A DNA stretch of 64,000 nucleotides from an uncultured Bacteriovoracaceae bacterium (GTDB taxonomy: Bacteria; Bdellovibrionota; UBA1018), in NCBI GenBank assembly GCA_964358645.1, contig CAYHPW010000005.1, positions 18,663-82,662 of the forward strand, given 5' to 3'. The notes below the pieces were generated by a model. It worked only from the letters and a program-made list of their open reading frames with translations, searched no databases and was not told where the DNA came from. A program made the translations under genes and the position numbers. This document shows positions 1 through 64,000 of the stretch, in pieces; position 1 is the first letter of the stretch; each line of letters begins with the position of its first letter.

Positions 1-112
1 TATTCGTGGCGGGCTTTCGGTTCTTGCCAATGGAGCAGAATTTTCAGAGCAGGGGACCAGTTTGTCACATAGAATCGTGGCTATAACTCCTGCGCTTTTA
101 TATTATTTCTGA
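1..112 (+). CDS. 3' end of a partial gene, possibly an outer-membrane beta-barrel protein
   Basis: Frame 2 is open from the window edge (IRGGLSVLANGAEFSEQGTSLSHRIVAITPALLYYF) to TGA at 110-112. A terminal Y-x-F is typical of the OMP beta-signal. Confidence 0.4.
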   Translation, partial: IRGGLSVLANGAEFSEQGTSLSHRIVAITPALLYYF

Positions 113-150
113 ATTCCAAAAAAGCCTATAAGCGGGTAATTACCAGATAG

Positions 151-2190
<2,040 letters not shown>

Positions 2191-2210
2191 AAAACTTAGT
2201 GGACGAGGTA

Positions 2211-2609
2211 CTAGCGGCGGGTCTTGTGTCCGCTTTCTTCAAGTTCTCGTATCAGCCTGTCCCAGCGCGTTTTATAGTTTTGATAACTCGCCTGTATCGT
2301 ATTGTAGCGGAACTGGTAAAAGGCCGTTGGTTTTTCAATCCGTTTGAGCATTGTCATTATTTGTTCAAGCTGCTGGCGCTTTTCTAATGGTGGGCGTGGC
2401 TCATTCCCGGAGCAATACATGTTATAAAGGTTGTTTAGTTGCTCCAATAGCGGCTCGGCATTCTTAAGAAGTTCGTCAATTTTTGTATGGCTAAATTCCA
2501 CCTGGTGTTTTTGTTCAAGATGTTTTGGTGGGGTATTTTCATGCTCTTTTTCGAGTTCGAGTTCACGTTGTCTTCGGCGTTTTCTGCCTTCCTCTTTTTC
2601 ATCCGGCAT
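2211..2609 (-). CDS. Hypothetical helical protein resembling the MXAN_5187 C-terminal domain
   Basis: Pattern LYNMYxxGxExRPP...QFRYNTIQASYQNYKTRWDRLIRELE. Start moved to the ATG at 2609 (MPDEKEE), which directly follows the radA stop at 2611. Confidence 0.55.
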   Translation of the reverse strand: MPDEKEEGRKRRRQRELELEKEHENTPPKHLEQKHQVEFSHTKIDELLKNAEPLLEQLNNLYNMYCSGNEPRPPLEKRQQLEQIMTMLKRIEKPTAFYQFRYNTIQASYQNYKTRWDRLIRELEESGHKTRR

Positions 2610-2610
2610 A

Positions 2611-4008
2611 TCAATAATTTTCCCTGTTTTTGCGAAGTAAGAGCGGCAAGTCATTAATTCTTTTAACTGTGACAAGCCTTATATTTTTGCACAATGACTT
2701 ATCCCCAGAAGATGATATCGCATCTTCTGGAATCACCGCTGTGGTGAAACCTAGTTTTGCGGCTTCTTCAATACGGGTTTGTATTTGTGAAACGCGCCTG
2801 ACCTCGCCTGTCAGGCCAATCTCGCCTATGAATATCCAACTATGCGGCAGTGGTACGTCCTCGTGGCTTGACCAGATTGCCGCGGCGGCAGCCAGATCGC
2901 AAGCTGGTTCATTAAGTTTTAATCCACCTGCGACATTGAAGAAAAGGTCCTGATGGGACAGAGGGAGCTTCATATGCTTTTCCAATATTGCTGCAATAAG
3001 TGAAATACGTGCGGATTCAAGACCGACGGATGTTCGTCTAGGTACCACTAGGCCGGATGTGGTTGTCAGCGCCTGTAATTCAACAAGCAAGGGCCTTGAT
3101 CCCTCCAGTGAGGAGCATATCGCTGTACCTGGAACGGGTTCCCTTCTTTCGCTCAAGAAAATAGAAGAAGCGTTTTGTACCTCCTTTAACCCGTTCTGTG
3201 TCATTTCAAAAATACCGAGTTCGCGAGTGCTGCCAAATCTGTTTTTTACCGCGCGGAGCAGCCTGTAGCTTTGCCCGGTATCTGTTTCGAAATATAAAAC
3301 CGTGTCCACCATGTGTTCGACGGTTTTTGGCCCTGCAATACTGCCATCCTTGGTGACATGGCCGACCAGCCATATTGAAACATGCGCTGATTTTGCCGCG
3401 GTCATAAGGCGCATTGCTACTTCACGGACCTGGCTGACGCTGCCAGGCGTGGATTCAAGCTCGGTGACCGAAAATGTCTGAAGCGAATCCATCATTATTA
3501 CGTTCGGTGAAAGTTCTTTCATCATGGCGAAAATCTGCTCAAGCTTGGTTTCTGATGCCAGAAAAACTCTGGCGTCGCCTTTAAGGGAGAGCCGTTTTGC
3601 CCGTGATCTGATTTGATCGAAGGATTCTTCACCGCTGACATACAGGATTTTTAATGAGGAGTTTGATTCCGAAAGGCCTTTGGCCACCTGAAGAAGAATT
3701 GTACTTTTCCCTATACCTGGATCTCCGCCAAGCAGTACGAAGCTGTCAGGCACTAACCCACCGCCAAGCACACGATCGATTTCACTGAGACCTGTTTTTA
3801 TGCGTTCTGTCCTGGATCCGCATTCATCATCTAATGGAACCCAGCCTTTGCCCGTGCCGAGTTCTTGGTTGACCGCGGCCTGGCTTGAAGCTGGCTTCGC
3901 CACTTCCTCAACGAAGCAGTCCCACGTGCCGCACTCGTGACAGCGGCCCATCCATTTCGGGGCGATATATCCGCAGGTTTGACAAGTGTATTGTGTTCTA
4001 ATTTTCAT
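2611..4008 (-). CDS. radA: DNA repair protein RadA/Sms
   Basis: N-terminal CQTC...CHEC zinc finger, Walker A GDPGIGKST, KNRFG motif and a Lon-like C-terminal domain. The likely start is ATG 4008 (MKIRTQY), overlapping the glpK stop. Confidence 0.98.
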   Translation of the reverse strand: MKIRTQYTCQTCGYIAPKWMGRCHECGTWDCFVEEVAKPASSQAAVNQELGTGKGWVPLDDECGSRTERIKTGLSEIDRVLGGGLVPDSFVLLGGDPGIGKSTILLQVAKGLSESNSSLKILYVSGEESFDQIRSRAKRLSLKGDARVFLASETKLEQIFAMMKELSPNVIMMDSLQTFSVTELESTPGSVSQVREVAMRLMTAAKSAHVSIWLVGHVTKDGSIAGPKTVEHMVDTVLYFETDTGQSYRLLRAVKNRFGSTRELGIFEMTQNGLKEVQNASSIFLSERREPVPGTAICSSLEGSRPLLVELQALTTTSGLVVPRRTSVGLESARISLIAAILEKHMKLPLSHQDLFFNVAGGLKLNEPACDLAAAAAIWSSHEDVPLPHSWIFIGEIGLTGEVRRVSQIQTRIEEAAKLGFTTAVIPEDAISSSGDKSLCKNIRLVTVKRINDLPLLLRKNRENY

Positions 4009-5491
4009 TAGCGACGTTCCGCGTGACTTTGTTGATGGCATGTTTCCATTTTTTTAATGCTTCCATGCGCTCCTCGGTACCTATTTTTGGGATAAATGAA
4101 CGTTCCTCTTTCCATGTACGTTCGATGTCGGCCATGTCACTCCAGAGGCCGGCTCCTAAACCAGCAGCAAAGACTGCTCCAAGGCTGGTCGTCTCGAGAA
4201 AATGAGGTCTCCTCAATGGAACACCTAATATATCCGCTTGGAATTGCATCAAAAGATTATTTGCAGCCGCGCCGCCATCGACATTTAAACTCTTAAGAGG
4301 CTTTCCCATGTCTTTTTCCATCGCAGAAAGTATATCGGCATTTTGAAAAGCTATGCCTTCAAGCACAGCGCGCGTAATATGTCCTCGGTTAGTTCCCCTG
4401 GTAATTCCAGTAAACATACCAGTCGCATCTGGGTCCCAGTAAGGAGCGCCTAGGCCTGTTAAGGCTGGAACAAAAACAACTCCGTCCGAGGATGGTACGG
4501 ATGCGGCAAGCGCTTCTATCTCGGATGATTCATTAATGAAACGTAAACCGTCGCGTACCCATTGGACTGCGGCACCGGCAATAAATGCACTCCCTTCAAG
4601 CGCATAAGTGTAATTTTCATTGTTCAGCGCCCATGCAATTGTAGAAAGCAGCCTGTGTTTACTCCTCGCTGGTTTATGCCCGGTGTTCAGCAGGAGGAAG
4701 GCCCCTGTTCCGTAAGTGCATTTTGCAGTTCCCTCCTTGGTACAGGCTTGACCTAAAAGTGCGGCCTGCTGATCTCCTAGTATTCCGGTGATCGGGATGC
4801 CGTCAGGAAGGGCTGGAAATTTTCTTGTTACTGCGAATGTTCCAACGGAGGGATATACTTCGGGCCATATTTCAATCGGTATACCAAGGGTTTTACATAA
4901 ATCATTATCCCACTTGTGTTTCGTAAGGTGGAAACACAAGGTTCTTGAAGCATTACTCGGCTCAGTCGCGTGTATGCCCCCCGAAAGACGGGCTAGCAGA
5001 TAACTGTCGACGGTTCCAACTGCCAATCGTCCGGAGTTGTATGCCGACCTGACTTGTTGCCAGTTTTTTAGTGCCCAATTAACCTTAGTACCGGAGAAAT
5101 AAGGATCTAGCAGGAGACCTGTGGCTTCTTGAAAAAAAGATTCTTTTTCATCTTTTTTAAGAGAACCGCATATGTCGGTCGTTCTCCGGTCCTGCCAAAC
5201 AATGGCATTAGCAATAGGCTCCATGGTTTTCTTGTCCCAGAAGCATACTGTTTCTCGCTGATTAGTTATGCCTATTGCAATGATTTTTCTGATATCAATA
5301 TGTTTGGTTACTTCGCGGACAGTTTGAATGACTGTTGTCCATATCTCACTAGGGTCATGTTCAACCCACCCCGGTTTTGGGAAATGCTGATCAAAATCAA
5401 CGGTAGCCTCGGATACCCTGTTTAAGTTCGTATCCATCAGCAGTGAGGTGGTACCGGTTGTTCCTTGGTCAATAGCTAGAATATATTCCAC
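3998..5491 (-). CDS. glpK: Glycerol kinase
   Basis: FGGY motifs: IDQGTTGT, GITNQRET, WQDRRT, DPYFSGTK, GDQQAAL, KCTYGTG, GLGAPYW, VDGGA. Confidence 0.97.
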   Translation of the reverse strand: MEYILAIDQGTTGTTSLLMDTNLNRVSEATVDFDQHFPKPGWVEHDPSEIWTTVIQTVREVTKHIDIRKIIAIGITNQRETVCFWDKKTMEPIANAIVWQDRRTTDICGSLKKDEKESFFQEATGLLLDPYFSGTKVNWALKNWQQVRSAYNSGRLAVGTVDSYLLARLSGGIHATEPSNASRTLCFHLTKHKWDNDLCKTLGIPIEIWPEVYPSVGTFAVTRKFPALPDGIPITGILGDQQAALLGQACTKEGTAKCTYGTGAFLLLNTGHKPARSKHRLLSTIAWALNNENYTYALEGSAFIAGAAVQWVRDGLRFINESSEIEALAASVPSSDGVVFVPALTGLGAPYWDPDATGMFTGITRGTNRGHITRAVLEGIAFQNADILSAMEKDMGKPLKSLNVDGGAAANNLLMQFQADILGVPLRRPHFLETTSLGAVFAAGLGAGLWSDMADIERTWKEERSFIPKIGTEERMEALKKWKHAINKVTRNVANEN

Positions 5492-5644
5492 AATTAACTG
5501 ATACCTTTCGGCGGGCTTGCGATCAAGGGTTAGTGCCGAAGGTTGTTGCTAACCGGAGTATGTTCCTCCAGAATTCTTATTAAGGCAGCATTTGATTAGC
5601 TGAGACATTTCACTTAAACTTTAGTCAACTTGGAAAATTATAAC

Positions 5645-7132
5645 ATGGATGGAATTGAAGAAAAAAAGTGGTTTCTTTATATGGCGGATCACCACGAGGG
5701 CCCGTTTTCACTCGAGGAGATTAAAGGCAAATTAAGTGAAGGCCGAGCCTCAACTTTAAGTTATGTTTGGAAGGAAGGTATGCCTGATTGGCAAGTTATG
5801 TCAGATTTGACTGATTTTGAGGAAATCATCGCGTCAGTCACACCTCCGGAACCTGTTCTAATAGAGCCAGACGCAGCGCCACTGCTTGTGTCAAAACAAA
5901 AGGATAAAAAAGATATTGAATTCTGCATGCCTAATGAGCTGTTAGAGAATTTGGAAGGCTCTCAAGGGCGTTCAGCCGAGAAATCCGGGATAATTAGGCG
6001 ATTGCTTCCTGTTGTGGGAATAGTCTTGGTGCTGGGCATAGCAGCGATGGTGTATTTTTCTGGTTTGGGTCATGGTCTTGGAGAGAAACAAGGATTCATA
6101 TTGAAAGTGATAGATGTATTTCCTCTCGCAGGTAAATGGATTTCTCCTATTCCAGCCATAAATGATGTCAGTCAGGAAGAATATAACGCGCTTAGGGAAG
6201 CAGCACGCCTCAAAATAGATCAAGCTTCACCGCGGATCGGGATGGCTTTGTCAATGGCTAGTCCTGAAAAACCATTTTTCTATTTATCCGCCAATTTGCC
6301 TGATGGCGCTATTTTTGATGTCAGCATTAACGGTGTTGAAGGGACAATGGCTGGCCAAGTTGCATTTTCCTGGAAGGGTAAAATTATTCTGGCAGGACGG
6401 CTGGGAAAGTCTGAAGTGATAGCGCTTAATGATGGAAGACCTATACCACGTGGCGAATATTCATTATCCATAAAAGAGGCGGATAACCAGCTCCCCGCAG
6501 TTTCAACCGTATTGGAAACACTTAAGCCCGAAGCTTCCAGTGTCATCGATACCAATATTGCCACTGGCGATGCGGCAGGTAAGATATTTATTGAAAAAAC
6601 TTATTTTTTAGGCGGTGCTAAGGATGCTGAGTATGCCGCAAAATTAAAAGAATTTCATGAGTCCATGCGCGCCAAGGCAGCGCATGAGTTTGAAGAAATA
6701 AAGCAGTTTTTAGCCACCATTGAAAGCCAGCAAAACGAGTCAACCGTGGCATTCAATGATTTACGAAGGAAGGGTAATAAGGCCACTTTTGTGACAAAAG
6801 GCGCCTGGTTGAAATACCATGACAAATGGGAAGGGCTTGAAAACAAACTTAGAGAAGCTTTCCAACGCTGGACGCAAGACGTGCTGGAAAAAGAATATTT
6901 TTATGGAGTGCTTTATCTGATGCTACGTCAGGTCGGAGAGGCATTAGACAAACTTCACGATGTGCAACATTCATTTTTTACCAAACCGGTTGAACCGCAG
7001 GCTTTTGAGATTCAACTCGGTGAAGCATCGTCGCTAATGCAAAGCACTGTTATGGCGTTGAAAACAAAAATAGAACAAGCAGAGAAAATTCCTCCCACCA
7101 CAACTGGGATGCCTAGAAAAGAGGGCCTATGA
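5645..7132 (+). CDS. GYF_2 (DUF4339) domain bitopic membrane protein
   Basis: N-terminal WF...GPFS.EE.......VWKEGMPDW GYF_2 signature, one TM segment (LLPVVGIVLVLGIAAMVYF) and a large C-terminal region. ATG 5645 preferred over TTG 5630. Confidence 0.8.
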   Translation: MDGIEEKKWFLYMADHHEGPFSLEEIKGKLSEGRASTLSYVWKEGMPDWQVMSDLTDFEEIIASVTPPEPVLIEPDAAPLLVSKQKDKKDIEFCMPNELLENLEGSQGRSAEKSGIIRRLLPVVGIVLVLGIAAMVYFSGLGHGLGEKQGFILKVIDVFPLAGKWISPIPAINDVSQEEYNALREAARLKIDQASPRIGMALSMASPEKPFFYLSANLPDGAIFDVSINGVEGTMAGQVAFSWKGKIILAGRLGKSEVIALNDGRPIPRGEYSLSIKEADNQLPAVSTVLETLKPEASSVIDTNIATGDAAGKIFIEKTYFLGGAKDAEYAAKLKEFHESMRAKAAHEFEEIKQFLATIESQQNESTVAFNDLRRKGNKATFVTKGAWLKYHDKWEGLENKLREAFQRWTQDVLEKEYFYGVLYLMLRQVGEALDKLHDVQHSFFTKPVEPQAFEIQLGEASSLMQSTVMALKTKIEQAEKIPPTTTGMPRKEGL

Positions 7133-7542
7133 GCCAACCCGTAAAAACAATGGCTGAGCGCCGCCTCGCAAAGCGAAGACCAATACTAGAAACCTTTTCG
7201 ATTTTTGTGGTAGTGCCAAAAAAAGGCGTGCACAGATTGAAGCTTGGCGATCTGAGTGAGATAGGGATCGGCTTTGACTTGGATATAGAAGGAGAACCGC
7301 AGGCTGGTTTCCCCATGGCTAGTGGCGGTGAAATCGGTTTGCGCCTTTACCTGAATCAATCACTTTATCTGCCTCTTGTTGTTAAAGTCGTGCGGGTTGA
7401 GAAGCGCGAGGGATTCCGCCGTGTTGGAGCGACTTTTTCTGACGCCGGAGGCAAGGTGCATAACGCGCTCGTTTCGTTTTTACACATGCTTGACGATGTT
7501 ATTGATGTCGCAAAAATTGAAACGCAGCCGGCCAAGATATAG
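7129..7542 (+). CDS. PilZ domain protein (c-di-GMP receptor)
   Basis: RxxxR (RLAKR) and DxSxxG (DLSEIG) motifs. ATGA overlap with the upstream gene. Confidence 0.8.
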   Translation: MSQPVKTMAERRLAKRRPILETFSIFVVVPKKGVHRLKLGDLSEIGIGFDLDIEGEPQAGFPMASGGEIGLRLYLNQSLYLPLVVKVVRVEKREGFRRVGATFSDAGGKVHNALVSFLHMLDDVIDVAKIETQPAKI

Positions 7543-7557
7543 GAAAAATCTGCTTAT

Positions 7558-7584
7558 TTAGGGCCTCTCTCTTGCTTCCGATAA
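7558..7584 (+). promoter_or_regulatory. Putative FliA/sigma28-type promoter
   Basis: TTAGG-N14-TCCGATAA upstream of the AGGAGG Shine-Dalgarno and ATG 7609. Confidence 0.45.
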
Positions 7585-7608
7585 AGTCCTTAGCAGGAGG
7601 GCTTAAAA

Positions 7609-8094
7609 ATGTCGGAAGAGAGCGGGCGCGCAGGCCAATCAACGGAGTTAAAACAAGTAATTGACTTCAATGAAGCCCGTGCGCAGAAACTTGCAGAAAA
7701 AAGACGGAAAACTGAGCGTATTTTCTTCAAGCACCTTTTAAATGTTTATTCGGTGGTTGGTAAGTCGACCATGTATCCTATAGAGCTTATTGAAGTGAGC
7801 GAAGAAGGGTGTTCGTTTCAAGTTCCGTTCGAACCGAAGCATCCATGGCCGACCGACTTAGCAGATATCCCTCTAAGACTTTATTTCAGTCAGGACACTT
7901 ATCTTGAGATCATGGTTAAAATACAAAACTCAAAGCCATTCATTGACCGCAATGGAAGGTCCATCAGATTTGGTTGTTTGGTGGATAAAACGGTTGCTTC
8001 TTATGCAGCATACAGACAGTTTGTATTTTTTCTAAAGTCGTATGCTGAACACGCACGTAAAGACTTAGGCGACGTTACGGTATTTTACATTTAA
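7609..8094 (+). CDS. PilZ domain protein with variant second motif
   Basis: RKTER (RxxxR) and EVSEEG (E in place of D/N), a PilZ-like beta pattern ending RFGC, and a strong SD (AGGAGG). Confidence 0.7.
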   Translation: MSEESGRAGQSTELKQVIDFNEARAQKLAEKRRKTERIFFKHLLNVYSVVGKSTMYPIELIEVSEEGCSFQVPFEPKHPWPTDLADIPLRLYFSQDTYLEIMVKIQNSKPFIDRNGRSIRFGCLVDKTVASYAAYRQFVFFLKSYAEHARKDLGDVTVFYI

Positions 8095-8123
8095 TCCCGG
8101 CTCGCTGGAGATCCCATCTTTTA

Positions 8124-8165
8124 TTTTTGAGGTATTTTTAAGGTATTTAAAGGTCTTTTTAAGGC
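8124..8165. repeat. Four imperfect 10-11 bp tandem repeats (TTTT[T]AAGGT[A]-like)
   Basis: TTTTTGAGGTA / TTTTTAAGGTA / TTTAAAGGTC / TTTTTAAGGC, with AGG cores at 8130, 8141, 8151 and 8162. Confidence 0.6.
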
Positions 8166-8221
8166 TGTCCGCTGTTAATGCCTGCGATAAGTTAAAACAA
8201 TGGCGGCTGTATTTTTAAAAC

Positions 8222-8434
8222 TCAGGAGGTTCCTGTTATCTTGAAAATTTTACCTTTGATGGCGGATGAAACTTTGGTGCTTATCCCGTTTTCAGGAAGT
8301 GAGCCCACAAAAACATCTTCACCGATCAAAGAGAACACGAACCAGCGATTACCCATTTTTTGATAAAGGACCTCAATAGTATCGTTTACTGCTGGTCCAA
8401 GCTTGGTTTCATTCTGTGGCAGTTTTGTATCCAT
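8222..8434 (-). CDS. Small hypothetical protein
   Basis: 70-aa ORF filling the gap, with a beta-rich core (EVLYQKMGNRWFVFSLIGEDVFVG) and a FliA-like motif just upstream. Confidence 0.6.
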   Translation of the reverse strand: MDTKLPQNETKLGPAVNDTIEVLYQKMGNRWFVFSLIGEDVFVGSLPENGISTKVSSAIKGKIFKITGTS

Positions 8435-8441
8435 GTAGACA

Positions 8442-8469
8442 TATTCGGAGTGTTCGACTTATATCTTTA
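8442..8469 (-). promoter_or_regulatory. Putative FliA/sigma28-type promoter
   Basis: Minus strand reads TAAAG-N15-TCCGAATA, ending 7 nt before ATG 8434. Confidence 0.4.
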
Positions 8470-8484
8470 TATGGGCAAATAATG

Positions 8485-9465
8485 CTAGGTTTTGATGGAG
8501 TCGTATGCGGTGACTTTATTGCGCCCAGATTGTTTGGAATAATATAGGGCCTTATCAGCAGCTTCTAGTACTCCTTCTGGGGTTTCCGCATCTTTTGGGT
8601 AGCCAGCGATGCCTATGCTTAATGAAACTCTTCCGAGGGGCTGGTACTCGCTGAATGGAAATTTACGTTCCGCTATGACGTAGCGTATGCGTTCTGCGAG
8701 CGAAAAAGCCTCTTTTGCCGATGTTTCAGGGCACAGAATTACGAATTCTTCACCGCCGTATCTTGCTGCGAGGTCGGTGTCGCGGCAATTTGTAGCTATA
8801 ATATTTGAAATTTGCCTCAATAGGCCATCCCCTGCGGGATGCCCATTTCGATCGTTGTAATGCTTGAAGTTGTCCGCATCAAAGAAAATCACGGAATATT
8901 CGCTGTTGTAGCGGGCCGCGCGAGCATGTTCAGCTTGTATGTGTCCTTTAAAATGCCTGAAATTAAAAAGCTTTGTGAGTTCATCCGTAGTGGAAAGCGC
9001 TTCTAGTTTCTTATTTAGGATTTCTAGTTCTGCTATGTAACCACGGATTCTTTCCTGCGTTTCGCGTTCCTGGGTGATATCCCGCAAAATAGCCTGTATT
9101 GCTTCGTTGCCGTCGCTTAGTTTCATCATGCATGCAACGACTCGCACATAGATATTTCTTCCATCAGGGCATTGCCATTGTGTTTCGTATTCACGCGGAT
9201 AATAGCGTCGTTTGGCTATCCGCATGCTTTTTTCAAATTCAGGCCCTTGTTCCTTGATCACCCATGTAAAGATTGAGGAACCCAAAATAGAGTCCTTGGG
9301 AATCCCTAGCAGTCTTTCGGCGGAATCATTTGCATCAAGGATAGTCATGGATTCAGGATTTATCAGCACTACTGTGTCAAGCATGCGCTCAAAAAGATCA
9401 GCATAATTTGCCAGCGTGGAAAGTCTGGTTATCTCTTCTGTGCGCGGTGATTCGCCTTCACTCAT
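8485..9465 (-). CDS. PAS-GGDEF diguanylate cyclase
   Basis: N-terminal PAS domain, coiled linker, TDELT, DADNFKHYND..GH..GD, I-site RDTD and active site RYGGEEF. Confidence 0.95.
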   Translation of the reverse strand: MSEGESPRTEEITRLSTLANYADLFERMLDTVVLINPESMTILDANDSAERLLGIPKDSILGSSIFTWVIKEQGPEFEKSMRIAKRRYYPREYETQWQCPDGRNIYVRVVACMMKLSDGNEAIQAILRDITQERETQERIRGYIAELEILNKKLEALSTTDELTKLFNFRHFKGHIQAEHARAARYNSEYSVIFFDADNFKHYNDRNGHPAGDGLLRQISNIIATNCRDTDLAARYGGEEFVILCPETSAKEAFSLAERIRYVIAERKFPFSEYQPLGRVSLSIGIAGYPKDAETPEGVLEAADKALYYSKQSGRNKVTAYDSIKT

Positions 9466-9473
9466 TCACTATC

Positions 9474-9500
9474 TTTTCGGCGCGAAATGGCTTAGCTTGA
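9474..9500 (-). promoter_or_regulatory. Putative FliA/sigma28-type promoter of the diguanylate cyclase
   Basis: Minus strand reads TCAAG-N14-GCCGAAAA, ending 8 nt before ATG 9465. Confidence 0.55.
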
Positions 9501-9526
9501 ATTTTTACCAATGGATCTGCTATAGT
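9497..9526 (+). promoter_or_regulatory. Putative sigma70 promoter of tRNA-Ser
   Basis: TTGAAT-N18-TATAGT with an extended -10 (TGc), 10 nt before the tRNA. Confidence 0.55.
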
Positions 9527-9536
9527 TTTTCTTTAT

Positions 9537-9624
9537 GGAGAGATGGCCGAGTTGGTCGAAGGCACTCCCTTGCTAAGGGAGCAGTGGGTAAAACCGCTCG
9601 TGAGTTCGAATCTCACTCTCTCCG
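9537..9624 (+). tRNA. tRNA-Ser(GCT)
   Basis: Acceptor stem GGAGAGA/TCTCTCC with discriminator G, D-loop containing TGG, anticodon arm CTCCC-TTGCTAA-GGGAG, long variable arm, T-arm GTGAG-TTCGAAT-CTCAC. CCA is not encoded. Confidence 0.97.
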
Positions 9625-9783
9625 TACGTATAAAACTTCCAGGATCTTCACCATTAACAGGGGCAGGGATCTGTGCAGAAAGTGCTACCTTATTGACCTA
9701 TAAGTAAAAACGTCACATGATTATAAAATATGTGCCAAGTAACCTTGACGCACATTGTTTCTAAAAAATGATAAGATTCACAT

Positions 9784-10656
9784 ATGCAATCAAAAATTAT
9801 CCCCCCGACTGAAGTCGTAACAAATTTCAAGGGAGCATTTTTAGAAGTATGTTACCGTGGATATTCAGCTCTTGGTAGAACCCCACATAAAGTATCTGAT
9901 CAGGCCAGGAAGTGGCATTACGAACCAAGCTATCCTCCGTGTTACTATGCACAAGCCCGGTACCGTTTTTTAAAAACACTGGCTATTGCTAAAAGTATGC
10001 ACTTCAAAAGTGTTTTAGAAGTGGCAGCTGGCGGAGGCTTTAATGGTATTTGCCTGCATGAACCCGGCAGGCGCACTGTCCTTAACGACATGCGTTTTCT
10101 AGATGAAGAGATTAAAGCTTGGCCCAACAGCGAGGACATAGAAATAATTATTGGCAATCTATTAGAATTGGATCCAAAAAAAATAGGACACTTTGATTTA
10201 GTGATGGCATGCGAAGTTATTGAACACGTGGCACACGGTGACGAATTAATCGAGCACCTTAGAAAATTTTTAAATCCTGCCGGAAAACTATTAATAACAA
10301 CCCCCAACGGAGCTTACTTTAGATCTAAACTATCAACTTATTCGGAAGTGAGCAATTTTTCAGAGCTTGAGAAACGCCAGTTTAAACCAGACGCTGATGG
10401 GCACCTTTATCTATACACGCCTGAGGAAATTACGGAGCTTCTTAAAAAGACAGGTTTTCATGACATACAAGTAGACCTATCAATCACACCATGGCTTTCT
10501 GGGCATATGGGAATGCGATTACTGCCGTCTTCTAGATCTCTGACGTCGTTTTATTTTAAGTTAGACAAACTTTCTATGAAACTAGGGTTTTCGGTTCAGC
10601 GCAAATTATGCACACAAATGATAATAGTGGCCAGCCAGACAAAAGGTTGTAGATGA
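9784..10656 (+). CDS. Class I SAM-dependent methyltransferase
   Basis: Motif I variant VLEVAAGGG, FDLVMACEVIEHV, LNPAGKLLITTPN. Confidence 0.9.
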   Translation: MQSKIIPPTEVVTNFKGAFLEVCYRGYSALGRTPHKVSDQARKWHYEPSYPPCYYAQARYRFLKTLAIAKSMHFKSVLEVAAGGGFNGICLHEPGRRTVLNDMRFLDEEIKAWPNSEDIEIIIGNLLELDPKKIGHFDLVMACEVIEHVAHGDELIEHLRKFLNPAGKLLITTPNGAYFRSKLSTYSEVSNFSELEKRQFKPDADGHLYLYTPEEITELLKKTGFHDIQVDLSITPWLSGHMGMRLLPSSRSLTSFYFKLDKLSMKLGFSVQRKLCTQMIIVASQTKGCR

Positions 10657-11837
10657 TTTTCAATGAGGTGGGTTACTACTGTTTTTTCCTTTTACCCTCC
10701 ATCCTCTTATTCCACTTAAGCAAATATTCATTAAGGCCATGGATTATAACCATTACTGGCGTACTTTTTTTTATATATTTTGGAGGGATTCATTTTGGTG
10801 GATTGTTCGGATCTTTAGCAGTCATTATCCTGCTGTGGGAGATGTTGACTTCGCGTTTTTATAAACCCAAGTCGCTATGGAGTATTTTTGGTGTTGTGCA
10901 GGCGATTATAGTTCTTTGTTACTTTAAATATTCAGGTTTTTTCATAACAATATATAACGATCTCTTAAACGTATTTAAATTAAGTGACACCCAAAGATTT
11001 TCAAACCCAATCCTGCCTTTAGGGATAAGTTTTTTTACGTTTGAATTCATACATTTTGCAAGTGACCGTTATAAAGGCAAGATAGGGAAAACCACATTAG
11101 GTGAGTATGGTGCTTTTATCTTTTTTTTCCCAACCATGGTAGCGGGACCGATTAAACGGTTCGAGGAATTTATACCTAAGCTAAGATGCGCATGCGTAAA
11201 CCTAAAACTTATCAACCGTGGCATAACTCGCATCCTGGTGGGGTTGGCAAAAAAGCATGCATTAGCTGATACATTTGGACTTATTTCAAACAGCCTCAAT
11301 ACCGATGCTCTGTATCAGGCTGATGGTATTACAATAATTTTTTGGATATTTGCCTATGGGATGAAGATTTATTTTGATTTTTCCGGTTATTCTGACATAG
11401 CGATCGGTAGCGCGTATCTTTTTGGTATCCCTGTTCCAGAAAACTTTAACTGGCCATATTTAAGCCGAAATATTGCTGAATTCTGGCGCAGGTGGCACAT
11501 CTCGCTGGGTAGATGGATTTTTGATTATGTTTATGTAGCAGTCGGTGGTTCACTGAGATCACCTATCAGAACGGGTTTCAATCTTATAATGGCCTTCGCT
11601 GTGTCTGGTATTTGGCATGGAGCCGCGTATAATTTTATAGCATGGGGTTTGTGGCATGGGATCATGATGGTTATTTATCGTTTCTGGAGTTACATTTCAT
11701 TGCGGTTAAACGTGCGGTTACCAGCACCTGTAAGCATAATGATTACATTTATTGGTGTTAATCTTGGCTGGGGCTTGTTCTGTATGGACATTAAACGAGC
11801 TGTTTTCTCATTTTCTAAGATATTAGCTATATTATGA
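10653..11837 (+). CDS. MBOAT O-acyltransferase (DltB/AlgI/PatA family, short DltB-like form)
   Basis: LPLGISFFTF, FFPTMVAGPI, YFDFSGYSD, FWRRWHISL and catalytic GIWHG. 394 aa, with no C-terminal FIYxxF tail. Confidence 0.95.
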   Translation: MIFNEVGYYCFFLLPSILLFHLSKYSLRPWIITITGVLFFIYFGGIHFGGLFGSLAVIILLWEMLTSRFYKPKSLWSIFGVVQAIIVLCYFKYSGFFITIYNDLLNVFKLSDTQRFSNPILPLGISFFTFEFIHFASDRYKGKIGKTTLGEYGAFIFFFPTMVAGPIKRFEEFIPKLRCACVNLKLINRGITRILVGLAKKHALADTFGLISNSLNTDALYQADGITIIFWIFAYGMKIYFDFSGYSDIAIGSAYLFGIPVPENFNWPYLSRNIAEFWRRWHISLGRWIFDYVYVAVGGSLRSPIRTGFNLIMAFAVSGIWHGAAYNFIAWGLWHGIMMVIYRFWSYISLRLNVRLPAPVSIMITFIGVNLGWGLFCMDIKRAVFSFSKILAIL

Positions 11838-12016
11838 AAAGACTGAATAAACTTAAAACGACTTTAGAAATAATGAATGGCGCCGAAGACTTCCCGCAAC
11901 GCTACGAGAAATACATATGGATACCCATTATTAGAGGGATATATTGGACGGTACTTATTTTTATAGTCCTGGCATTTATAGGCAGGAGCACAAAATTTAT
12001 ATACATTGACTTCTGA
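11834..12016 (+). CDS. DltX-like small membrane peptide
   Basis: 60 aa with one TM helix and C-terminal FIYIDF. Start overlaps the MBOAT stop (ATGA) and stop overlaps the next start (TGATG). Confidence 0.8.
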   Translation: MKRLNKLKTTLEIMNGAEDFPQRYEKYIWIPIIRGIYWTVLIFIVLAFIGRSTKFIYIDF

Positions 12017-13047
12017 TGCGACAAGAAACACGACACCTTATCATTAGTTTTGTTATTTTTCTGTCTGGTATAATCTTTTTAGAAAGATGTCTGGCATGGA
12101 AGATACCACTTCACTTCATTCCAACTGTTAAAATGCACAAAGCGTTGGAATATGGCGATAATTGTATAGTATTTAGCGGTGATTCCAGGATGGCGTCCGG
12201 TCTGGATCTATCTATAATGAAGAATACGCTAAATAGTCATAATAATTCTACATGTCTTATTGATCTATCTATCGGCGGAGTAAACCTTACCGGACAGGTT
12301 GTAGCCCTTCGTGAATACTTGAGACATGGCAGAAAACCAAAACTGATCGTGCTTGGTATATCAATCGATAATTTATTATCGGATGATATGCATGTCGATG
12401 AATCCTCATTCGTTGGCAGCCGTGCCATTATACTGCTATGGTCGCACTTAAAAGATGTTTACATTCACTATCCAAATTTCCCTAAAGAAGGCCGGATAAA
12501 TGGCATTAAATTCCTTATTATGAGAACTAATGCATTAACAACTTTTGGTTCAATAATATGGCTTAAAATCCAAAGATTCCAAAATTACATCACCGGGAAG
12601 TCGACGGGTGAGACCAACCGTTTTGGTGCGGTTGAAGATATGAAATTGCTGGCTAATGATTTTTTTATCCAGTTACAACGTTTGATCAGTACTCAAAAAC
12701 TTGGGCATGATACATGGAGTGAACACAGGTGGTATTCACTACTCAAACAACTCCTTGTAGAGCGAGACATACCACTGGCATTAGTTGAAGTTCCAATATT
12801 CCCTCCGTATGCAAGTCAAATTGAAGCCATATCGCAATCTTCAGCAATTAAGGATTGGATTGCGCGACGCCTGCCAAAATGCCGACTAGCTGAACCAAAA
12901 TGTATAGAAAGCACTTTGATCAATCTAAATTCCGTTCCAGGCATTAATGCTGCTTTTTTTCCAGACAAAATACACTTGTCCACCGACGGGGCAAAAATCT
13001 TCTCAAAGCATTTGGGAGAAAAATTGTCTCTGATACTGCAAAAATAA
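12016..13047 (+). CDS. SGNH-fold periplasmic acyltransferase (DltD/AlgJ/PatB-like)
   Basis: N-terminal TM anchor, block I FSGDSR, block II LSIGG and C-terminal DxxH (PDKIHL). Confidence 0.75.
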   Translation: MRQETRHLIISFVIFLSGIIFLERCLAWKIPLHFIPTVKMHKALEYGDNCIVFSGDSRMASGLDLSIMKNTLNSHNNSTCLIDLSIGGVNLTGQVVALREYLRHGRKPKLIVLGISIDNLLSDDMHVDESSFVGSRAIILLWSHLKDVYIHYPNFPKEGRINGIKFLIMRTNALTTFGSIIWLKIQRFQNYITGKSTGETNRFGAVEDMKLLANDFFIQLQRLISTQKLGHDTWSEHRWYSLLKQLLVERDIPLALVEVPIFPPYASQIEAISQSSAIKDWIARRLPKCRLAEPKCIESTLINLNSVPGINAAFFPDKIHLSTDGAKIFSKHLGEKLSLILQK

Positions 13048-13056
13048 CGGCACAGT

Positions 13057-14043
13057 TTACGGACTCTTTTTCATCAGATTGAGGAACTCTGAGTCAGTTG
13101 AAAAAATCAGCTGTGTGTCTTTTTTAAAGGCCTTTTTATATGCATCCATCGTGCGTGTGAACTCAAAAAACTTACGGTCCTGATTCAGCGCGCGCGCATA
13201 TATGATTATGGCTTCTGCCTCGGCTTTTCCGCGGATCTGCTGCGCCTGTCGGTAAGCCTCGGATGTGATCCTCTGCAGATCTCGGCTAGTCTTGCCTTGG
13301 ATCTTGGCTTGCTCTCCTTTTCCGATGGAGCGGATCTTTTCGGCAATTCGCTTTCGCTCGGAGATCATGCGTTCATATACTTTTTTCTCGACACTAGCTT
13401 CGTATGAGATCCGTCGCAGCTGAACATCTATGATTGAAATTCCGAATTGGGCGAGTTCTTCAGCGGCCTTTTTTGCGATAATCCCGCTTAGGTTCTCACG
13501 TCCTGTCTGGATTTTCTCGATCTCTCCGGTTATCTCCTCTTCCTCTGCAACTAAAATTTCTCCTTTAGCGAGCTTCTGCTTCGTATCTTCCCGCTTCGTC
13601 TGAAGATAATCGAGAATAAGATTCGTGTTCCTGACTGCCTCCACTAGATTATGGTTCGAAATCGTATCACGCGTGATCGCATCAAGGATCGCATCCAGCC
13701 TGGCTTTCGCGCCTCGTTCATTCTGGACGGTTTGAATAAACTTGAGGGCATCATCAATCCTCCAGCGGGCAGTAGTATCAACAATGATGTATTTCTTGTC
13801 CCTGGTGGGGATCTGATTTGGATAGCCATCCCAGGAGAGGATTCTTTTATCAACATACTGGACAGCCTGGATAAAGGGCATCTTGAAGTGCATGCCTGCT
13901 TCCGTAACTGGTTGGCCAATTGGTCGGCCAAACTGTGTGATGACTGCCTGGCGGCCCTCGGGCACAAGGAATGCCGAGGAAAGAGTCGCTGCGATGATAA
14001 GAATTACTGTAAGCCCAAATAGTGCTATACGATTAAGTTTCAT
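13057..14043 (-). CDS. hflC: FtsH protease modulator HflC
   Basis: SPFH domain, GMHFKMPFIQ, VYERMISER...A..IRS.G, FFEFTRTMDAY. Coupled to hflK. Confidence 0.95.
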   Translation of the reverse strand: MKLNRIALFGLTVILIIAATLSSAFLVPEGRQAVITQFGRPIGQPVTEAGMHFKMPFIQAVQYVDKRILSWDGYPNQIPTRDKKYIIVDTTARWRIDDALKFIQTVQNERGAKARLDAILDAITRDTISNHNLVEAVRNTNLILDYLQTKREDTKQKLAKGEILVAEEEEITGEIEKIQTGRENLSGIIAKKAAEELAQFGISIIDVQLRRISYEASVEKKVYERMISERKRIAEKIRSIGKGEQAKIQGKTSRDLQRITSEAYRQAQQIRGKAEAEAIIIYARALNQDRKFFEFTRTMDAYKKAFKKDTQLIFSTDSEFLNLMKKSP

Positions 14044-15098
14044 TTGCCAGACTCCTGTTCCATCTTGGCAGTGCCAAAAATGGGCAATAGGCCTTTGATC
14101 TTGTCATCTATGATCGTCAGTTTTTCGAAACGGCCAAATAACTCCTCCATAGTCTCCAGGTACATTCTTTTTCTGGTGATATCTGGGGCATTTCTGTATT
14201 CACGGAGCATAAGATTGAATCTTTCAGCATCCCCTTTAGCGTGGTTTACAGCCGCGGATGCGTAACCTTCAGCTTCTGATATGGTTTCATCAGCCTTGCC
14301 TCGTGCCTCAGGGATTACCTTGTTATATTCCTCCTCAGCCATGTTGATCGCTTTTTCCTGTTCCTGTTTGGCCGCATTTACCTCATTAAAAGAAGGCTTC
14401 ACTAACTCTGGTGGATTGACATCCTGAGGTTTGACGGTCACCACACGGATGCCCAAATCGTACTTGTCGAGGACCTCCTGAATGAGCCGCTGGGACTCGG
14501 TAGCTATCTCCACGCGTCCAGTCGTCAAGACTTCATTTACTGTTCGGTCGCCAACTACTCTGCGCATAATGGCCTCCGAAACATCCCTTATGTTTCGTCT
14601 CGGATCCTGGGCACGAAATAGAAATTTCTGAGGATCGGCAATCTGGTACTGAACGATCCACTCTACATCTGCGACATTAAGGTCACCGGTCAGCATCTCG
14701 GATTCCTTTTCAAAACTCCCCTTATCATAGCTTGTTTCACCACGGTCAGTATCCCGCGAGCGAAACCCGAACTCTTCCTGGAGGACGAGTTTGGTTCGCA
14801 CTTTAGTTGCTTGTTCAATGCCAAATGGTAACTTGAAATGCAGGCCTGGCGGCGTGGTCCTGTCATAACGGCCAAAGCGCGTGATCACGGCATCTTCGCT
14901 TGGTTGTACTGTATAAAAACTCGAAAAAATCCCAAAAATAATGAAAAGGGCTCCAAACCCTAACAGGATAAAGTGCAGATTGTTTCGAATTGATGTGATA
15001 GCTGCTTTGAACTCATTAGGAAGACTATCGTAGTAATCTCTGGGACTCTTGCCACCATCATAGCTTTTGAAACTCATGTCCGGGACTGTACCCTCCAT
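14040..15098 (-). CDS. hflK: FtsH protease modulator HflK
   Basis: MLTGDLN, VNPP..VKPSFNEV, VIPEARG.A, AKGDAERF, RMYLETME. Confidence 0.95.
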   Translation of the reverse strand: MEGTVPDMSFKSYDGGKSPRDYYDSLPNEFKAAITSIRNNLHFILLGFGALFIIFGIFSSFYTVQPSEDAVITRFGRYDRTTPPGLHFKLPFGIEQATKVRTKLVLQEEFGFRSRDTDRGETSYDKGSFEKESEMLTGDLNVADVEWIVQYQIADPQKFLFRAQDPRRNIRDVSEAIMRRVVGDRTVNEVLTTGRVEIATESQRLIQEVLDKYDLGIRVVTVKPQDVNPPELVKPSFNEVNAAKQEQEKAINMAEEEYNKVIPEARGKADETISEAEGYASAAVNHAKGDAERFNLMLREYRNAPDITRKRMYLETMEELFGRFEKLTIIDDKIKGLLPIFGTAKMEQESGK

Positions 15099-15182
15099 TA
15101 AACTTCAATTCAATCTAATCATGCGTGTAGCGAATATTCAGAGGGTGGACAAAGTTGCCAGTCATGCTATGGTTTGTTGCAT

Positions 15183-15389
15183 ATGCGATTAGGTTTGATT
15201 ATCTGGTTCTGCTTAGGTGCTCTTGGGCTTGGTTTGGTTGTCCTTGAAGCTTCACGCAGAAAAATAAATGTCAGTGGTATATGGTATTTCTTTGCGGTGC
15301 TGCTAGGCCCAATTTTTTTGTTTTTCGTTTTACCTCTTTGGTTGGGGAAATGGGGAAAAGGGTCTGGTCAGGGCGAAAAACGGACATAA
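15183..15389 (+). CDS. Small two-TM membrane protein
   Basis: Hydrophobic ORF (...EASRRKIN..IWYFFAVLLGPI). ATG 15183 lies 9 nt after a TGcTATGGT extended -10. Confidence 0.55.
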   Translation: MRLGLIIWFCLGALGLGLVVLEASRRKINVSGIWYFFAVLLGPIFLFFVLPLWLGKWGKGSGQGEKRT

Positions 15390-15406
15390 GTTGATTATAA
15401 GGGCAT

Positions 15407-16072
15407 ATGATTTCTGATATACTTCAATACGCTTTCCTGATTTCCTTTTTGATATTTCTCGAAGGGATTCTGTCCATTGACAACGCCGTTGTTATGGCAA
15501 TCATGGTTAAACACCTTCCCAAAGACCAGCAACGCAAAGCTCTTACATATGGACTTGTTGGTGCGTTGGTATTCAGGTTCATCGCATTAGCAACAGCGGC
15601 TTTCCTCATTAAGTGGAGGTGGCTCAAATTTATAGGCGGTGGCTACCTGATTTTGATCGCGTTAAAACACTTGCTGGGCAACAAAGACTCTTCACATGAA
15701 GAAACAGCTACCGTCAAGAAAGCGAGCTTCTGGAAAACTGTCGTAATGATCGAGCTAATGGACATAGTGTTCGCCATAGACTCAATTCTTGCTGCAGTCG
15801 CGCTTAGCCCGAATTTTTGGATCGTATTCACGGGTGGGATGATAGGTGTGATTTGTATCAGATTTGCAGCAAGTTATTTCGTTAAATTGCTATCAGTTTT
15901 TCCGGCATTCGAGAAAACTGCCTACATCCTTGTTTTAATAATAGGGGTGAAATTAGGGATTGAAGGATTTCATATACCGGGCATTGATTTTTCATCAGCA
16001 TCCAGCCCTGCATTCTGGATTTTCTGGATATCCATGGCCCTTAGCGTGCTTTATGGAATCAGGCGGAGATGA
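15407..16072 (+). CDS. TerC family integral membrane protein
   Basis: LEGILSIDNAVV and IELMDIVFAIDSILAA signatures. Confidence 0.93.
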   Translation: MISDILQYAFLISFLIFLEGILSIDNAVVMAIMVKHLPKDQQRKALTYGLVGALVFRFIALATAAFLIKWRWLKFIGGGYLILIALKHLLGNKDSSHEETATVKKASFWKTVVMIELMDIVFAIDSILAAVALSPNFWIVFTGGMIGVICIRFAASYFVKLLSVFPAFEKTAYILVLIIGVKLGIEGFHIPGIDFSSASSPAFWIFWISMALSVLYGIRRR

Positions 16073-17360
16073 GGTGGACGCCTTTTGTTGGGAAATTTGC
16101 TTCAAACACGTTTCCCTTGCCAGGAACGCTCTCAACTAAGCTGACATTACCACCATGAAGCAGAGCTATCTGCCTCGAAATAAATAGCCCTAAACCAAGG
16201 CCGCCAAGCCGGCCCGTCCGCTTCACTCTTTCAAATGGCAAAAAAATTCTTTCGCGATCCTCTAAGATGACGTTCGGGCCTTGATCACGCACGGAAAACC
16301 TAAATGAACCGCCATTTTCACGCAATTTTAACCAAACAATCCCTCCCTCTGGGGAAAATCTGATGGCGTTCATGACCATGTTTGTAATCACTTCTTCCAT
16401 GCGTATGGGGTCCACCAAAGCCAATAACGATGTTGGCGCGTCTACATTCAGCCTTACGCCCGCTTCATCGGCAATTATATTCAAACGACTTGTGACGGTC
16501 TCACGCATAAGAGCGGCTACATCCGTCTCAGCAGGTTCAATCATAAATCGTCCATTCTGTATTCGTGATACATCCAATAATCCATTTATAAGTTCATTCA
16601 ACCGCTCTACCTGGCGAATAACTGTTTTAAGAAAAGATCGTTGTCTTTCTAGTTGAGACTCTGGTGTATCCTCTTTTTTCAAGCGCAACATCCGCTCCTG
16701 AAGCTGCAGCAAACCATAAATTGAAGTAAGGGGTGTCTTTAGTTCGTGACTGGCCACGGATAAAAATTGGCCATGTAATTTTAAGGCATAGTCCAACTGT
16801 GCTATCTCGGCAAGCTCAGCCAAACGATTAGCTATTGCTGAAAATGCGGTTTCTTTCATCGAATCAAGAGGCTTTGCGCTGCCTATTATAATCCATGCGA
16901 ATGTACGAAACTGTGGGGCTTCGCGTATCAATACGCCTCTGATTTTCCCTACCACCGGGAAAAAAGATAGATTAGTGACTAAAGGCAGCTTGAGCTGCAA
17001 GGAGTTTGCGTCAGATAACTGCATTTTTTTGATCTCTGTCGGGATGGTACCGAAACCACTTATCTGACGTTTTAAAAAATCGGTCATTAATGCGATAGCA
17101 TTGTGGTCTTCAGCCAAAGATGCCAAACTTACAGAAATCTTGCTTTCGCCTTGTAAGCCATTTTCGGACACCCAAGCGGTCTGGCCTAAACCGACGACAT
17201 ATATTGCGACAAGGGGCTCTTCGCATAGAGCTAGAAGTTCATTATTAATACGCTCCAGCTCAGCTTCATTTTGTGGCCAAGCCGGGACACGCTTACAAAA
17301 TGCAGCTAATCGTAAAGAGTCCACAATAGATGACTCATCTTGCATGTTTCTGGCCAGCAC
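16059..17360 (-). CDS. Cytoplasmic sensor histidine kinase (orphan)
   Basis: H-box ASHELKTPLT, N-box NAIRF, DQGP, F-box FLPF and GLGLGL. Soluble GAF-like N-terminus; no adjacent response regulator. Confidence 0.92.
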   Translation of the reverse strand: MLARNMQDESSIVDSLRLAAFCKRVPAWPQNEAELERINNELLALCEEPLVAIYVVGLGQTAWVSENGLQGESKISVSLASLAEDHNAIALMTDFLKRQISGFGTIPTEIKKMQLSDANSLQLKLPLVTNLSFFPVVGKIRGVLIREAPQFRTFAWIIIGSAKPLDSMKETAFSAIANRLAELAEIAQLDYALKLHGQFLSVASHELKTPLTSIYGLLQLQERMLRLKKEDTPESQLERQRSFLKTVIRQVERLNELINGLLDVSRIQNGRFMIEPAETDVAALMRETVTSRLNIIADEAGVRLNVDAPTSLLALVDPIRMEEVITNMVMNAIRFSPEGGIVWLKLRENGGSFRFSVRDQGPNVILEDRERIFLPFERVKRTGRLGGLGLGLFISRQIALLHGGNVSLVESVPGKGNVFEANFPTKGVHLISA

Positions 17361-17420
17361 GCATATTGTCTTAGCTTGCTAACGGAGGGGCACATTAATT
17401 GAAATAAAATACTATTGTTA

Positions 17421-17521
17421 TCAGGGAGAGAATGACTGCTCGGCACGCACCGCCCCCTTTAATATGCCTGGAGCGTCGTTCCCTGACAAAAAGGGGTGAG
17501 ATGTTACTTACCCCTTTTTGT
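17421..17521 (+). ncRNA. Candidate structured RNA (long hairpin followed by a terminator-like hairpin)
   Basis: Stacked stems TCAGGGA/TCCCTGA, AATGAC/GTCGTT, GCTC/GAGC and GGCA/TGCC, followed by a second hairpin. G-U pairs work on the + strand only. Confidence 0.4.
17486..17521 (+). terminator. Intrinsic terminator-like hairpin
   Basis: ACAAAAAGGGGTGAG-ATGTTA-CTTACCCCTTTTTGT. Confidence 0.7.
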
Positions 17522-17582
17522 GTGGCACTGGGCAGCAGAACTTTAATAAATACCTAAATAATCCGATATCTAAAATAAGCAT

Positions 17583-18686
17583 ATGGGACTTCCCGTCAAA
17601 AATCCGTCAGCACCGAGTTCGCGACAGCAGGGTGGCCAACAAATCAGGCATCTAAAAAAAGGTGAGTTACTTTTCGCTGAAGGTGAAAATTCGCGCTCCA
17701 TGTATTTTGTCAAAACAGGGATGATCCGTCTTTTTAAGAAAAAAGGTGAGTCGCAAATCGAATTGGACACAATACGCTCAGGACAGGTGCTTGGAGAGCT
17801 TGCTTTTCTTGATGGAAATCCACGTTCAGCTTCCGGTGAAGCGCTGACTGAGTGCAATTTAGTTGAAATTTCAGGAACGGCATTCCAAGAAGTGCTGACA
17901 AGACTTCCGGATTGGCTCAAAATTCTACTTAAAACAGTAGTCAGCCGCCTGCGCACGGCAAGCACGAGGATTCGGCAGCTTGAAACAGCAAGTTCAGCTT
18001 ATGATTATTCAGACAAAGACGGTAAACGCTCAGCACACTATATATATCTCTCGCCCACGGATATACTTAAGATAGCTTCCGGCTTGCTTTTAGTGGCTTC
18101 ACGTAACGGCACGAATACTGACGATGGGATTGATGTCCGGGTTGGACTGCTCCAACGTTATGTAAACCAGATAATGGGCATCCCAGTAGCTAAAATTACT
18201 ACATTCATGGATTTAATGGAACAAGTTGGACTTGTCGCCGCAGTCACCAGTACGGCTACACCTCGTACGATATTAAAAGACGCAAATTTTCTGGAACAGC
18301 TAATCACTTATCTTAATGAGGAAAATCTCATTGAACCGAGCAAACGACATGATATTTCTTTAAGAGGCTTCTTTATAATGAGCCTGATAGCCAAGCACCT
18401 TGGGCGTTACCAACCTGATCCGGCAAGTGGGAATGTAATAGTTAATATCGGGGAAATAAAGAAACTCGAGACTGCAGAAAATAACCGGGAACCGTTTAGG
18501 ATCGAAGAGTTTATGGAGCTGGTTAAGCATAATTATGCATCGGCACCCAATGTGAAATCGCAGGATGAGGTTTTTACATCTTTCAATATGGAGGCTTTTG
18601 TTCACTCATATCGAATGCAAAGAGTGGTTATCGCGATCCAAGCGATAAATGAGCAGAAACGAAAAGCTGGCGGATATCTGAGATAG
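17583..18686 (+). CDS. Cyclic-nucleotide-binding domain protein (Crp-like N-terminus, long atypical C-terminus)
   Basis: LFAEGE, MYFVKTG and phosphate-binding cassette LGELAFLDGNPRSAS, followed by a C-helix. Preceded by TTAAT-N14-TCCGATAT. Confidence 0.88.
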   Translation: MGLPVKNPSAPSSRQQGGQQIRHLKKGELLFAEGENSRSMYFVKTGMIRLFKKKGESQIELDTIRSGQVLGELAFLDGNPRSASGEALTECNLVEISGTAFQEVLTRLPDWLKILLKTVVSRLRTASTRIRQLETASSAYDYSDKDGKRSAHYIYLSPTDILKIASGLLLVASRNGTNTDDGIDVRVGLLQRYVNQIMGIPVAKITTFMDLMEQVGLVAAVTSTATPRTILKDANFLEQLITYLNEENLIEPSKRHDISLRGFFIMSLIAKHLGRYQPDPASGNVIVNIGEIKKLETAENNREPFRIEEFMELVKHNYASAPNVKSQDEVFTSFNMEAFVHSYRMQRVVIAIQAINEQKRKAGGYLR

Positions 18687-18695
18687 AACTTAGTT

Positions 18696-19760
18696 TTATA
18701 CAAGATCGGGTCGATGTTTTTTTACTTCATCAACAAGCATCTTAATCTGCTGCGCTCGTCGTTTATCAGCTACAAGAATAGCTTCACCAGCCTGTACGAT
18801 AATAAGATCTTTCACGCCTAATAGGGCCACAAGCTTTCCTGGGGCATCAATAATATTTTGCGCGCTTTCAATTGAGATAACTTCGCCATTTGTGACTACG
18901 TTCTCGCCATTGTAAGCGCCAAGAACGTCTGCCATGCTTTCAAGGGATAGCCAGCTTCCCAAGTCATCCCATCCGCAGTCCAGTGGGAAGGCAACAACGT
19001 TATCGGCTTTTTCCATGACTCCATAATCTATGGAAGTAGCTGTAAGCAGCGGGTACGCCACATCGACATCTCCACCGGAGGCTTCCCATGTTTTTTTCAT
19101 CTCTGGCATGAAGCAATCAAATGCCGCTAGAATAACCTCCGCCCTCCAAACAAACATCCCGCCATTCCATAAATAATTGCCGCTTTTAAGGAAATTTTTG
19201 GCCATCATTTCATTTGGTTTTTCTATAAACCGCTCGACCCTGTAACATCCTGAAGACCCAATATTTTTGCTGATTCTAAGATAACCAAAACCCGTCTCAG
19301 GCCGTGATGGCCTTACCCCGAGGGTGACGAGGTCATCATGTTCAGAGGCCCATGCAACTGCCAGCTTTACGGTGTCACAAAATCGATCCTCGGCGGCTAT
19401 GTAATGATCTGATGGCATTACGAGCATGACGGCATTAGGAGCCTGCTCGGCGACAAAACGAGCCGCCCAGTAAATACAAGGGGCGGTGTTCCTGCCGGCC
19501 GGTTCTTCCAAAATCATGGCGCTTGCCGTTTCCTGGGAAACAGCATCTCTAAGAGCCCTAGTCGTGACAATGATATTATTAGAAGAAGGTATCAGATCTT
19601 CAAACCGCCTCAAGGTTCTGGCCAACAACGACACCGGTATACCGTCGCTAGATTCACCAAAAGAAAGAAGCTGTTTAGGCCTAGCTGATACGCTTTTTGG
19701 CCAAAAACGTGTTCCACTACCACCGGCCATTATTATCAAATAGCTGTTCTTGCTGCCCAT
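18696..19760 (-). CDS. manC: Mannose-1-phosphate guanylyltransferase (GMP domain only)
   Basis: IMAGGSGTRFWP.S...PKQ, EPAGRNTAP, PSDH, ETGFGY, FIEKP, WNGGMF, SIDYGVMEK, WDDLGSW. Confidence 0.93.
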   Translation of the reverse strand: MGSKNSYLIIMAGGSGTRFWPKSVSARPKQLLSFGESSDGIPVSLLARTLRRFEDLIPSSNNIIVTTRALRDAVSQETASAMILEEPAGRNTAPCIYWAARFVAEQAPNAVMLVMPSDHYIAAEDRFCDTVKLAVAWASEHDDLVTLGVRPSRPETGFGYLRISKNIGSSGCYRVERFIEKPNEMMAKNFLKSGNYLWNGGMFVWRAEVILAAFDCFMPEMKKTWEASGGDVDVAYPLLTATSIDYGVMEKADNVVAFPLDCGWDDLGSWLSLESMADVLGAYNGENVVTNGEVISIESAQNIIDAPGKLVALLGVKDLIIVQAGEAILVADKRRAQQIKMLVDEVKKHRPDLV

Positions 19761-19773
19761 TCAATCGAGTTCG

Positions 19774-20166
19774 CTAAGGCATCGACGTGCCTGTGCGTCC
19801 ATAACTGTCTTCTATACGAATTACATCATCGAGGTGTGGTGTAGAAACCTCGAACACGTCACAATCCTCCAAAGCTATCATCCTATGCTTACGGCCCGGG
19901 AAAATGTGAAAAGCCTCCCCGGAAAAAAGCGGCATTTCTTTCATCACTCCCTTTTCATCTTCGGTCACAAACATCATTTTCCCTGTCTTTAGAAAAACAG
20001 TTTCTTCTTTGATCCTGTGATATTGCAATGATAGTTTGTGCCCGCGCCGTATATGCAGAATTTTACCGATGTAGTGGTTTGTTTTCGCCCAAATTAGCTC
20101 ATAACCCCAAGGTTTTTCAATGCGTTCAATGGATTGTTTGCCAATGCCACAACCAGCTTCAGTCAT
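19774..20166 (-). CDS. Cupin protein (type II mannose-6-phosphate isomerase C-terminal-like)
   Basis: EKPWGYE, LSLQYHRIKEET, HRM, EVST..LDDVIRIEDSYGR. Confidence 0.85.
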   Translation of the reverse strand: MTEAGCGIGKQSIERIEKPWGYELIWAKTNHYIGKILHIRRGHKLSLQYHRIKEETVFLKTGKMMFVTEDEKGVMKEMPLFSGEAFHIFPGRKHRMIALEDCDVFEVSTPHLDDVIRIEDSYGRTGTSMP

Positions 20167-20854
20167 TATCCCCGCCGATTTTGGTTATTATAAGAAACGT
20201 ATCAATAATGCCGGTCGCCTTATAGCTCTGTCCGGCACGTTCAGCTAATTCACGTGAGGAGAAGTTACCTGCAAACACGCGGTAGCGTTTCTTGTTTTCT
20301 CCGATATCCACCTCTGAATAGGAAGCCTTAAGCCCGATCGATTCCTTCAGCTCAAATACCTGCTGACGCGCCTCCTCCTCGGATAAATACGACCCTATTT
20401 GTAGCGAGAAATATCTGCCTTGTCTTGATGCGGAATTCTCTATGTCGGAGGCAGGGTCCTGTTTGGTCATTTTTTTAGCAAGTTTTTGAGAACGCGTATC
20501 TTTAGGAAGATCAACTTGCCTTGAAACATCCAGCTTGAGGCCGATTTTAGATACCTCATCCCTAGTCGAGCGCTCCAGAATTTCATCAGCTACTTGGTTG
20601 GCGTACCTTGCCTGCTCGTTTAGCTCTTGTTCGGGAGGTACTTGCTTATCCACGACTTGGGCAATGCCTTCAGCATTGTTAAGCGGCTTTTTAGCACCAA
20701 CCTCGCTACTTGGAAGCGATACTGCCTGTGTGGCGGAATTCTTCGCAAAATGAACTCCGAACGTAAACGCAAAAATAACCACCACAACGCCTATAAGAAC
20801 AAGGAGCCGTATCTCCTTGCCATCATAAATGAATAATCGATGTTTTAATCCCAC
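20159..20854 (-). CDS. SPOR domain membrane protein
   Basis: N-terminal TM, linker and C-terminal SPOR domain (FSLQIGSY...YRVFAGNFSSRELA). Confidence 0.85.
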   Translation of the reverse strand: MGLKHRLFIYDGKEIRLLVLIGVVVVIFAFTFGVHFAKNSATQAVSLPSSEVGAKKPLNNAEGIAQVVDKQVPPEQELNEQARYANQVADEILERSTRDEVSKIGLKLDVSRQVDLPKDTRSQKLAKKMTKQDPASDIENSASRQGRYFSLQIGSYLSEEEARQQVFELKESIGLKASYSEVDIGENKKRYRVFAGNFSSRELAERAGQSYKATGIIDTFLIITKIGGDND

Positions 20855-20897
20855 GGCAAGAATAATAGCTTCGCAAGCCCCCCTCTGTCAATGTAAG

Positions 20898-20926
20898 TGC
20901 CGATTAATCAGCTCTTAAAATCGGCA
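20898..20926. promoter_or_regulatory. Inverted repeat, putative operator/activator site between divergent genes
   Basis: TGCCGATT-N13-AATCGGCA, a perfect 8-bp inverted repeat. Confidence 0.45.
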
Positions 20927-21035
20927 TAAAAATCCGGATACCGGCGTTACTAGGCTATTACGGTGGCCCCTGTTGGTTTCAAACTTTCATAGCCAGTTTG
21001 CCAAACAATAACTTTCAAAACAAAAGGAGCTTTTC

Positions 21036-21218
21036 ATGAAAAGACCAAATGGATATTTTTTTATAAATAACAACGGCCAGGGCCTAACAGAGTATATTGC
21101 GCTTCTGCTACTGATATCGGTCATTTCCATAGCCGCCGTAAAAGCGCTGGGTGGCACAATAAAGTCAAAACTTCAGGAGGCCAGAAACCAGATCAACCAG
21201 GAAATATCCATATATTAA
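21036..21218 (+). CDS. flp: Flp/Tad major pilin
   Basis: 60 aa with class III signal G|QGLTEY, a hydrophobic helix and LG tail. SD AAGGAG. Confidence 0.9.
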   Translation: MKRPNGYFFINNNGQGLTEYIALLLLISVISIAAVKALGGTIKSKLQEARNQINQEISIY

Positions 21219-21231
21219 AACCGAGGCGGAT

Positions 21232-21525
21232 TTGTATCCTAAACATAACAACGGTCAGGTACTTATTGAATTCGTGACAAGCGTTATATTTCTTTCATGC
21301 ATATTAGCATTGGTGTTTTCACTAATGGTCGCGCAGTGGTGGCGGGCACGGTGTGTATTCTTAACGTTCGAAAAGACCCATACAACACTTGTAGGTGGAA
21401 TATCAGAATACATCAGCTTCCCTTTAGAAATAACGGACACCGGGACTTCCATCAAGGGTGAATCAAGATGCATGCGCGATCCGAATGTAATTGAGTCAGT
21501 AGAGCTGCAGAAATTGGAGCCTTAG
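21232..21525 (+). CDS. TadE-like minor pilin
   Basis: NNG|QVLIEF followed by a hydrophobic helix. TTG start after GAGG. Confidence 0.7.
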   Translation: MYPKHNNGQVLIEFVTSVIFLSCILALVFSLMVAQWWRARCVFLTFEKTHTTLVGGISEYISFPLEITDTGTSIKGESRCMRDPNVIESVELQKLEP

Positions 21526-21531
21526 GTTCAT

Positions 21532-22143
21532 ATGATCAGACTTAATAAGCAATCCGGCTCGCTTCATCTTCCGATGGCATTATGTCTTATCGCGGTCGTG
21601 TCCATAGGTTTCGGCACATGGGCCTTCCTGAGGCGATGGCGATATCTGGCTGAACTTCAATTGCATCTAGATCGGTGTGTTGGAAATATAACGCTAAAGT
21701 TACGTGACACATTAACTGATATAGAATCTACGAACCGGATGATCGGCAAACTGAGGCTTGCCATAGCAGCCTCATCCCTTCTTCCCGAGGGGCGGGTTAC
21801 ACTTCAAACCGCACTAACCGCATTAGCAGCTAAACAGGATATGGCAATAATATACTGGGAAAGCTTGAGGATCCACTGGTCGTTAAACAGTGCGTGTGGC
21901 AAAAAGGGCGGCATAAGCTGGCCGCCACCAAGCCTTGATCTGACTAGGCCTCCGCCCGATGTACTAGGACAGCAGAAATTATACTGGCAAAGAGGGATCC
22001 CTAATGTGTTTTTTATCCAAGCTTATCGTTCCCCAAGGGCAGCGGCAGCTACAGTCGAGTATTTCAAGACCGGTACAAGCGCGACGAGGTGGGTTGCTGC
22101 TTGGACCATCCCACAAAAAACAATGTGGGCAAATATTTATTGA
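21532..22143 (+). CDS. TadG-like pseudopilin
   Basis: QSG|SLHLPMAL (no E+5), a hydrophobic helix and LQ..LD pattern, inside the pilin cluster. Confidence 0.55.
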   Translation: MIRLNKQSGSLHLPMALCLIAVVSIGFGTWAFLRRWRYLAELQLHLDRCVGNITLKLRDTLTDIESTNRMIGKLRLAIAASSLLPEGRVTLQTALTALAAKQDMAIIYWESLRIHWSLNSACGKKGGISWPPPSLDLTRPPPDVLGQQKLYWQRGIPNVFFIQAYRSPRAAAATVEYFKTGTSATRWVAAWTIPQKTMWANIY

Positions 22144-22288
22144 GATGTGCATATGGGCGACAATTATTTCAATCGTTTCTATGGGTATTTGTCTTGGGTT
22201 AAGGGAAGAATACTCACGCTACAAAAAAGCTATATCCTCGGCCAGATATATGTTCTCAGCAACGGAAAAGCAAAAGGCGCATTTTTAG
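22004..22288 (+). CDS. Short TadE-like minor pilin; true start uncertain (possibly TTG 22094)
   Basis: KKQCG|QIFIEM followed by a hydrophobic helix (CIWATIISIVSMGICLGL). Overlaps both neighbours. Confidence 0.5.
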   Translation: MCFLSKLIVPQGQRQLQSSISRPVQARRGGLLLGPSHKKQCGQIFIEMCIWATIISIVSMGICLGLREEYSRYKKAISSARYMFSATEKQKAHF

Positions 22289-22755
22289 TTCTCATCGCAA
22301 TTTGTCTTGCTGCGGTTGCAAATAGGATAGCACGTAACGAGGCGTTTAGAGAGCTGGAGAAAAACCATTTTCCGTCACCCCTTATATGGGATTATGCGCT
22401 GACAGCGAGAGGATTTCACAAAGTGACAGAAAACCTTATGCAACGGGTATACAGGAGTTTGCCTCTCACCATTAGTAGTGAAGGAACAGTATGGTCTAGC
22501 AAAGACCTTCAGTGGTTCGCTGTATATGACCGCAATATCAACCAGCAGAACCCTGTCACAATTTATTGTAGATCATGTAAAAATCATTCAAAAGAGATAC
22601 AGACGCTCGTATATTGGGAGCCGCACGGTTCGGGTTGGGCTGCCCTTGAAACGATCTCTATCAGCCTTGATAGAGATCTATCCAATATTACGACAAATTC
22701 AAAATCATCTATTAACTCGGTATTAGCAAGAGATCCCCGCGAAATACGTTATTGA
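22147..22755 (+). CDS. Hypothetical membrane-anchored protein; start uncertain
   Basis: Only long ORF covering 22290-22755, with a hydrophobic segment AFLVLIAICLAAVA and a CRSC motif. Confidence 0.45.
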   Translation: MHMGDNYFNRFYGYLSWVKGRILTLQKSYILGQIYVLSNGKAKGAFLVLIAICLAAVANRIARNEAFRELEKNHFPSPLIWDYALTARGFHKVTENLMQRVYRSLPLTISSEGTVWSSKDLQWFAVYDRNINQQNPVTIYCRSCKNHSKEIQTLVYWEPHGSGWAALETISISLDRDLSNITTNSKSSINSVLARDPREIRY

Positions 22756-22789
22756 CTTTTACTAAGCTTCAAGGCTTTATTTTTTCATA

Positions 22790-23734
22790 ATGAAACAAGA
22801 TCTAGCTTCTATCCTTGCTGTTGGCTCACTGGCCTTTGACACCATTGAAACACCTGCCGGAAAAGCAGAATCAGTATTGGGGGGATCAGTTAACTATTTC
22901 TCTATAGCGGCATCATTTTATTCCCCGGTCAAAGTTGTGGGCGTGGTGGGTGAGGACTTCCCGAAATCCCACCTTGAGTGGTTATCCAGCCGCAAAATCG
23001 ATGTAAGTGGCGTGAAAATAAATCCAGGCAGGACATTCCACTGGGTTGGCGCTTATGACCACAACCTTAATGAAGCAAAAACTCTTTCAACAGCTCTGAA
23101 TGTGTTTGAGCACTTCGATCCAAAGCTTTCCCAATCACACAAGTCAACGCCATATCTTTTTTTGGCAAATATAGATCCTGTTTTGCAGCAAAAAGTATTG
23201 GATCAAATGAGCGCATCACGACTGGTGGCGTGTGACAGTATGAACTTCTGGATAACCGGGAAACCAGAAGAGCTTAAAAAAACATTAAAACGTGTTGACG
23301 TGCTTTCGATTAACGAAGGAGAAGCTTATCTTCTATCAGGACAGCGCAACCTTACAAAAGCTGCCAAGTTCATACGCGAACTTGGCCCGTCAATAATAAT
23401 CATCAAACGTGGTGAATATGGGGCGAACCTGTTTACACCTGCTGGAACTTTCCTGGCTCCGGCTTTCCCCGTATTATCCGTTGTTGATCCTACGGGAGCT
23501 GGTGACAGTTTTGCTGGCGCCTTCATGGGCTACCTTGCTGAAGCCGGTATTCACCGTGATATGGCCCACAAGAGTCCTCAAGAGTTTGATAACTTATTAA
23601 GACGCGCAGTATTAGCTGGTTGCGTGATGGCGAGTTTTACAGTGGAGGATTTTAGTATCCACAGGTTGCTTCGCCTAGACAACAGTGAGCTTGTGACAAG
23701 GCAGCGCATGCTCATGAAAATGATCTCGATTTAA
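22790..23734 (+). CDS. PfkB family carbohydrate/nucleoside kinase
   Basis: LGGS, INEGEA, IKRGEYGA and the DPTGAGDSFAG signature. Confidence 0.93.
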   Translation: MKQDLASILAVGSLAFDTIETPAGKAESVLGGSVNYFSIAASFYSPVKVVGVVGEDFPKSHLEWLSSRKIDVSGVKINPGRTFHWVGAYDHNLNEAKTLSTALNVFEHFDPKLSQSHKSTPYLFLANIDPVLQQKVLDQMSASRLVACDSMNFWITGKPEELKKTLKRVDVLSINEGEAYLLSGQRNLTKAAKFIRELGPSIIIIKRGEYGANLFTPAGTFLAPAFPVLSVVDPTGAGDSFAGAFMGYLAEAGIHRDMAHKSPQEFDNLLRRAVLAGCVMASFTVEDFSIHRLLRLDNSELVTRQRMLMKMISI

Positions 23735-24911
23735 CTGATGACTTTGCTAAAAACGACCAGCCGGAACTCACAGTTTCCAAAAACAGAGTTGGGTCTTTGC
23801 CGACTTCAATAATCATTTTCTTGATAGTCTCCACCAATTCACGCTGAAAACGCTCGCGCGAAAACAACCGTGCCCGGTCCCTTATTTCTTCATGAGAGAA
23901 AACAATCTTGCCTTCTTCGTACTTACTGACAGCTTCAATCAACCCATCGGCGGTTTGACGGTCAAAAAATATCCCTGTCTTATCGGTAACTGTTTCCAGT
24001 AAACCGCCCTGGGCATATGCAATCACGGGGGCTCCGGCCGCCATGGCTTCAAGGGGTGCTATGCCAAAATCCTCCACTCCCGGAAATATGAATGCTTTAC
24101 ATTTGGAATACAAATCCGCCACAGCTTCGTCAGACAAGTTTCCAAGAAATTCAACCGTTGGGCCGGCATTTTTCTGTAATTTCTCCTCATTTTGACCGGA
24201 GCCGACAATAATAAGAGGGAGCCTCATTTTATTAAACGCCTCAATTGCTATGTCTATGCGCTTATAAGGCGCCATAGCTCCGACCATCAGGTAATAGCGT
24301 CCCGGATGCCGCTGTCTTTTAGCAAAACGCTCAAAATCGACGAATGGATAAATAACTTCAGCCCGGCGGCCATAAGCGCGCTCGATCTGACCGGCGATGA
24401 ATTTACTGTTGGCGATCAGCTTATCAACCCTGTCTTTGCCACTAACTAGCCTGTCCCAATTCTGTAACCTGTGACGTATCAGCTTTGCGACGATTCTTAC
24501 TGGCAATGACGCATGTCCAGGAGCGAAGTAATCGTCATAACGGTCCCACATATATCGCATGGGCGCATGTACATAGCTGATATGTAGTGCGTCTGTCGGT
24601 TTACGAATCCCTTTTGCAACACAGTGTGATGAAGAAATCACCAGATCGAAGCCCTTTAAGTCAAAGCGCTCAATGCAAAAAGGCATTACAGGCAAGAAAG
24701 AACGGTAACGTTTTTCAATGGCTGGTACCCGTTGAAGAATACTTGTATGACGTTTTAAAGCGGTTAACACTGGCGAAATTCTGCCAGGTACATAAATCAG
24801 TGTGAATAATTCCGCACGCGGGAACAACTCTGCCATTGCCTCCAAGACATGCTCTCCGCCACGCATACCCGTAAGCCAATCATGCACGATTGCTATACGG
24901 TAAGCATTCAC
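23712..24911 (-). CDS. GT4 glycosyltransferase
   Basis: VHDWLTGMRGGE, YKRID, EDFGIAPLEAMAAG. Confidence 0.93.
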   Translation of the reverse strand: MNAYRIAIVHDWLTGMRGGEHVLEAMAELFPRAELFTLIYVPGRISPVLTALKRHTSILQRVPAIEKRYRSFLPVMPFCIERFDLKGFDLVISSSHCVAKGIRKPTDALHISYVHAPMRYMWDRYDDYFAPGHASLPVRIVAKLIRHRLQNWDRLVSGKDRVDKLIANSKFIAGQIERAYGRRAEVIYPFVDFERFAKRQRHPGRYYLMVGAMAPYKRIDIAIEAFNKMRLPLIIVGSGQNEEKLQKNAGPTVEFLGNLSDEAVADLYSKCKAFIFPGVEDFGIAPLEAMAAGAPVIAYAQGGLLETVTDKTGIFFDRQTADGLIEAVSKYEEGKIVFSHEEIRDRARLFSRERFQRELVETIKKMIIEVGKDPTLFLETVSSGWSFLAKSSVKSRSFS

Positions 24912-25900
24912 CTAAGCGACCTGAAATATTCTATAGTTCGCATAAGTCCTTCTTCGAGATCCACTTTAGGTTCCCACCCAAGAAGTCGCCTGGCGCGGGA
25001 AATATCAGGGCATCTTCGTTTTGGGTCATCAGGACGAGCGGCCAAGTGTTTAATCGGCAACTGGTTACCAACTATGCTTAAAACAGCTTTAGTAAATTCG
25101 AGCACGGTTTTCTCGTGTGGATTTCCAATGTTCACGGGAACTGAAACATCGCTTTTGAAAAGCTTAATTATTCCATCCACCAGATCAGACACATAACAGA
25201 AACTGCGGGTTTGTTGGCCGTCTCCATGCACGGTCAACTCCTGCCCAGATAGCGCTCTCACACAGAGTTCAGGAACAATGCGACCGTCATCTGGTCTCAT
25301 GCGCGGGCCGTATGTATTGAATATGCGGACCATGCCGCCATTTATTCGTTTAATTTCTCCGGATGTGGTTGGCACTCCACGAATTGCCGTACTGACATAT
25401 GCTTCAGCAAACCGCTTAGTTTCGTCATAGCAGGCACGCGGTCCGATCGTGTTGACATTTCCGAAGTAATCCTCCTTCTGAGGATGCTCCAGCGGGTCGC
25501 CATAAATTTCGGAAGTAGAGGCTAATAAATATCTTGCATTGTATTTTGAAGCCAGATCAACCGTGTGCATTGTACCGACTGAATCCACTGCAAGTATCTC
25601 AAACGGGATGCGGTCAAAATCCACCGGGCTTGCGGGACAAGCAAAATGGAAAAGTCCGAACAAGCCGTACTTATTCAGCAGTGGAAGCCGCCTTCCTTCA
25701 ATAGGCATATCCAGCGAATGGCACACATCCCATTCAAGGAAATGGAAATCTTGTTTTTTTTCCGCTTCCGCAAGGTTTTCCTTGCTGCCAGTGATAAAAT
25801 TATCTAGAGCGGTAACAGCATATCCGTCTTGTAATAATGCATCACATAGATGTGAACCTATGAAACCGGCGCCGCCTGTAACAATAATGTGTTTTTTCAT
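24908..25900 (-). CDS. UDP-glucuronate decarboxylase (UDP-xylose synthase)-like extended SDR
   Basis: TGGAGFIGSH, ACPASP, ASTSEIYGDP, GPRACYDETKR, RIFNTYGP, QTRSFCYVSD, DDPKRRCPDI. Confidence 0.92.
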   Translation of the reverse strand: MKKHIIVTGGAGFIGSHLCDALLQDGYAVTALDNFITGSKENLAEAEKKQDFHFLEWDVCHSLDMPIEGRRLPLLNKYGLFGLFHFACPASPVDFDRIPFEILAVDSVGTMHTVDLASKYNARYLLASTSEIYGDPLEHPQKEDYFGNVNTIGPRACYDETKRFAEAYVSTAIRGVPTTSGEIKRINGGMVRIFNTYGPRMRPDDGRIVPELCVRALSGQELTVHGDGQQTRSFCYVSDLVDGIIKLFKSDVSVPVNIGNPHEKTVLEFTKAVLSIVGNQLPIKHLAARPDDPKRRCPDISRARRLLGWEPKVDLEEGLMRTIEYFRSLR

Positions 25901-25902
25901 TA

Positions 25903-27003
25903 TTACAATTTTAACACACGTCTATAGATCCGGTCCATATTCTGCCCAAGCTTTTCGATGGTGTACTTTCCCCTAATTTTTTGTCTAGTCCCTGATGAGG
26001 CTCCAGGAATCCCGCCACCGCTCGCCAATAACATGGCGCTTACCCATTGCTCTTTATCCGTTGGATCAGCCAAAACCAACCCATCAGATCCGCAATCCCG
26101 CAATACCTCTTCATGTGGCGGGATCTTTGAAGTTATCACTGGAATACCGATCGCCACGGCTTCCACTGGCGGCAGGCCAAACCCTTCATAAAGCGACGGA
26201 AAAACTAATGCTCCACATGAGTGCATAAGCACGCGCCCCTCAAAATCATTCAAACCACCCAATGCCTTAACACCGTTGACGTCACTAAATCCGCCCATGC
26301 TAAGAACAAGCGGCCAAGCAGCGGGAACTCCCATCTCATGGCGATAATCGCTAAAAGCTTCAACTAACATACCGACATTTTTGTGTGGCTTGGGGTTGGA
26401 GAGGCAAAAAAAGTAACGGTTCGATTCTAGACCATACTTTTGAAGAACTAAATTCTGCTCCGATTTAGAAGGCGCTTCGAATAATTCTGGGTTTATCGCA
26501 TTTGGAACAACCTCAATATCTTTTTTGAGAAAGCCCATCCATTTCGCGAGCTCTTGTTTGGAAAATTCTGAAACTGACATGACAGCCCTCGCATGAAACA
26601 CAAAATGCTTTAGCAGAACTTTATAATATATTTTTTGCCATATGCCGCCGAATTGCAGGTGGTTTAGGTCGTGGACTGTTACTATCCAAGGACATGGAGC
26701 TATGAGCAGGCTTGAAAAAGTCGGGCTGTGATAAATATCAACCTTTAACTTGGATAAAACACGCGGTAATTCGATCAACTCCGATGGATGCAAGAATGGA
26801 GCACGCACTGTATATTTTTCAAATGGGTTAAGCGCTTCGCGCGGGCAATTTTTGCATACCAGGAAAACAGGCTCATAGTCTAAGTGCTTCGATACCTGCG
26901 CCAAGCCCTGTGCAATTGCAGTAACATATCTTGAAAAACCGTGTGGCACACTCGTAACCATTCTGGCATCGATGGCTATTTTCTTACTGTGCTTACTTCT
27001 CAT
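25903..27003 (-). CDS. GT4 glycosyltransferase
   Basis: IDAR, VTVHDL, PHKN, FPSLYEGFGLPPVEA. Confidence 0.92.
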   Translation of the reverse strand: MRSKHSKKIAIDARMVTSVPHGFSRYVTAIAQGLAQVSKHLDYEPVFLVCKNCPREALNPFEKYTVRAPFLHPSELIELPRVLSKLKVDIYHSPTFSSLLIAPCPWIVTVHDLNHLQFGGIWQKIYYKVLLKHFVFHARAVMSVSEFSKQELAKWMGFLKKDIEVVPNAINPELFEAPSKSEQNLVLQKYGLESNRYFFCLSNPKPHKNVGMLVEAFSDYRHEMGVPAAWPLVLSMGGFSDVNGVKALGGLNDFEGRVLMHSCGALVFPSLYEGFGLPPVEAVAIGIPVITSKIPPHEEVLRDCGSDGLVLADPTDKEQWVSAMLLASGGGIPGASSGTRQKIRGKYTIEKLGQNMDRIYRRVLKL

Positions 27004-28243
27004 TAACCTCGTTCTCCTGAGACCAAAGCAGCGCCCATGCCACGGCCAATGCTATCTGATGCATTACTTTGCCTTCCCAAAAATTTGCTTGTGTCAGGCC
27101 ATTGAGGTGAAGCACTACCCAGGCACATGCTATGCCTATTGAAAAATTAACATGCCTTGCACGATAAAAACATTTAATGATAATCCAGGTTACAACAAGG
27201 CACCAGAAACACCATGCGATTGTACCAATAAGGCCCGTTCCACCTAACATATCTATGACTGAATTGTGCCCGTGGCCGCTAAAAACCGATTGGCCAGGAT
27301 ATTTTTCCATCAAATAGTGTCCGGATAATTGTTCGTTATGGTGCCATCCAACACCTGTCAGCGGGCGGGCTTTGAAAAACTCGATGTTAGCTTCCCAGAG
27401 GTCCTCTCTTGAGGCTATGCCTATTGCATCACCCATTCTTCTTTTTACAACATCACATTGGCTAAGGACGGCGGCAGCGATAATGACTGGCGCGAACATG
27501 GCGACAGCCCTTTTTAACGGAAGCTTAATGGCGAGTAAAATTAAAATACCTATAGGAAGAGCAAGCCATAGCATCCTTGAATAGCTGAAAAAAAGTGTTA
27601 AAGCCCCCGCACCAATTGCCATCCATAAAAATCTCTTTGATAATTCACAGGGCGTTTTCAAGCTGTGGCCAATCGCAAGATCAAGCGACGCAAAAAACGG
27701 GAAAATGAAAACACTGGCGACTGATAAATGATGCCCTAGAAAAACCGTGGCATGATAATATGGCTCGTTTCCTGGTATCACCTGCGGCCTTGGCCAACCC
27801 AAAAAATATTGTAAAATACCAATAACTGACAAAACAAAGAATGAAACAAGCCATGCTCTTGTGACAAACAGGCGATCCGCCATGGAGATTCTCCTGAGCG
27901 CTATCACTATTGCAAACGGCCAGAAAAGATACCATGTCTTAACCATCACCCCGATAAAGTTAATTTCCACACTTCTGCCGGCATATTTTAAGGGGAACAC
28001 TGCGCCCATCAATATCGTAAGAGCAAGCACTACAGTCAGTACGATAGACGCCTTAAACAGAATCCTGGACAACGGTTTTTCAAGCTCATGTTTTAGTTCT
28101 GCAGCGGTCTGTTTTAAACCTAAAACACCAACCAAGATAAGCAGCAGGGTTATCGCGCCTATGCTCATGGTAGCCATGGAAACTAACGAACAAACCACAT
28201 AAACTACCAATGCCCATTTAATCAATAAAACATGATTTTTCAT
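26993..28243 (-). CDS. O-antigen ligase (Wzy_C/WaaL) family protein
   Basis: Multi-TM protein with SYSR, R..LW, PLTGVG and HGHNS...GxxG. Confidence 0.85.
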   Translation of the reverse strand: MKNHVLLIKWALVVYVVCSLVSMATMSIGAITLLLILVGVLGLKQTAAELKHELEKPLSRILFKASIVLTVVLALTILMGAVFPLKYAGRSVEINFIGVMVKTWYLFWPFAIVIALRRISMADRLFVTRAWLVSFFVLSVIGILQYFLGWPRPQVIPGNEPYYHATVFLGHHLSVASVFIFPFFASLDLAIGHSLKTPCELSKRFLWMAIGAGALTLFFSYSRMLWLALPIGILILLAIKLPLKRAVAMFAPVIIAAAVLSQCDVVKRRMGDAIGIASREDLWEANIEFFKARPLTGVGWHHNEQLSGHYLMEKYPGQSVFSGHGHNSVIDMLGGTGLIGTIAWCFWCLVVTWIIIKCFYRARHVNFSIGIACAWVVLHLNGLTQANFWEGKVMHQIALAVAWALLWSQENEVNEK

Positions 28244-29180
28244 TTTCTTGGCTCGTTAGTGATACTTTGGTGAATTTGCAGGCACCGAGGAGTTCACAAC
28301 TTCTACAAACTTCCGGTCGGTAGCGTTTAGTGCAAATATCTAAGATTCCAAGACGTGCTAAAGCGAAGTCATATTTTGCTGGATCTGACCGATCTGAAAA
28401 ATCACCAAATTTTAAATTTTCTGTGACTTCCAATGCGGCCTTCCAATCAGCACCCGCCCTTGAAGTTAAACCGAGGTATCTGCTTATCCTAGCGGTATGA
28501 GTATCAAGAGGGACAACAAGCTGATTCGGTCGTAGAAAAAACCGACTGCTTCCAATTAATGGACCGCTTTGTGACCAAAGACCAAGGTCAAGCGCATCCC
28601 GTCTACCCATCCAGCGCAAAAACATGCACCAACGTTTGCAACAGCTGCCACCATGCGGTGAAACCAGGAAATAACCAAGCCCGTGGTTAAATGAACCAGC
28701 CCAATTTTTCCAATCCTGTATTAGTGAATCCAGCGCCGTAGAAAAATTAACATCGGTATATTTTAATTTAGAAAGAAAATGTGCACCTAACGAACCATGT
28801 GCCAACCAACTCTTACCAAGAAGGATTAGAAGGCTTACAATATCACGTCCGGTATTAAATCGATAAACGAAGTCTCCAAACACATCGTAAGCCGCAGATA
28901 AAAATGACTTATCAGTGACTGTGCCCCCAGATCGCCCCAGAGTGTGAACAAATTCTTTTGGAAAACCGGATAATCGCTTTATTCTCTCAAGCACATCTTC
29001 TACCGCTCGCCTTATTTGTTTTACATTGCCGTATGCAAGTTGTGATGAGATTAGCGCAACAGCTTCTTGGTCCCATGGATCGGTATACCGATGGACGAAC
29101 TCAAGCGGATCCGAGTATAAAAACTCTTTCCTGTTATATTTGACATATAACCGATCTAATAGAATCTTGACCATTGTCAA
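28218..29180 (-). CDS. TIGR02757/DUF2400 family protein (HhH-GPD-like, C-terminal 4-Cys cluster)
   Basis: DPLEFVHRY, LAYG, CKR..MFLRWM.R, DLGLW, PLDTH, DPAKYDFAL and C-x8-C-x2-C-x5-C. Confidence 0.85.
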   Translation of the reverse strand: MTMVKILLDRLYVKYNRKEFLYSDPLEFVHRYTDPWDQEAVALISSQLAYGNVKQIRRAVEDVLERIKRLSGFPKEFVHTLGRSGGTVTDKSFLSAAYDVFGDFVYRFNTGRDIVSLLILLGKSWLAHGSLGAHFLSKLKYTDVNFSTALDSLIQDWKNWAGSFNHGLGYFLVSPHGGSCCKRWCMFLRWMGRRDALDLGLWSQSGPLIGSSRFFLRPNQLVVPLDTHTARISRYLGLTSRAGADWKAALEVTENLKFGDFSDRSDPAKYDFALARLGILDICTKRYRPEVCRSCELLGACKFTKVSLTSQENEKSCFID

Positions 29181-29209
29181 AAGATAGCTCTACCCGGTAT
29201 TGAATATAC

Positions 29210-29797
29210 ATGGCAAGAGCGGTGTTATGTCTTCTTTTAATAAGCTTTTTATCAACTCATGCTTACCCATTAGAGAAATCAACACCCAAACAGGTTAACA
29301 AACTACGTACTAAAACAAAAAAACCTAAAATGCCTTCTCCGGAAATCCCTAAAGAACCCACCGTTCCAGCCCAGCTCCCAGCACCCGTCACAATGGATAT
29401 CTTCACTTGTGAACGCCGATTTTTATACCATGGCAAGGAATTAAATTGTGATTCGAATGTTCGTCAAGACGGGGAGAGATTGCGGCCCATAATAAGCAGT
29501 GTGCCGGATGCTGTCGCTGAGCTTGATGCTTATCAAAGGAACAAACAAAGAATAAGGATAGCCGCTTATGCGGGTACGCTTGGCTTGGCAACCGCCATAG
29601 GTGGATTTTTTATATATAAGCAGGAAAGTCATCCTCTTGTGATAGCCGGCGCAGGTGTCGCAACAGGCAGCTTGATATATGGCCTTACTACACTAAGGCA
29701 CAACGAAACGCACTTGATAAACGCAGTGAATATTTACAATAATCACCATCCCGGGGACGTAATAGAGTTACAGTTCACTGCTGAAATTCCACCTTAA
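29210..29797 (+). CDS. Hypothetical exported/membrane protein
   Basis: Signal peptide, Lys/Pro-rich linker, a Cys pair and two Gly-rich hydrophobic segments. Confidence 0.6.
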
Positions 29798-29810
29798 TGA
29801 GGTAAGCGAC

Positions 29811-32800
29811 ATGCCAAGGCGACAAGACATCCGGAAAGTATTATTAATCGGCAGTGGCCCGATAGTCATCGGTCAGGCATGTGAATTTGATTACTCAGGA
29901 ACACAAGCCCTAAAGGCCCTGAAGGAAGAAAACTTTGAAGTAATTCTCATAAATTCAAACCCAGCCACTATCATGACCGATCCGGATTTATCAGATCGTG
30001 TTTATATGGAACCACTTACTCCTGAGTTTGTAGAACGTATTATAATAAGTGAGAAACCTGATGCGTTGCTGCCCACTATGGGCGGTCAGACTGCCCTCAA
30101 TATAGCAATGGAACTTCACCAATCTGGGGTGTTGGATAGGCATGGCGTTAAAATGCTAGGCGCGACGCCGGATTCAATTCAGAAGTCAGAAAATCGAGAA
30201 ACTTTCAAAGCGGTCATGGCTTCAATCGGAGTGGAGTGCGCCAAAAGTGAGATCGCGAGAACCATTGACGATGGTCATAGAATACTCAAAGAACTCGGAT
30301 TGCCGCTTATTCTACGCCCGTCCTTCACCTTGGGTGGAGAAGGCGGAGGATTAGCGACAACAGAAAATGAATTCATTGCAAAGCTTGAACGCGCTCTATT
30401 TCTGTCACCGACTCGAGAGGTTTTGCTGGAGGAAAGCCTTCTGGGCTGGAAAGAATTTGAACTAGAGGTGGTACGTGACCGGAAGGACAATGTCATAATC
30501 GTATGTTCAATAGAAAATTTGGATCCAATGGGTGTGCATACCGGAGACAGCATAACGGTTGCCCCGGCCCAAACACTTACTGACCGCGAATATCAAAACC
30601 TTAGAAATCAGTCCATACGCATCATCCGTGCTATTGGTGTGGAAACCGGTGGCTCTAATATACAATTCGCCGTCAATCCGCAAAACGGACGGGTGATTGT
30701 CATCGAAATGAACCCGAGGGTATCACGCTCAAGCGCTCTGGCATCTAAAGCGACAGGTTTTCCGATCGCTCGCGTGGCCACAAAGCTTGCCGTCGGGTAC
30801 AGCCTAGATGAGCTTACCAACGATATTACCGGCACGACCCCGTGCAGTTTTGAACCAAGCATAGACTATGTCGTTACAAAAATACCAAGATTTGATTTTG
30901 AGAAATTCAGGCCAACACAACCGATCCTGACGACCCAAATGAAGTCCGTCGGGGAGGTAATGGCCATCGGACATACTTTCGAGGAATCTCTTGGAAAAGC
31001 ATTGGCCAGCCTGGAAACCGATGCCACTTGGCTAGTACCTCTGGAACGACATAATAATGTCCCACAGTGGGATCTTATTGAATACCCACACCCGAAACGG
31101 CTTTGGGCAATCGCCGACGCCTTGAGGCTAAATATTGATAGCAGTGAAATTGCCGCTAGGTCTCATATCGATAAATGGTTCATTGATCGCATCAAGTTAA
31201 TGTTGGATTGCGAAAAAATACTATTATCCCGGGAGTGGCCTTTGGAGCCTGCTGAACTAAGAAGAATAAAATCTTTAGGGTGGACGGATAAAGCCATAGC
31301 CGGTTTGTTGTTAAAACAGGAAGAAGAAATCCGTACACAGCGTGAGTTGTCTGATGTCCACGCGGGATACCACTGTGTTGACACCTGCGCTGCAGAATTT
31401 GAAGCAAAGACACCTTATCTTTACAGTAGCTACACAGGCGAAGACGAATCAAGACCGTCCTCGGCTCAAAAGGTAATGATACTTGGGGGTGGACCGAACC
31501 GTATAGGACAGGGGATAGAGTTTGATTATTGTTGTGTTCACGCGGCCATGGAATTGCGCAAGTTGGGGATAGAAACGATCATGGTCAACTCGAACCCGGA
31601 AACCGTGAGCACTGACTTTGACATTTCAGACAGGTTGTATTTCGAGCCGCTCACTCCCGAACATGTCCTCAACATCGCAAAAACGGAGCGCCCACTGGGT
31701 GTGATAGTCCAATTTGGCGGCCAAACCCCCCTTAAGATAGCCAAAGCGCTGGAATGTGGGGGTATGAGAATTTTAGGTACCTCGGTGTCCAGCATAGATT
31801 TAGCGGAAGACAGAGAAAAATTCGATGAACTAGTCAAGGATCTAAAACCACTGAACCTCAAGCAACCAGAATCTGCAATTGCAAGAACAGCAGAGGAAGC
31901 AATGGAATGTGCAAAGCATTTGGGTTATCCGGTTCTTGTCAGACCTTCGTACGTTCTTGGTGGCAAAGGAATGCGCATAGTTCGCAATGATATAGACATG
32001 AATCAATGGATTCATGAGGCTATACATGTAAGTGATACACACCCAGTGCTCATTGATAGCTTTCTTGATCGCGCCACGGAAGTTGATGTCGATGCAATCA
32101 GTGACGGCCATGACACTTTTATTGGCGGACTTATGGAGCACATCGAGGAGGCCGGCATCCATTCCGGTGACAGCGCCTGTAGTCTACCGCCAGTCACGTT
32201 GTCTGTCGCTGTTTGTGACAGGATCCGTACCTTTACCCGCGAGCTCGCGAAACGGTTGAAAGTTATAGGATTAATGAATGTACAGTTCGCGGTTCAGGGG
32301 GATGATATTTTCCTGCTTGAGGTGAATCCTAGAGCATCACGCACTGTTCCGTTCGTCAGCAAGGCGATAGGCAAGCCACTGGCGAGAATTGCGATTAAAG
32401 TGATGCTTGGGAAATCACTTCACGATCTCGGGATACGTGAAGATCTGGACACGAAACTGACGACATTCAACGTAAAAGCGCCAGTTTTTCCTTTCAGTAA
32501 ATTTCCAGGCGTTGACGTTTTACTCGGACCTGAAATGAAATCGACAGGGGAAGTCATGGGTAGAGGCCGCTCCTTTGCTGAAGCTTATGCAAAGGCTATG
32601 TTGGCGGCAGGATCGCCGCTCCCACAATCCGGCACCGTTTTTCTTTCAATAAGGAACGAGGATAAGGCTGAGATTCTGCCAATAGCAAAACGCCTTAAGG
32701 ACATGGGGTTTAACCTTTGCGCGACCTCAGGAACCGCGGACTTTCTAAACAACCATGATTTAGGCTCTTCCAGAATCAACAAAGTTAAAGAAGGGTCCCC

Positions 32801-33020
32801 GCACTGTGTGGAATCAATTAAGGAAGGTAAATTCGCAATCGTTATAAATACAGTATCCGATGAGCAAGCGGTTAAGGATAGTTTCTCGATAAGGAGAGCC
32901 GCACTGGAAAGAAAAATACCATACAGCACTGTTGTATCCGCCGCTAGAGCCATGATAGAAGCTATACACTTCCGACGCGATGGCCCGCTCGAGATATTGC
33001 CGCTACAAAAGGAAGGTTAA
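29811..33020 (+). CDS. carB: Carbamoyl-phosphate synthase large subunit
   Basis: [18 protein letters not shown], duplicated ATP-grasp domains, [15 protein letters not shown] and an MGS-like C-terminus. Confidence 0.99.
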
Positions 33021-33021
33021 A

Positions 33022-33318
33022 ATGTCAAATCTCAAAAACGGTAACTGCTGGAATTGTAAAACCGAACTGTCCGAACTCGAGTATGGGAGAGGTGACACCT
33101 GTAGAAAATGTGGAAGAGACACAAAAACCTGCAAAGGATGCAAGTTTTTCTACCCTTCATTCAATAACGAATGCCGTGAATCACAGGCCGAAAGGGTTCT
33201 TGACAAAGAACGCTCGAATTTTTGTGATTATTTCCAGCCAAGATCATCAACCTCCACCAGTGGTCCATCCGCCGAATCTATAAAATCTGCCGCCGAAAGT
33301 CTTTTCAAGAAAAACTAA
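33022..33318 (+). CDS. Small Cys-rich (8 Cys) putative metal-binding protein
   Basis: ATG 33022 follows the carB stop. CWNC, CRKC, CKGC, then C...NFCDYF. Confidence 0.75.
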   Translation: MSNLKNGNCWNCKTELSELEYGRGDTCRKCGRDTKTCKGCKFFYPSFNNECRESQAERVLDKERSNFCDYFQPRSSTSTSGPSAESIKSAAESLFKKN

Positions 33319-33382
33319 GATTACAACTAATGATCCCGCACCATTCTTGCATTCCAAATTAATTATGTTAGCAGTGTTAGCT

Positions 33383-33874
33383 ATGGCTGAAGGAAAATTT
33401 TCTGATAAAATACCGATGACCGTTAATGGCAAGAGGCTGCTGGATGAAGAACTCAAACAGCTGATGTCAGTTGAGCGACCGAGCGTGATAAAAGCTATCG
33501 AGACCGCTCGTGGACATGGTGACCTATCAGAAAATGCTGACTATTCAGCTGCAAAAGAACGGCAAAGCTTTATCGAGGGCCGCATACAAGAATTGAACGG
33601 CAAGCTCGCAAGAGCGCAGATTATCAACCCATCATCCATAAAATCTAACAATGTCGTTTTTGGAGCCACAGTACATCTTGAAGAGCAAGATACTGGCAAG
33701 CAAACTGTTTATCAAATCGTAGGGGTCGATGAGGCGAACATAAAAAACGGCAAGATCGGTATCACATCACCGATCGCAAGAGCTCTCATAGGCAAAACTT
33801 CCGGAGACGAAGTGGTGGTCAATGCTCCCAAGGGACAGATTCGATACGACATCATCAAAATATCGTACGAATAG
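33383..33874 (+). CDS. greA: Transcription elongation factor GreA
   Basis: IPMT..G, AR.HGDLSENADY, V.FGA.V, YQIVG.DEA, SPIARAL.GK. Start ATG 33383 preferred. Confidence 0.97.
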   Translation: MAEGKFSDKIPMTVNGKRLLDEELKQLMSVERPSVIKAIETARGHGDLSENADYSAAKERQSFIEGRIQELNGKLARAQIINPSSIKSNNVVFGATVHLEEQDTGKQTVYQIVGVDEANIKNGKIGITSPIARALIGKTSGDEVVVNAPKGQIRYDIIKISYE

Positions 33875-36029
33875 CGGTTCAGGTACAAAGACCTCTGTTC
33901 AATACGTAAAAGGTGTCGGACCTTACATAGGAGGGATACTGCGTAACCGCGGGATCAATACCGTACGGGATCTCTTGTTTTTTTTTCCAAGAGCCTACGA
34001 GGATAGGAGCAAGTTTTTCCGTATTAATGAACTTGAAGTAAATAATAAAGCGACAATTGCAGCTCAGGTTCTCTCAATAAGACGCATACCAGCAAGACAA
34101 CCTGGCCGGTATTTTCTTGATGTACGTTGCGGAGATACAAGTGGCTCAATAACGCTCAAATGGTTCAATGTTCCCAGGGGCCTTGAATGCAGGTTAAAAC
34201 TAGGAAGTCAGATAATCGCAACGGGGACGGTGAAATCATACATGGGGCGGCCAGAAATGGCGCATCCTGAACTATCTTCTGGATTAATCGATCCAGAACA
34301 GCCGAATGTTGGCCGGGTAGTCCCGGTTTATACTGAGATCGACGGGATCCCAAGCCGCACCATCAGAAAAATACTGTGGGAAGCTTTACGTAAATATGCC
34401 TCAGAGCTTGAAGACGATATCCCAGTTGATTATATACAGGCGCACAGATTGCCGCCTATTTCTGAATCTGTAAAAAAAATACACTTTCCAGATGAAAATG
34501 GCCAAGATGCCATCAATGCTCTTGTCAATTTCAATACACCTTTTCATCACAGGCTTATTTACGAGGAATTCTTTAAATTTGAATATTTAATTTTGCGCCA
34601 ACGCCTTCGCATAGAAAAAGAGCATTCAACTGCGTTTGAAATTTTAAAATCACGCCAATCAGCTCTAGAAGCAGAAAATGGCCTGCCATTTATGCTAACA
34701 GAAGGGCAACGAAAAACCGTCACCGAAATTTTATCCGATATTTCACTTCCGCATCCAATGAATAGACTAGTCCAAGGCGATGTGGGGTGCGGTAAAACGG
34801 CGGTTGCATTTATTGCAACAGGTTGTGTGCTTTCGGCCGGAGGCCAAGCCACACTGATGGCCCCCACCGAGATACTGGCCGAACAGCATTATAAAAATGC
34901 ATTGGAATTTTTCAGCAAAACTTTATCGTTTTCCGTTGAACTGCTGACCGGCAAGACATCTCAAAGTGAGCGCTCACGAATTCAGAGCAGCCTTGCACGT
35001 GGAGTACCCATGCTTCTTATTGGCACGCACGCCCTTCTCGAAGATGTGGTTGTTTTCCAAAAACTGGACTTGGTCATAATTGATGAACAACATCGTTTTG
35101 GCGTGGAACAACGCAGGAAGCTACGTCAAAAAGGCGGAAGACTGGACACGGTTTCCAGCCGCATGTTTTATCCTCACACTCTTGTAATTAGCGCGACTCC
35201 AATACCGCGTACATTGGCTTTAACGGTGTATGGAGACCTATCCGTCAGCAGCATACATGAATTGCCAGCCGGCCGTCCGCCGATCACAACCATGGTGGCT
35301 TCAAACAGAGCTGAAAAAATACAGGCTTACAATAAGATTAGAGAGGAGCTTGTTGCTGGCCACCAGGCATATTTCATTTACCCGCTTATAACTGACAGCG
35401 ACGTGGATGGCTTTAAACAACTAAAATCCGTCATGGCTGAAGCAAAAAGGCTGGAAGAGGATGTTTTTCAGGAATTCAAAGTAGGCCTTTTGCACGGACA
35501 ACTCAAACCAGATCAGAAATCCAGCATTATGGAAGATTTTAAACACAAACTAATTCATATCCTGGTTTCAACCACGGTTGTAGAAGTTGGAGTTGATATT
35601 CCAAATGCAACAGTAATAGTTATAGAAAACGCTGAGCGATTCGGTCTTTCACAATTACACCAGCTAAGGGGACGCGTCGGTCGTGGAATCCTGCAGTCAT
35701 ATTGTTTTCTTTTTGCCGACAGCACAACTGGTGAAGTGGCTGCGCATCGGCTTGGAGTCCTGGAAAAAATAGCAGACGGCTTTGAAATCGCTGAAGCCGA
35801 TCTAAAAATAAGGGGGCCTGGTGAATTTCTCGGCACGAAACAATCCGGAGATTGGCCGTTTAAAATAGCGGATCTGGTTCGTGATCGTGAATGGCTGATT
35901 AAAGCGAGGAACGATGCTTTAAAAGTTCTTAAAGATGACGAAGAATTACAAAAAGTCGAACACTACAATCTCAGGCGCTATTATCAAAACGATGGCGCCC
36001 TACATTTGGATAGATTTAAAACGTCTTAA
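33822..36029 (+). CDS. recG: ATP-dependent DNA helicase RecG
   Basis: Wedge/OB domain, QGDVGCGKT, APTEILAEQH, IDEQHRFG, SATPIPRT, QLRGRVGR, RGPGEFLGTKQSG. Confidence 0.98.
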   Translation: MLPRDRFDTTSSKYRTNSGSGTKTSVQYVKGVGPYIGGILRNRGINTVRDLLFFFPRAYEDRSKFFRINELEVNNKATIAAQVLSIRRIPARQPGRYFLDVRCGDTSGSITLKWFNVPRGLECRLKLGSQIIATGTVKSYMGRPEMAHPELSSGLIDPEQPNVGRVVPVYTEIDGIPSRTIRKILWEALRKYASELEDDIPVDYIQAHRLPPISESVKKIHFPDENGQDAINALVNFNTPFHHRLIYEEFFKFEYLILRQRLRIEKEHSTAFEILKSRQSALEAENGLPFMLTEGQRKTVTEILSDISLPHPMNRLVQGDVGCGKTAVAFIATGCVLSAGGQATLMAPTEILAEQHYKNALEFFSKTLSFSVELLTGKTSQSERSRIQSSLARGVPMLLIGTHALLEDVVVFQKLDLVIIDEQHRFGVEQRRKLRQKGGRLDTVSSRMFYPHTLVISATPIPRTLALTVYGDLSVSSIHELPAGRPPITTMVASNRAEKIQAYNKIREELVAGHQAYFIYPLITDSDVDGFKQLKSVMAEAKRLEEDVFQEFKVGLLHGQLKPDQKSSIMEDFKHKLIHILVSTTVVEVGVDIPNATVIVIENAERFGLSQLHQLRGRVGRGILQSYCFLFADSTTGEVAAHRLGVLEKIADGFEIAEADLKIRGPGEFLGTKQSGDWPFKIADLVRDREWLIKARNDALKVLKDDEELQKVEHYNLRRYYQNDGALHLDRFKTS

Positions 36030-36117
36030 TATTATTTAACAATATATCATTTTAGTTTAGTAAGGCCGCTACTAGATGTAAAATAATATCAATAATTTTA
36101 GTATGTTAGGTATCCTG

Positions 36118-36174
36118 CAAATAAGTTACGGTGCAAGCGACTTATTTGACCCTCTTAATGCTTAGCGTTATGAT
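36118..36174 (+). promoter_or_regulatory. Sigma70 promoter with an overlapping palindromic operator
   Basis: TTGACC(36146)-N17-TATGAT(36169). The inverted repeat CAAATAAGT-N13-ACTTATTTG (36118-36148) overlaps the -35. Confidence 0.65.
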
Positions 36175-36182
36175 TAATAAAT

Positions 36183-36626
36183 ATGGTTGGATCATTGAAG
36201 CGCCCCAGAGTGGTTGGGCGTTTCATAAGAGAGCGACGAGAAAACTTGGGTCTTTCGCAGAAAGCCTTAGGATTGCTTTTCACCCCAGCCGTTACGACAC
36301 AGTTTATTTCAAATATTGAGCGGGGCGTGACGCCACTGCCTCCCGTCCATGTCACAACGTTAAGCAAGGCATTGCAGGTCAGTGGAGCTGAACTCTTGGC
36401 CATGCTTGAACGCGAATATTCAGTAAGATTATCAAATCAGATGGGATTGGCAGAGGATAACAAATGCAGTGCTATTTATTGTGCGGATGAAATATCCATC
36501 GGTATACATCGTGTCGACTATGAATTCATGAACATGGTTTACAAAGCCTACAAAGATGCCGACACGGACACGAAACAGATGTTCGCAGCGACATGCGAAA
36601 ACATCTTTAGAATTTCTAAAAAATAG
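36183..36626 (+). CDS. XRE/Cro-type HTH transcriptional regulator
   Basis: VGRFIRERRENLGLSQKALG...TTQFISNIERG. Confidence 0.88.
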   Translation: MVGSLKRPRVVGRFIRERRENLGLSQKALGLLFTPAVTTQFISNIERGVTPLPPVHVTTLSKALQVSGAELLAMLEREYSVRLSNQMGLAEDNKCSAIYCADEISIGIHRVDYEFMNMVYKAYKDADTDTKQMFAATCENIFRISKK

Positions 36627-36660
36627 CCTAGTGTAAGCTGATAAAGTATCATTTTTTGTT

Positions 36661-37641
36661 ATGACCACAGATCTACCAAAGAAACCACGGCCATCCGGTT
36701 TCCGGAAAAAAAGTGCGAATCCAGACAGCTCATCCGTGCGCCACGGCTATGTAAAAAGTTTTGATAATACTAAACTCTTCTTTAGTATTGAGGGCAAAGG
36801 CAAACCAATTGTATTTTGCTATGGATTGGTTTGCTCGAGCCTCCATTGGACGTACCAGATAGATTATTTTAAACGCTCCCACAAAGCCGTTTGGTTTGAT
36901 TACAGGGGGCATAACAACTCAGAAACACCTGTTGATCTGAAAAGCCTGACATTAGAAAATTTAGCACGCGATTTGGGTTCCGTTCTCGATGAGTTAAAAA
37001 TTGATAACGCTGTTTTGCTTGGTCACAGCATGGGAGTCAATGTGGTGTTAGACTTTTACAAGAAAAATCCAAAACGCGTAGCCGGGTTGATTCTGGCAAA
37101 CGGAACAGCGCAAAGACCGCTCGAAACTATTCTCAGGCACAATGCGCTCCAAAGTTTATTCAAAGGCCTGCGAAGGGCATATGAAACAGCACCGGACTTG
37201 GTCACCATTCTTTGGAGAATGCAGAGAAATGCTCCATTTACACGAACACTGATAAAAATACTTGGTTTTAACCCACATCTGGCCGCCCCGGAAGATGTTA
37301 ATCTGTATCTTAAGGAAGTATCCGAGATGGATCCGGCGATATTTCTAAATTTAATTGAAAATTATGACAACTACGATGCCACATCATGGTTACATACGAT
37401 CAAATGCCCGACTTTAGTCATCGCTGGTCGCAGTGACAAGATCATTCCACTGGAACAGCAGGAGTTGCTCCATCAGCTGATACCAAACAGCCAGCTTGAA
37501 GTGGTGTTCCACGGCAGTCATTGTCCTCAGATGGATCTTCCTGACCAGGTAAATCTCAGAATAGAAAAATTTCTAAGCAGCATTAACTACGGCTTAAGCG
37601 CCAATCCGACCATGGAAACCGCCAGTCTATCCACTGTGTAG
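36661..37641 (+). CDS. Alpha/beta-fold hydrolase
   Basis: DYRGH, nucleophile elbow GHSMG, PTLVIAG..D and catalytic His in GSHCPQ. Confidence 0.92.
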   Translation: MTTDLPKKPRPSGFRKKSANPDSSSVRHGYVKSFDNTKLFFSIEGKGKPIVFCYGLVCSSLHWTYQIDYFKRSHKAVWFDYRGHNNSETPVDLKSLTLENLARDLGSVLDELKIDNAVLLGHSMGVNVVLDFYKKNPKRVAGLILANGTAQRPLETILRHNALQSLFKGLRRAYETAPDLVTILWRMQRNAPFTRTLIKILGFNPHLAAPEDVNLYLKEVSEMDPAIFLNLIENYDNYDATSWLHTIKCPTLVIAGRSDKIIPLEQQELLHQLIPNSQLEVVFHGSHCPQMDLPDQVNLRIEKFLSSINYGLSANPTMETASLSTV

Positions 37642-39595
37642 CATCAATGCCCTGATCAACCAACAATCTCCTGAGTGCGTCCATACAGATCTGGCCGTGG
37701 CATTTTCCCTCTCCAATATGAGTCAAAGAAATCACTCCTTCCACTGACTGTAGCTTGCCTTGCTTTAACTTTGACAACACCTCTTGGCGCGAAATCTCTA
37801 GACACTGGCATATTACATCATCATTCCCTCCGTGCACGTTCATGTGTCCTCCAGCATGCGTACGGGAGATTTGTCGCGGTAGTGACAATTTCATATTCAT
37901 GCCGCGCCTAATGTTAGTTTGGCATGCGTTGGTTTTTATTCCATCGACATGAACTTCGCATAACCCGCAACTTCCATCACCACAACCCAGCATATCAGTC
38001 TTGCGACTTTGGCCAACTTCGTACAAAGCAGTCGAAACCGGTATACGTTCACGGACCAGTCTTTTTTCACCGTTAATAGTAACTTCAACTTTTCGCTCAA
38101 CGGCTTGAGAAAAATCGCTGACAGTAGAAAGATAAGCCTGTTCAACAAGCTGGCGATGTTTTTTTATGCCACGAGCTTCCCACAGAATGTGCGTAGGAAT
38201 GTCTAAGTAAATTATTTTTTTCTCCATTACTTCAATATCTGATGAATCATCAATTTTAACAGCCTTAACCGCATTAATGCGCCCAGAACCAAGAGTTTCG
38301 CCCCTGCGGTTCAACATGATTCTAGAATCACCAATGGCAAAAGGTTGCGGCCCATCTACGTAAGGTAGCGCTAAAGACGACATAGAACGATCATCAGATT
38401 CCTTAAGCATCACTATTGCCGAACTTGGGCAAGACACAACACACACACCGCAGCCAGTACACTTGGATTCATTTAAAGCCACTCTGTAACCAATTGCAGA
38501 CTCAGGACAGACCTCATGGCATATGGAACAAGGTATGTCCTCAAAACATTCAATGGATGCAATCATTCGATGCTTTTGCGCATTTTTGGGTACCCCAGTA
38601 AAAAGGCGCATGTGCTTCATATCTTCGGAAGCTATCCATTTACCCTGGTATACGGGTGTAAAGGGATTTTCCAAATGCCTTACGTGTCGCTTTAAGCGGC
38701 TCCGCGCTCGCCTATTTAGCCGTTCTATCTCATCACGTTGAATCCCAAGCTCCTCTACTAGAAGCCGTGAGATCTTTGACCCGAGCATCCTTCCACGCTC
38801 TTCCTCCAATACCCATCCCTCAACATCATCTTCACGCCTCTGCTTTGCAGTTTGCTCCAATTCGAATAATAAAGAACCAGGAGGATATGCTCGGACTCCT
38901 GTTATTTCCAGAAACGGTCCAGCAGATACGACCTTGCCAACTTCGAATGTGATTTCGCTCGATGTGATTGCATCAATAACCTTTAACTCCCACACAACTG
39001 GACTTTTTTGCGTAAGGCTGCTTGGCGTGCCTTCGATTATTTTTCCTTCGGCTGTTTCGAAACGGCGGCGCTCCACTTCCCAGCCTGCGAAGCGTTTTGC
39101 TCCCCATTGTGCGTAAGTTTCAATACAATACACTGCACTAACCAAACCGGATTCCAACAGAAAACTTCCAAATCTCAACCCCCTGTTGCCTGTGCCAAGA
39201 ATAGCTGTTGCAGGGTTCCAAAAAAAACTTGCCATGCTTTCCCTATCTTTTGCAAAATTCTCCGCTGTAGGAATGGGCAAAAGCCCCTCAGAGTACCAAC
39301 CCGCGAATGGATTAGGCAAAAAAGAAGGCATGCAAATACGCACTACCGATCTCGCATAAATCCTATGAATTCTGCGCTGCGGATCTTCTACCAAGACAAG
39401 GGCACCCGTTGCCGGAAGAGCTATCACCCCCCTGACAATTAACTGGCTACCACCGAACATACCCACATCAAGCCCGGCTTTGGTGCATATACTGGCAAGA
39501 GTGCGTGCTCCGACAGAAGGCCATATCGGATCATTAACGCGCGGACCAGCTACGATCGCAAGATCAAGCTTTCCTTCCCTGACATAAATTCCCAA
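37583..39595 (-). CDS. Multi-domain Fe-S/flavoprotein-like fusion (degenerate pyr_redox + 4Fe-4S dicluster + 2Fe-2S + BFD-like)
   Basis: ILGTGNRG; CFEDIPCSICHEVCP and CTGCGVCVVSCP; CGDGSCGLC...NAC; ICQC...GKCHGQIC. These resemble the domains of sarcosine/proline/opine dehydrogenase alpha and ferredoxin subunits. Confidence 0.7.
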   Translation of the reverse strand: MGIYVREGKLDLAIVAGPRVNDPIWPSVGARTLASICTKAGLDVGMFGGSQLIVRGVIALPATGALVLVEDPQRRIHRIYARSVVRICMPSFLPNPFAGWYSEGLLPIPTAENFAKDRESMASFFWNPATAILGTGNRGLRFGSFLLESGLVSAVYCIETYAQWGAKRFAGWEVERRRFETAEGKIIEGTPSSLTQKSPVVWELKVIDAITSSEITFEVGKVVSAGPFLEITGVRAYPPGSLLFELEQTAKQRREDDVEGWVLEEERGRMLGSKISRLLVEELGIQRDEIERLNRRARSRLKRHVRHLENPFTPVYQGKWIASEDMKHMRLFTGVPKNAQKHRMIASIECFEDIPCSICHEVCPESAIGYRVALNESKCTGCGVCVVSCPSSAIVMLKESDDRSMSSLALPYVDGPQPFAIGDSRIMLNRRGETLGSGRINAVKAVKIDDSSDIEVMEKKIIYLDIPTHILWEARGIKKHRQLVEQAYLSTVSDFSQAVERKVEVTINGEKRLVRERIPVSTALYEVGQSRKTDMLGCGDGSCGLCEVHVDGIKTNACQTNIRRGMNMKLSLPRQISRTHAGGHMNVHGGNDDVICQCLEISRQEVLSKLKQGKLQSVEGVISLTHIGEGKCHGQICMDALRRLLVDQGIDATQWIDWRFPWSDWRLSRS

Positions 39596-40867
39596 TTAAG
39601 CAGACCTCCATTTTTCAATATCTTCACAAGCTGCTCGTGCGCGTCCGACTACATTAACCAAAGGCCCATCACAGCCACCAATCACCTTAACTTTATGGCT
39701 GATCTTGCCAAACCGCCCATGTTGGCCGAGCTGTCCTAAACTCCATGACAAATTATTATTCTTCCATTCGAATATAGCTTTAGGACGCATCGCTCGTATT
39801 GAAAACCTTTCCCAATTAAGAAAATCGTTACAAAAACCAGCGAGAACGTTGAACGAATCCGCCGAAGCCCAGTCCAGGCCAAGCTCCAATACGTTTTCCA
39901 CGCCCACGGCGCGCAATTCACCTGCTCTCAGTACCGCCAGTCTGGTTTGTTCTGATGATGGCGTTCCTTCGACTTCCGCCCAAGCAGTCAGGTCGCCATA
40001 GGTTCCGATTACGGTACAATCAAGTGGTTCGCGCGACATTATTGACCACTGTTCAAAAAAACGCAGTCCTCTTGGCATTACTGGTTTAGCTTCCCACCGC
40101 TTGGACTCTGCCAATATCCAATTAGTCAATCTTGGTGTCCAAAAGATGAGCGCTCCTTCTTTCAGGCGAGCCGTTCGCGGAACACCACGTGCGTGAAAAC
40201 GGATGCCCTCAGGAATAATTTCAATTTGTGTGGCCCCACAAACCACCCTATCCGGGCCCAACCTCTCTCGGACAAATCCCAGAATGCCGTTACGGTATCG
40301 TGTAACATCCACGTCGCTGAATTTAGGAATCTGTACACCGCGAAGATTTTCTGTTTTTTGGCTGATCCTGTCAGATTGCAGCGAAAAGCCGGGGAATCTC
40401 CTGGCGGCTAGCAAACCTTCAAGTGTTTTTGGATTTAATCCGCGATCAAAAACCTCGACATACATTTCTTCTATGGAGGCCCAGTATTCTTTATTAGTCG
40501 ATTGGTTATTTTCACGTGGTGCTATCCATAAGCGGGACCTTTGTCTCACATGCGGTGCATCCGGATCATGATAATCGGCACTTTCAGCTATACCACTTGA
40601 ACCAGACCAAACTTCAACCATCCCAGGAAAAGATGGTCTAAGTTCATCCACAGCTCGTTCGGCAGAACAGGACAACAAACGGTCTAAACTAACCGTATTC
40701 TTGTCCATTGGCCAAAGCGGGTCCAGCGAAAGTTCTGAGTCCTCCAAAAAGAAATCTGTATCAGGATTCAACAAAAGCACGCTGTAACCTTGGGTTACGA
40801 GATGCCTTGCGGCGACAAGGGGGGCAACGCCGGTTCCTACAAGACCGATGTCGCTATCGAGCGACAT
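39596..40867 (-). CDS. Divergent FAD-dependent oxidoreductase-like protein
   Basis: N-terminal Rossmann-like IGLVGTGVAPLVAARHL..G.SVLLL, with P in place of the third Gly and N in place of the acidic residue. The rest is not recognised. Confidence 0.55.
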   Translation of the reverse strand: MSLDSDIGLVGTGVAPLVAARHLVTQGYSVLLLNPDTDFFLEDSELSLDPLWPMDKNTVSLDRLLSCSAERAVDELRPSFPGMVEVWSGSSGIAESADYHDPDAPHVRQRSRLWIAPRENNQSTNKEYWASIEEMYVEVFDRGLNPKTLEGLLAARRFPGFSLQSDRISQKTENLRGVQIPKFSDVDVTRYRNGILGFVRERLGPDRVVCGATQIEIIPEGIRFHARGVPRTARLKEGALIFWTPRLTNWILAESKRWEAKPVMPRGLRFFEQWSIMSREPLDCTVIGTYGDLTAWAEVEGTPSSEQTRLAVLRAGELRAVGVENVLELGLDWASADSFNVLAGFCNDFLNWERFSIRAMRPKAIFEWKNNNLSWSLGQLGQHGRFGKISHKVKVIGGCDGPLVNVVGRARAACEDIEKWRSA

Positions 40868-42119
40868 CCACCAATCCTCCCATTACACGCCGAAGCGCGG
40901 TGTTTACTTGCGCTTTCTTGTATTCACTATGCGCGCTCCAACCGCGCTCATTTTCTTCAGCGCAGTGCCGGTCCATCACTTGGACCTCGTATGGATAAAA
41001 GAACCGAACTTCGCGTTGCAAGTGTTTCATTTCCATCTTGTCAATAGCTTTCAAAATATTGTCATGACCCATATCGGGGCCTGTTTGTTTAAACCGGGCC
41101 AGCTGTTTGAGATCCTTCAAATCATCATAAATGGGATTTCTGAGCTTTATAAGCTGCCGGCATGTAAACTGAATCGCTCTGTAAAACTCGCTGGAATGGG
41201 GATTTTCCGGGTTTACCCTGGGAGGATGAGTCGCCTCATTAAGCATTGTGAGAAACGCAGATTCTTCTATCTCTCCACGTTCAAGCTGCGGCAATATGTC
41301 AGCGAGCTTCGCACGAAACTCATCCAGATCCACCAATGTATTACGAGAACGGCTTGGCTTTATATTTGGCGGCATCACAATCATTTTGTCTTTTAGGTAT
41401 TTCACCACCTGAATCGCACCAAGTACAGTTTCTGTAACAAACCGGATTCCAACCCGATCAAAAATATCTTCGGCGACATTCTCAGGTTTATGCAGCAGTT
41501 TCAGGATAATGGAGTCACGTGCCTTTTTAGGCTTTGTTTCAAAAGCAACGAGACCGATTCGCACGGGGTCGTTGTCTTTTTCTCCCATGAACAACGCGCC
41601 TTCGGCATCCCTATATATAACCTTATAAAACCGATCAAAAATCTGTTTCTGTATGTCGGAAAAATAAGGCGTGCGTAGATCCTTATCCATATGTGCGATG
41701 GTATGCATCACCTTCAACAAACTGCATGCCCACATTTTAAGAAGTTGGCCATTAATGTCGGCAGTCTGGCTTGGAAAATACAGGCTGGCCATGAGAAATA
41801 ACTCACGAATATCCGTAAGCTCCATTACCTTGCGAGGTATTTCTAATTTCAAACCATCGGGATTCTCAGGGTGCAGGAAATACTTTCTTACAAAGTCTAA
41901 TGCTTCGTGGAAATTCCCAAGAACCTCAGCCCTCTCGATGGGATTTTCAAGATCATAGCCATAGCTTTCTATAAAACGCCCGGCTTCATCGGAAGTCTGA
42001 ATTAAAAAACCAACGGACGAGTCTATAGATGATTTTCCACTGATAATGACGTCAAGCACGTCCCATCGGAAATCATATTTAGAACGAAAAATAGAACTAC
42101 TACCTTTCCTTATCATCAC
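40854..42119 (-). CDS. TIGR04552-like protein with RelA/SpoT-synthetase-type nucleotidyltransferase motifs
   Basis: K..DSIILKLLHK, EDIFDRVGIRFV, YRAIQF, YEVQVM, SAHSEYK. Confidence 0.8.
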   Translation of the reverse strand: MMIRKGSSSIFRSKYDFRWDVLDVIISGKSSIDSSVGFLIQTSDEAGRFIESYGYDLENPIERAEVLGNFHEALDFVRKYFLHPENPDGLKLEIPRKVMELTDIRELFLMASLYFPSQTADINGQLLKMWACSLLKVMHTIAHMDKDLRTPYFSDIQKQIFDRFYKVIYRDAEGALFMGEKDNDPVRIGLVAFETKPKKARDSIILKLLHKPENVAEDIFDRVGIRFVTETVLGAIQVVKYLKDKMIVMPPNIKPSRSRNTLVDLDEFRAKLADILPQLERGEIEESAFLTMLNEATHPPRVNPENPHSSEFYRAIQFTCRQLIKLRNPIYDDLKDLKQLARFKQTGPDMGHDNILKAIDKMEMKHLQREVRFFYPYEVQVMDRHCAEENERGWSAHSEYKKAQVNTALRRVMGGLVDVAR

Positions 42120-42288
42120 ATCAATAACTCCACTTCTTGAGGTTCTTGCCTACTCTAAAACCACTTGATCGAAAAGTTTAGCCAAAACATCAATAACGCG
42201 GTGATTTCTGATTTTTAAAACTCTCCGCCAAGCGTCAAATAAAGTAATATCAAGCTTTTTTTATAAAGCTGAGCTATTTCAGACGGGA

Positions 42289-42849
42289 ATGACAAAAGGT
42301 CGCATACTAAACTGGAACAAAATTAACAGCCCCCCAAAAATTGCGGCCATGGCGATTTCCACAGTCTGTGGAGTAGGTTTGCTACCGCTAGCTCCTGGTA
42401 CATTCGGCGCACTAGCGGCGATACCGGTTGTTTACTTAACAACGGACCTTCATTGGCTTTTACGCTCTCTCTTTTGGTCATTGGTTATAATTATGGGAAC
42501 ATGGGCGGCTAAGGTCTTTGATCAGCTAATGGATTCCCACGACAACCAGAACATTGTGATAGATGAAGCGGTGGGTATCGCTATAACAGCCTGGACGGCA
42601 GGAGGCCATTTACAAACCCTTGCGGTGGCTTTTGTTATTTTCCGTTTTTTTGACATAGTTAAGCTGCCACCGGTCCGCCAAGTGGATGCAATGTCCATAA
42701 AAATTTCTAAAGATGCGGATAAGAACATACTTGGATTTATTTCACCTGAATGGCGCACCGCCATGACGGTAATGGCTGATGACATTATAGCCGGGTTCCA
42801 GGGGCTTTTTATTGTGCTAGTGCTGCAAAAACTTGGTTTCCTGCCGTAA
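42289..42849 (+). CDS. pgpA: Phosphatidylglycerophosphatase A
   Basis: GLLPLAPGTFG, IVIDEAVG, FRFFDIVK, MADDIIAG. Confidence 0.93.
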   Translation: MTKGRILNWNKINSPPKIAAMAISTVCGVGLLPLAPGTFGALAAIPVVYLTTDLHWLLRSLFWSLVIIMGTWAAKVFDQLMDSHDNQNIVIDEAVGIAITAWTAGGHLQTLAVAFVIFRFFDIVKLPPVRQVDAMSIKISKDADKNILGFISPEWRTAMTVMADDIIAGFQGLFIVLVLQKLGFLP

Positions 42850-42860
42850 AGACCTCCGTG

Positions 42861-42896
42861 TTGCCCTTGAACTTATAGCATGGTACGGTCGTTGCT
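42861..42896 (+). promoter_or_regulatory. recA promoter region with overlapping sigma70-like and sigma54-like elements
   Basis: TTGCCC-N17-TACGGT (extended TG) overlaps TGGTACG-GTCG-TTGCT (42881-42896). Confidence 0.5.
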
Positions 42897-42937
42897 CAAG
42901 TCCCGCTTCCAAGCTTTACTAAAGGAGAGATAAAAAA

Positions 42938-44098
42938 ATGGAAATGTCTACTGAAACACGGACAACATCAGAAAATTTTAATCAAAAAAACAAAGCTATA
43001 GAACTTGCCGTTCAAGCGATTGAAAAGCAATTCGGCAAGGGCTCAATCATGAGGCTGGGAATGAACGAAAGTCTTGTTTCACAAGACGTTCCTCCCATAC
43101 CCACGGGGTCACTTGCTCTAGATGTGGCTCTCGGTATCGGTGGTTATCCTCGCGGTCGGGTAGTGGAAATTTATGGCCCGGAAGCTTCCGGAAAAACCAC
43201 ACTGACCTTACACGCCATAGCAGAAGTTCAAAAACAAGGCTGTATCGCCGCTTTTATTGACGCCGAACATGCTCTTGATGTGAATTATGCAAGAAAACTC
43301 GGTGTACGCACAGATGATCTTTTGATTTCACAGCCTGACACCGGGGAACAAGCACTGGAAATAGCGGATATGCTTGTACGCTCCGGCGGTGTGGACCTAT
43401 TAGTAATAGATTCTGTGGCAGCACTGGTACCACGTGCGGAAATCGAAGGAGAAATGGGTGACTCTCACATGGGTTTACAGGCTAGGCTTATGAGCCAGGC
43501 CTTGCGTAAACTCACTGGTACCATTAGCAGGAGCAAAACCCTGGTTATGTTCATCAATCAGATAAGGATGAAAATTGGCGTCATGTTCGGCAATCCAGAG
43601 ACAACCACGGGCGGTAATGCATTGAAATTTTATTCCTCCGTTCGCCTGGATATAAGGCGTATTTCATCAATTAAGGATGGAGAAAATATTATCGGGAACC
43701 GCACTAAAGTTAAGGTGGTAAAAAATAAACTGGCTCCGCCATTCAAAGAGATTGAATTCGATATTTTATATGGCGAAGGAATATCAAAAGAGGGTGATCT
43801 ACTCGACCTGGGCACCAACATGAATGTCATTGAAAAAAGTGGCACCTGGTACATGTATAAAGATTCAAGAATCGGACAGGGCCGAGAAAATGCCAGAAAC
43901 TGGATTAAAGAGCATCCAGATTCAGCAAAAGAACTGCGGGAAGAAATATTAAAAAAATCAGGCATATCTAAACAGCCACAGTCTGCCACGACAGCCGGCC
44001 CGCCGGTAAGCGCTGAAGCAGTTTCCAAATTAAAAACTGCAATCGCGCAAAATCCATCCATTAAAAACCACAGCGCACAACCCAGCGGGAAAAAATAA
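42938..44098 (+). CDS. recA: Recombinase RecA
   Basis: [66 protein letters not shown]. Confidence 0.99.
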
Positions 44099-44108
44099 AA
44101 CTGTTAGG

Positions 44109-44142
44109 ACAAGCGGCCGAGTTTCAGTAACCGGCCGCTTGT
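44109..44142 (+). terminator. GC-rich hairpin after recA (terminator or stability hairpin)
   Basis: ACAAGCGGCCG-N12-CGGCCGCTTGT, with a weak U tail. Confidence 0.55.
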
Positions 44143-44169
44143 TGCAAAACAGGTCAAAGCCAAGCAACA

Positions 44170-46893
44170 ATGAAAGCCTCCGAAATCCGAACCAAATTCC
44201 TGAAATATTTTGAACGAAACGGCCACACTATTCTCGAAAGCTCATCGCTTGTCCCCCAGAATGATCCCACGCTTTTATTTACAAATGCCGGGATGGTACA
44301 ATTTAAAGATGTTTTTTTAGGAAAAGAGTCACGCCCTTATTCGCGCGCTACGACTTCTCAAAAATGCGTCCGAGCCGGCGGAAAACATAATGATCTTGAA
44401 CGCGTTGGATTTACAGCAAGGCATCATACTTTTTTTGAAATGCTTGGAAATTTTTCTTTCGGTGATTACTTCAAAAAAGACGCGATTCATTTTGCATGGG
44501 AATTTGTAACCAAGGATCTGGCGCTCCCAAAAGACAAATTATACGTTTCTGTTTTTGAAAAAGATGATGAAGCCTATGAGCTGTGGCACAAGCAAGAATC
44601 AGTTCCTACTGAGCGGATCTACAGATTCGGTGAAAAAGATAACTTCTGGGCCATGGGAGATACAGGCCCCTGCGGCCCATGCAGTGAACTTTTTATAGAT
44701 CGTGGTGAAAAGTATGGTTGTGGCCAGCCCACATGCGGGATGGGCTGCGATTGCGATAGATATATGGAGTTCTGGAATCTTGTTTTCATGCAATTCGACC
44801 GCAATGATAAAGGCCTCCTAACTCCGTTACCAAAACCATCAGTTGACACCGGCGCTGGATTGGAAAGACTTGCATCCATTCTACAGGGTGTTGATACGAA
44901 TTATGATACGGATCTTTTTCAAGATATTATTTCGAAAACATCGGCACTGATTGGCACCCCTTATGACAACAAGAACAACCTGGCGGTCTCTTTCAGAGTG
45001 ATAGCTGATCATTCGCGAGCTACAGCTTTCCTGATAAGTGATGGCGTACTCCCATCAAATGAAGGTCGTGGCTATGTGTTACGCCGGATCATGAGGCGCG
45101 CGATACGGCACGGCAAAAAATTGGGGTTTTCTTCTCCATTCCTTCACAAGACAGCTCTTTTTGTAATCGATCAGATGAGGTCAGCATTTCCTGATCTGTC
45201 AGACAAACGTGCATTTGTTGAGCGCGCTGTCTTAGCTGAAGAGGAACAATTCTTCCGCACGCTTGAACGAGGATTGCTGTTGATAGATGAGGAGATCGCC
45301 AAACTCAAACCTGGCAGCATGCTAAGCGGAGAAAATGCCTTCAAGCTATATGATACCTTTGGATTTCCTTATGACCTGACGCGTGTCATATGTACTGAAA
45401 AAGGAATCACCGTGGATGACATTGGTTTCGAAAGGGCTATGGACCGCCAGCGCGCTGAATCACGTAAACACTGGAAGGGTTCTGGCGACCAGGCCCTAAA
45501 TAATACATATTTAAAACTAGTTGAAAAACTCCGAGCACGAGCGAAGCTTCCGCAATTTGTAGGATATGAAGCAACTTCAGCAAGCTCTGAATGCGTCGCC
45601 TTGCTTATGCAGGATAACGAAGGGTTGAATGAAATAGATTCGTTCGAATGCTCTTCGCTGGCCACAGCTTTCGGCAGTCCTGAACGACTGCCTATAGTAG
45701 AAGCTGTATTTGTTAAAACCCCATTTTACGGCGAAAGTGGCGGCCAAGTGGGGGACCGAGGGAAAATAATCGGTAAAAACCATGGCACCTTGCACTTCGA
45801 AGGTGACGTCATAGATGTGCAAAAACCAGTTCCAGATCTTATTGTCGCTCATATAAAACCAACAAATGGCATAATCAAACTTGGTGAAACATATGTCCAG
45901 GAAACTGACATTGAACTTCGCAAACTTACAGCGAGAAACCATACAGCTACGCATTTGTTACATTGGGCATTGAGAACTGTTTTAGGTAATCATGTAAAAC
46001 AAGCCGGCTCTCTTGTTGCTCCCGATATTTTGCGATTCGATTTTTCGCACTTCAAACCGATGTCACCGCCAGAGATCGAACGAGTAGAAGACCTCGTCAA
46101 CGACACCATCTGGAATCCCATTAAAGTCCACACATCAGAAATGAAAAAAGAAACCGCACTCGCCTCGGGCGCGATCGCATTCTTTGGCGAAAAATACGGA
46201 GATACCGTACGAGTGGTAAAGGCTGGCGATTTGTCAACGGAATTATGTGGCGGAACGCATGTAAACAGTACTGGCGAAATATATCTTTTAAAAATTGCTA
46301 ATGAAAGCGGCATAGCGGCTGGGGTAAGGCGTATATTCGCCTATACATCCAGAGGAGCATTTGAATACTTGCGCGGCAAGGATAAAGAAGTCCGTACCAT
46401 CCGTGATCGTCTTAAAGCTTCATCAAGTGATGAAATACTCGGGAAAATAGACAAATCCATCGCGACCGAAAAAGAATTGCGGAAGGAAATCGAACAACTT
46501 CAAAGCAAAAGCGCCAATATAGAAGTTGAGGAAATCCTTCGTTCCTCCATAAAAATGGGGGAAACAACTTTAGTGGCATCGGTGTGCTCGCCTGATCCGA
46601 GTGGTATTAAAAAACTGCGTGAAATATCAGATCAAATCAAACAAAGAATCCCAAACACGATTATGATACTTGGAATGAAAGACCCGGATGGAAAAAAAGC
46701 CTCCGTGCTTGTGGCTATAGGACCCAAAGCCCCAATGAAGGACGCAAACGCCATACTGAAAGAGATTCTCCCACACATTGAAGGCAGGGGTGGAGGCAGA
46801 GCCGAGTTGGCACAAGCTGTCGGCACAAAACCAGACGGGCTTCAAGAAGCCATTAAAAATGCTGTTTCTATTATCACGAAAGGAAACTCATAA
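44170..46893 (+). CDS. alaS: Alanine--tRNA ligase
   Basis: FTNAGMVQFK, RHHTFFEMLGNFSFGDYFK, DTGAGLER, HTATH, ELCGGTH and GGG C-Ala domain. Confidence 0.99.
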   Translation: MKASEIRTKFLKYFERNGHTILESSSLVPQNDPTLLFTNAGMVQFKDVFLGKESRPYSRATTSQKCVRAGGKHNDLERVGFTARHHTFFEMLGNFSFGDYFKKDAIHFAWEFVTKDLALPKDKLYVSVFEKDDEAYELWHKQESVPTERIYRFGEKDNFWAMGDTGPCGPCSELFIDRGEKYGCGQPTCGMGCDCDRYMEFWNLVFMQFDRNDKGLLTPLPKPSVDTGAGLERLASILQGVDTNYDTDLFQDIISKTSALIGTPYDNKNNLAVSFRVIADHSRATAFLISDGVLPSNEGRGYVLRRIMRRAIRHGKKLGFSSPFLHKTALFVIDQMRSAFPDLSDKRAFVERAVLAEEEQFFRTLERGLLLIDEEIAKLKPGSMLSGENAFKLYDTFGFPYDLTRVICTEKGITVDDIGFERAMDRQRAESRKHWKGSGDQALNNTYLKLVEKLRARAKLPQFVGYEATSASSECVALLMQDNEGLNEIDSFECSSLATAFGSPERLPIVEAVFVKTPFYGESGGQVGDRGKIIGKNHGTLHFEGDVIDVQKPVPDLIVAHIKPTNGIIKLGETYVQETDIELRKLTARNHTATHLLHWALRTVLGNHVKQAGSLVAPDILRFDFSHFKPMSPPEIERVEDLVNDTIWNPIKVHTSEMKKETALASGAIAFFGEKYGDTVRVVKAGDLSTELCGGTHVNSTGEIYLLKIANESGIAAGVRRIFAYTSRGAFEYLRGKDKEVRTIRDRLKASSSDEILGKIDKSIATEKELRKEIEQLQSKSANIEVEEILRSSIKMGETTLVASVCSPDPSGIKKLREISDQIKQRIPNTIMILGMKDPDGKKASVLVAIGPKAPMKDANAILKEILPHIEGRGGGRAELAQAVGTKPDGLQEAIKNAVSIITKGNS

Positions 46894-46912
46894 CTTTTTT
46901 CACGGAAGGTTT

Positions 46913-48727
46913 ATGTTTAAAAAATATTTTAAAGCAGCCACACTTCTTTTGACCTTATTGTTATTTATTGCTTCTTTTATCTCATGTTCTTTTTCGCGGC
47001 GTGATGATGGCAACAAGATGGTTTTTTACACATCGCATAGGGATGATATAAAAACTTGGGATCCTGCCAATGCCTATGACACTATAAGCCTCGATGTTGT
47101 CCCAGCCGTATATGAAACGCTTTATCAGTATGACTATCTGTCAGAAACATACAAAATAATCCCACTTTTAGCTGCTGACATGCCTACATTTTCTCTAGAT
47201 AAGTTAACTGTTAAAATCCCGATAAAACGCGGCGTAAAATTTCAGGATGACCCATGCTTCAAGGAAAGTAACGGAAAAGGGCGTGAACTTAAAGCCCAAG
47301 ACTTCGTGTATGCGTTTAAGCGCCTTGCATTGCCTGCATTACAGTCACAGGGATGGTGGATACTGGATGGTAAAATTGTTGGCATAAATGCTTTCCACGA
47401 TAAACTTTTGGAAACCCAAAAAACAGAATTAGCCAAAATTTTTTCGGAAAATATCGAAGGCATAAAAGCCATTGATGATTATACCCTGCAGTTAAAGCTT
47501 ATTAAGCCTTATCCACAGCTTATGTACATACTGGCAATGTCATTTACCGCGCCCGTAGCCGAAGAAGCGGTAAAAGTATACGCCGATGAGCAAGGGAATC
47601 TCACCGACCATCCGGTAGGAACCGGCCCATTCATACTTAAGACATGGGATCGCGGGAGACGCGTATTCCTTGAAAAAAATCCGAATCATCACGCCGAATT
47701 TTATCCCACCACAGGCTCGATCGAATACCGAAAGAGCGGTCTTTTAGCAGATGCCGGAAAACCTCTGCCTTTTTTGGATCAAATCTCGATAAATGTCGTA
47801 AAAGAGCAGCAACCGGCATGGTTGAATTTTATGAAGGGCCTTGAAGACATTATGGGGATACCAAAAGACAACTTTCAGCAGGCAATAGTAAATCAAGTCA
47901 ATCTATCGCCTGAACTCGCGTCTAAGGGAATCCGCCTCCATATAGAAACTGGTGTCACGTTCTATTTTATCTCCCTCAATATGAAAGATAAGCTTATAGG
48001 CGTTAACAAGTTCCTCCGCCAGGCCATTTCTTCAGCGATAGACCGTGAAAAGTGGATAGAAATTTTTACAAATGGCAGAGGCAGAAAGGCTGTAAGCGCC
48101 TTGCCACCAGGTGTCCCAGACAGGCCTGTCAACTCAAATATTAAATACGATTACAATCTTGCTCGTGCAAAAGAACTGCTGAAAAAGGCCGGTTATCCAG
48201 AGGGCAAGGGTCTTCCGCCGATAAATTTTGATATGCGCGGCGCTGACAGCGTTAACAGGCAAATGGGGGAATTTTTCACAAAACAGTTCTCTGCGATCGG
48301 CATAAAGTTGAATGTTATTTATAATACCTTCCCGGCATTCCTGGAAAAATCCAAACAAGGGGATCTACAAATTTCATATGGTGGCTGGGCAATGGATTAT
48401 CCTGATCCAGAAAACGTCTACCAACTTTTATATGGCGCCAATAAAGCGCCAGGACCAAATGATACTAACTTCGACCATCCGGAAATGAACAAGTTGTATG
48501 AGAAAATGTCCACAATTGATCCCGGCCCCAAACGTGCCGACCTAATTATGCAGATGGACGCTCTTTTACAAGAAGAATGTCCGTGGGCGCTCGGTTATTA
48601 TCATTCAACCTATGCAATCAGCCAAGCGTGGCTGTTGAATTACCGTGGAAGCGATATCATAACGAATAAATACAAATATTACCGTATCGATAACTCCGTC
48701 AAAAAACGCTATCGCAACACACGTTGA
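46913..48727 (+). CDS. ABC transporter substrate-binding lipoprotein (family 5, peptide/nickel)
   Basis: Lipobox FISC, WDPA, VYETLYQY, PVGTGPF, GW..DYPDPEN. Start ATG 46913 after the alaS stop. Confidence 0.9.
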   Translation: MFKKYFKAATLLLTLLLFIASFISCSFSRRDDGNKMVFYTSHRDDIKTWDPANAYDTISLDVVPAVYETLYQYDYLSETYKIIPLLAADMPTFSLDKLTVKIPIKRGVKFQDDPCFKESNGKGRELKAQDFVYAFKRLALPALQSQGWWILDGKIVGINAFHDKLLETQKTELAKIFSENIEGIKAIDDYTLQLKLIKPYPQLMYILAMSFTAPVAEEAVKVYADEQGNLTDHPVGTGPFILKTWDRGRRVFLEKNPNHHAEFYPTTGSIEYRKSGLLADAGKPLPFLDQISINVVKEQQPAWLNFMKGLEDIMGIPKDNFQQAIVNQVNLSPELASKGIRLHIETGVTFYFISLNMKDKLIGVNKFLRQAISSAIDREKWIEIFTNGRGRKAVSALPPGVPDRPVNSNIKYDYNLARAKELLKKAGYPEGKGLPPINFDMRGADSVNRQMGEFFTKQFSAIGIKLNVIYNTFPAFLEKSKQGDLQISYGGWAMDYPDPENVYQLLYGANKAPGPNDTNFDHPEMNKLYEKMSTIDPGPKRADLIMQMDALLQEECPWALGYYHSTYAISQAWLLNYRGSDIITNKYKYYRIDNSVKKRYRNTR

Positions 48728-48735
48728 TATCAATT

Positions 48736-49734
48736 CTAAGCCGCGCTCCGCTTATGAGGTGCTTTGTTTATCCCTCGTGCAAATAGGGTTACAGAAAGTC
48801 TGACAAGGTCTGGATCATACTTGCCTCTGGTATTTGTTATTATTCTTAAAGCCTGTTCCACCGTGTAAGCGGGTCTAAATGGTCGTTTGCTTATGAGTGC
48901 GCTAAATCCGTCCGCTAAAGATACGAATTTTGCTGGGTGATAAATTACCTTATCACGAAGACCATTCGGGTATCCGCGTCCCCCTGGCTCCTCATGATGT
49001 TGATAAATTATATATTTTGATTCTTTAGGGACAGTAACGGTTTGTTCCAGCATCTTCAGTCCGATGCCTGGATGACATTTGACCTCTTTCCATTCTAGAT
49101 CTGTCAATGCTTCAGAGCTCAAAAAAATTTCGCGTGGCAATTGTGTCCAGCCTATATCATGCAAGAAGCCGCCTAACCCAATCGATTCCAAGGTGTTTTG
49201 ATCAAACTGACCCGATGCTTTAGACATCATGATGCTGAGAATAGAAACTGCAACCGAGTGGTAATATAAATATTCACCATGTGAAACCAACTTTAACAAC
49301 ACAACCAGCGTGTCTGGGTTTGTGCTCATGAGTTCAACGTAGTTTTTCACGAGATGCGATGTGTTTACAGCAGTTTCTTCTTCGACGTAAAGTTGCGAAA
49401 AAAGTTCGGCCATGTTTTGTTCTGTCATATTTAACAGCGTAGCTACTCTTTTCTCATGTGAAACATTCGGATCACGTAATATAGCCGCGGCCGGCTTGGC
49501 TAAAAAGTCACGGTACGTTTCTAGATCTTCAGACTTGATGTGTAAGTGGGTGACCCCTTTTTGACGGTACTGAGCCAGACGTTTGTAATCGAGCCCTGTG
49601 ATTTTTGAAAATACATGAACAAAATTAGATTCCGAAAGTTGTAAAAACACGTCAAAATTTATGTCTTTTACCGCCGTTCGAAATACATTTATATCAATCG
49701 CCAACATGTCGTGCTTAATCATACTACCAACCAA
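48736..49734 (-). CDS. HD-GYP domain cyclic dinucleotide phosphodiesterase
   Basis: HSVAV, LHDIG, HP..G, HHEEPGGRGYPNGL, RPFR. Confidence 0.9.
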   Translation of the reverse strand: MVGSMIKHDMLAIDINVFRTAVKDINFDVFLQLSESNFVHVFSKITGLDYKRLAQYRQKGVTHLHIKSEDLETYRDFLAKPAAAILRDPNVSHEKRVATLLNMTEQNMAELFSQLYVEEETAVNTSHLVKNYVELMSTNPDTLVVLLKLVSHGEYLYYHSVAVSILSIMMSKASGQFDQNTLESIGLGGFLHDIGWTQLPREIFLSSEALTDLEWKEVKCHPGIGLKMLEQTVTVPKESKYIIYQHHEEPGGRGYPNGLRDKVIYHPAKFVSLADGFSALISKRPFRPAYTVEQALRIITNTRGKYDPDLVRLSVTLFARGINKAPHKRSAA

Positions 49735-49892
49735 TTAAGTAAGGCTTACTAAGCCCACCTATTAGTTAATCGGAGATCCTAGCTAAAGTCATAACACCTG
49801 TATGTCGATACGTGTTATCGAGACAGGCTAGTAAGGCTGATAGTAATTGCACGGACGCGAAGCCTTAACGTTATGTACTTAGGAAGCGTACG

Positions 49893-50309
49893 ATGCGCCA
49901 ACTGTTCATAATATTTTTCTTATTGGCTGTAGTTGCCACAATCGTCGCCATACCCAAACAAGGCCATACGGAAGATTTTGTCGTCTACAGCGTTTATAGG
50001 GGACTCGATCTCGGTATAGCCGGCGAATCCCCACAAAAGGATTTCTATGTAAATATTGGTCTGGCCAACGGAGCAAAGCCGGGAACAATTCTTTTTGTTT
50101 CACGTAGAACAGCTTCTTATGATTTACTAGGCGAGAAAATCCATAAAGAAGTGACTTTTCCAATTGCCAAGTTAAAAGTGATCCACGTGGAAAAAGGAAT
50201 TTCCATAGCCAGGTTAGAAAAAATGCTTCCCCTTGAGAAAACGCCTTCCGTAACCCCATTTACAGTTATGGTTGGAGATTTGGTCAAAATAGCTGCTTCC
50301 TCAGAATAA
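49893..50309 (+). CDS. Hypothetical exported protein
   Basis: Signal peptide and a small beta-rich domain (YVNIG...G...G; IAKLKVIHV; MVGDLV). Confidence 0.65.
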   Translation: MRQLFIIFFLLAVVATIVAIPKQGHTEDFVVYSVYRGLDLGIAGESPQKDFYVNIGLANGAKPGTILFVSRRTASYDLLGEKIHKEVTFPIAKLKVIHVEKGISIARLEKMLPLEKTPSVTPFTVMVGDLVKIAASSE

Positions 50310-50350
50310 ACATTTTTTCTAACCATTGACCGCCGACCAAATGACATCAG

Positions 50351-50824
50351 TTAATGAACTACATCCATAGCTGAAGTCTGTGGTTCCGAGACACTGACAC
50401 TAGCGGGTTCATAATCACCGTCATTATGTTGGGAGGAAATGGCCGACCGCTCTTGCTTTTGCCGGCTGCTGAAAAAGATAACATTTTCGGCATATATCTC
50501 AAAAGCGGTGCGTTGTTCCCCATTTTTATTATCATATTTATGGCTTCGTATTGATCCTTCAACAAAAACAGCCTGTCCCTTCCTTAAGTATTGCGCGCAG
50601 GCCTCCGCTTGTTTCCCCCACGCGACTATTCGGTGCCATTGCGTTTCATAAGAGAATCCGTTCTTGTCGCTATTATCCTGTAATGAGCCGTTCCCGCCGC
50701 CTTCGCGCACGCGTCTTGATGTTGCTAACGAAAATCTGGAAACCGCTACTCCTGCATTCGTTTCACGTTGTACGGGGTCAGCACCTAGCCGCCCCACCAA
50801 CATTACTTTGTTCATGTCTTTCAT
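50351..50824 (-). CDS. ssb: Single-stranded DNA-binding protein
   Basis: MNKVMLVGRLGADP, TQWHRIVAWG, YLRKG..VFVEG. SD AGGAGG. Confidence 0.95.
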   Translation of the reverse strand: MKDMNKVMLVGRLGADPVQRETNAGVAVSRFSLATSRRVREGGGNGSLQDNSDKNGFSYETQWHRIVAWGKQAEACAQYLRKGQAVFVEGSIRSHKYDNKNGEQRTAFEIYAENVIFFSSRQKQERSAISSQHNDGDYEPASVSVSEPQTSAMDVVH

Positions 50825-50852
50825 ATCTTCATTACCTCCTGAAGCTTAGGCC

Positions 50853-50887
50853 GTTAATGCTTTTTGCATGCCTATAGTTAATGCTTT
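50853..50887. repeat. 11-bp direct repeat GTTAATGCTTT upstream of ssb
   Basis: Exact copies at 50853-50863 and 50877-50887. Confidence 0.6.
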
Positions 50888-51055
50888 ACGATGTATTTGA
50901 CGTCTTGGTTTCATCATTCAGTGCTGGCATGAGGACTTTGTTTTAAGTTTAAAAACTGTCATAATTTTCTACCGTTGCTTTTTGGGTAAACTCGACTAAA
51001 TATACAAGTGAAAGTACCCTTACAGAAAAGGCTTCCTCAAATTAAGGAGATAGAG

Positions 51056-51559
51056 ATGAGAAAATTAGGTATGTTTTTTCGTTATTTCACAATAACGCTG
51101 GCGCTCGCCGCGGTGGTTTTTGCAAGTGGCTGCTCTAAGAAGCCAAAAGAAGAAGAGTCCGCAGTACCAACAGCAGTAGCTGCAGACGAAAATGCTTCAG
51201 GTGATTCCGATTCTGGAAAAGCCATGGGATTGCAGACTGTTAATTTTCCGTATGATTCCTTTGTCTTGGATGAGGAAGCAAAGAGAGTTCTCAAATCTAA
51301 TGCTGATATCATAAAAGCAAAACCTAGTGTCAGAATACAAATCGAAGGCCACTGTGACCAACGTGGGGGGATTCAATACAACATAGCTCTCGGCGAAAAG
51401 CGGGCAAATGCCACTAAGAAGTATCTTGAAGATCTCAGCATTTCTGGCGAAAGGATCACAACCATAAGCTTTGGCAAAGAACGGCCACTGGACCAGGACA
51501 CAACTGAGGCCGCATATACTAAAAATAGGCGGGCAAATTTCGTAATAACTTCAAGATAG
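51056..51559 (+). CDS. pal: Peptidoglycan-associated lipoprotein Pal
   Basis: Lipobox ASGC, OmpA-like IEGHCDQRG..YNIALGEKRA, SFGKERP, NRRA. ATG 51056 after AAGGAG. Confidence 0.93.
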   Translation: MRKLGMFFRYFTITLALAAVVFASGCSKKPKEEESAVPTAVAADENASGDSDSGKAMGLQTVNFPYDSFVLDEEAKRVLKSNADIIKAKPSVRIQIEGHCDQRGGIQYNIALGEKRANATKKYLEDLSISGERITTISFGKERPLDQDTTEAAYTKNRRANFVITSR

Positions 51560-51565
51560 TACCTT

Positions 51566-52042
51566 GTGGTCAGGGTTGTAACTACATTAATCATTAGTTT
51601 TATAGGTATATGTGGTTTTCTATCGGCTAGTTGTTCGCTATTCACTGTTCGGCCCGTTCAAGAGATGTCAGAAACCGCTGCCGCAATCCGCGCGGCGCGG
51701 GAGCTGAATGCATTCGAGCTGGCACCGGAGCTATTCAGGCAGTCGCAAGAATGGTTTCATAAAGCAAGGCACGAATATAAGATGAAAAATTTTAATCTTG
51801 CAAAAGATTATGCCGGCAAGTCCAGAGCGCTTGCTGAACAAGCGGAATTCGAAGCGATGCGGGCAGGCGCAACACGAAGCGGCTATTCTCAAGAAAAACC
51901 TCAAAATGAATCAAAAATTGAATCATCAGAACCACAACCAACACCAACAGGTACTCCCGTAGAGGTATATGAACAGAGAAAGGCAGAAGAACAAAACCTA
52001 AACAAAACCACACAAGAACCAACCCCGTCACCGACACCATGA
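51566..52042 (+). CDS. DUF4398-like lipoprotein
   Basis: Lipobox-like SASC, Ala-rich helices (AAAIRAA...APE.F..S...A.....A..LAEQAE) and a Pro/Thr-rich tail. Confidence 0.65.
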   Translation: MVRVVTTLIISFIGICGFLSASCSLFTVRPVQEMSETAAAIRAARELNAFELAPELFRQSQEWFHKARHEYKMKNFNLAKDYAGKSRALAEQAEFEAMRAGATRSGYSQEKPQNESKIESSEPQPTPTGTPVEVYEQRKAEEQNLNKTTQEPTPSPTP

Positions 52043-52097
52043 ATCTTGTTTCCCTTGGTACTTGCCCCAATTTAGGCGGAGTGACATATTAAAAGTT

Positions 52098-52856
52098 ATG
52101 AACCATCTATTATTCTTTAAAAAATCTGGCAGCTCTTACTCCAAAATACTTATCTGTGTTATGTTAATATTTAGCGCTGTTTTTTCATCATGCCTAAAAA
52201 CGAGGGCGCAACTCCGTGAAGATTTAAATGACGACAACAACAAAGATGCGCCAGTCAAAGTACAAGAAGTTCAACAAAACGGGCAATACGTATTGGATGA
52301 AATCAAAGGCGAAATAACTAAGTTGAATGGGCGCATAGCTGATCTTGAAAGAAATCAGGCTTCACCGTCTGCGGGTGCTCCAACAAAAGAAGAAATCAAA
52401 AAACTCGAGACACGCATTATAGAGCTTGAACAAGCCCAAGCTAAAATAATCGAGGAACTTACAAAACTCCGGCAAACTCCAGTAGCTCATCCCGATACTT
52501 CAAAACAATGCGACAAAGGGGCTAAGCAGTTCGCTTCATCTGATTATGATGGAGCTGTCGAAAGCCTATCAGCTTGCCTGAAAAACCCAAAAAACAAGAC
52601 AGTTGCTGAAAAATCCACATTCTTATTGGCAGAATCTTATTACAAACTAAAAGAGTACAAAAAAGCCATATTGGATTATTCCAAGCTTACGGAGAAATAT
52701 GGTTCATCCTCATATGTGCCAACTGCCTTGTATAAGATGGGACTTTCTTTTGAGGCTCTAGGGATGAAAGACGACGCAAAGCCATTTTATCAAGAGCTTG
52801 CCGCAAAATTTCCGAAATCAAAAGAAGCACAACAGGTGAAAACCAAACTCAAGTAA
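52098..52856 (+). CDS. cpoB: Tol-Pal associated TPR protein CpoB/YbgF
   Basis: Lipoprotein-like signal, coiled coil and C-terminal TPRs (AESYY, ALYKMG, FPKS.EA), two genes downstream of pal. Confidence 0.8.
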   Translation: MNHLLFFKKSGSSYSKILICVMLIFSAVFSSCLKTRAQLREDLNDDNNKDAPVKVQEVQQNGQYVLDEIKGEITKLNGRIADLERNQASPSAGAPTKEEIKKLETRIIELEQAQAKIIEELTKLRQTPVAHPDTSKQCDKGAKQFASSDYDGAVESLSACLKNPKNKTVAEKSTFLLAESYYKLKEYKKAILDYSKLTEKYGSSSYVPTALYKMGLSFEALGMKDDAKPFYQELAAKFPKSKEAQQVKTKLK

Positions 52857-53929
52857 TGAGTAAGTACAAAATTCTAGGTATAGAAACTTCCTGCGATGAA
52901 AGCAGCGCTGCTATTGTGGAGTATTGTAAAGAATCCAGGCAGATCACTGTACAAGGACTCGCAACTTTCTCGCAGATAGGGCTGCACTCACCTTACGGCG
53001 GAGTGGTGCCGGAAGTGGCTTCACGCAACCATCTTGAGACAATAAACCAGATGGTCGACCGCTCTCTTTACAACGCCCAATTAAATTTAAAGAAAATAGA
53101 TGCGATAGCTGTCACTAACCGGCCCGGGCTGGCTGGAGCACTTCTAGTTGGTGTTAGCACCGCCAAAGCTATAGCTTATGCCCACAAAAAACCACTCGTG
53201 TCCGTTCATCATTTGGAAGGGCATGCGATTAGTATTTTTCTTAATAAAAAAGAGAATCAAGATATTGTCAGGTTTCCGTTACTCATACTAATCGTTTCTG
53301 GTGGCCATACGAATTTGTATTTAGCGAATACTCCTCCGGAATTCTGGCCAGTCGACTTTCTACAGGAATCATTAATTGGGTACTCGCTTGACGACGCCGC
53401 TGGAGAGGCTTTTGACAAAACTGCCAAGATGCTCGGATTTCCTTATCCAGGCGGAACTTGGATTGAAAAAACGGCGCGTGGAGGGGATCCGGATGCATTT
53501 CCCTTCCCAAGAGCGCTTATACAAAAAGATACATTAAATTTTTCATTCAGTGGGCTTAAAACATCAGTGGCATTGCAAATATCAAATTTAAGGAAGTCAA
53601 ACACTCTCGAGCAAAATCTAAGTGACTTATGCGCCTCAATACAAGAGGCGATTATTGATGCCCTATTAAACAAGACTTTTCTGGCGGCTGAAAAATGCAG
53701 AGCAAAATCTTTGGCTATTGTTGGAGGCGTGGCTTCGAATAACCGCCTGCGTGAACGGCTTGCTAACGAATGGAACCATAAAGGTTTCGAAACCCCACCA
53801 CTGTTTCCAGACCCAGAATATTGCACTGATAACGCCGCTATGATAGCAGCAGCCGGGGGAATTCGATATTTACAGGGCCGCGCTCTTAGTGAAAATGATG
53901 CCTTGTCATTGAATGTCGTGGCAACCTGA
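52856..53929 (+). CDS. tsaD: tRNA N6-adenosine threonylcarbamoyltransferase TsaD
   Basis: LGIETSCDE, GGVVPEVASR.H, HHLEGH, VSGGHT, DDAAGEAFDK, FSFSGLKT, CTDNAAMI. Confidence 0.98.
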   Translation: MSKYKILGIETSCDESSAAIVEYCKESRQITVQGLATFSQIGLHSPYGGVVPEVASRNHLETINQMVDRSLYNAQLNLKKIDAIAVTNRPGLAGALLVGVSTAKAIAYAHKKPLVSVHHLEGHAISIFLNKKENQDIVRFPLLILIVSGGHTNLYLANTPPEFWPVDFLQESLIGYSLDDAAGEAFDKTAKMLGFPYPGGTWIEKTARGGDPDAFPFPRALIQKDTLNFSFSGLKTSVALQISNLRKSNTLEQNLSDLCASIQEAIIDALLNKTFLAAEKCRAKSLAIVGGVASNNRLRERLANEWNHKGFETPPLFPDPEYCTDNAAMIAAAGGIRYLQGRALSENDALSLNVVAT

Positions 53930-53941
53930 GGGTTCTGACGA

Positions 53942-54820
53942 ATGCCAACAAAAGGAAAACGTAGAGCCCTTGGACAACATTTCCTGATTAACAAGTCTAT
54001 CATTAAATTAATTGCCGATTGTGCGATAAATGAGGCGATAAAACATGGCTGCCAAACTATTTTGGAAATAGGTCCAGGTAAGGGCGCGCTCACCATCCCG
54101 ATGCTTGAAAGATTGGTTCCCCAGACCCAGCTTGATGGCTGTAATGATAAGGCGATAAGACAAATAATTCTTTGCGAACGTGATGCAAAGCTGCTTTCCG
54201 AATTGAATGACAAATTTTCTGTGGTGGGTGCAAAAAACCACAATGTAAAAATAATCAAACATCAATGCGATTTTTTAGATCTTCCTGAAACTAGTTGGGT
54301 CAGCAGCATGCCGATAACCGTAGTATCAAATTTGCCGTATTCTGCAGCGACAGCAATCTTAAACAAATTGGCAAGGTATCCAGATAAAATAGCTGCAATG
54401 ATCCTGATGTTTCAGGCAGAGGTTGCAAAACGGCTCAGAGCCCCTGCTGGCACTAAAGCTCATGGAAGTCTCTCCGTCTGGACGCAGAATACTTGGGAAG
54501 TTACAAAAATTATCCAAGTTACACCAAAGAACTTTTCACCTCCTCCCGAGGTGGACTCTGAAGTCGTTTTATTAACACCACTTGCCACTGCTCATGTAAA
54601 TATTTCTAACAATGAAAAAGCAAGTATGCTTTGGGAGTGCTTACTGAAGGGATGCTTTGCCCATAAAAGAAAAATGCTTCGATCCGCCCTTGCTGGTAAT
54701 AAAAACTTCCAAATAGCCTTGGACCTCTCACATGTAGATGGTACAAAACGAGCTGAAGCACTTGAATGGGACGAATGGGATAAGTTATTCGAGGCTTTTA
54801 TGGCTGTGTCAGCAAATTAA
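53942..54820 (+). CDS. rsmA: 16S rRNA adenine dimethyltransferase RsmA/KsgA
   Basis: LGQHFL, LEIGPGKGALT, SNLPY, MFQ.EVA.R, F.PPPEVDS, F.HKRK.L, RAE.L. Confidence 0.96.
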   Translation: MPTKGKRRALGQHFLINKSIIKLIADCAINEAIKHGCQTILEIGPGKGALTIPMLERLVPQTQLDGCNDKAIRQIILCERDAKLLSELNDKFSVVGAKNHNVKIIKHQCDFLDLPETSWVSSMPITVVSNLPYSAATAILNKLARYPDKIAAMILMFQAEVAKRLRAPAGTKAHGSLSVWTQNTWEVTKIIQVTPKNFSPPPEVDSEVVLLTPLATAHVNISNNEKASMLWECLLKGCFAHKRKMLRSALAGNKNFQIALDLSHVDGTKRAEALEWDEWDKLFEAFMAVSAN

Positions 54821-54831
54821 GCGGGGGGATA

Positions 54832-56241
54832 ATGCCTAAAATAGCGGTTGTATTATTTATTTCAGTCGCTATTTCTTCAATGTTCTTACTACAACCACGA
54901 CACGTAAAAGCCAACGTCGGAGAAGCCTATGGTTTTGGGCCACGCACAGCGGCGCTTGGAGGAGCAACCGTGGCATGGGGATTTGATGGATACGCATCAT
55001 ACATAAATCCCGCTGGTCTGGGACTCAAGCCCTCATATTCTGATAAGCGTCTGACGTTATCTTGGGGGATAGTCCACATGGATCCCCGCTTCAGACCAAT
55101 TGACAATATTATTGTTGAAAATACTTATACCTCGGACAAACAAACCTCTGGGAACGTAGATAACTCATACCGCTCGACTTCAGGCCAGGTACTTGGTTTG
55201 TCTTACCGGCTATTTCCGGAATCATTTAATTTTACGTTTGGAATGACTTATTTTATGCCATTAAGCCAGGCGGCATATCTCGATACTGGCGAGCCGTTTG
55301 TGCCGGAATACGTGCTTTACAGGACAAGAACGCAAAGACCGCAACTTGAAATGGCTATTGGAGCCGATCTTGGCCGTGGTGTCCACATAGGATCAGGATT
55401 GCACCTGTCCTTTGCTCTAACCAGCAATGCAATTGTTATGTTGCAATCAGATACCACGAAGCCGTCCACAATGCGTTTTTCTTCATCACTTAAGCCAAAA
55501 GCATCACCATATTTTGGGTTGCTTTTTTTACCAGCAAAAGATGACTCTCTCTCATTAGGGCTAGTGCTCAGGTTTCCTTCAGCTGCTGACAACTTCATGA
55601 CTTTGCGTTCAGGGGCACGTGTTTTCGGAAGCTTTGCCGCTTTGGATTTTAATTTTCTAGCAGCCTCAGCTCTTTTTTATGATCCTCTTTCTGTTGAATT
55701 AGGGGGTTCATGGCAGCACGCGCACAACGCAAGATTGTTTTGGCAACTTGATTATCAGGCATGGGGTAAGTTTCAAGCACCTGCTCTTCTTATTCAGGAT
55801 CCGTCTATAACTGATTGTGCAGACACGTCATGCGGGATGAACATTTCAAGCGGCAATAACCCAAAATTTGATTATAAGAACATTTTTGTTCCACGTATCG
55901 GGGAAGAAATCTCGATCGGCAAAACAGCGTTTCGACTGGGCTATAGTTATCGTCCCAGCTTCTTAAAAAATCTGCCTACAGAAGCTGGCAATTATCTTGA
56001 TCCGCCCAAACATATGATGGGAATTGGCGCTGGTTTTGAGTTTTCACGCTTTTTAAGTTTTTATGTGCCATGTAAGTTGGATTTGAACCTGTCATACCAT
56101 CATCTAGTTTCTCAGCATGTTGATAAGACGGATGGGGATGAAAAAAATACCGGTGTAGGAAACCAAAAAATAGGCGCTCCAGGTTATGACACTGGTGGAA
56201 AAATCATCGGTGGCGGGGTATCCCTGACATTGGTGTTTTAA
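54832..56241 (+). CDS. FadL/TodX-like outer-membrane transport protein
   Basis: Signal peptide, G.R.AALGGA..A, INPAGL hatch motif, amphipathic strands, RLGY and terminal Phe. Confidence 0.75.
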   Translation: MPKIAVVLFISVAISSMFLLQPRHVKANVGEAYGFGPRTAALGGATVAWGFDGYASYINPAGLGLKPSYSDKRLTLSWGIVHMDPRFRPIDNIIVENTYTSDKQTSGNVDNSYRSTSGQVLGLSYRLFPESFNFTFGMTYFMPLSQAAYLDTGEPFVPEYVLYRTRTQRPQLEMAIGADLGRGVHIGSGLHLSFALTSNAIVMLQSDTTKPSTMRFSSSLKPKASPYFGLLFLPAKDDSLSLGLVLRFPSAADNFMTLRSGARVFGSFAALDFNFLAASALFYDPLSVELGGSWQHAHNARLFWQLDYQAWGKFQAPALLIQDPSITDCADTSCGMNISSGNNPKFDYKNIFVPRIGEEISIGKTAFRLGYSYRPSFLKNLPTEAGNYLDPPKHMMGIGAGFEFSRFLSFYVPCKLDLNLSYHHLVSQHVDKTDGDEKNTGVGNQKIGAPGYDTGGKIIGGGVSLTLVF

Positions 56242-56253
56242 TAAGACCATATT

Positions 56254-56928
56254 ATGGATGAAAGTTTACCATTAAAAATTCGCACTCTGCTTAAACAGCA
56301 TTTTATAGCTGGTGTGTTTGTTCTTATCCCCTTGGTGGTAATAGGATGGATTCTCTTTGCCGCTCTGGAGGCGGTTTGGCAGCTTCATGATTTGATCCCA
56401 GCACGTTGGAGTCCAGAGAATGTTTTACAGAACAAGACCCTTGGCACCTTAATAAATATATTAATAACAGCTGCAGTGGTGTTTCTCCTTGCTATGGTGA
56501 TTTCTATCCTTGGGTGGGCCTCAAAGCTTTATTTTGGCAAAAAAACACTTGAATACATAGCGCACATCATCGAGCGCATCCCGGTGATCAGGAGCATTTA
56601 TGGTGCGCTGGACCAGCTTTTTAAAACCCTCGGGTCTGGAGGTAATCAACAGTTCAGCCGCGTTGTATATGTGGAATATCCACGCAAGAACGTATGGGCG
56701 ATTGCTTTTGTAACAAGCCCTGCTCGCGCTCCAGGCATTCCACCTGGTCATTTAAATATTTTTCTCCCGGCTACCCCAAATCCCACATCTGGTTTCCATT
56801 TAATTGTAGCAGAAACAGAGGTTCGGGAAACTAACATGAAAGTTGAGGAGGCATTCAAAACCATTCTCTCTCTCGGCATAGCCCAGGGCGTGGGAAATCG
56901 TAAGGATGTACCTAGAAAGGTACAATAA
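56254..56928 (+). CDS. DUF502 family membrane protein
   Basis: FIAG..VLIPL, RIPVIRSIY, VEYPR, FLPATPNPTSG, VEEAFK.ILS.G. Confidence 0.9.
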   Translation: MDESLPLKIRTLLKQHFIAGVFVLIPLVVIGWILFAALEAVWQLHDLIPARWSPENVLQNKTLGTLINILITAAVVFLLAMVISILGWASKLYFGKKTLEYIAHIIERIPVIRSIYGALDQLFKTLGSGGNQQFSRVVYVEYPRKNVWAIAFVTSPARAPGIPPGHLNIFLPATPNPTSGFHLIVAETEVRETNMKVEEAFKTILSLGIAQGVGNRKDVPRKVQ

Positions 56929-57425
56929 TGGCATCTCCACAAAAAAAACCTTCTAACGAAAAACTCATTGCTACCAACAGCGCGGCACGCACGAGATACC
57001 ACATAGAAGAAGTTGTTGAGGCCGGCATTGTTTTAACAGGGACCGAAGTCAAAAGCCTTAGGGTGCAAGCACCAAATTTACGTGACTCATATGTGGAAGT
57101 AACGACGAAAAAAGGCCACGCTGCCGAGGCCTGGCTTCTCAATACTCATATTGCCCCTTATTCACACGGCAATATTTGGAACCATAACCCTTTAAGGCAG
57201 CGCAAAATTCTGCTGCATAGGCATCAGATTGACAAAATATTAGGCGCAATTACACAAAAAGGGATGACCGTTGTGCCATTGCGAATGTACTTCAAATCAG
57301 GGATTGCGAAGGTAGAGTTGGGCCTCTGCAAAGGTAAAAAGAAGCACGACAAACGGGAAGAGCTTAAAAAGAAATCAGCCGAGCATGAAATGGCTGAGGC
57401 GCGTAAAAGAAAAAGATCCTTTTAG
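56928..57425 (+). CDS. smpB: SsrA-binding protein SmpB
   Basis: EAGIVLTGTEVKSLR, NH.P.R.RK.LLH, GKKKHDKR. Confidence 0.98.
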   Translation: MASPQKKPSNEKLIATNSAARTRYHIEEVVEAGIVLTGTEVKSLRVQAPNLRDSYVEVTTKKGHAAEAWLLNTHIAPYSHGNIWNHNPLRQRKILLHRHQIDKILGAITQKGMTVVPLRMYFKSGIAKVELGLCKGKKKHDKREELKKKSAEHEMAEARKRKRSF

Positions 57426-57503
57426 TATATTGATTAAACCGGGTTTGTTGCAATTACACGTATTTTCAAGCTATAAAGTAATCATTAGCAGATCAATCGC
57501 ATT

Positions 57504-59348
57504 ATGACGCCGATTATAAGACCCACTGTTTCAGCAACTTTTTTAGAACGTGTTAATACGTCGCCGAATGCGATTGCGTTTTACTATAAGTCTATTGACC
57601 CCACTAACCCGAGACCGGAACATGAATGGGCAAAAATCACATTTGGTGAGTTTTTTGCTGAGTGCCGCCTTGTTTCATTTGGGCTGACCGCTGAAGGGAT
57701 CTTGGCTGGGGACAAAGTAGCAATAGTTTCATCAACTCGTTATGAATGGTCGCTTTGTGATATGGCCACAATCGGCGCTAAAGCAATCACGGTGCCGGTC
57801 TACCCTTCACTCACAGCAGAAGATGCCACGTTCATAATTAATCATTCTGAAGCTAAAATCGCTATATTGGAAAACACCAGGCAGCTTCACAAGTTGATAA
57901 CTTTTATAGCAGAACACCAAAATTTGCTGCCTCACCTGAGAACTATTGTTATCATAGAGCCATACACCACTGATCCTAAGCTTGAGCGAGGGATTCCACA
58001 GAAAATCATCTCCTTTGATGAATTAAAAAGAAATGGACGAATAGAGGAATCAAAAAACCCCTCTTGTTTCTCTCAAAACCTTTTATCAGCGGATCCTGAT
58101 GAACTCATAACCATATGCTACACTTCTGGTACGACCGGCCTCCCCAAGGGAGCAATGCTTACACATAAAAATATGATGAGCGTTTTGGAAGACTGTGTGC
58201 GCGTATTCAATAGACATATTTCGCCAGAAAAAGAAGTGTTGTTGTCATTCCTGCCTTTTTCACACATCCTGGGAAAAGTCGAGTCAATGGCAATATATGT
58301 CTTCGGTTGGCAACAATGGTTTGCTGAAAGCTTTGAAAAACTCACAACTAATCTCAAAGATGCGCGCCCCACGTTACTTTTCGGCGTTCCAAGAACTTTT
58401 GAAAAAGCTTACGAAAAAATAATCCTTTCTGTTAACTCAAGCCCTCCGTTTCTTAAAAATTTATATAAGCTATCCACGTCAACAGGGGGGGGCATATCAT
58501 GGAGTGCTAAGCTGGCTGTATCAGCAGCGAGACTTTTTATTTTCAGAAAAATTAGAAATGGTTTTGGTGGACGTCTTAAGTGGGCTATCTGTGGAGGCGC
58601 TCCATTGCCGAAAGAACTTGGCGAATTTTTCCATAAAGTGGGGATCACCATTCTGGAAGGCTATGGTCTTACGGAAACATGCGCCCCGGTAACTCTGAAT
58701 ACGCCGAATAATATTCGATTTGGTTCCGTGGGCAGACCATTACCTGAGGTTTCAATAAAAACAGCCCCAGATGGCGAAATACTTGTAAAATCAGAAAAAA
58801 TCTTTAAGGGATACTTTAAGCTGCCTGAAGAAACGACATCGGCATTCCAAGATGGATGGTTTTGTACTGGCGACATCGGTAGTTTTGATAAGGATGGCTT
58901 TCTACAAATCACTGAACGCAAGAAAGACCTAATTGTTACAAGCAGCGGAAAAAACATAGCACCCCAAAAAATGGAGGGTATAGCAAAGTCGTACGTCTTA
59001 ATTAATCAGTTCATTGTACATGGTGATAATCGAAATTATTTAACAGCGCTTATAACCCTCAATAAAGAACAAGCCATAAAGTATGCTACTGACCATCAAG
59101 TATTATTCAGTGAATATACGGAGCTTGTAAAAAATCCCCGCATGATAGGCGCAATGCAAAAAATTGTTGATGATATCAATAAGCATCTGGCTAAGTACGA
59201 GAAAATAAAGCGCTTTTTGATATTACCAAATGAGTTTACTGTTGAAAACGGCGAGCTTACACCTTCATTAAAGTTTAAACGAAGCTTAATTAATAAGCGG
59301 TATAAGAACTTGCTGGATAGTATGTATGCTTTATCTACAGAGTATTGA
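57504..59348 (+). CDS. Long-chain fatty acid--CoA ligase
   Basis: YTSGTTGLPKG, LSFLPFSH, EGYGLTET, TGDIG, RKKDLIVTSSGKNIAPQ, LTPSLK.KR. Confidence 0.93.
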   Translation: MTPIIRPTVSATFLERVNTSPNAIAFYYKSIDPTNPRPEHEWAKITFGEFFAECRLVSFGLTAEGILAGDKVAIVSSTRYEWSLCDMATIGAKAITVPVYPSLTAEDATFIINHSEAKIAILENTRQLHKLITFIAEHQNLLPHLRTIVIIEPYTTDPKLERGIPQKIISFDELKRNGRIEESKNPSCFSQNLLSADPDELITICYTSGTTGLPKGAMLTHKNMMSVLEDCVRVFNRHISPEKEVLLSFLPFSHILGKVESMAIYVFGWQQWFAESFEKLTTNLKDARPTLLFGVPRTFEKAYEKIILSVNSSPPFLKNLYKLSTSTGGGISWSAKLAVSAARLFIFRKIRNGFGGRLKWAICGGAPLPKELGEFFHKVGITILEGYGLTETCAPVTLNTPNNIRFGSVGRPLPEVSIKTAPDGEILVKSEKIFKGYFKLPEETTSAFQDGWFCTGDIGSFDKDGFLQITERKKDLIVTSSGKNIAPQKMEGIAKSYVLINQFIVHGDNRNYLTALITLNKEQAIKYATDHQVLFSEYTELVKNPRMIGAMQKIVDDINKHLAKYEKIKRFLILPNEFTVENGELTPSLKFKRSLINKRYKNLLDSMYALSTEY

Positions 59349-59411
59349 CTCTTTCAGTAATATCCGATAGTTAAAAACATTGTTAGCAATAAAAACAGGG
59401 AGAATTTAAAG

Positions 59412-59648
59412 ATGGCTCGCGTAACAATAGAGGATTGCTTGAAGTACGTTGATAATATGTATGAGCTGGTCCATCTGGCAACGAAACGTACAAGGATGCT
59501 TTATCGTGGCGCTGATCCGCTTGTTAAAAGCAAGAACAGGACTGTTGTAATAGCTTTACGCGAAATAGCAGCCGGTAGGGTGGTTCATGTGAAGAACTCG
59601 GACAGCGGTGGTAATCAGTCACTTGATCTGCCTGGAATGTCTAATTAA
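59412..59648 (+). CDS. rpoZ: RNA polymerase omega subunit
   Basis: [27 protein letters not shown]. Confidence 0.96.
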
Positions 59649-59682
59649 ATCTTCTTGATTACTCATAAGAGGAGAGTTCGCC

Positions 59683-59901
59683 ATGAGCACCACCATAGCA
59701 ATGGAACTCGAGCATAGCCGCAAAAGGCTCAATTACTATTTAACCATGAGAGATAAAAGTGGCAGCAACTCTGCCATTGAAAGATGGATTGCAATATATT
59801 CAGAGCGTATTAAAAAACTCGAAAGACAAAGCCAAAAAATAGATAGGATCGCCGTTAAACGCCGGCCAGAAATGTCATCTGAACTTCAGATGACTGTTTA
59901 G
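59683..59901 (+). CDS. Small basic helical hypothetical protein
   Basis: 72-aa ORF with SD AGGAG. Its stop overlaps the lon stop. Confidence 0.55.
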   Translation: MSTTIAMELEHSRKRLNYYLTMRDKSGSNSAIERWIAIYSERIKKLERQSQKIDRIAVKRRPEMSSELQMTV

Positions 59902-62411
59902 TTAATAACGTTGACGCTTCGTCCATTGTCAGCTTGGCTCATTTTTATGTGGCTGGGTGTATGATAAGTCCTAGGTTTCACCTTGCCTTCCAACGCGTAA
60001 TCTATGACTTCATCGACATTGCTGACATAATGAAAAAACATACCTTTTTTAGCATATTGAGGGACATCTTCCATGTCGTTTTGATTCAATTTGGGCAATA
60101 TGACAGTGCTTACGCCAGCGCGTCGTGCCGCCAGAATCTTTTCTTTTATTCCTCCCACTGGTAACACCTTTCCAGTAAGAGACAGCTCACCGGTCATGGC
60201 AACTTTATAACGGGTCTTACGGCCAGACAAAAGTGAATATAAAGCGGTGGCCATCGTCACTCCAGCAGAGGGGCCATCTTTGGGAATTGCTCCAGCGGGG
60301 ATATGCACGTGAAAATCACGGTTCTTAAAATAATCATTATCCAGTTTAAAATCGGCACTTGCTTTACGTTTGATGTAACTCCAAGCTATCGCCGCACTCT
60401 CTGTCATTACTTCACCCATCTGTCCTGTAAGTTTTAAGTTACCGGTCCCGGTTATATCGGTGGCTTCAACGAAAAGAATATCGCCACCGGTGGTCGTCCA
60501 TGCCAGACCAACCACCACCCCAGGTGAAGTGACTCTTTCAGCTATCTCTTTATAAAATCGCTTCGGGCCAAGCCATGATCGCAATTCACGTGACTTTATA
60601 AATATAGGCTTAACATGGCCATTTTTCTTAGCTGTCCTGCCGCCGTTATCAACCAGTTTGGTAGCTGATTTTCTTGCTATCTTGCCCACTACTTGTTGCA
60701 GAGTTCTCAAGCCCGGCTCCCTAGCGTAATCCGTCATGATTGTCCTTAAAGCTGAAATTTCAAACCGTAGTTCGGACGGCTTAAGTCCATGCTCCTCGAG
60801 CTGGCGCGGTATAACGTATTTAGTCGCGATATGTTCCTTTTCTTCCAGCGTGTAGCCCGGTAATTCTATTATTTCCATCCTATCAAGCAGTGGTGCCGGA
60901 ATCGTGCCTGTTGTATTAGCCGTCAATATGAACAAGACTTTTGAAAGGTCAAACGGGATATCCAAGTAGTGATCTAAAAATGCTTTATTCTGCTCTGGGT
61001 CCAGGACTTCAAGTAGTGCGCTGGCGGGATCACCTTGAAAACTTTGACCGAGTTTATCAATTTCATCCAACATAAGCACAGAATTTTTCGCTCCAGCTCG
61101 CTTTAAGCCCTGTATAACTTTGCCTGGCATTGCGCCAACATAAGTTCGCCTATGGCCCTTTATTTCGGCTTCGTCACGCATGCCACCCAAAGAAAATCGA
61201 AAGAAATTCCGTCCCATGGTTTTGGCTATGGATTTTCCAACTGATGTTTTGCCTACGCCAGGCGGCCCAACGAGACAGATTATCGAACCACGCGGCTCTG
61301 CTTTGAGTTTCCTGACCGCCAGGAATTCTATGATTCGTTCCTTTACCTTATCTAATCCATAATGATCGGCGTCTAGAATATCCCGCGCACGCTTCAGATC
61401 TAGGTTATCCTCGGTTTCCTTACTCCAAGGTAATGCGCATATGGTTTCTAAGTAGCTTCTGGTGACATTATATTCAGGGGACATTTCGGAAATAGTTTCA
61501 AACTTATTAAGTTCTTCCAGCGCCGCCTTTTTTACATCTTCAGGCATGTTTGCCGCATCTATGCGTTCACGGAAACTACGATGTGATTTTTCCTTACCAT
61601 CCTCTTCTATCCCAAGCTCGCGCTTGATGGATTTTAACTGTTCTTTCAGGAAAAACTCGCGTTGAAGCTTGTTTATTTTGCTATTTACTTCATCATTAAT
61701 TTTACGCTGTAAATCAGCGACATCCTGCTCCCGACGCAGATGTAGAAGAAGCTTCTCGAAACGAGATTTCACCGAAAGAGTTTCTAAGAAGTCCTGAGCG
61801 TCTGCTTTAGGAAGTGCCAATGCGAATGCCACAAGATCGGCTATAGCGCCAGGACCTGGCGCATTAATCATAGCCATTCTCATTTCTTCAGTAAAAAATG
61901 GGTTGGCTTCCGACAGTTTTTTTACATATGCAATCACGGATCTAGTGAGTGCATCCATTTCCGTAGATTTTTCGACGATGTCATCCAAATACTCTGTTTC
62001 AACAACTATGTGAGGCTCTACGGATAACACTCTCTTGATCCGGAAGCGCTTCATACTGTGCACTAAAAGATTAATCGACCCGTCAGGAACGCGCAGTCTC
62101 TTAAGAATCTTAACCGCCACACCTATTTGATAAAGATCTGCAGCCTTGACATCCTCCTTTGCTTCACCACTACGTGTTAATAACAACCCAATCATTCTCT
62201 GGCGGTTTATGGCTTCCTCAACCATGGCCACTTGCCTGGGCTGATTAACCAACAATGGGGCCAATAAAGTTGGACATACAACTACGTTGTTTACTGGTAG
62301 AATGAATAAGTTTGAAGGAAGCACTTGTTCCGGCAATACAAGGGTACCGATTTTGCCTTCTTTATCAGAAACCTCGTAGGTTATTTCATTACTATCTTCT
62401 TGTTTAATCAT
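59898..62411 (-). CDS. lon: ATP-dependent protease La
   Basis: LON N-domain, DHYGL.KVKERI, GPPGVGKTS, GHRRTYVGAMPG and catalytic PKDGPSAG. Confidence 0.99.
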   Translation of the reverse strand: MIKQEDSNEITYEVSDKEGKIGTLVLPEQVLPSNLFILPVNNVVVCPTLLAPLLVNQPRQVAMVEEAINRQRMIGLLLTRSGEAKEDVKAADLYQIGVAVKILKRLRVPDGSINLLVHSMKRFRIKRVLSVEPHIVVETEYLDDIVEKSTEMDALTRSVIAYVKKLSEANPFFTEEMRMAMINAPGPGAIADLVAFALALPKADAQDFLETLSVKSRFEKLLLHLRREQDVADLQRKINDEVNSKINKLQREFFLKEQLKSIKRELGIEEDGKEKSHRSFRERIDAANMPEDVKKAALEELNKFETISEMSPEYNVTRSYLETICALPWSKETEDNLDLKRARDILDADHYGLDKVKERIIEFLAVRKLKAEPRGSIICLVGPPGVGKTSVGKSIAKTMGRNFFRFSLGGMRDEAEIKGHRRTYVGAMPGKVIQGLKRAGAKNSVLMLDEIDKLGQSFQGDPASALLEVLDPEQNKAFLDHYLDIPFDLSKVLFILTANTTGTIPAPLLDRMEIIELPGYTLEEKEHIATKYVIPRQLEEHGLKPSELRFEISALRTIMTDYAREPGLRTLQQVVGKIARKSATKLVDNGGRTAKKNGHVKPIFIKSRELRSWLGPKRFYKEIAERVTSPGVVVGLAWTTTGGDILFVEATDITGTGNLKLTGQMGEVMTESAAIAWSYIKRKASADFKLDNDYFKNRDFHVHIPAGAIPKDGPSAGVTMATALYSLLSGRKTRYKVAMTGELSLTGKVLPVGGIKEKILAARRAGVSTVILPKLNQNDMEDVPQYAKKGMFFHYVSNVDEVIDYALEGKVKPRTYHTPSHIKMSQADNGRSVNVIN

Positions 62412-62488
62412 ACTGGCGGCTTATGCAATAAGTCCTTTTTGTTAAAATGAACACGTATCAGGTTTTAGCAAGTATTAAAACGTGATTT

Positions 62489-63058
62489 CTAATCGGAATT
62501 TTTTGACCTTTTTGAGGCCGTTAAACCACGTATATCAAGAATAATCCGTGTAGGGTTGCTTAACTCGAACACCTCAATCGGGTATTCTGCTTTTAATTCA
62601 AAAACAAGCGTCCAAGATTCTTCATCTAGGACAGGATAAAAAATTAAATTTCGGACAAACCGGCTCTTTTTGAAAATAGAAGCTATTTTTTTCGCATCAA
62701 ATAAAAACTTAGGCTTTCCCCAAAGTGTTAAAACAAGCCGCTGTTCCTCCGGAGAAACAGCAACTTGATAATATGGAGGCCTTGGAATGCCAACCGGTTC
62801 GCCATTGCGTTGACCTTCCAAATCTATCACTATCCTCTCAGACCCGGCACTAAACGCCCGCCTGACATCTTTAACCAGCACGCCATTGATAGCCTTGTCA
62901 CCGCCGATGATGAGACCATCATGAATAAAATTCTGGCTCTTTTTTGCATCAGCTATATGGACCCTTTCACTATGAAATTCAATATTGGCCTGGAGATTAT
63001 GAGAGGCAAAACCAAACACTGACAATAAAAACACCCATATAAAATTGTAATATTTCAT
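62489..63058 (-). CDS. Exported AMIN-like domain protein
   Basis: Start ATG 63058 (MKYYNF) gives a signal peptide. ERIVIDL and VFELSNPTRIILDI are AMIN-like. Preceded by TTGCGT-N17-TAGTCT. Confidence 0.6.
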   Translation of the reverse strand: MKYYNFIWVFLLSVFGFASHNLQANIEFHSERVHIADAKKSQNFIHDGLIIGGDKAINGVLVKDVRRAFSAGSERIVIDLEGQRNGEPVGIPRPPYYQVAVSPEEQRLVLTLWGKPKFLFDAKKIASIFKKSRFVRNLIFYPVLDEESWTLVFELKAEYPIEVFELSNPTRIILDIRGLTASKRSKNSD

Positions 63059-63104
63059 GCTTACTAACAAGACTAAACGGCCAACCATTAATACGCAAGA
63101 GCGA

Positions 63105-64000
63105 TCAAGAATTCTCCTTTGAAAAACACAGGCGTGCAAACCCCCATACAAAAAGAAAAGGCAAGAACCATGTGGCCACCGCATGAGATTCAATGGGAAC
63201 TTGGTCGTTTACATTTTGATTGCTGGAGGAAGATTTAATTATTCGGGTGCTTGAACAAAAACCACCACTGTTTTTTTGTGAATCGCTTGTTCTAGACGGG
63301 ATCTTATCTGGAGAGGAATACTTTGGAAAATTCTCGTCCATCCTGCATCTTGGGTTAAATGATAATTCATGTTCCAGTACAGGTCTTGGCTCATTGACTG
63401 AACCGACGATTAAAAAAAATGGGGCAGGATCTAAGAGCGAGGATCCTCCGGGATAGGCTGGATAGGCAGGATATGGAAAATAGGTGTTGGCCGCTGAGTT
63501 GGCTTGCTCAACTTTTAAAACGTAATCCGATGGTTCAAGCCCATCAAAAACAAGCATTGCATCATAATTAATGAACCCCGACTCGCCGGTATAAGCCACT
63601 TTACTCTTGGTCCCTGGGACAAGCTGGCCATAACGATCTAGAAGTGAAAGGTTCACTATAATCGGGGAGTAAAGTGTATATGCCATCCCGCTGATTTCAA
63701 TATGTCCAGAAAGTGAGCGGAGGAGATAATAAGCTGATTTGCCGTTGCTTAATCTATCCACCACCCCAAAGCCTGGTTTGTATGTAGCGCCGTCGAAAAT
63801 TTCTGGAGCTGTAGCAAAATCCGTTGAGAATATTATCGTTTTAACTGCTGCTGCACCTTGAGCGCCACATGCCACCTTGAAAGTCGGGGCCGTAACGGAT
63901 TGGCCTTGTTGTACCTCAATCGGCTGTAAAGTGTTCATGGTACCATCAGTAAGAAAACCCCTGGCAAAAAAAGTGTGTTCTGTACAGATATTATGGTTAA
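63105..64000 (-). CDS. C-terminal part of a surface/exported protein (5' end beyond the window) with a Cys-containing C-terminal anchor
   Basis: The frame stays open from 63938 to the window edge (NHNICTEHTFFARGFLTDGTM). Ends with GGFCS, a spacer, a hydrophobic segment and a short tail. Confidence 0.65.
   Translation of the reverse strand, partial: NHNICTEHTFFARGFLTDGTMNTLQPIEVQQGQSVTAPTFKVACGAQGAAAVKTIIFSTDFATAPEIFDGATYKPGFGVVDRLSNGKSAYYLLRSLSGHIEISGMAYTLYSPIIVNLSLLDRYGQLVPGTKSKVAYTGESGFINYDAMLVFDGLEPSDYVLKVEQANSAANTYFPYPAYPAYPGGSSLLDPAPFFLIVGSVNEPRPVLEHELSFNPRCRMDENFPKYSSPDKIPSRTSDSQKNSGGFCSSTRIIKSSSSNQNVNDQVPIESHAVATWFLPFLFVWGFARLCFSKENS

Follow-up and report, generated by a model that had tools for sequence, protein, structure and literature searches.

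Operon layout and genomic setting

The window analysed here is a stretch of 64,000 nucleotides from an uncultured Bacteriovoracaceae bacterium. It contains an operon of four ORFs, all on the + strand, which encode proteins of 290, 394, 60 and 343 aa (genes 1 to 4). As the sequence-only reading had described, each gene is joined to the next by a stop/start overlap, with ATGA at 10653-10656 and 11834-11837 and TGATG at 12014-12018. Gene 1 (9784-10656) was assigned to the class I SAM-dependent methyltransferases from its match to Pfam Methyltransf_23, and gene 2 (10653-11837) was identified as a short DltB-like MBOAT from its match to Pfam MBOAT and from its structural relatives. Gene 3 (11834-12016) encodes a microprotein ending in KFIYIDF, which was characterised through an alignment of its family (A2) and through locus counts. 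Gene 4 (12016-13047) was predicted, from a second alignment (A1) and an AlphaFold2 model, to encode a TM-anchored SGNH-fold (DltD-like) protein.

A tRNA-Ser gene (GCT; 9536-9625, + strand), identified with ARAGORN, lies 158 nt 5' of the operon and is regarded as context and a possible integration site, outside the relay proposed below. A consensus scan placed two sigma-70-like promoter matches (9693-9721 and 9745-9772, + strand, with 9/12 positions each) within the gap between the tRNA gene and gene 1. The same type of scan placed a terminator-like hairpin with a T-run (13095-13123, + strand) 48 nt past the gene 4 stop codon, in the convergent gap ahead of hflC. Both are weak indications, as the region holds 16 promoter-match sites vs 11.7 +/- 3.3 in shuffles and four terminator-like sites vs 3.0 +/- 2.0.

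An outer membrane had been proposed for the host from neighbouring genes. A Pfam scan of the window supported this: it showed a Pal-like OmpA-domain protein with a TPR protein two ORFs further on (51008-52853), as well as a Wzy_C/O-antigen-ligase-domain protein (26996-28243). The FadL-like gene that had been part of the same argument did not reappear, as the scan gave no match to it at E <= 1e-7.

Horizontal transfer probably brought the four-gene cassette to its place beside the tRNA-Ser gene, because its GC content is low (0.36-0.42 vs 0.44-0.49 in the flanks), the tRNA gene is adjacent and the MBOAT is nested among those of other phyla. In a FastTree phylogeny with several long branches, the window's MBOAT falls in a clade with loci from Planctomycetota, Myxococcota and Acidobacteriota (SH-like 97), and the in-family MBOATs lie elsewhere. 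The GC argument is the weaker because a high AT content is common among membrane proteins. Of 401 genomes of the phylum, only the window's own was found to contain gene 4.

The methyltransferase and the MBOAT

Gene 1 matched Methyltransf_23 with an E-value of 9.2e-13, and its nearest Atlas clusters were all generic class I methyltransferases. Its translation showed no visible hydrophobic helix, and the product is predicted to be cytoplasmic. The sequence-only reading had given this coupled methyltransferase a special role, suggesting an unusual acyl group or a dual methyl/acyl decoration, both of which are speculation. Taken furthest, the idea makes the methyltransferase an integral fourth part of the system, which would either supply the donor, for example an acyl group that carries a methyl, or act on the sugar that is acylated, so that a coupled methyl-plus-acyl mark results.

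The stop/start overlap with the MBOAT gene in the window speaks for such a role, as do the methyltransferases (Methyltransf_23, FkbM-type and CmcI-type) that flank the module in five related loci (L015, L094, L096, L099 and L101). However, tblastn recovered a homologue of gene 1 in only one of 160 related loci, where it is 31.5% identical and lies convergent, after gene 4. An HMM count found a class I methyltransferase near the module in 5/42 window-type loci of at least 6 kb vs 11/67 other short-MBOAT loci, which is no enrichment. The position and strand of the methyltransferases also differ among loci, and upstream of the nearest in-family MBOAT copy (fragment G404:C264) lies a divergent gene of ThyX-like type and no methyltransferase. 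Furthermore, gene 1 is without a membrane or export signal and therefore cannot act in the compartment of the relay's last step.

Linkage of a methyltransferase to the other genes in further genomes had been set beforehand as a refutation test, and a methyltransferase does adjoin the module in a few other loci. Judged from these comparisons, the methyltransferase is not a conserved module member; the special role claimed for it did not hold up, and we consider it rather unlikely that it is an integral part. Instead, gene 1 is probably a co-transcribed, translationally coupled and lineage-specific accessory. Its most likely substrate would be the glycan that the relay acylates, or a precursor of this glycan, methylated ahead of export.

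Gene 2 matched Pfam MBOAT (PF03062) over residues 139-345 with 99.4 bits against a cut-off of 27 (E 3.2e-28). The NCBIfam equivalog for DltB (TIGR04091), aligned over model positions 32-376 of 380, gave 176.7 bits, below half of its cut-off of 375. The closest solved structures are those of DltB (8jem and 6bug, with E-values of about 2e-32), and HHAT reached only 7e-5. Gene 2 is DltB-like in architecture and is not a DltB. Its GIWHG motif contains His322, which aligns to the WHG of DltB, where we take the corresponding histidine to be catalytic. His322, His282 and His335 are invariant in an alignment of 42 homologues, and the N-terminal MIFNE is conserved in the same alignment, which supports the start codon. 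At the other end, the protein finishes in ...FSKILAIL without an FxYxxF tail, as had been noted earlier, and homologues of about 390-400 aa, in their thousands, stop at the same point.

The genome searches bore out the earlier proposal of a system without an adenylation enzyme or carrier protein. In the window's own genome (95% complete, 166 contigs), DltA was not found, with a best TIGR01734 score of 94.2 bits vs a cut-off of 559.85. DltC was likewise not found, as there was no TIGR01688 match at E <= 0.001 in this genome; the B. subtilis and L. lactis genomes, which served as controls for the DltC search, do match. There was no carrier or ligase gene in the operon, and none among the Pfam-scanned neighbours in 10 well-flanked related loci. 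Because no DltA, DltC or carrier system was found, the donor is probably an acyl-CoA.

The alternative is a true Dlt-like pathway, in which the MBOAT would draw on an acyl or peptidyl carrier protein as DltB does on DltC. This carrier would be charged with an amino acid, or with some other acid, by an adenylating enzyme, and both proteins would be encoded elsewhere. Such a pathway would agree with the DltB-like length and closest solved relative of the MBOAT. It would also agree with the several generic AMP-binding enzymes in the genome, one of which lies within the window (57504-59345), and with the fact that some short-MBOAT/microprotein modules adjoin a carrier protein, including Paenibacillus loci with PP-binding, KAS-III-like and radical-SAM genes. 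Set against these points, a DltA-model score nowhere near its cut-off and the missing DltC match in a largely complete genome, together with an operon and scanned neighbourhoods free of carrier and ligase genes, make a carrier-fed pathway quite improbable, and an acyl-CoA is retained as the probable donor.

The SGNH protein and the microprotein

In SGNH proteins, Block I is a GDS motif with the nucleophile Ser and Block V is a DxxH motif. Both motifs had been reported for the last gene of the operon and are present as G55-D56-S57 and D317...H320. In alignment A1 (43 sequences), G55, S57, G134, D317 and H320 are invariant and G114 is kept in at least 90%; the Asn that follows G134 in the family consensus is replaced by Ser in the window's gene 4. 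The conserved Gly residues would be compatible with Blocks II and III. The alignment singles out Ser57, Asp317 and His320 as the catalytic candidates. The AlphaFold2 model built with the alignment (pLDDT 93.3, pTM 0.91) has an N-terminal helix at residues 3-33, and gene 4 is predicted from it to be a membrane-anchored periplasmic SGNH-fold protein.

Searched with Foldseek, the model returned DltD chains as nine of the top 10 matches (E 5.6e-6 to 7e-5, TMq 0.36-0.40). VIA-align ranked the CE3 acetyl esterase 5b5l highly (Z 13.3, rmsd 3.5 A, 172 aligned residues), with many SGNH chains at Z 11-13, PatB among them at Z 11.2; its best 50 rows included no DltD chain, and small SGNH esterases ranked higher. 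Gene 4 itself had no Pfam or NCBIfam match at E <= 0.01 and none to Pfam DltD (PF04914) at E <= 1, a model which was matched by one of the 43 family members (E 0.076). A comparison of A1 with A4, the DltD-like partner family of other short MBOATs, gave 98.5% and an E-value of 3.4e-15 in hhalign, and Pfam DltD was matched by 4/16 members of A4 (best 25.4 bits vs a cut-off of 22.7). These profiles indicate homology between gene 4 and the DltD-like proteins that partner other short MBOATs, and the label 'DltD-like' rests on the Foldseek ranking together with this chain of profile similarity.

The same fold could also serve a module that removes or edits acyl groups, in which gene 4 would act as an esterase in the periplasm and the products of genes 2 and 3 would have another or a recycling role. 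The highest VIA-align scores (Z of about 13) were to acetyl esterases and thioesterases, 24/43 family members match Lipase_GDSL_2 (GDSL lipase/acylhydrolase), and a Ser/Asp/His set on an SGNH fold would suit a hydrolase no less than a transferase. However, DltD and PatB are themselves SGNH-fold transferases, and gene 4 matches the two characterised transferase relays in its gene order and in being translationally coupled to genes for an MBOAT and a peptide with the Tyr motif. A gene 4-family ORF also accompanies the long microprotein in 58/67 loci. An editing module is therefore very unlikely, and gene 4 is better read as the transferase of an acyl relay.

Gene 3 has a basic N-terminus, an LE-x-x-x-G motif, a single hydrophobic stretch at about residues 29-51 that would form one TM helix, and the C-terminal KFIYIDF. 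The sequence-only reading had described a single-TM ORF ending in FIYIDF, and the translation confirmed it, with F55-I-Y57-I-D-F60 directly followed by the stop codon. In alignment A2 (70 sequences), F55, Y57 and F60 are invariant and D59 is kept in at least 90%, although the invariance of the Tyr and the last Phe was partly imposed by the motif filter used in collecting the ORFs. The definition of the FxYxxF end-motif follows PMC12148441. Judged by this pattern, KFIYIDF is an acyl-shuttle-type motif and gene 3 a putative shuttle microprotein.

The arrangement of the MBOAT and the small ORF recurs far beyond chance. A motif-ending ORF lies immediately 3' of the MBOAT in 45/80 genome loci and 54/77 metagenome loci, and the microprotein occurs elsewhere in the locus in 31 of the 61 remaining loci. 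In a re-count, 97 of 144 related short-MBOAT loci had a motif-ending small ORF directly after the MBOAT gene; as controls, the reverse strand of this region gave 0/144 and the 940 nt upstream gave 1/119. Searches by tblastn with gene 3, which used no motif filter, gave matches in 18/80 and 39/80 loci. KFIYIDF is encoded by 27 distinct 21-mers across 44 loci. The family comprises at least 1383 database clusters at E <= 0.001, which had already been predicted by gene callers, and the source-given names were all "hypothetical protein" among the 120 matches listed. Gene 3 had no Pfam or NCBIfam match at E <= 0.01 and none to Pfam DltX (PF12459) even at E <= 10; the DltX model was weakly matched by 6/70 family members (best E 0.0024).

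The conservation of the 60-aa ORF had been set beforehand as a refutation test for the relay, and the ORF proved to be conserved. The comparisons indicate a real one-helix protein, rather than a frameshift product, that is conserved beside short MBOATs across many phyla.

The continuity of homologous MBOATs through this region was also checked, and those of this clade are not continuous. The same genome does encode a fused MBOAT (contig C30, 471 aa), which ends in ISFIYFQF; gene 2 aligns only to its residues 1-343, with 38% identity, and the microprotein profile aligns to its last 32 residues (440-471). In the tree, the 11 fused MBOATs group together in a clade of their own (SH-like 100). The MBOAT of the window falls outside it, in a 24-row clade of which nearly all members are split and have a long microprotein. 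The reading of the 60-aa ORF as the broken-off C-terminus of an AlgI/PatA-type MBOAT, through a frameshift or assembly error, would fit the summed length of 394 + 60 aa, which is about that of the fused form, and the alignment of the microprotein to its C-terminal helix and motif, but it is refuted, with a negligible chance of being right, by the recurrence of the split in many phyla, where the small ORF has a start codon of its own and either overlaps the MBOAT gene by 4 nt or follows it after a short gap, by the tree and by the homologue lengths.

Proposed acyl relay and related systems

The split DltB/DltX/DltD-type relay put forward in the sequence-only reading is supported by the conserved microprotein and by a TM-anchored SGNH partner with invariant Ser, Asp and His. 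We consider it probable that genes 2-4 form a three-part trans-membrane MBOAT-SGNH acyl relay in which the acyl-carrying Tyr sits on a separate microprotein. An acyl-Tyr shuttle has been shown for DltB/DltX/DltD and PatA/PatB, according to PMC12148441.

From the observed gene structure, the conservation of the triad and the SGNH fold with its invariant residues, we infer three chemical steps. In the first, the MBOAT would use His322 to load an acyl group onto Tyr57 of the microprotein, whose single helix would put the KFIYIDF tail on the periplasmic face; the donor would be cytoplasmic and is most likely an acyl-CoA, for instance acetyl-CoA. In the second, the acyl-Tyr tail would swing to the membrane-anchored SGNH protein and acylate Ser57. 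In the third, an exported glycan would receive the acyl group from the SGNH protein on one of its hydroxyls; this glycan may be O-antigen, capsule or EPS, or possibly peptidoglycan.

The relay most likely acylates a cell-surface sugar polymer. No glycan-synthesis gene adjoins the operon in the window. Among the related loci, six (the five with flanking methyltransferases and L017) have the module flanked by glycan genes, which include GT2, GT1/GT4, DegT, an ABC-transporter ATPase, an epimerase and AT3.

The closest parallel in layout is DltB-DltX-DltD, encoded by dltXABCD, which acts in teichoic-acid D-alanylation in Bacillota. Both systems divide the relay among three proteins. The MBOAT is short and has no motif at its C-terminus, the microprotein has a single helix and finishes in FxYxxF, and the SGNH-fold protein is anchored through its N-terminus. 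The differences are several. Neither DltA nor DltC was detected in the window's genome, the MBOAT falls well short of the DltB model, and genes 3 and 4 have no matches to Pfam DltX and Pfam DltD. The microprotein is longer than DltX, at 60 aa, with a conserved N-terminal LE-x-LGG-type segment, and it is encoded after the MBOAT, whereas DltX comes first in its operon. Unlike the hosts of Dlt, the diderm host of this operon should be without teichoic acid.

The Gram-negative MBOAT-SGNH systems, namely PatA/PatB (peptidoglycan O-acetylation), AlgI/AlgJ/AlgX and WssH/WssI-type pairs, resemble the window in having a diderm host, a probable acyl-CoA donor and no carrier protein. They also share the tyrosine motif FxYxxF and a transferase partner of the SGNH type. 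Their MBOATs carry the motif themselves, on two additional helices, whereas in the window a separate gene encodes it. PMC12148441 (2025) states that non-Dlt MBOAT/SGNH pathways are without a DltX-like microprotein, and that the separate-microprotein layout is confined to the Gram-positive Dlt pathway.

A broader reading may be offered, tentatively and with low confidence. Short MBOATs throughout Bacteria, and also in genome bins with a DPANN archaea label, could have the free tyrosine-shuttle microprotein as their general partner. The window would then hold a minimal, portable and horizontally moving cassette, with a coupled methyltransferase giving a combined methyl and acyl glycan decoration without host-specific loading enzymes. 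If this is true, the Gram-positive Dlt pathway would be only one specialised, carrier-fed branch of a wider architecture.

A putative split acyl-tyrosine relay

The acyl-tyrosine shuttle has only recently been established, for the DltB/DltX/DltD and PatA/PatB systems (PMC12148441). As described there, D-Ala carried by DltC is moved by DltB onto an invariant DltX Tyr, from where DltX hands it to the Ser of DltD, PatA uses acetyl-CoA to acetylate its own C-terminal Tyr, and PatB is able to use an acetylated FIYANF peptide as donor. This 2025 article states that the non-Dlt pathways are without a DltX-like microprotein, and the titles and abstracts retrieved in the literature search contained no description of such microproteins outside Dlt. 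The window's locus has the parts of DltB/DltX/DltD together with what is apparently the donor logic of PatA. Genes 2-4 probably constitute a split DltB/DltX/DltD-type relay, in which an acyl group would pass from the MBOAT to the Tyr of the microprotein, then to the Ser of the SGNH protein and finally to a surface glycan. This interpretation, already put forward in the sequence-only reading, is well supported by the comparative and predicted-structure evidence.

All four ORFs were re-read in the sequence and were found with the overlaps and motifs previously described. The methyltransferase gene (9784-10656, + strand; 290 aa, Pfam Methyltransf_23 E 9.2e-13) is followed on the same strand by the MBOAT gene (10653-11837; 394 aa, Pfam MBOAT E 3.2e-28), a gene for a 60-aa microprotein ending in KFIYIDF (11834-12016), and the gene of a 343-aa SGNH protein carrying G55-D56-S57 and D317-x-x-H320 (12016-13047). 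Successive genes overlap at ATGA (10653-10656), ATGA (11834-11837) and TGATG (12014-12018). The Pfam search gave no convincing family for genes 3 and 4. The operon lies between a tRNA-Ser gene and hflC/hflK, the latter being convergent to it.

Genes for cyclic-di-GMP signalling are located directly 5' of the tRNA and operon (7129-9465). Two of them match PilZ, one at 29.3 bits and the other weakly, at a sub-threshold 19.4 bits, and a PAS-GGDEF cyclase is encoded on the opposite strand. Exopolysaccharide production is often under such control. A glycan-synthesis region lies 6-15 kb 3' of the operon (18699-28243) and contains genes for a mannose-1-phosphate guanylyltransferase-like protein, a GT1, a GDP-mannose-dehydratase-like epimerase, a GT4 and a Wzy_C/O-antigen-ligase-domain protein; the acceptor polymer could come from this region. 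Further along the sequence, at 39599-42119 and 54832-56238, there are three ORFs (421-469 aa) that had no Pfam family at E <= 0.01, or a sub-threshold RelA_SpoT match only.

The MBOAT retains the GIWHG motif and terminates in ...FSKILAIL. It aligned to nearly the whole NCBIfam DltB model, scoring 176.7 bits against a cut-off of 375, and the closest solved structures were those of DltB (8jem and 6bug, E about 2e-32), followed by HHAT (7e-5). A word-indexed search returned 7999 scored relatives, the best 120 of which were nearly all 384-427 aa long, shared 52-63% identity and were mostly annotated automatically as AlgI. Given these lengths, and the invariance of His322, His282, His335 and an N-terminal I-x-N-E across 42 homologues, the start codon and the short length of the protein are considered genuine. 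Another short MBOAT, of 387 aa, was observed in the same taxonomic family (G293:C2, locus L186, 2054-6014), where an overlapping gene on its 5' side encodes a 436-aa protein whose end carries a DxxH-like motif, and the gene on its 3' side a multi-pass membrane protein of 487 aa; the ORFs listed for this locus, down to 30 aa, include no small one that ends in the motif.

Conservation of the microprotein and its relation to fused MBOATs

Loci were fetched around MBOAT relatives, 80 from genomes and 80 from metagenomes. Searching these by tblastn with the 60-aa query, without a motif filter, gave matches in 18 of the 80 genome loci and 39 of the 80 metagenome loci, always directly 3' of the MBOAT. 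The 900 nt downstream were then scanned for a small ORF ending in hydrophobic-x-Tyr-x-x-aromatic, and one was present in 45/80 genome and 54/77 metagenome loci; in one further genome locus and three further metagenome loci, the contig ended within the MBOAT. When the scan was re-counted with controls, the ORF was present in 97 of 144 loci, against 0/144 on the reverse strand of the same stretch and 1/119 in the 940 nt upstream. A whole-locus scan, run without a control, located a related small ORF elsewhere in 31 of the 61 loci lacking a downstream copy, and the remaining 30 were mostly on short contigs, three of them being fused forms (L075, L080, L164). With roughly 130 relatives among the 160 loci, the window's locus belongs to a large family of putative split relays.

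The exact KFIYIDF tail occurs in 44 loci, where it is encoded by 27 different 21-mers, which demonstrates that the peptide and not the DNA is conserved. Across the alignment of 70 microproteins, F55, Y57 and F60 were invariant and at least 90% had D59. The filter used for collecting the ORFs demands the Tyr and an aromatic last residue, but not K54, I56 or D59. The long microproteins, to which that of the window belongs, share an N-terminal LE-Y-LGG-x-R-D-like segment (LEIMNGAED in the window), and the start at 11834 is therefore supported over the internal Met14. A profile search yielded 1383 clusters at E <= 0.001 among 3193 candidates. The ORF is genuine and conserved. Among the 120 clusters listed, every name given by the source was "hypothetical protein" and none had a Pfam domain on record; exact look-ups gave the same picture for Archangium, Granulicella, Gemmata and other named genomes, except that UniRef designates a 34-aa Tumebacillus member "D-Ala-teichoic acid biosynthesis protein". 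Pfam DltX matched 6 of the 70 family members weakly and the window's protein not at all, and comparison of the profile with the PDB gave chance-level matches only.

A second MBOAT, of 471 aa and ending in ISFIYFQF, was identified on contig C30 of the window's genome (locus L009, 1063-3592); the next gene encodes a protein of 367 aa that matches DltD and AlgX weakly. As this fused AlgI/PatA-type MBOAT and its partner exist in addition to the window's operon, the organism has both a fused and a split relay. The window's MBOAT aligned to residues 1-343 of the C30 protein at 38% identity, while the microprotein profile aligned to its last 32 residues, covering the helix and the motif; by hhalign the latter match was weak (E 0.0035, probability 9%), as expected for such a short stretch. 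Such a correspondence raises the question of a frameshift artefact, in which the 60-aa ORF would be the broken-off C-terminus of an MBOAT. The phylogeny of 92 MBOATs (FastTree, with SH-like support only, several long branches and no true DltB included) grouped the 11 fused forms, including C30 and eight genomes of the window's own family, into one clade (SH-like 100). The window's MBOAT fell within a 24-row clade (SH-like 97), where its nearest rows were from Planctomycetota and Myxococcota. Of the other 23 rows, 21 had a long microprotein and L018 a short one, while the contig of L027 was too short to tell. Since the fused forms constitute a separate clade and nearly all of the window's clade is recurrently split with a microprotein, the frameshift reading is rejected.

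The SGNH partner and variants of the module

A word-indexed search with gene 4 found one relative only, and scanning the metagenomes with the single protein found none; an exhaustive HMMER search of 1.84 billion representatives gave 81 at E <= 0.001. Full-length relatives were 306-356 aa long, and in many of them the alignment began at one of query residues 1-10. The public gene call (P0001; affecting 12016-12219) describes a 276-aa protein starting at Met68, without the membrane helix and the GDS Ser57. This early onset of the homologues' alignments favours the TGATG-coupled start at 12016 over Met68. G55, S57, G134, D317 and H320 were invariant in the alignment of 43 gene 4 sequences.

A single-sequence model of gene 4 was unusable (pLDDT 41.8), and the AlphaFold2 model based on the alignment was taken instead (pLDDT 93.3, pTM 0.91); in it, residues 3-33 form an N-terminal helix that leads into an alpha/beta domain. 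Foldseek placed DltD chains in 9 of the first 10 positions (E 5.6e-6 to 7e-5, TMq about 0.4), with PatB also among the matches listed. VIA-align ranked a CE3 acetyl esterase (Z 13.3, rmsd 3.5 A over 172 aligned residues), TesA (Z about 13) and PatB (Z 11.2), and no DltD chain was among its best 50 matches. The predicted structure thus firmly indicates an SGNH fold, and is only suggestive of a specific kinship with DltD. Sequence comparison lends support to the DltD link, as the gene 4 alignment matched that of 16 SGNH partners of other short MBOATs (hhalign, 98.5% probability, E 3.4e-15, 284 columns), four of which matched Pfam DltD, one above the gathering score. With local HMMs, an ORF of the gene 4 family was detected in 58 of 67 long-microprotein loci and an ORF of the other partner family in 27 of 32 short-microprotein loci; the type of microprotein therefore tracks the type of SGNH partner.

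The family was found in Planctomycetota, Myxococcota, Acidobacteriota, Verrucomicrobiota, Bacillota and other phyla, as well as in bins labelled as DPANN archaea and as Candidatus Yanofskybacteria, a candidate-phylum bacterium. The arrangement of the module varies. In Paenibacillus (L050, L051, L053, L054, L057, L060-L062, L065, L066, L069, L070), a short MBOAT and a DltD-like gene precede the microprotein, located 3' of the SGNH gene and ending in ...EFIYMNF. Loci of the L050 type have a carrier protein (PP-binding), a radical-SAM/SPASM protein and a KAS-III-like enzyme 5' of the MBOAT, and look like a carrier-fed variant. None of five Paenibacillaceae/Tumebacillus genomes had a DltB above cut-off. 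In the Nanoarchaeia, Woesearchaeota and Yanofskybacteria bins (L039, L043, L048, L049, L058, L078, L141-L153), the microprotein (...EF[IV]YIDF) is divergent and upstream, 5' of the DltD-like gene and MBOAT. L056 is labelled archaeal and L058 as a bacterial candidate phylum, and the near identity of their MBOATs (branch lengths 0 and 0.003) suggests a binning problem or very recent transfer. In the Opitutae-type loci (L081, L082, L086, L088-L092), the short MBOAT is followed by a protein of about 400 aa from another family ('C4', no Pfam match), and no motif-ending small ORF was found there; in the related L077, L079, L087 and L172, a small ORF ending in PFIYQVF, PFIYVAF or PFIYVSF lies 3' of the C4 gene. 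Small ORFs with these three endings were located 3' of the SGNH gene in a number of loci from Verrucomicrobiota, Pseudomonadota and Acidobacteriota.

Acyl donor, methyltransferase and origin of the operon

No DltA or DltC was detected in the genome, which is 95% complete in 166 contigs: the best match to the DltA model reached 94.2 bits against a cut-off of 559.85, and DltC had no match, while both positive-control genomes matched. Since no loading genes were found and PatA uses acetyl-CoA, acyl-CoA would be the most economical assumption for the donor, and the relay may be charged from it as PatA is.

The gene 1 product is a generic class I methyltransferase of the cytoplasm. The emphasis previously placed on it did not hold up: by tblastn, a homologue was present in none of the 80 genome loci and one of the 80 metagenome loci (L096, 31.5% identical, convergent, just after gene 4). 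An unselected count with a class I methyltransferase HMM gave 5 of 42 window-type loci (at least 6 kb) versus 11 of 67 other loci, and methyltransferases are not enriched beside the window-type module. The sole close MBOAT copy in the window's own family, a fragment at a contig end (G404:C264, 58% over 97 aa), has a divergent ThyX-like gene upstream and not a methyltransferase. Because homologues are rare, enrichment is absent and the close copy lacks it, the methyltransferase is regarded as a lineage accessory and not a defining part. Some linkage does recur elsewhere, as methyltransferases flank the module in five of ten well-flanked loci with the closest gene 4 homologues, a subset that we selected for a Pfam neighbour scan: Methyltransf_23 in L015 and L099, two Methyltransf_23 in L096, an FkbM-type enzyme in L094, at a distance of 154 nt upstream, with a Methyltransf_23 on the downstream side, and a CmcI-type rhamnosyl O-methyltransferase in L101. 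Glycan-pathway genes (GT2, GT1/GT4, DegT, ABC ATPase, epimerase, AT3) were found in these five loci and in L017, and the methyltransferase fits the use of the module in glycan-decoration clusters.

The operon was likely acquired horizontally. Its GC content is 0.36-0.42, versus 0.44-0.49 on both sides, and it begins 158 nt past the tRNA-Ser gene. Among 401 genomes from the phylum, gene 4 was detected in one, that of the window. MBOAT matches at E <= 1e-20 were present in 16 of the 61 genomes from the family, all at most 40% identical except the G404 fragment, and relatives in other phyla reach 63% identity. In the insertion test, 3 of 20 relatives had an HflC orthologue, and the stretches fetched beside these contained no tRNA-Ser, GGDEF gene or operon; conserved synteny is thus lacking, and the comparison yields no clean empty site.

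If the relay is confirmed, the annotation of MBOAT operons would change, because it is easy to overlook the microprotein and to misplace the start of the SGNH gene. It would also provide a small three-gene system for the study of trans-membrane acyl transfer, and point to undescribed acyl groups that decorate surface glycans in poorly studied bacteria. For the window's organism, the results suggest a recently acquired means of envelope modification.
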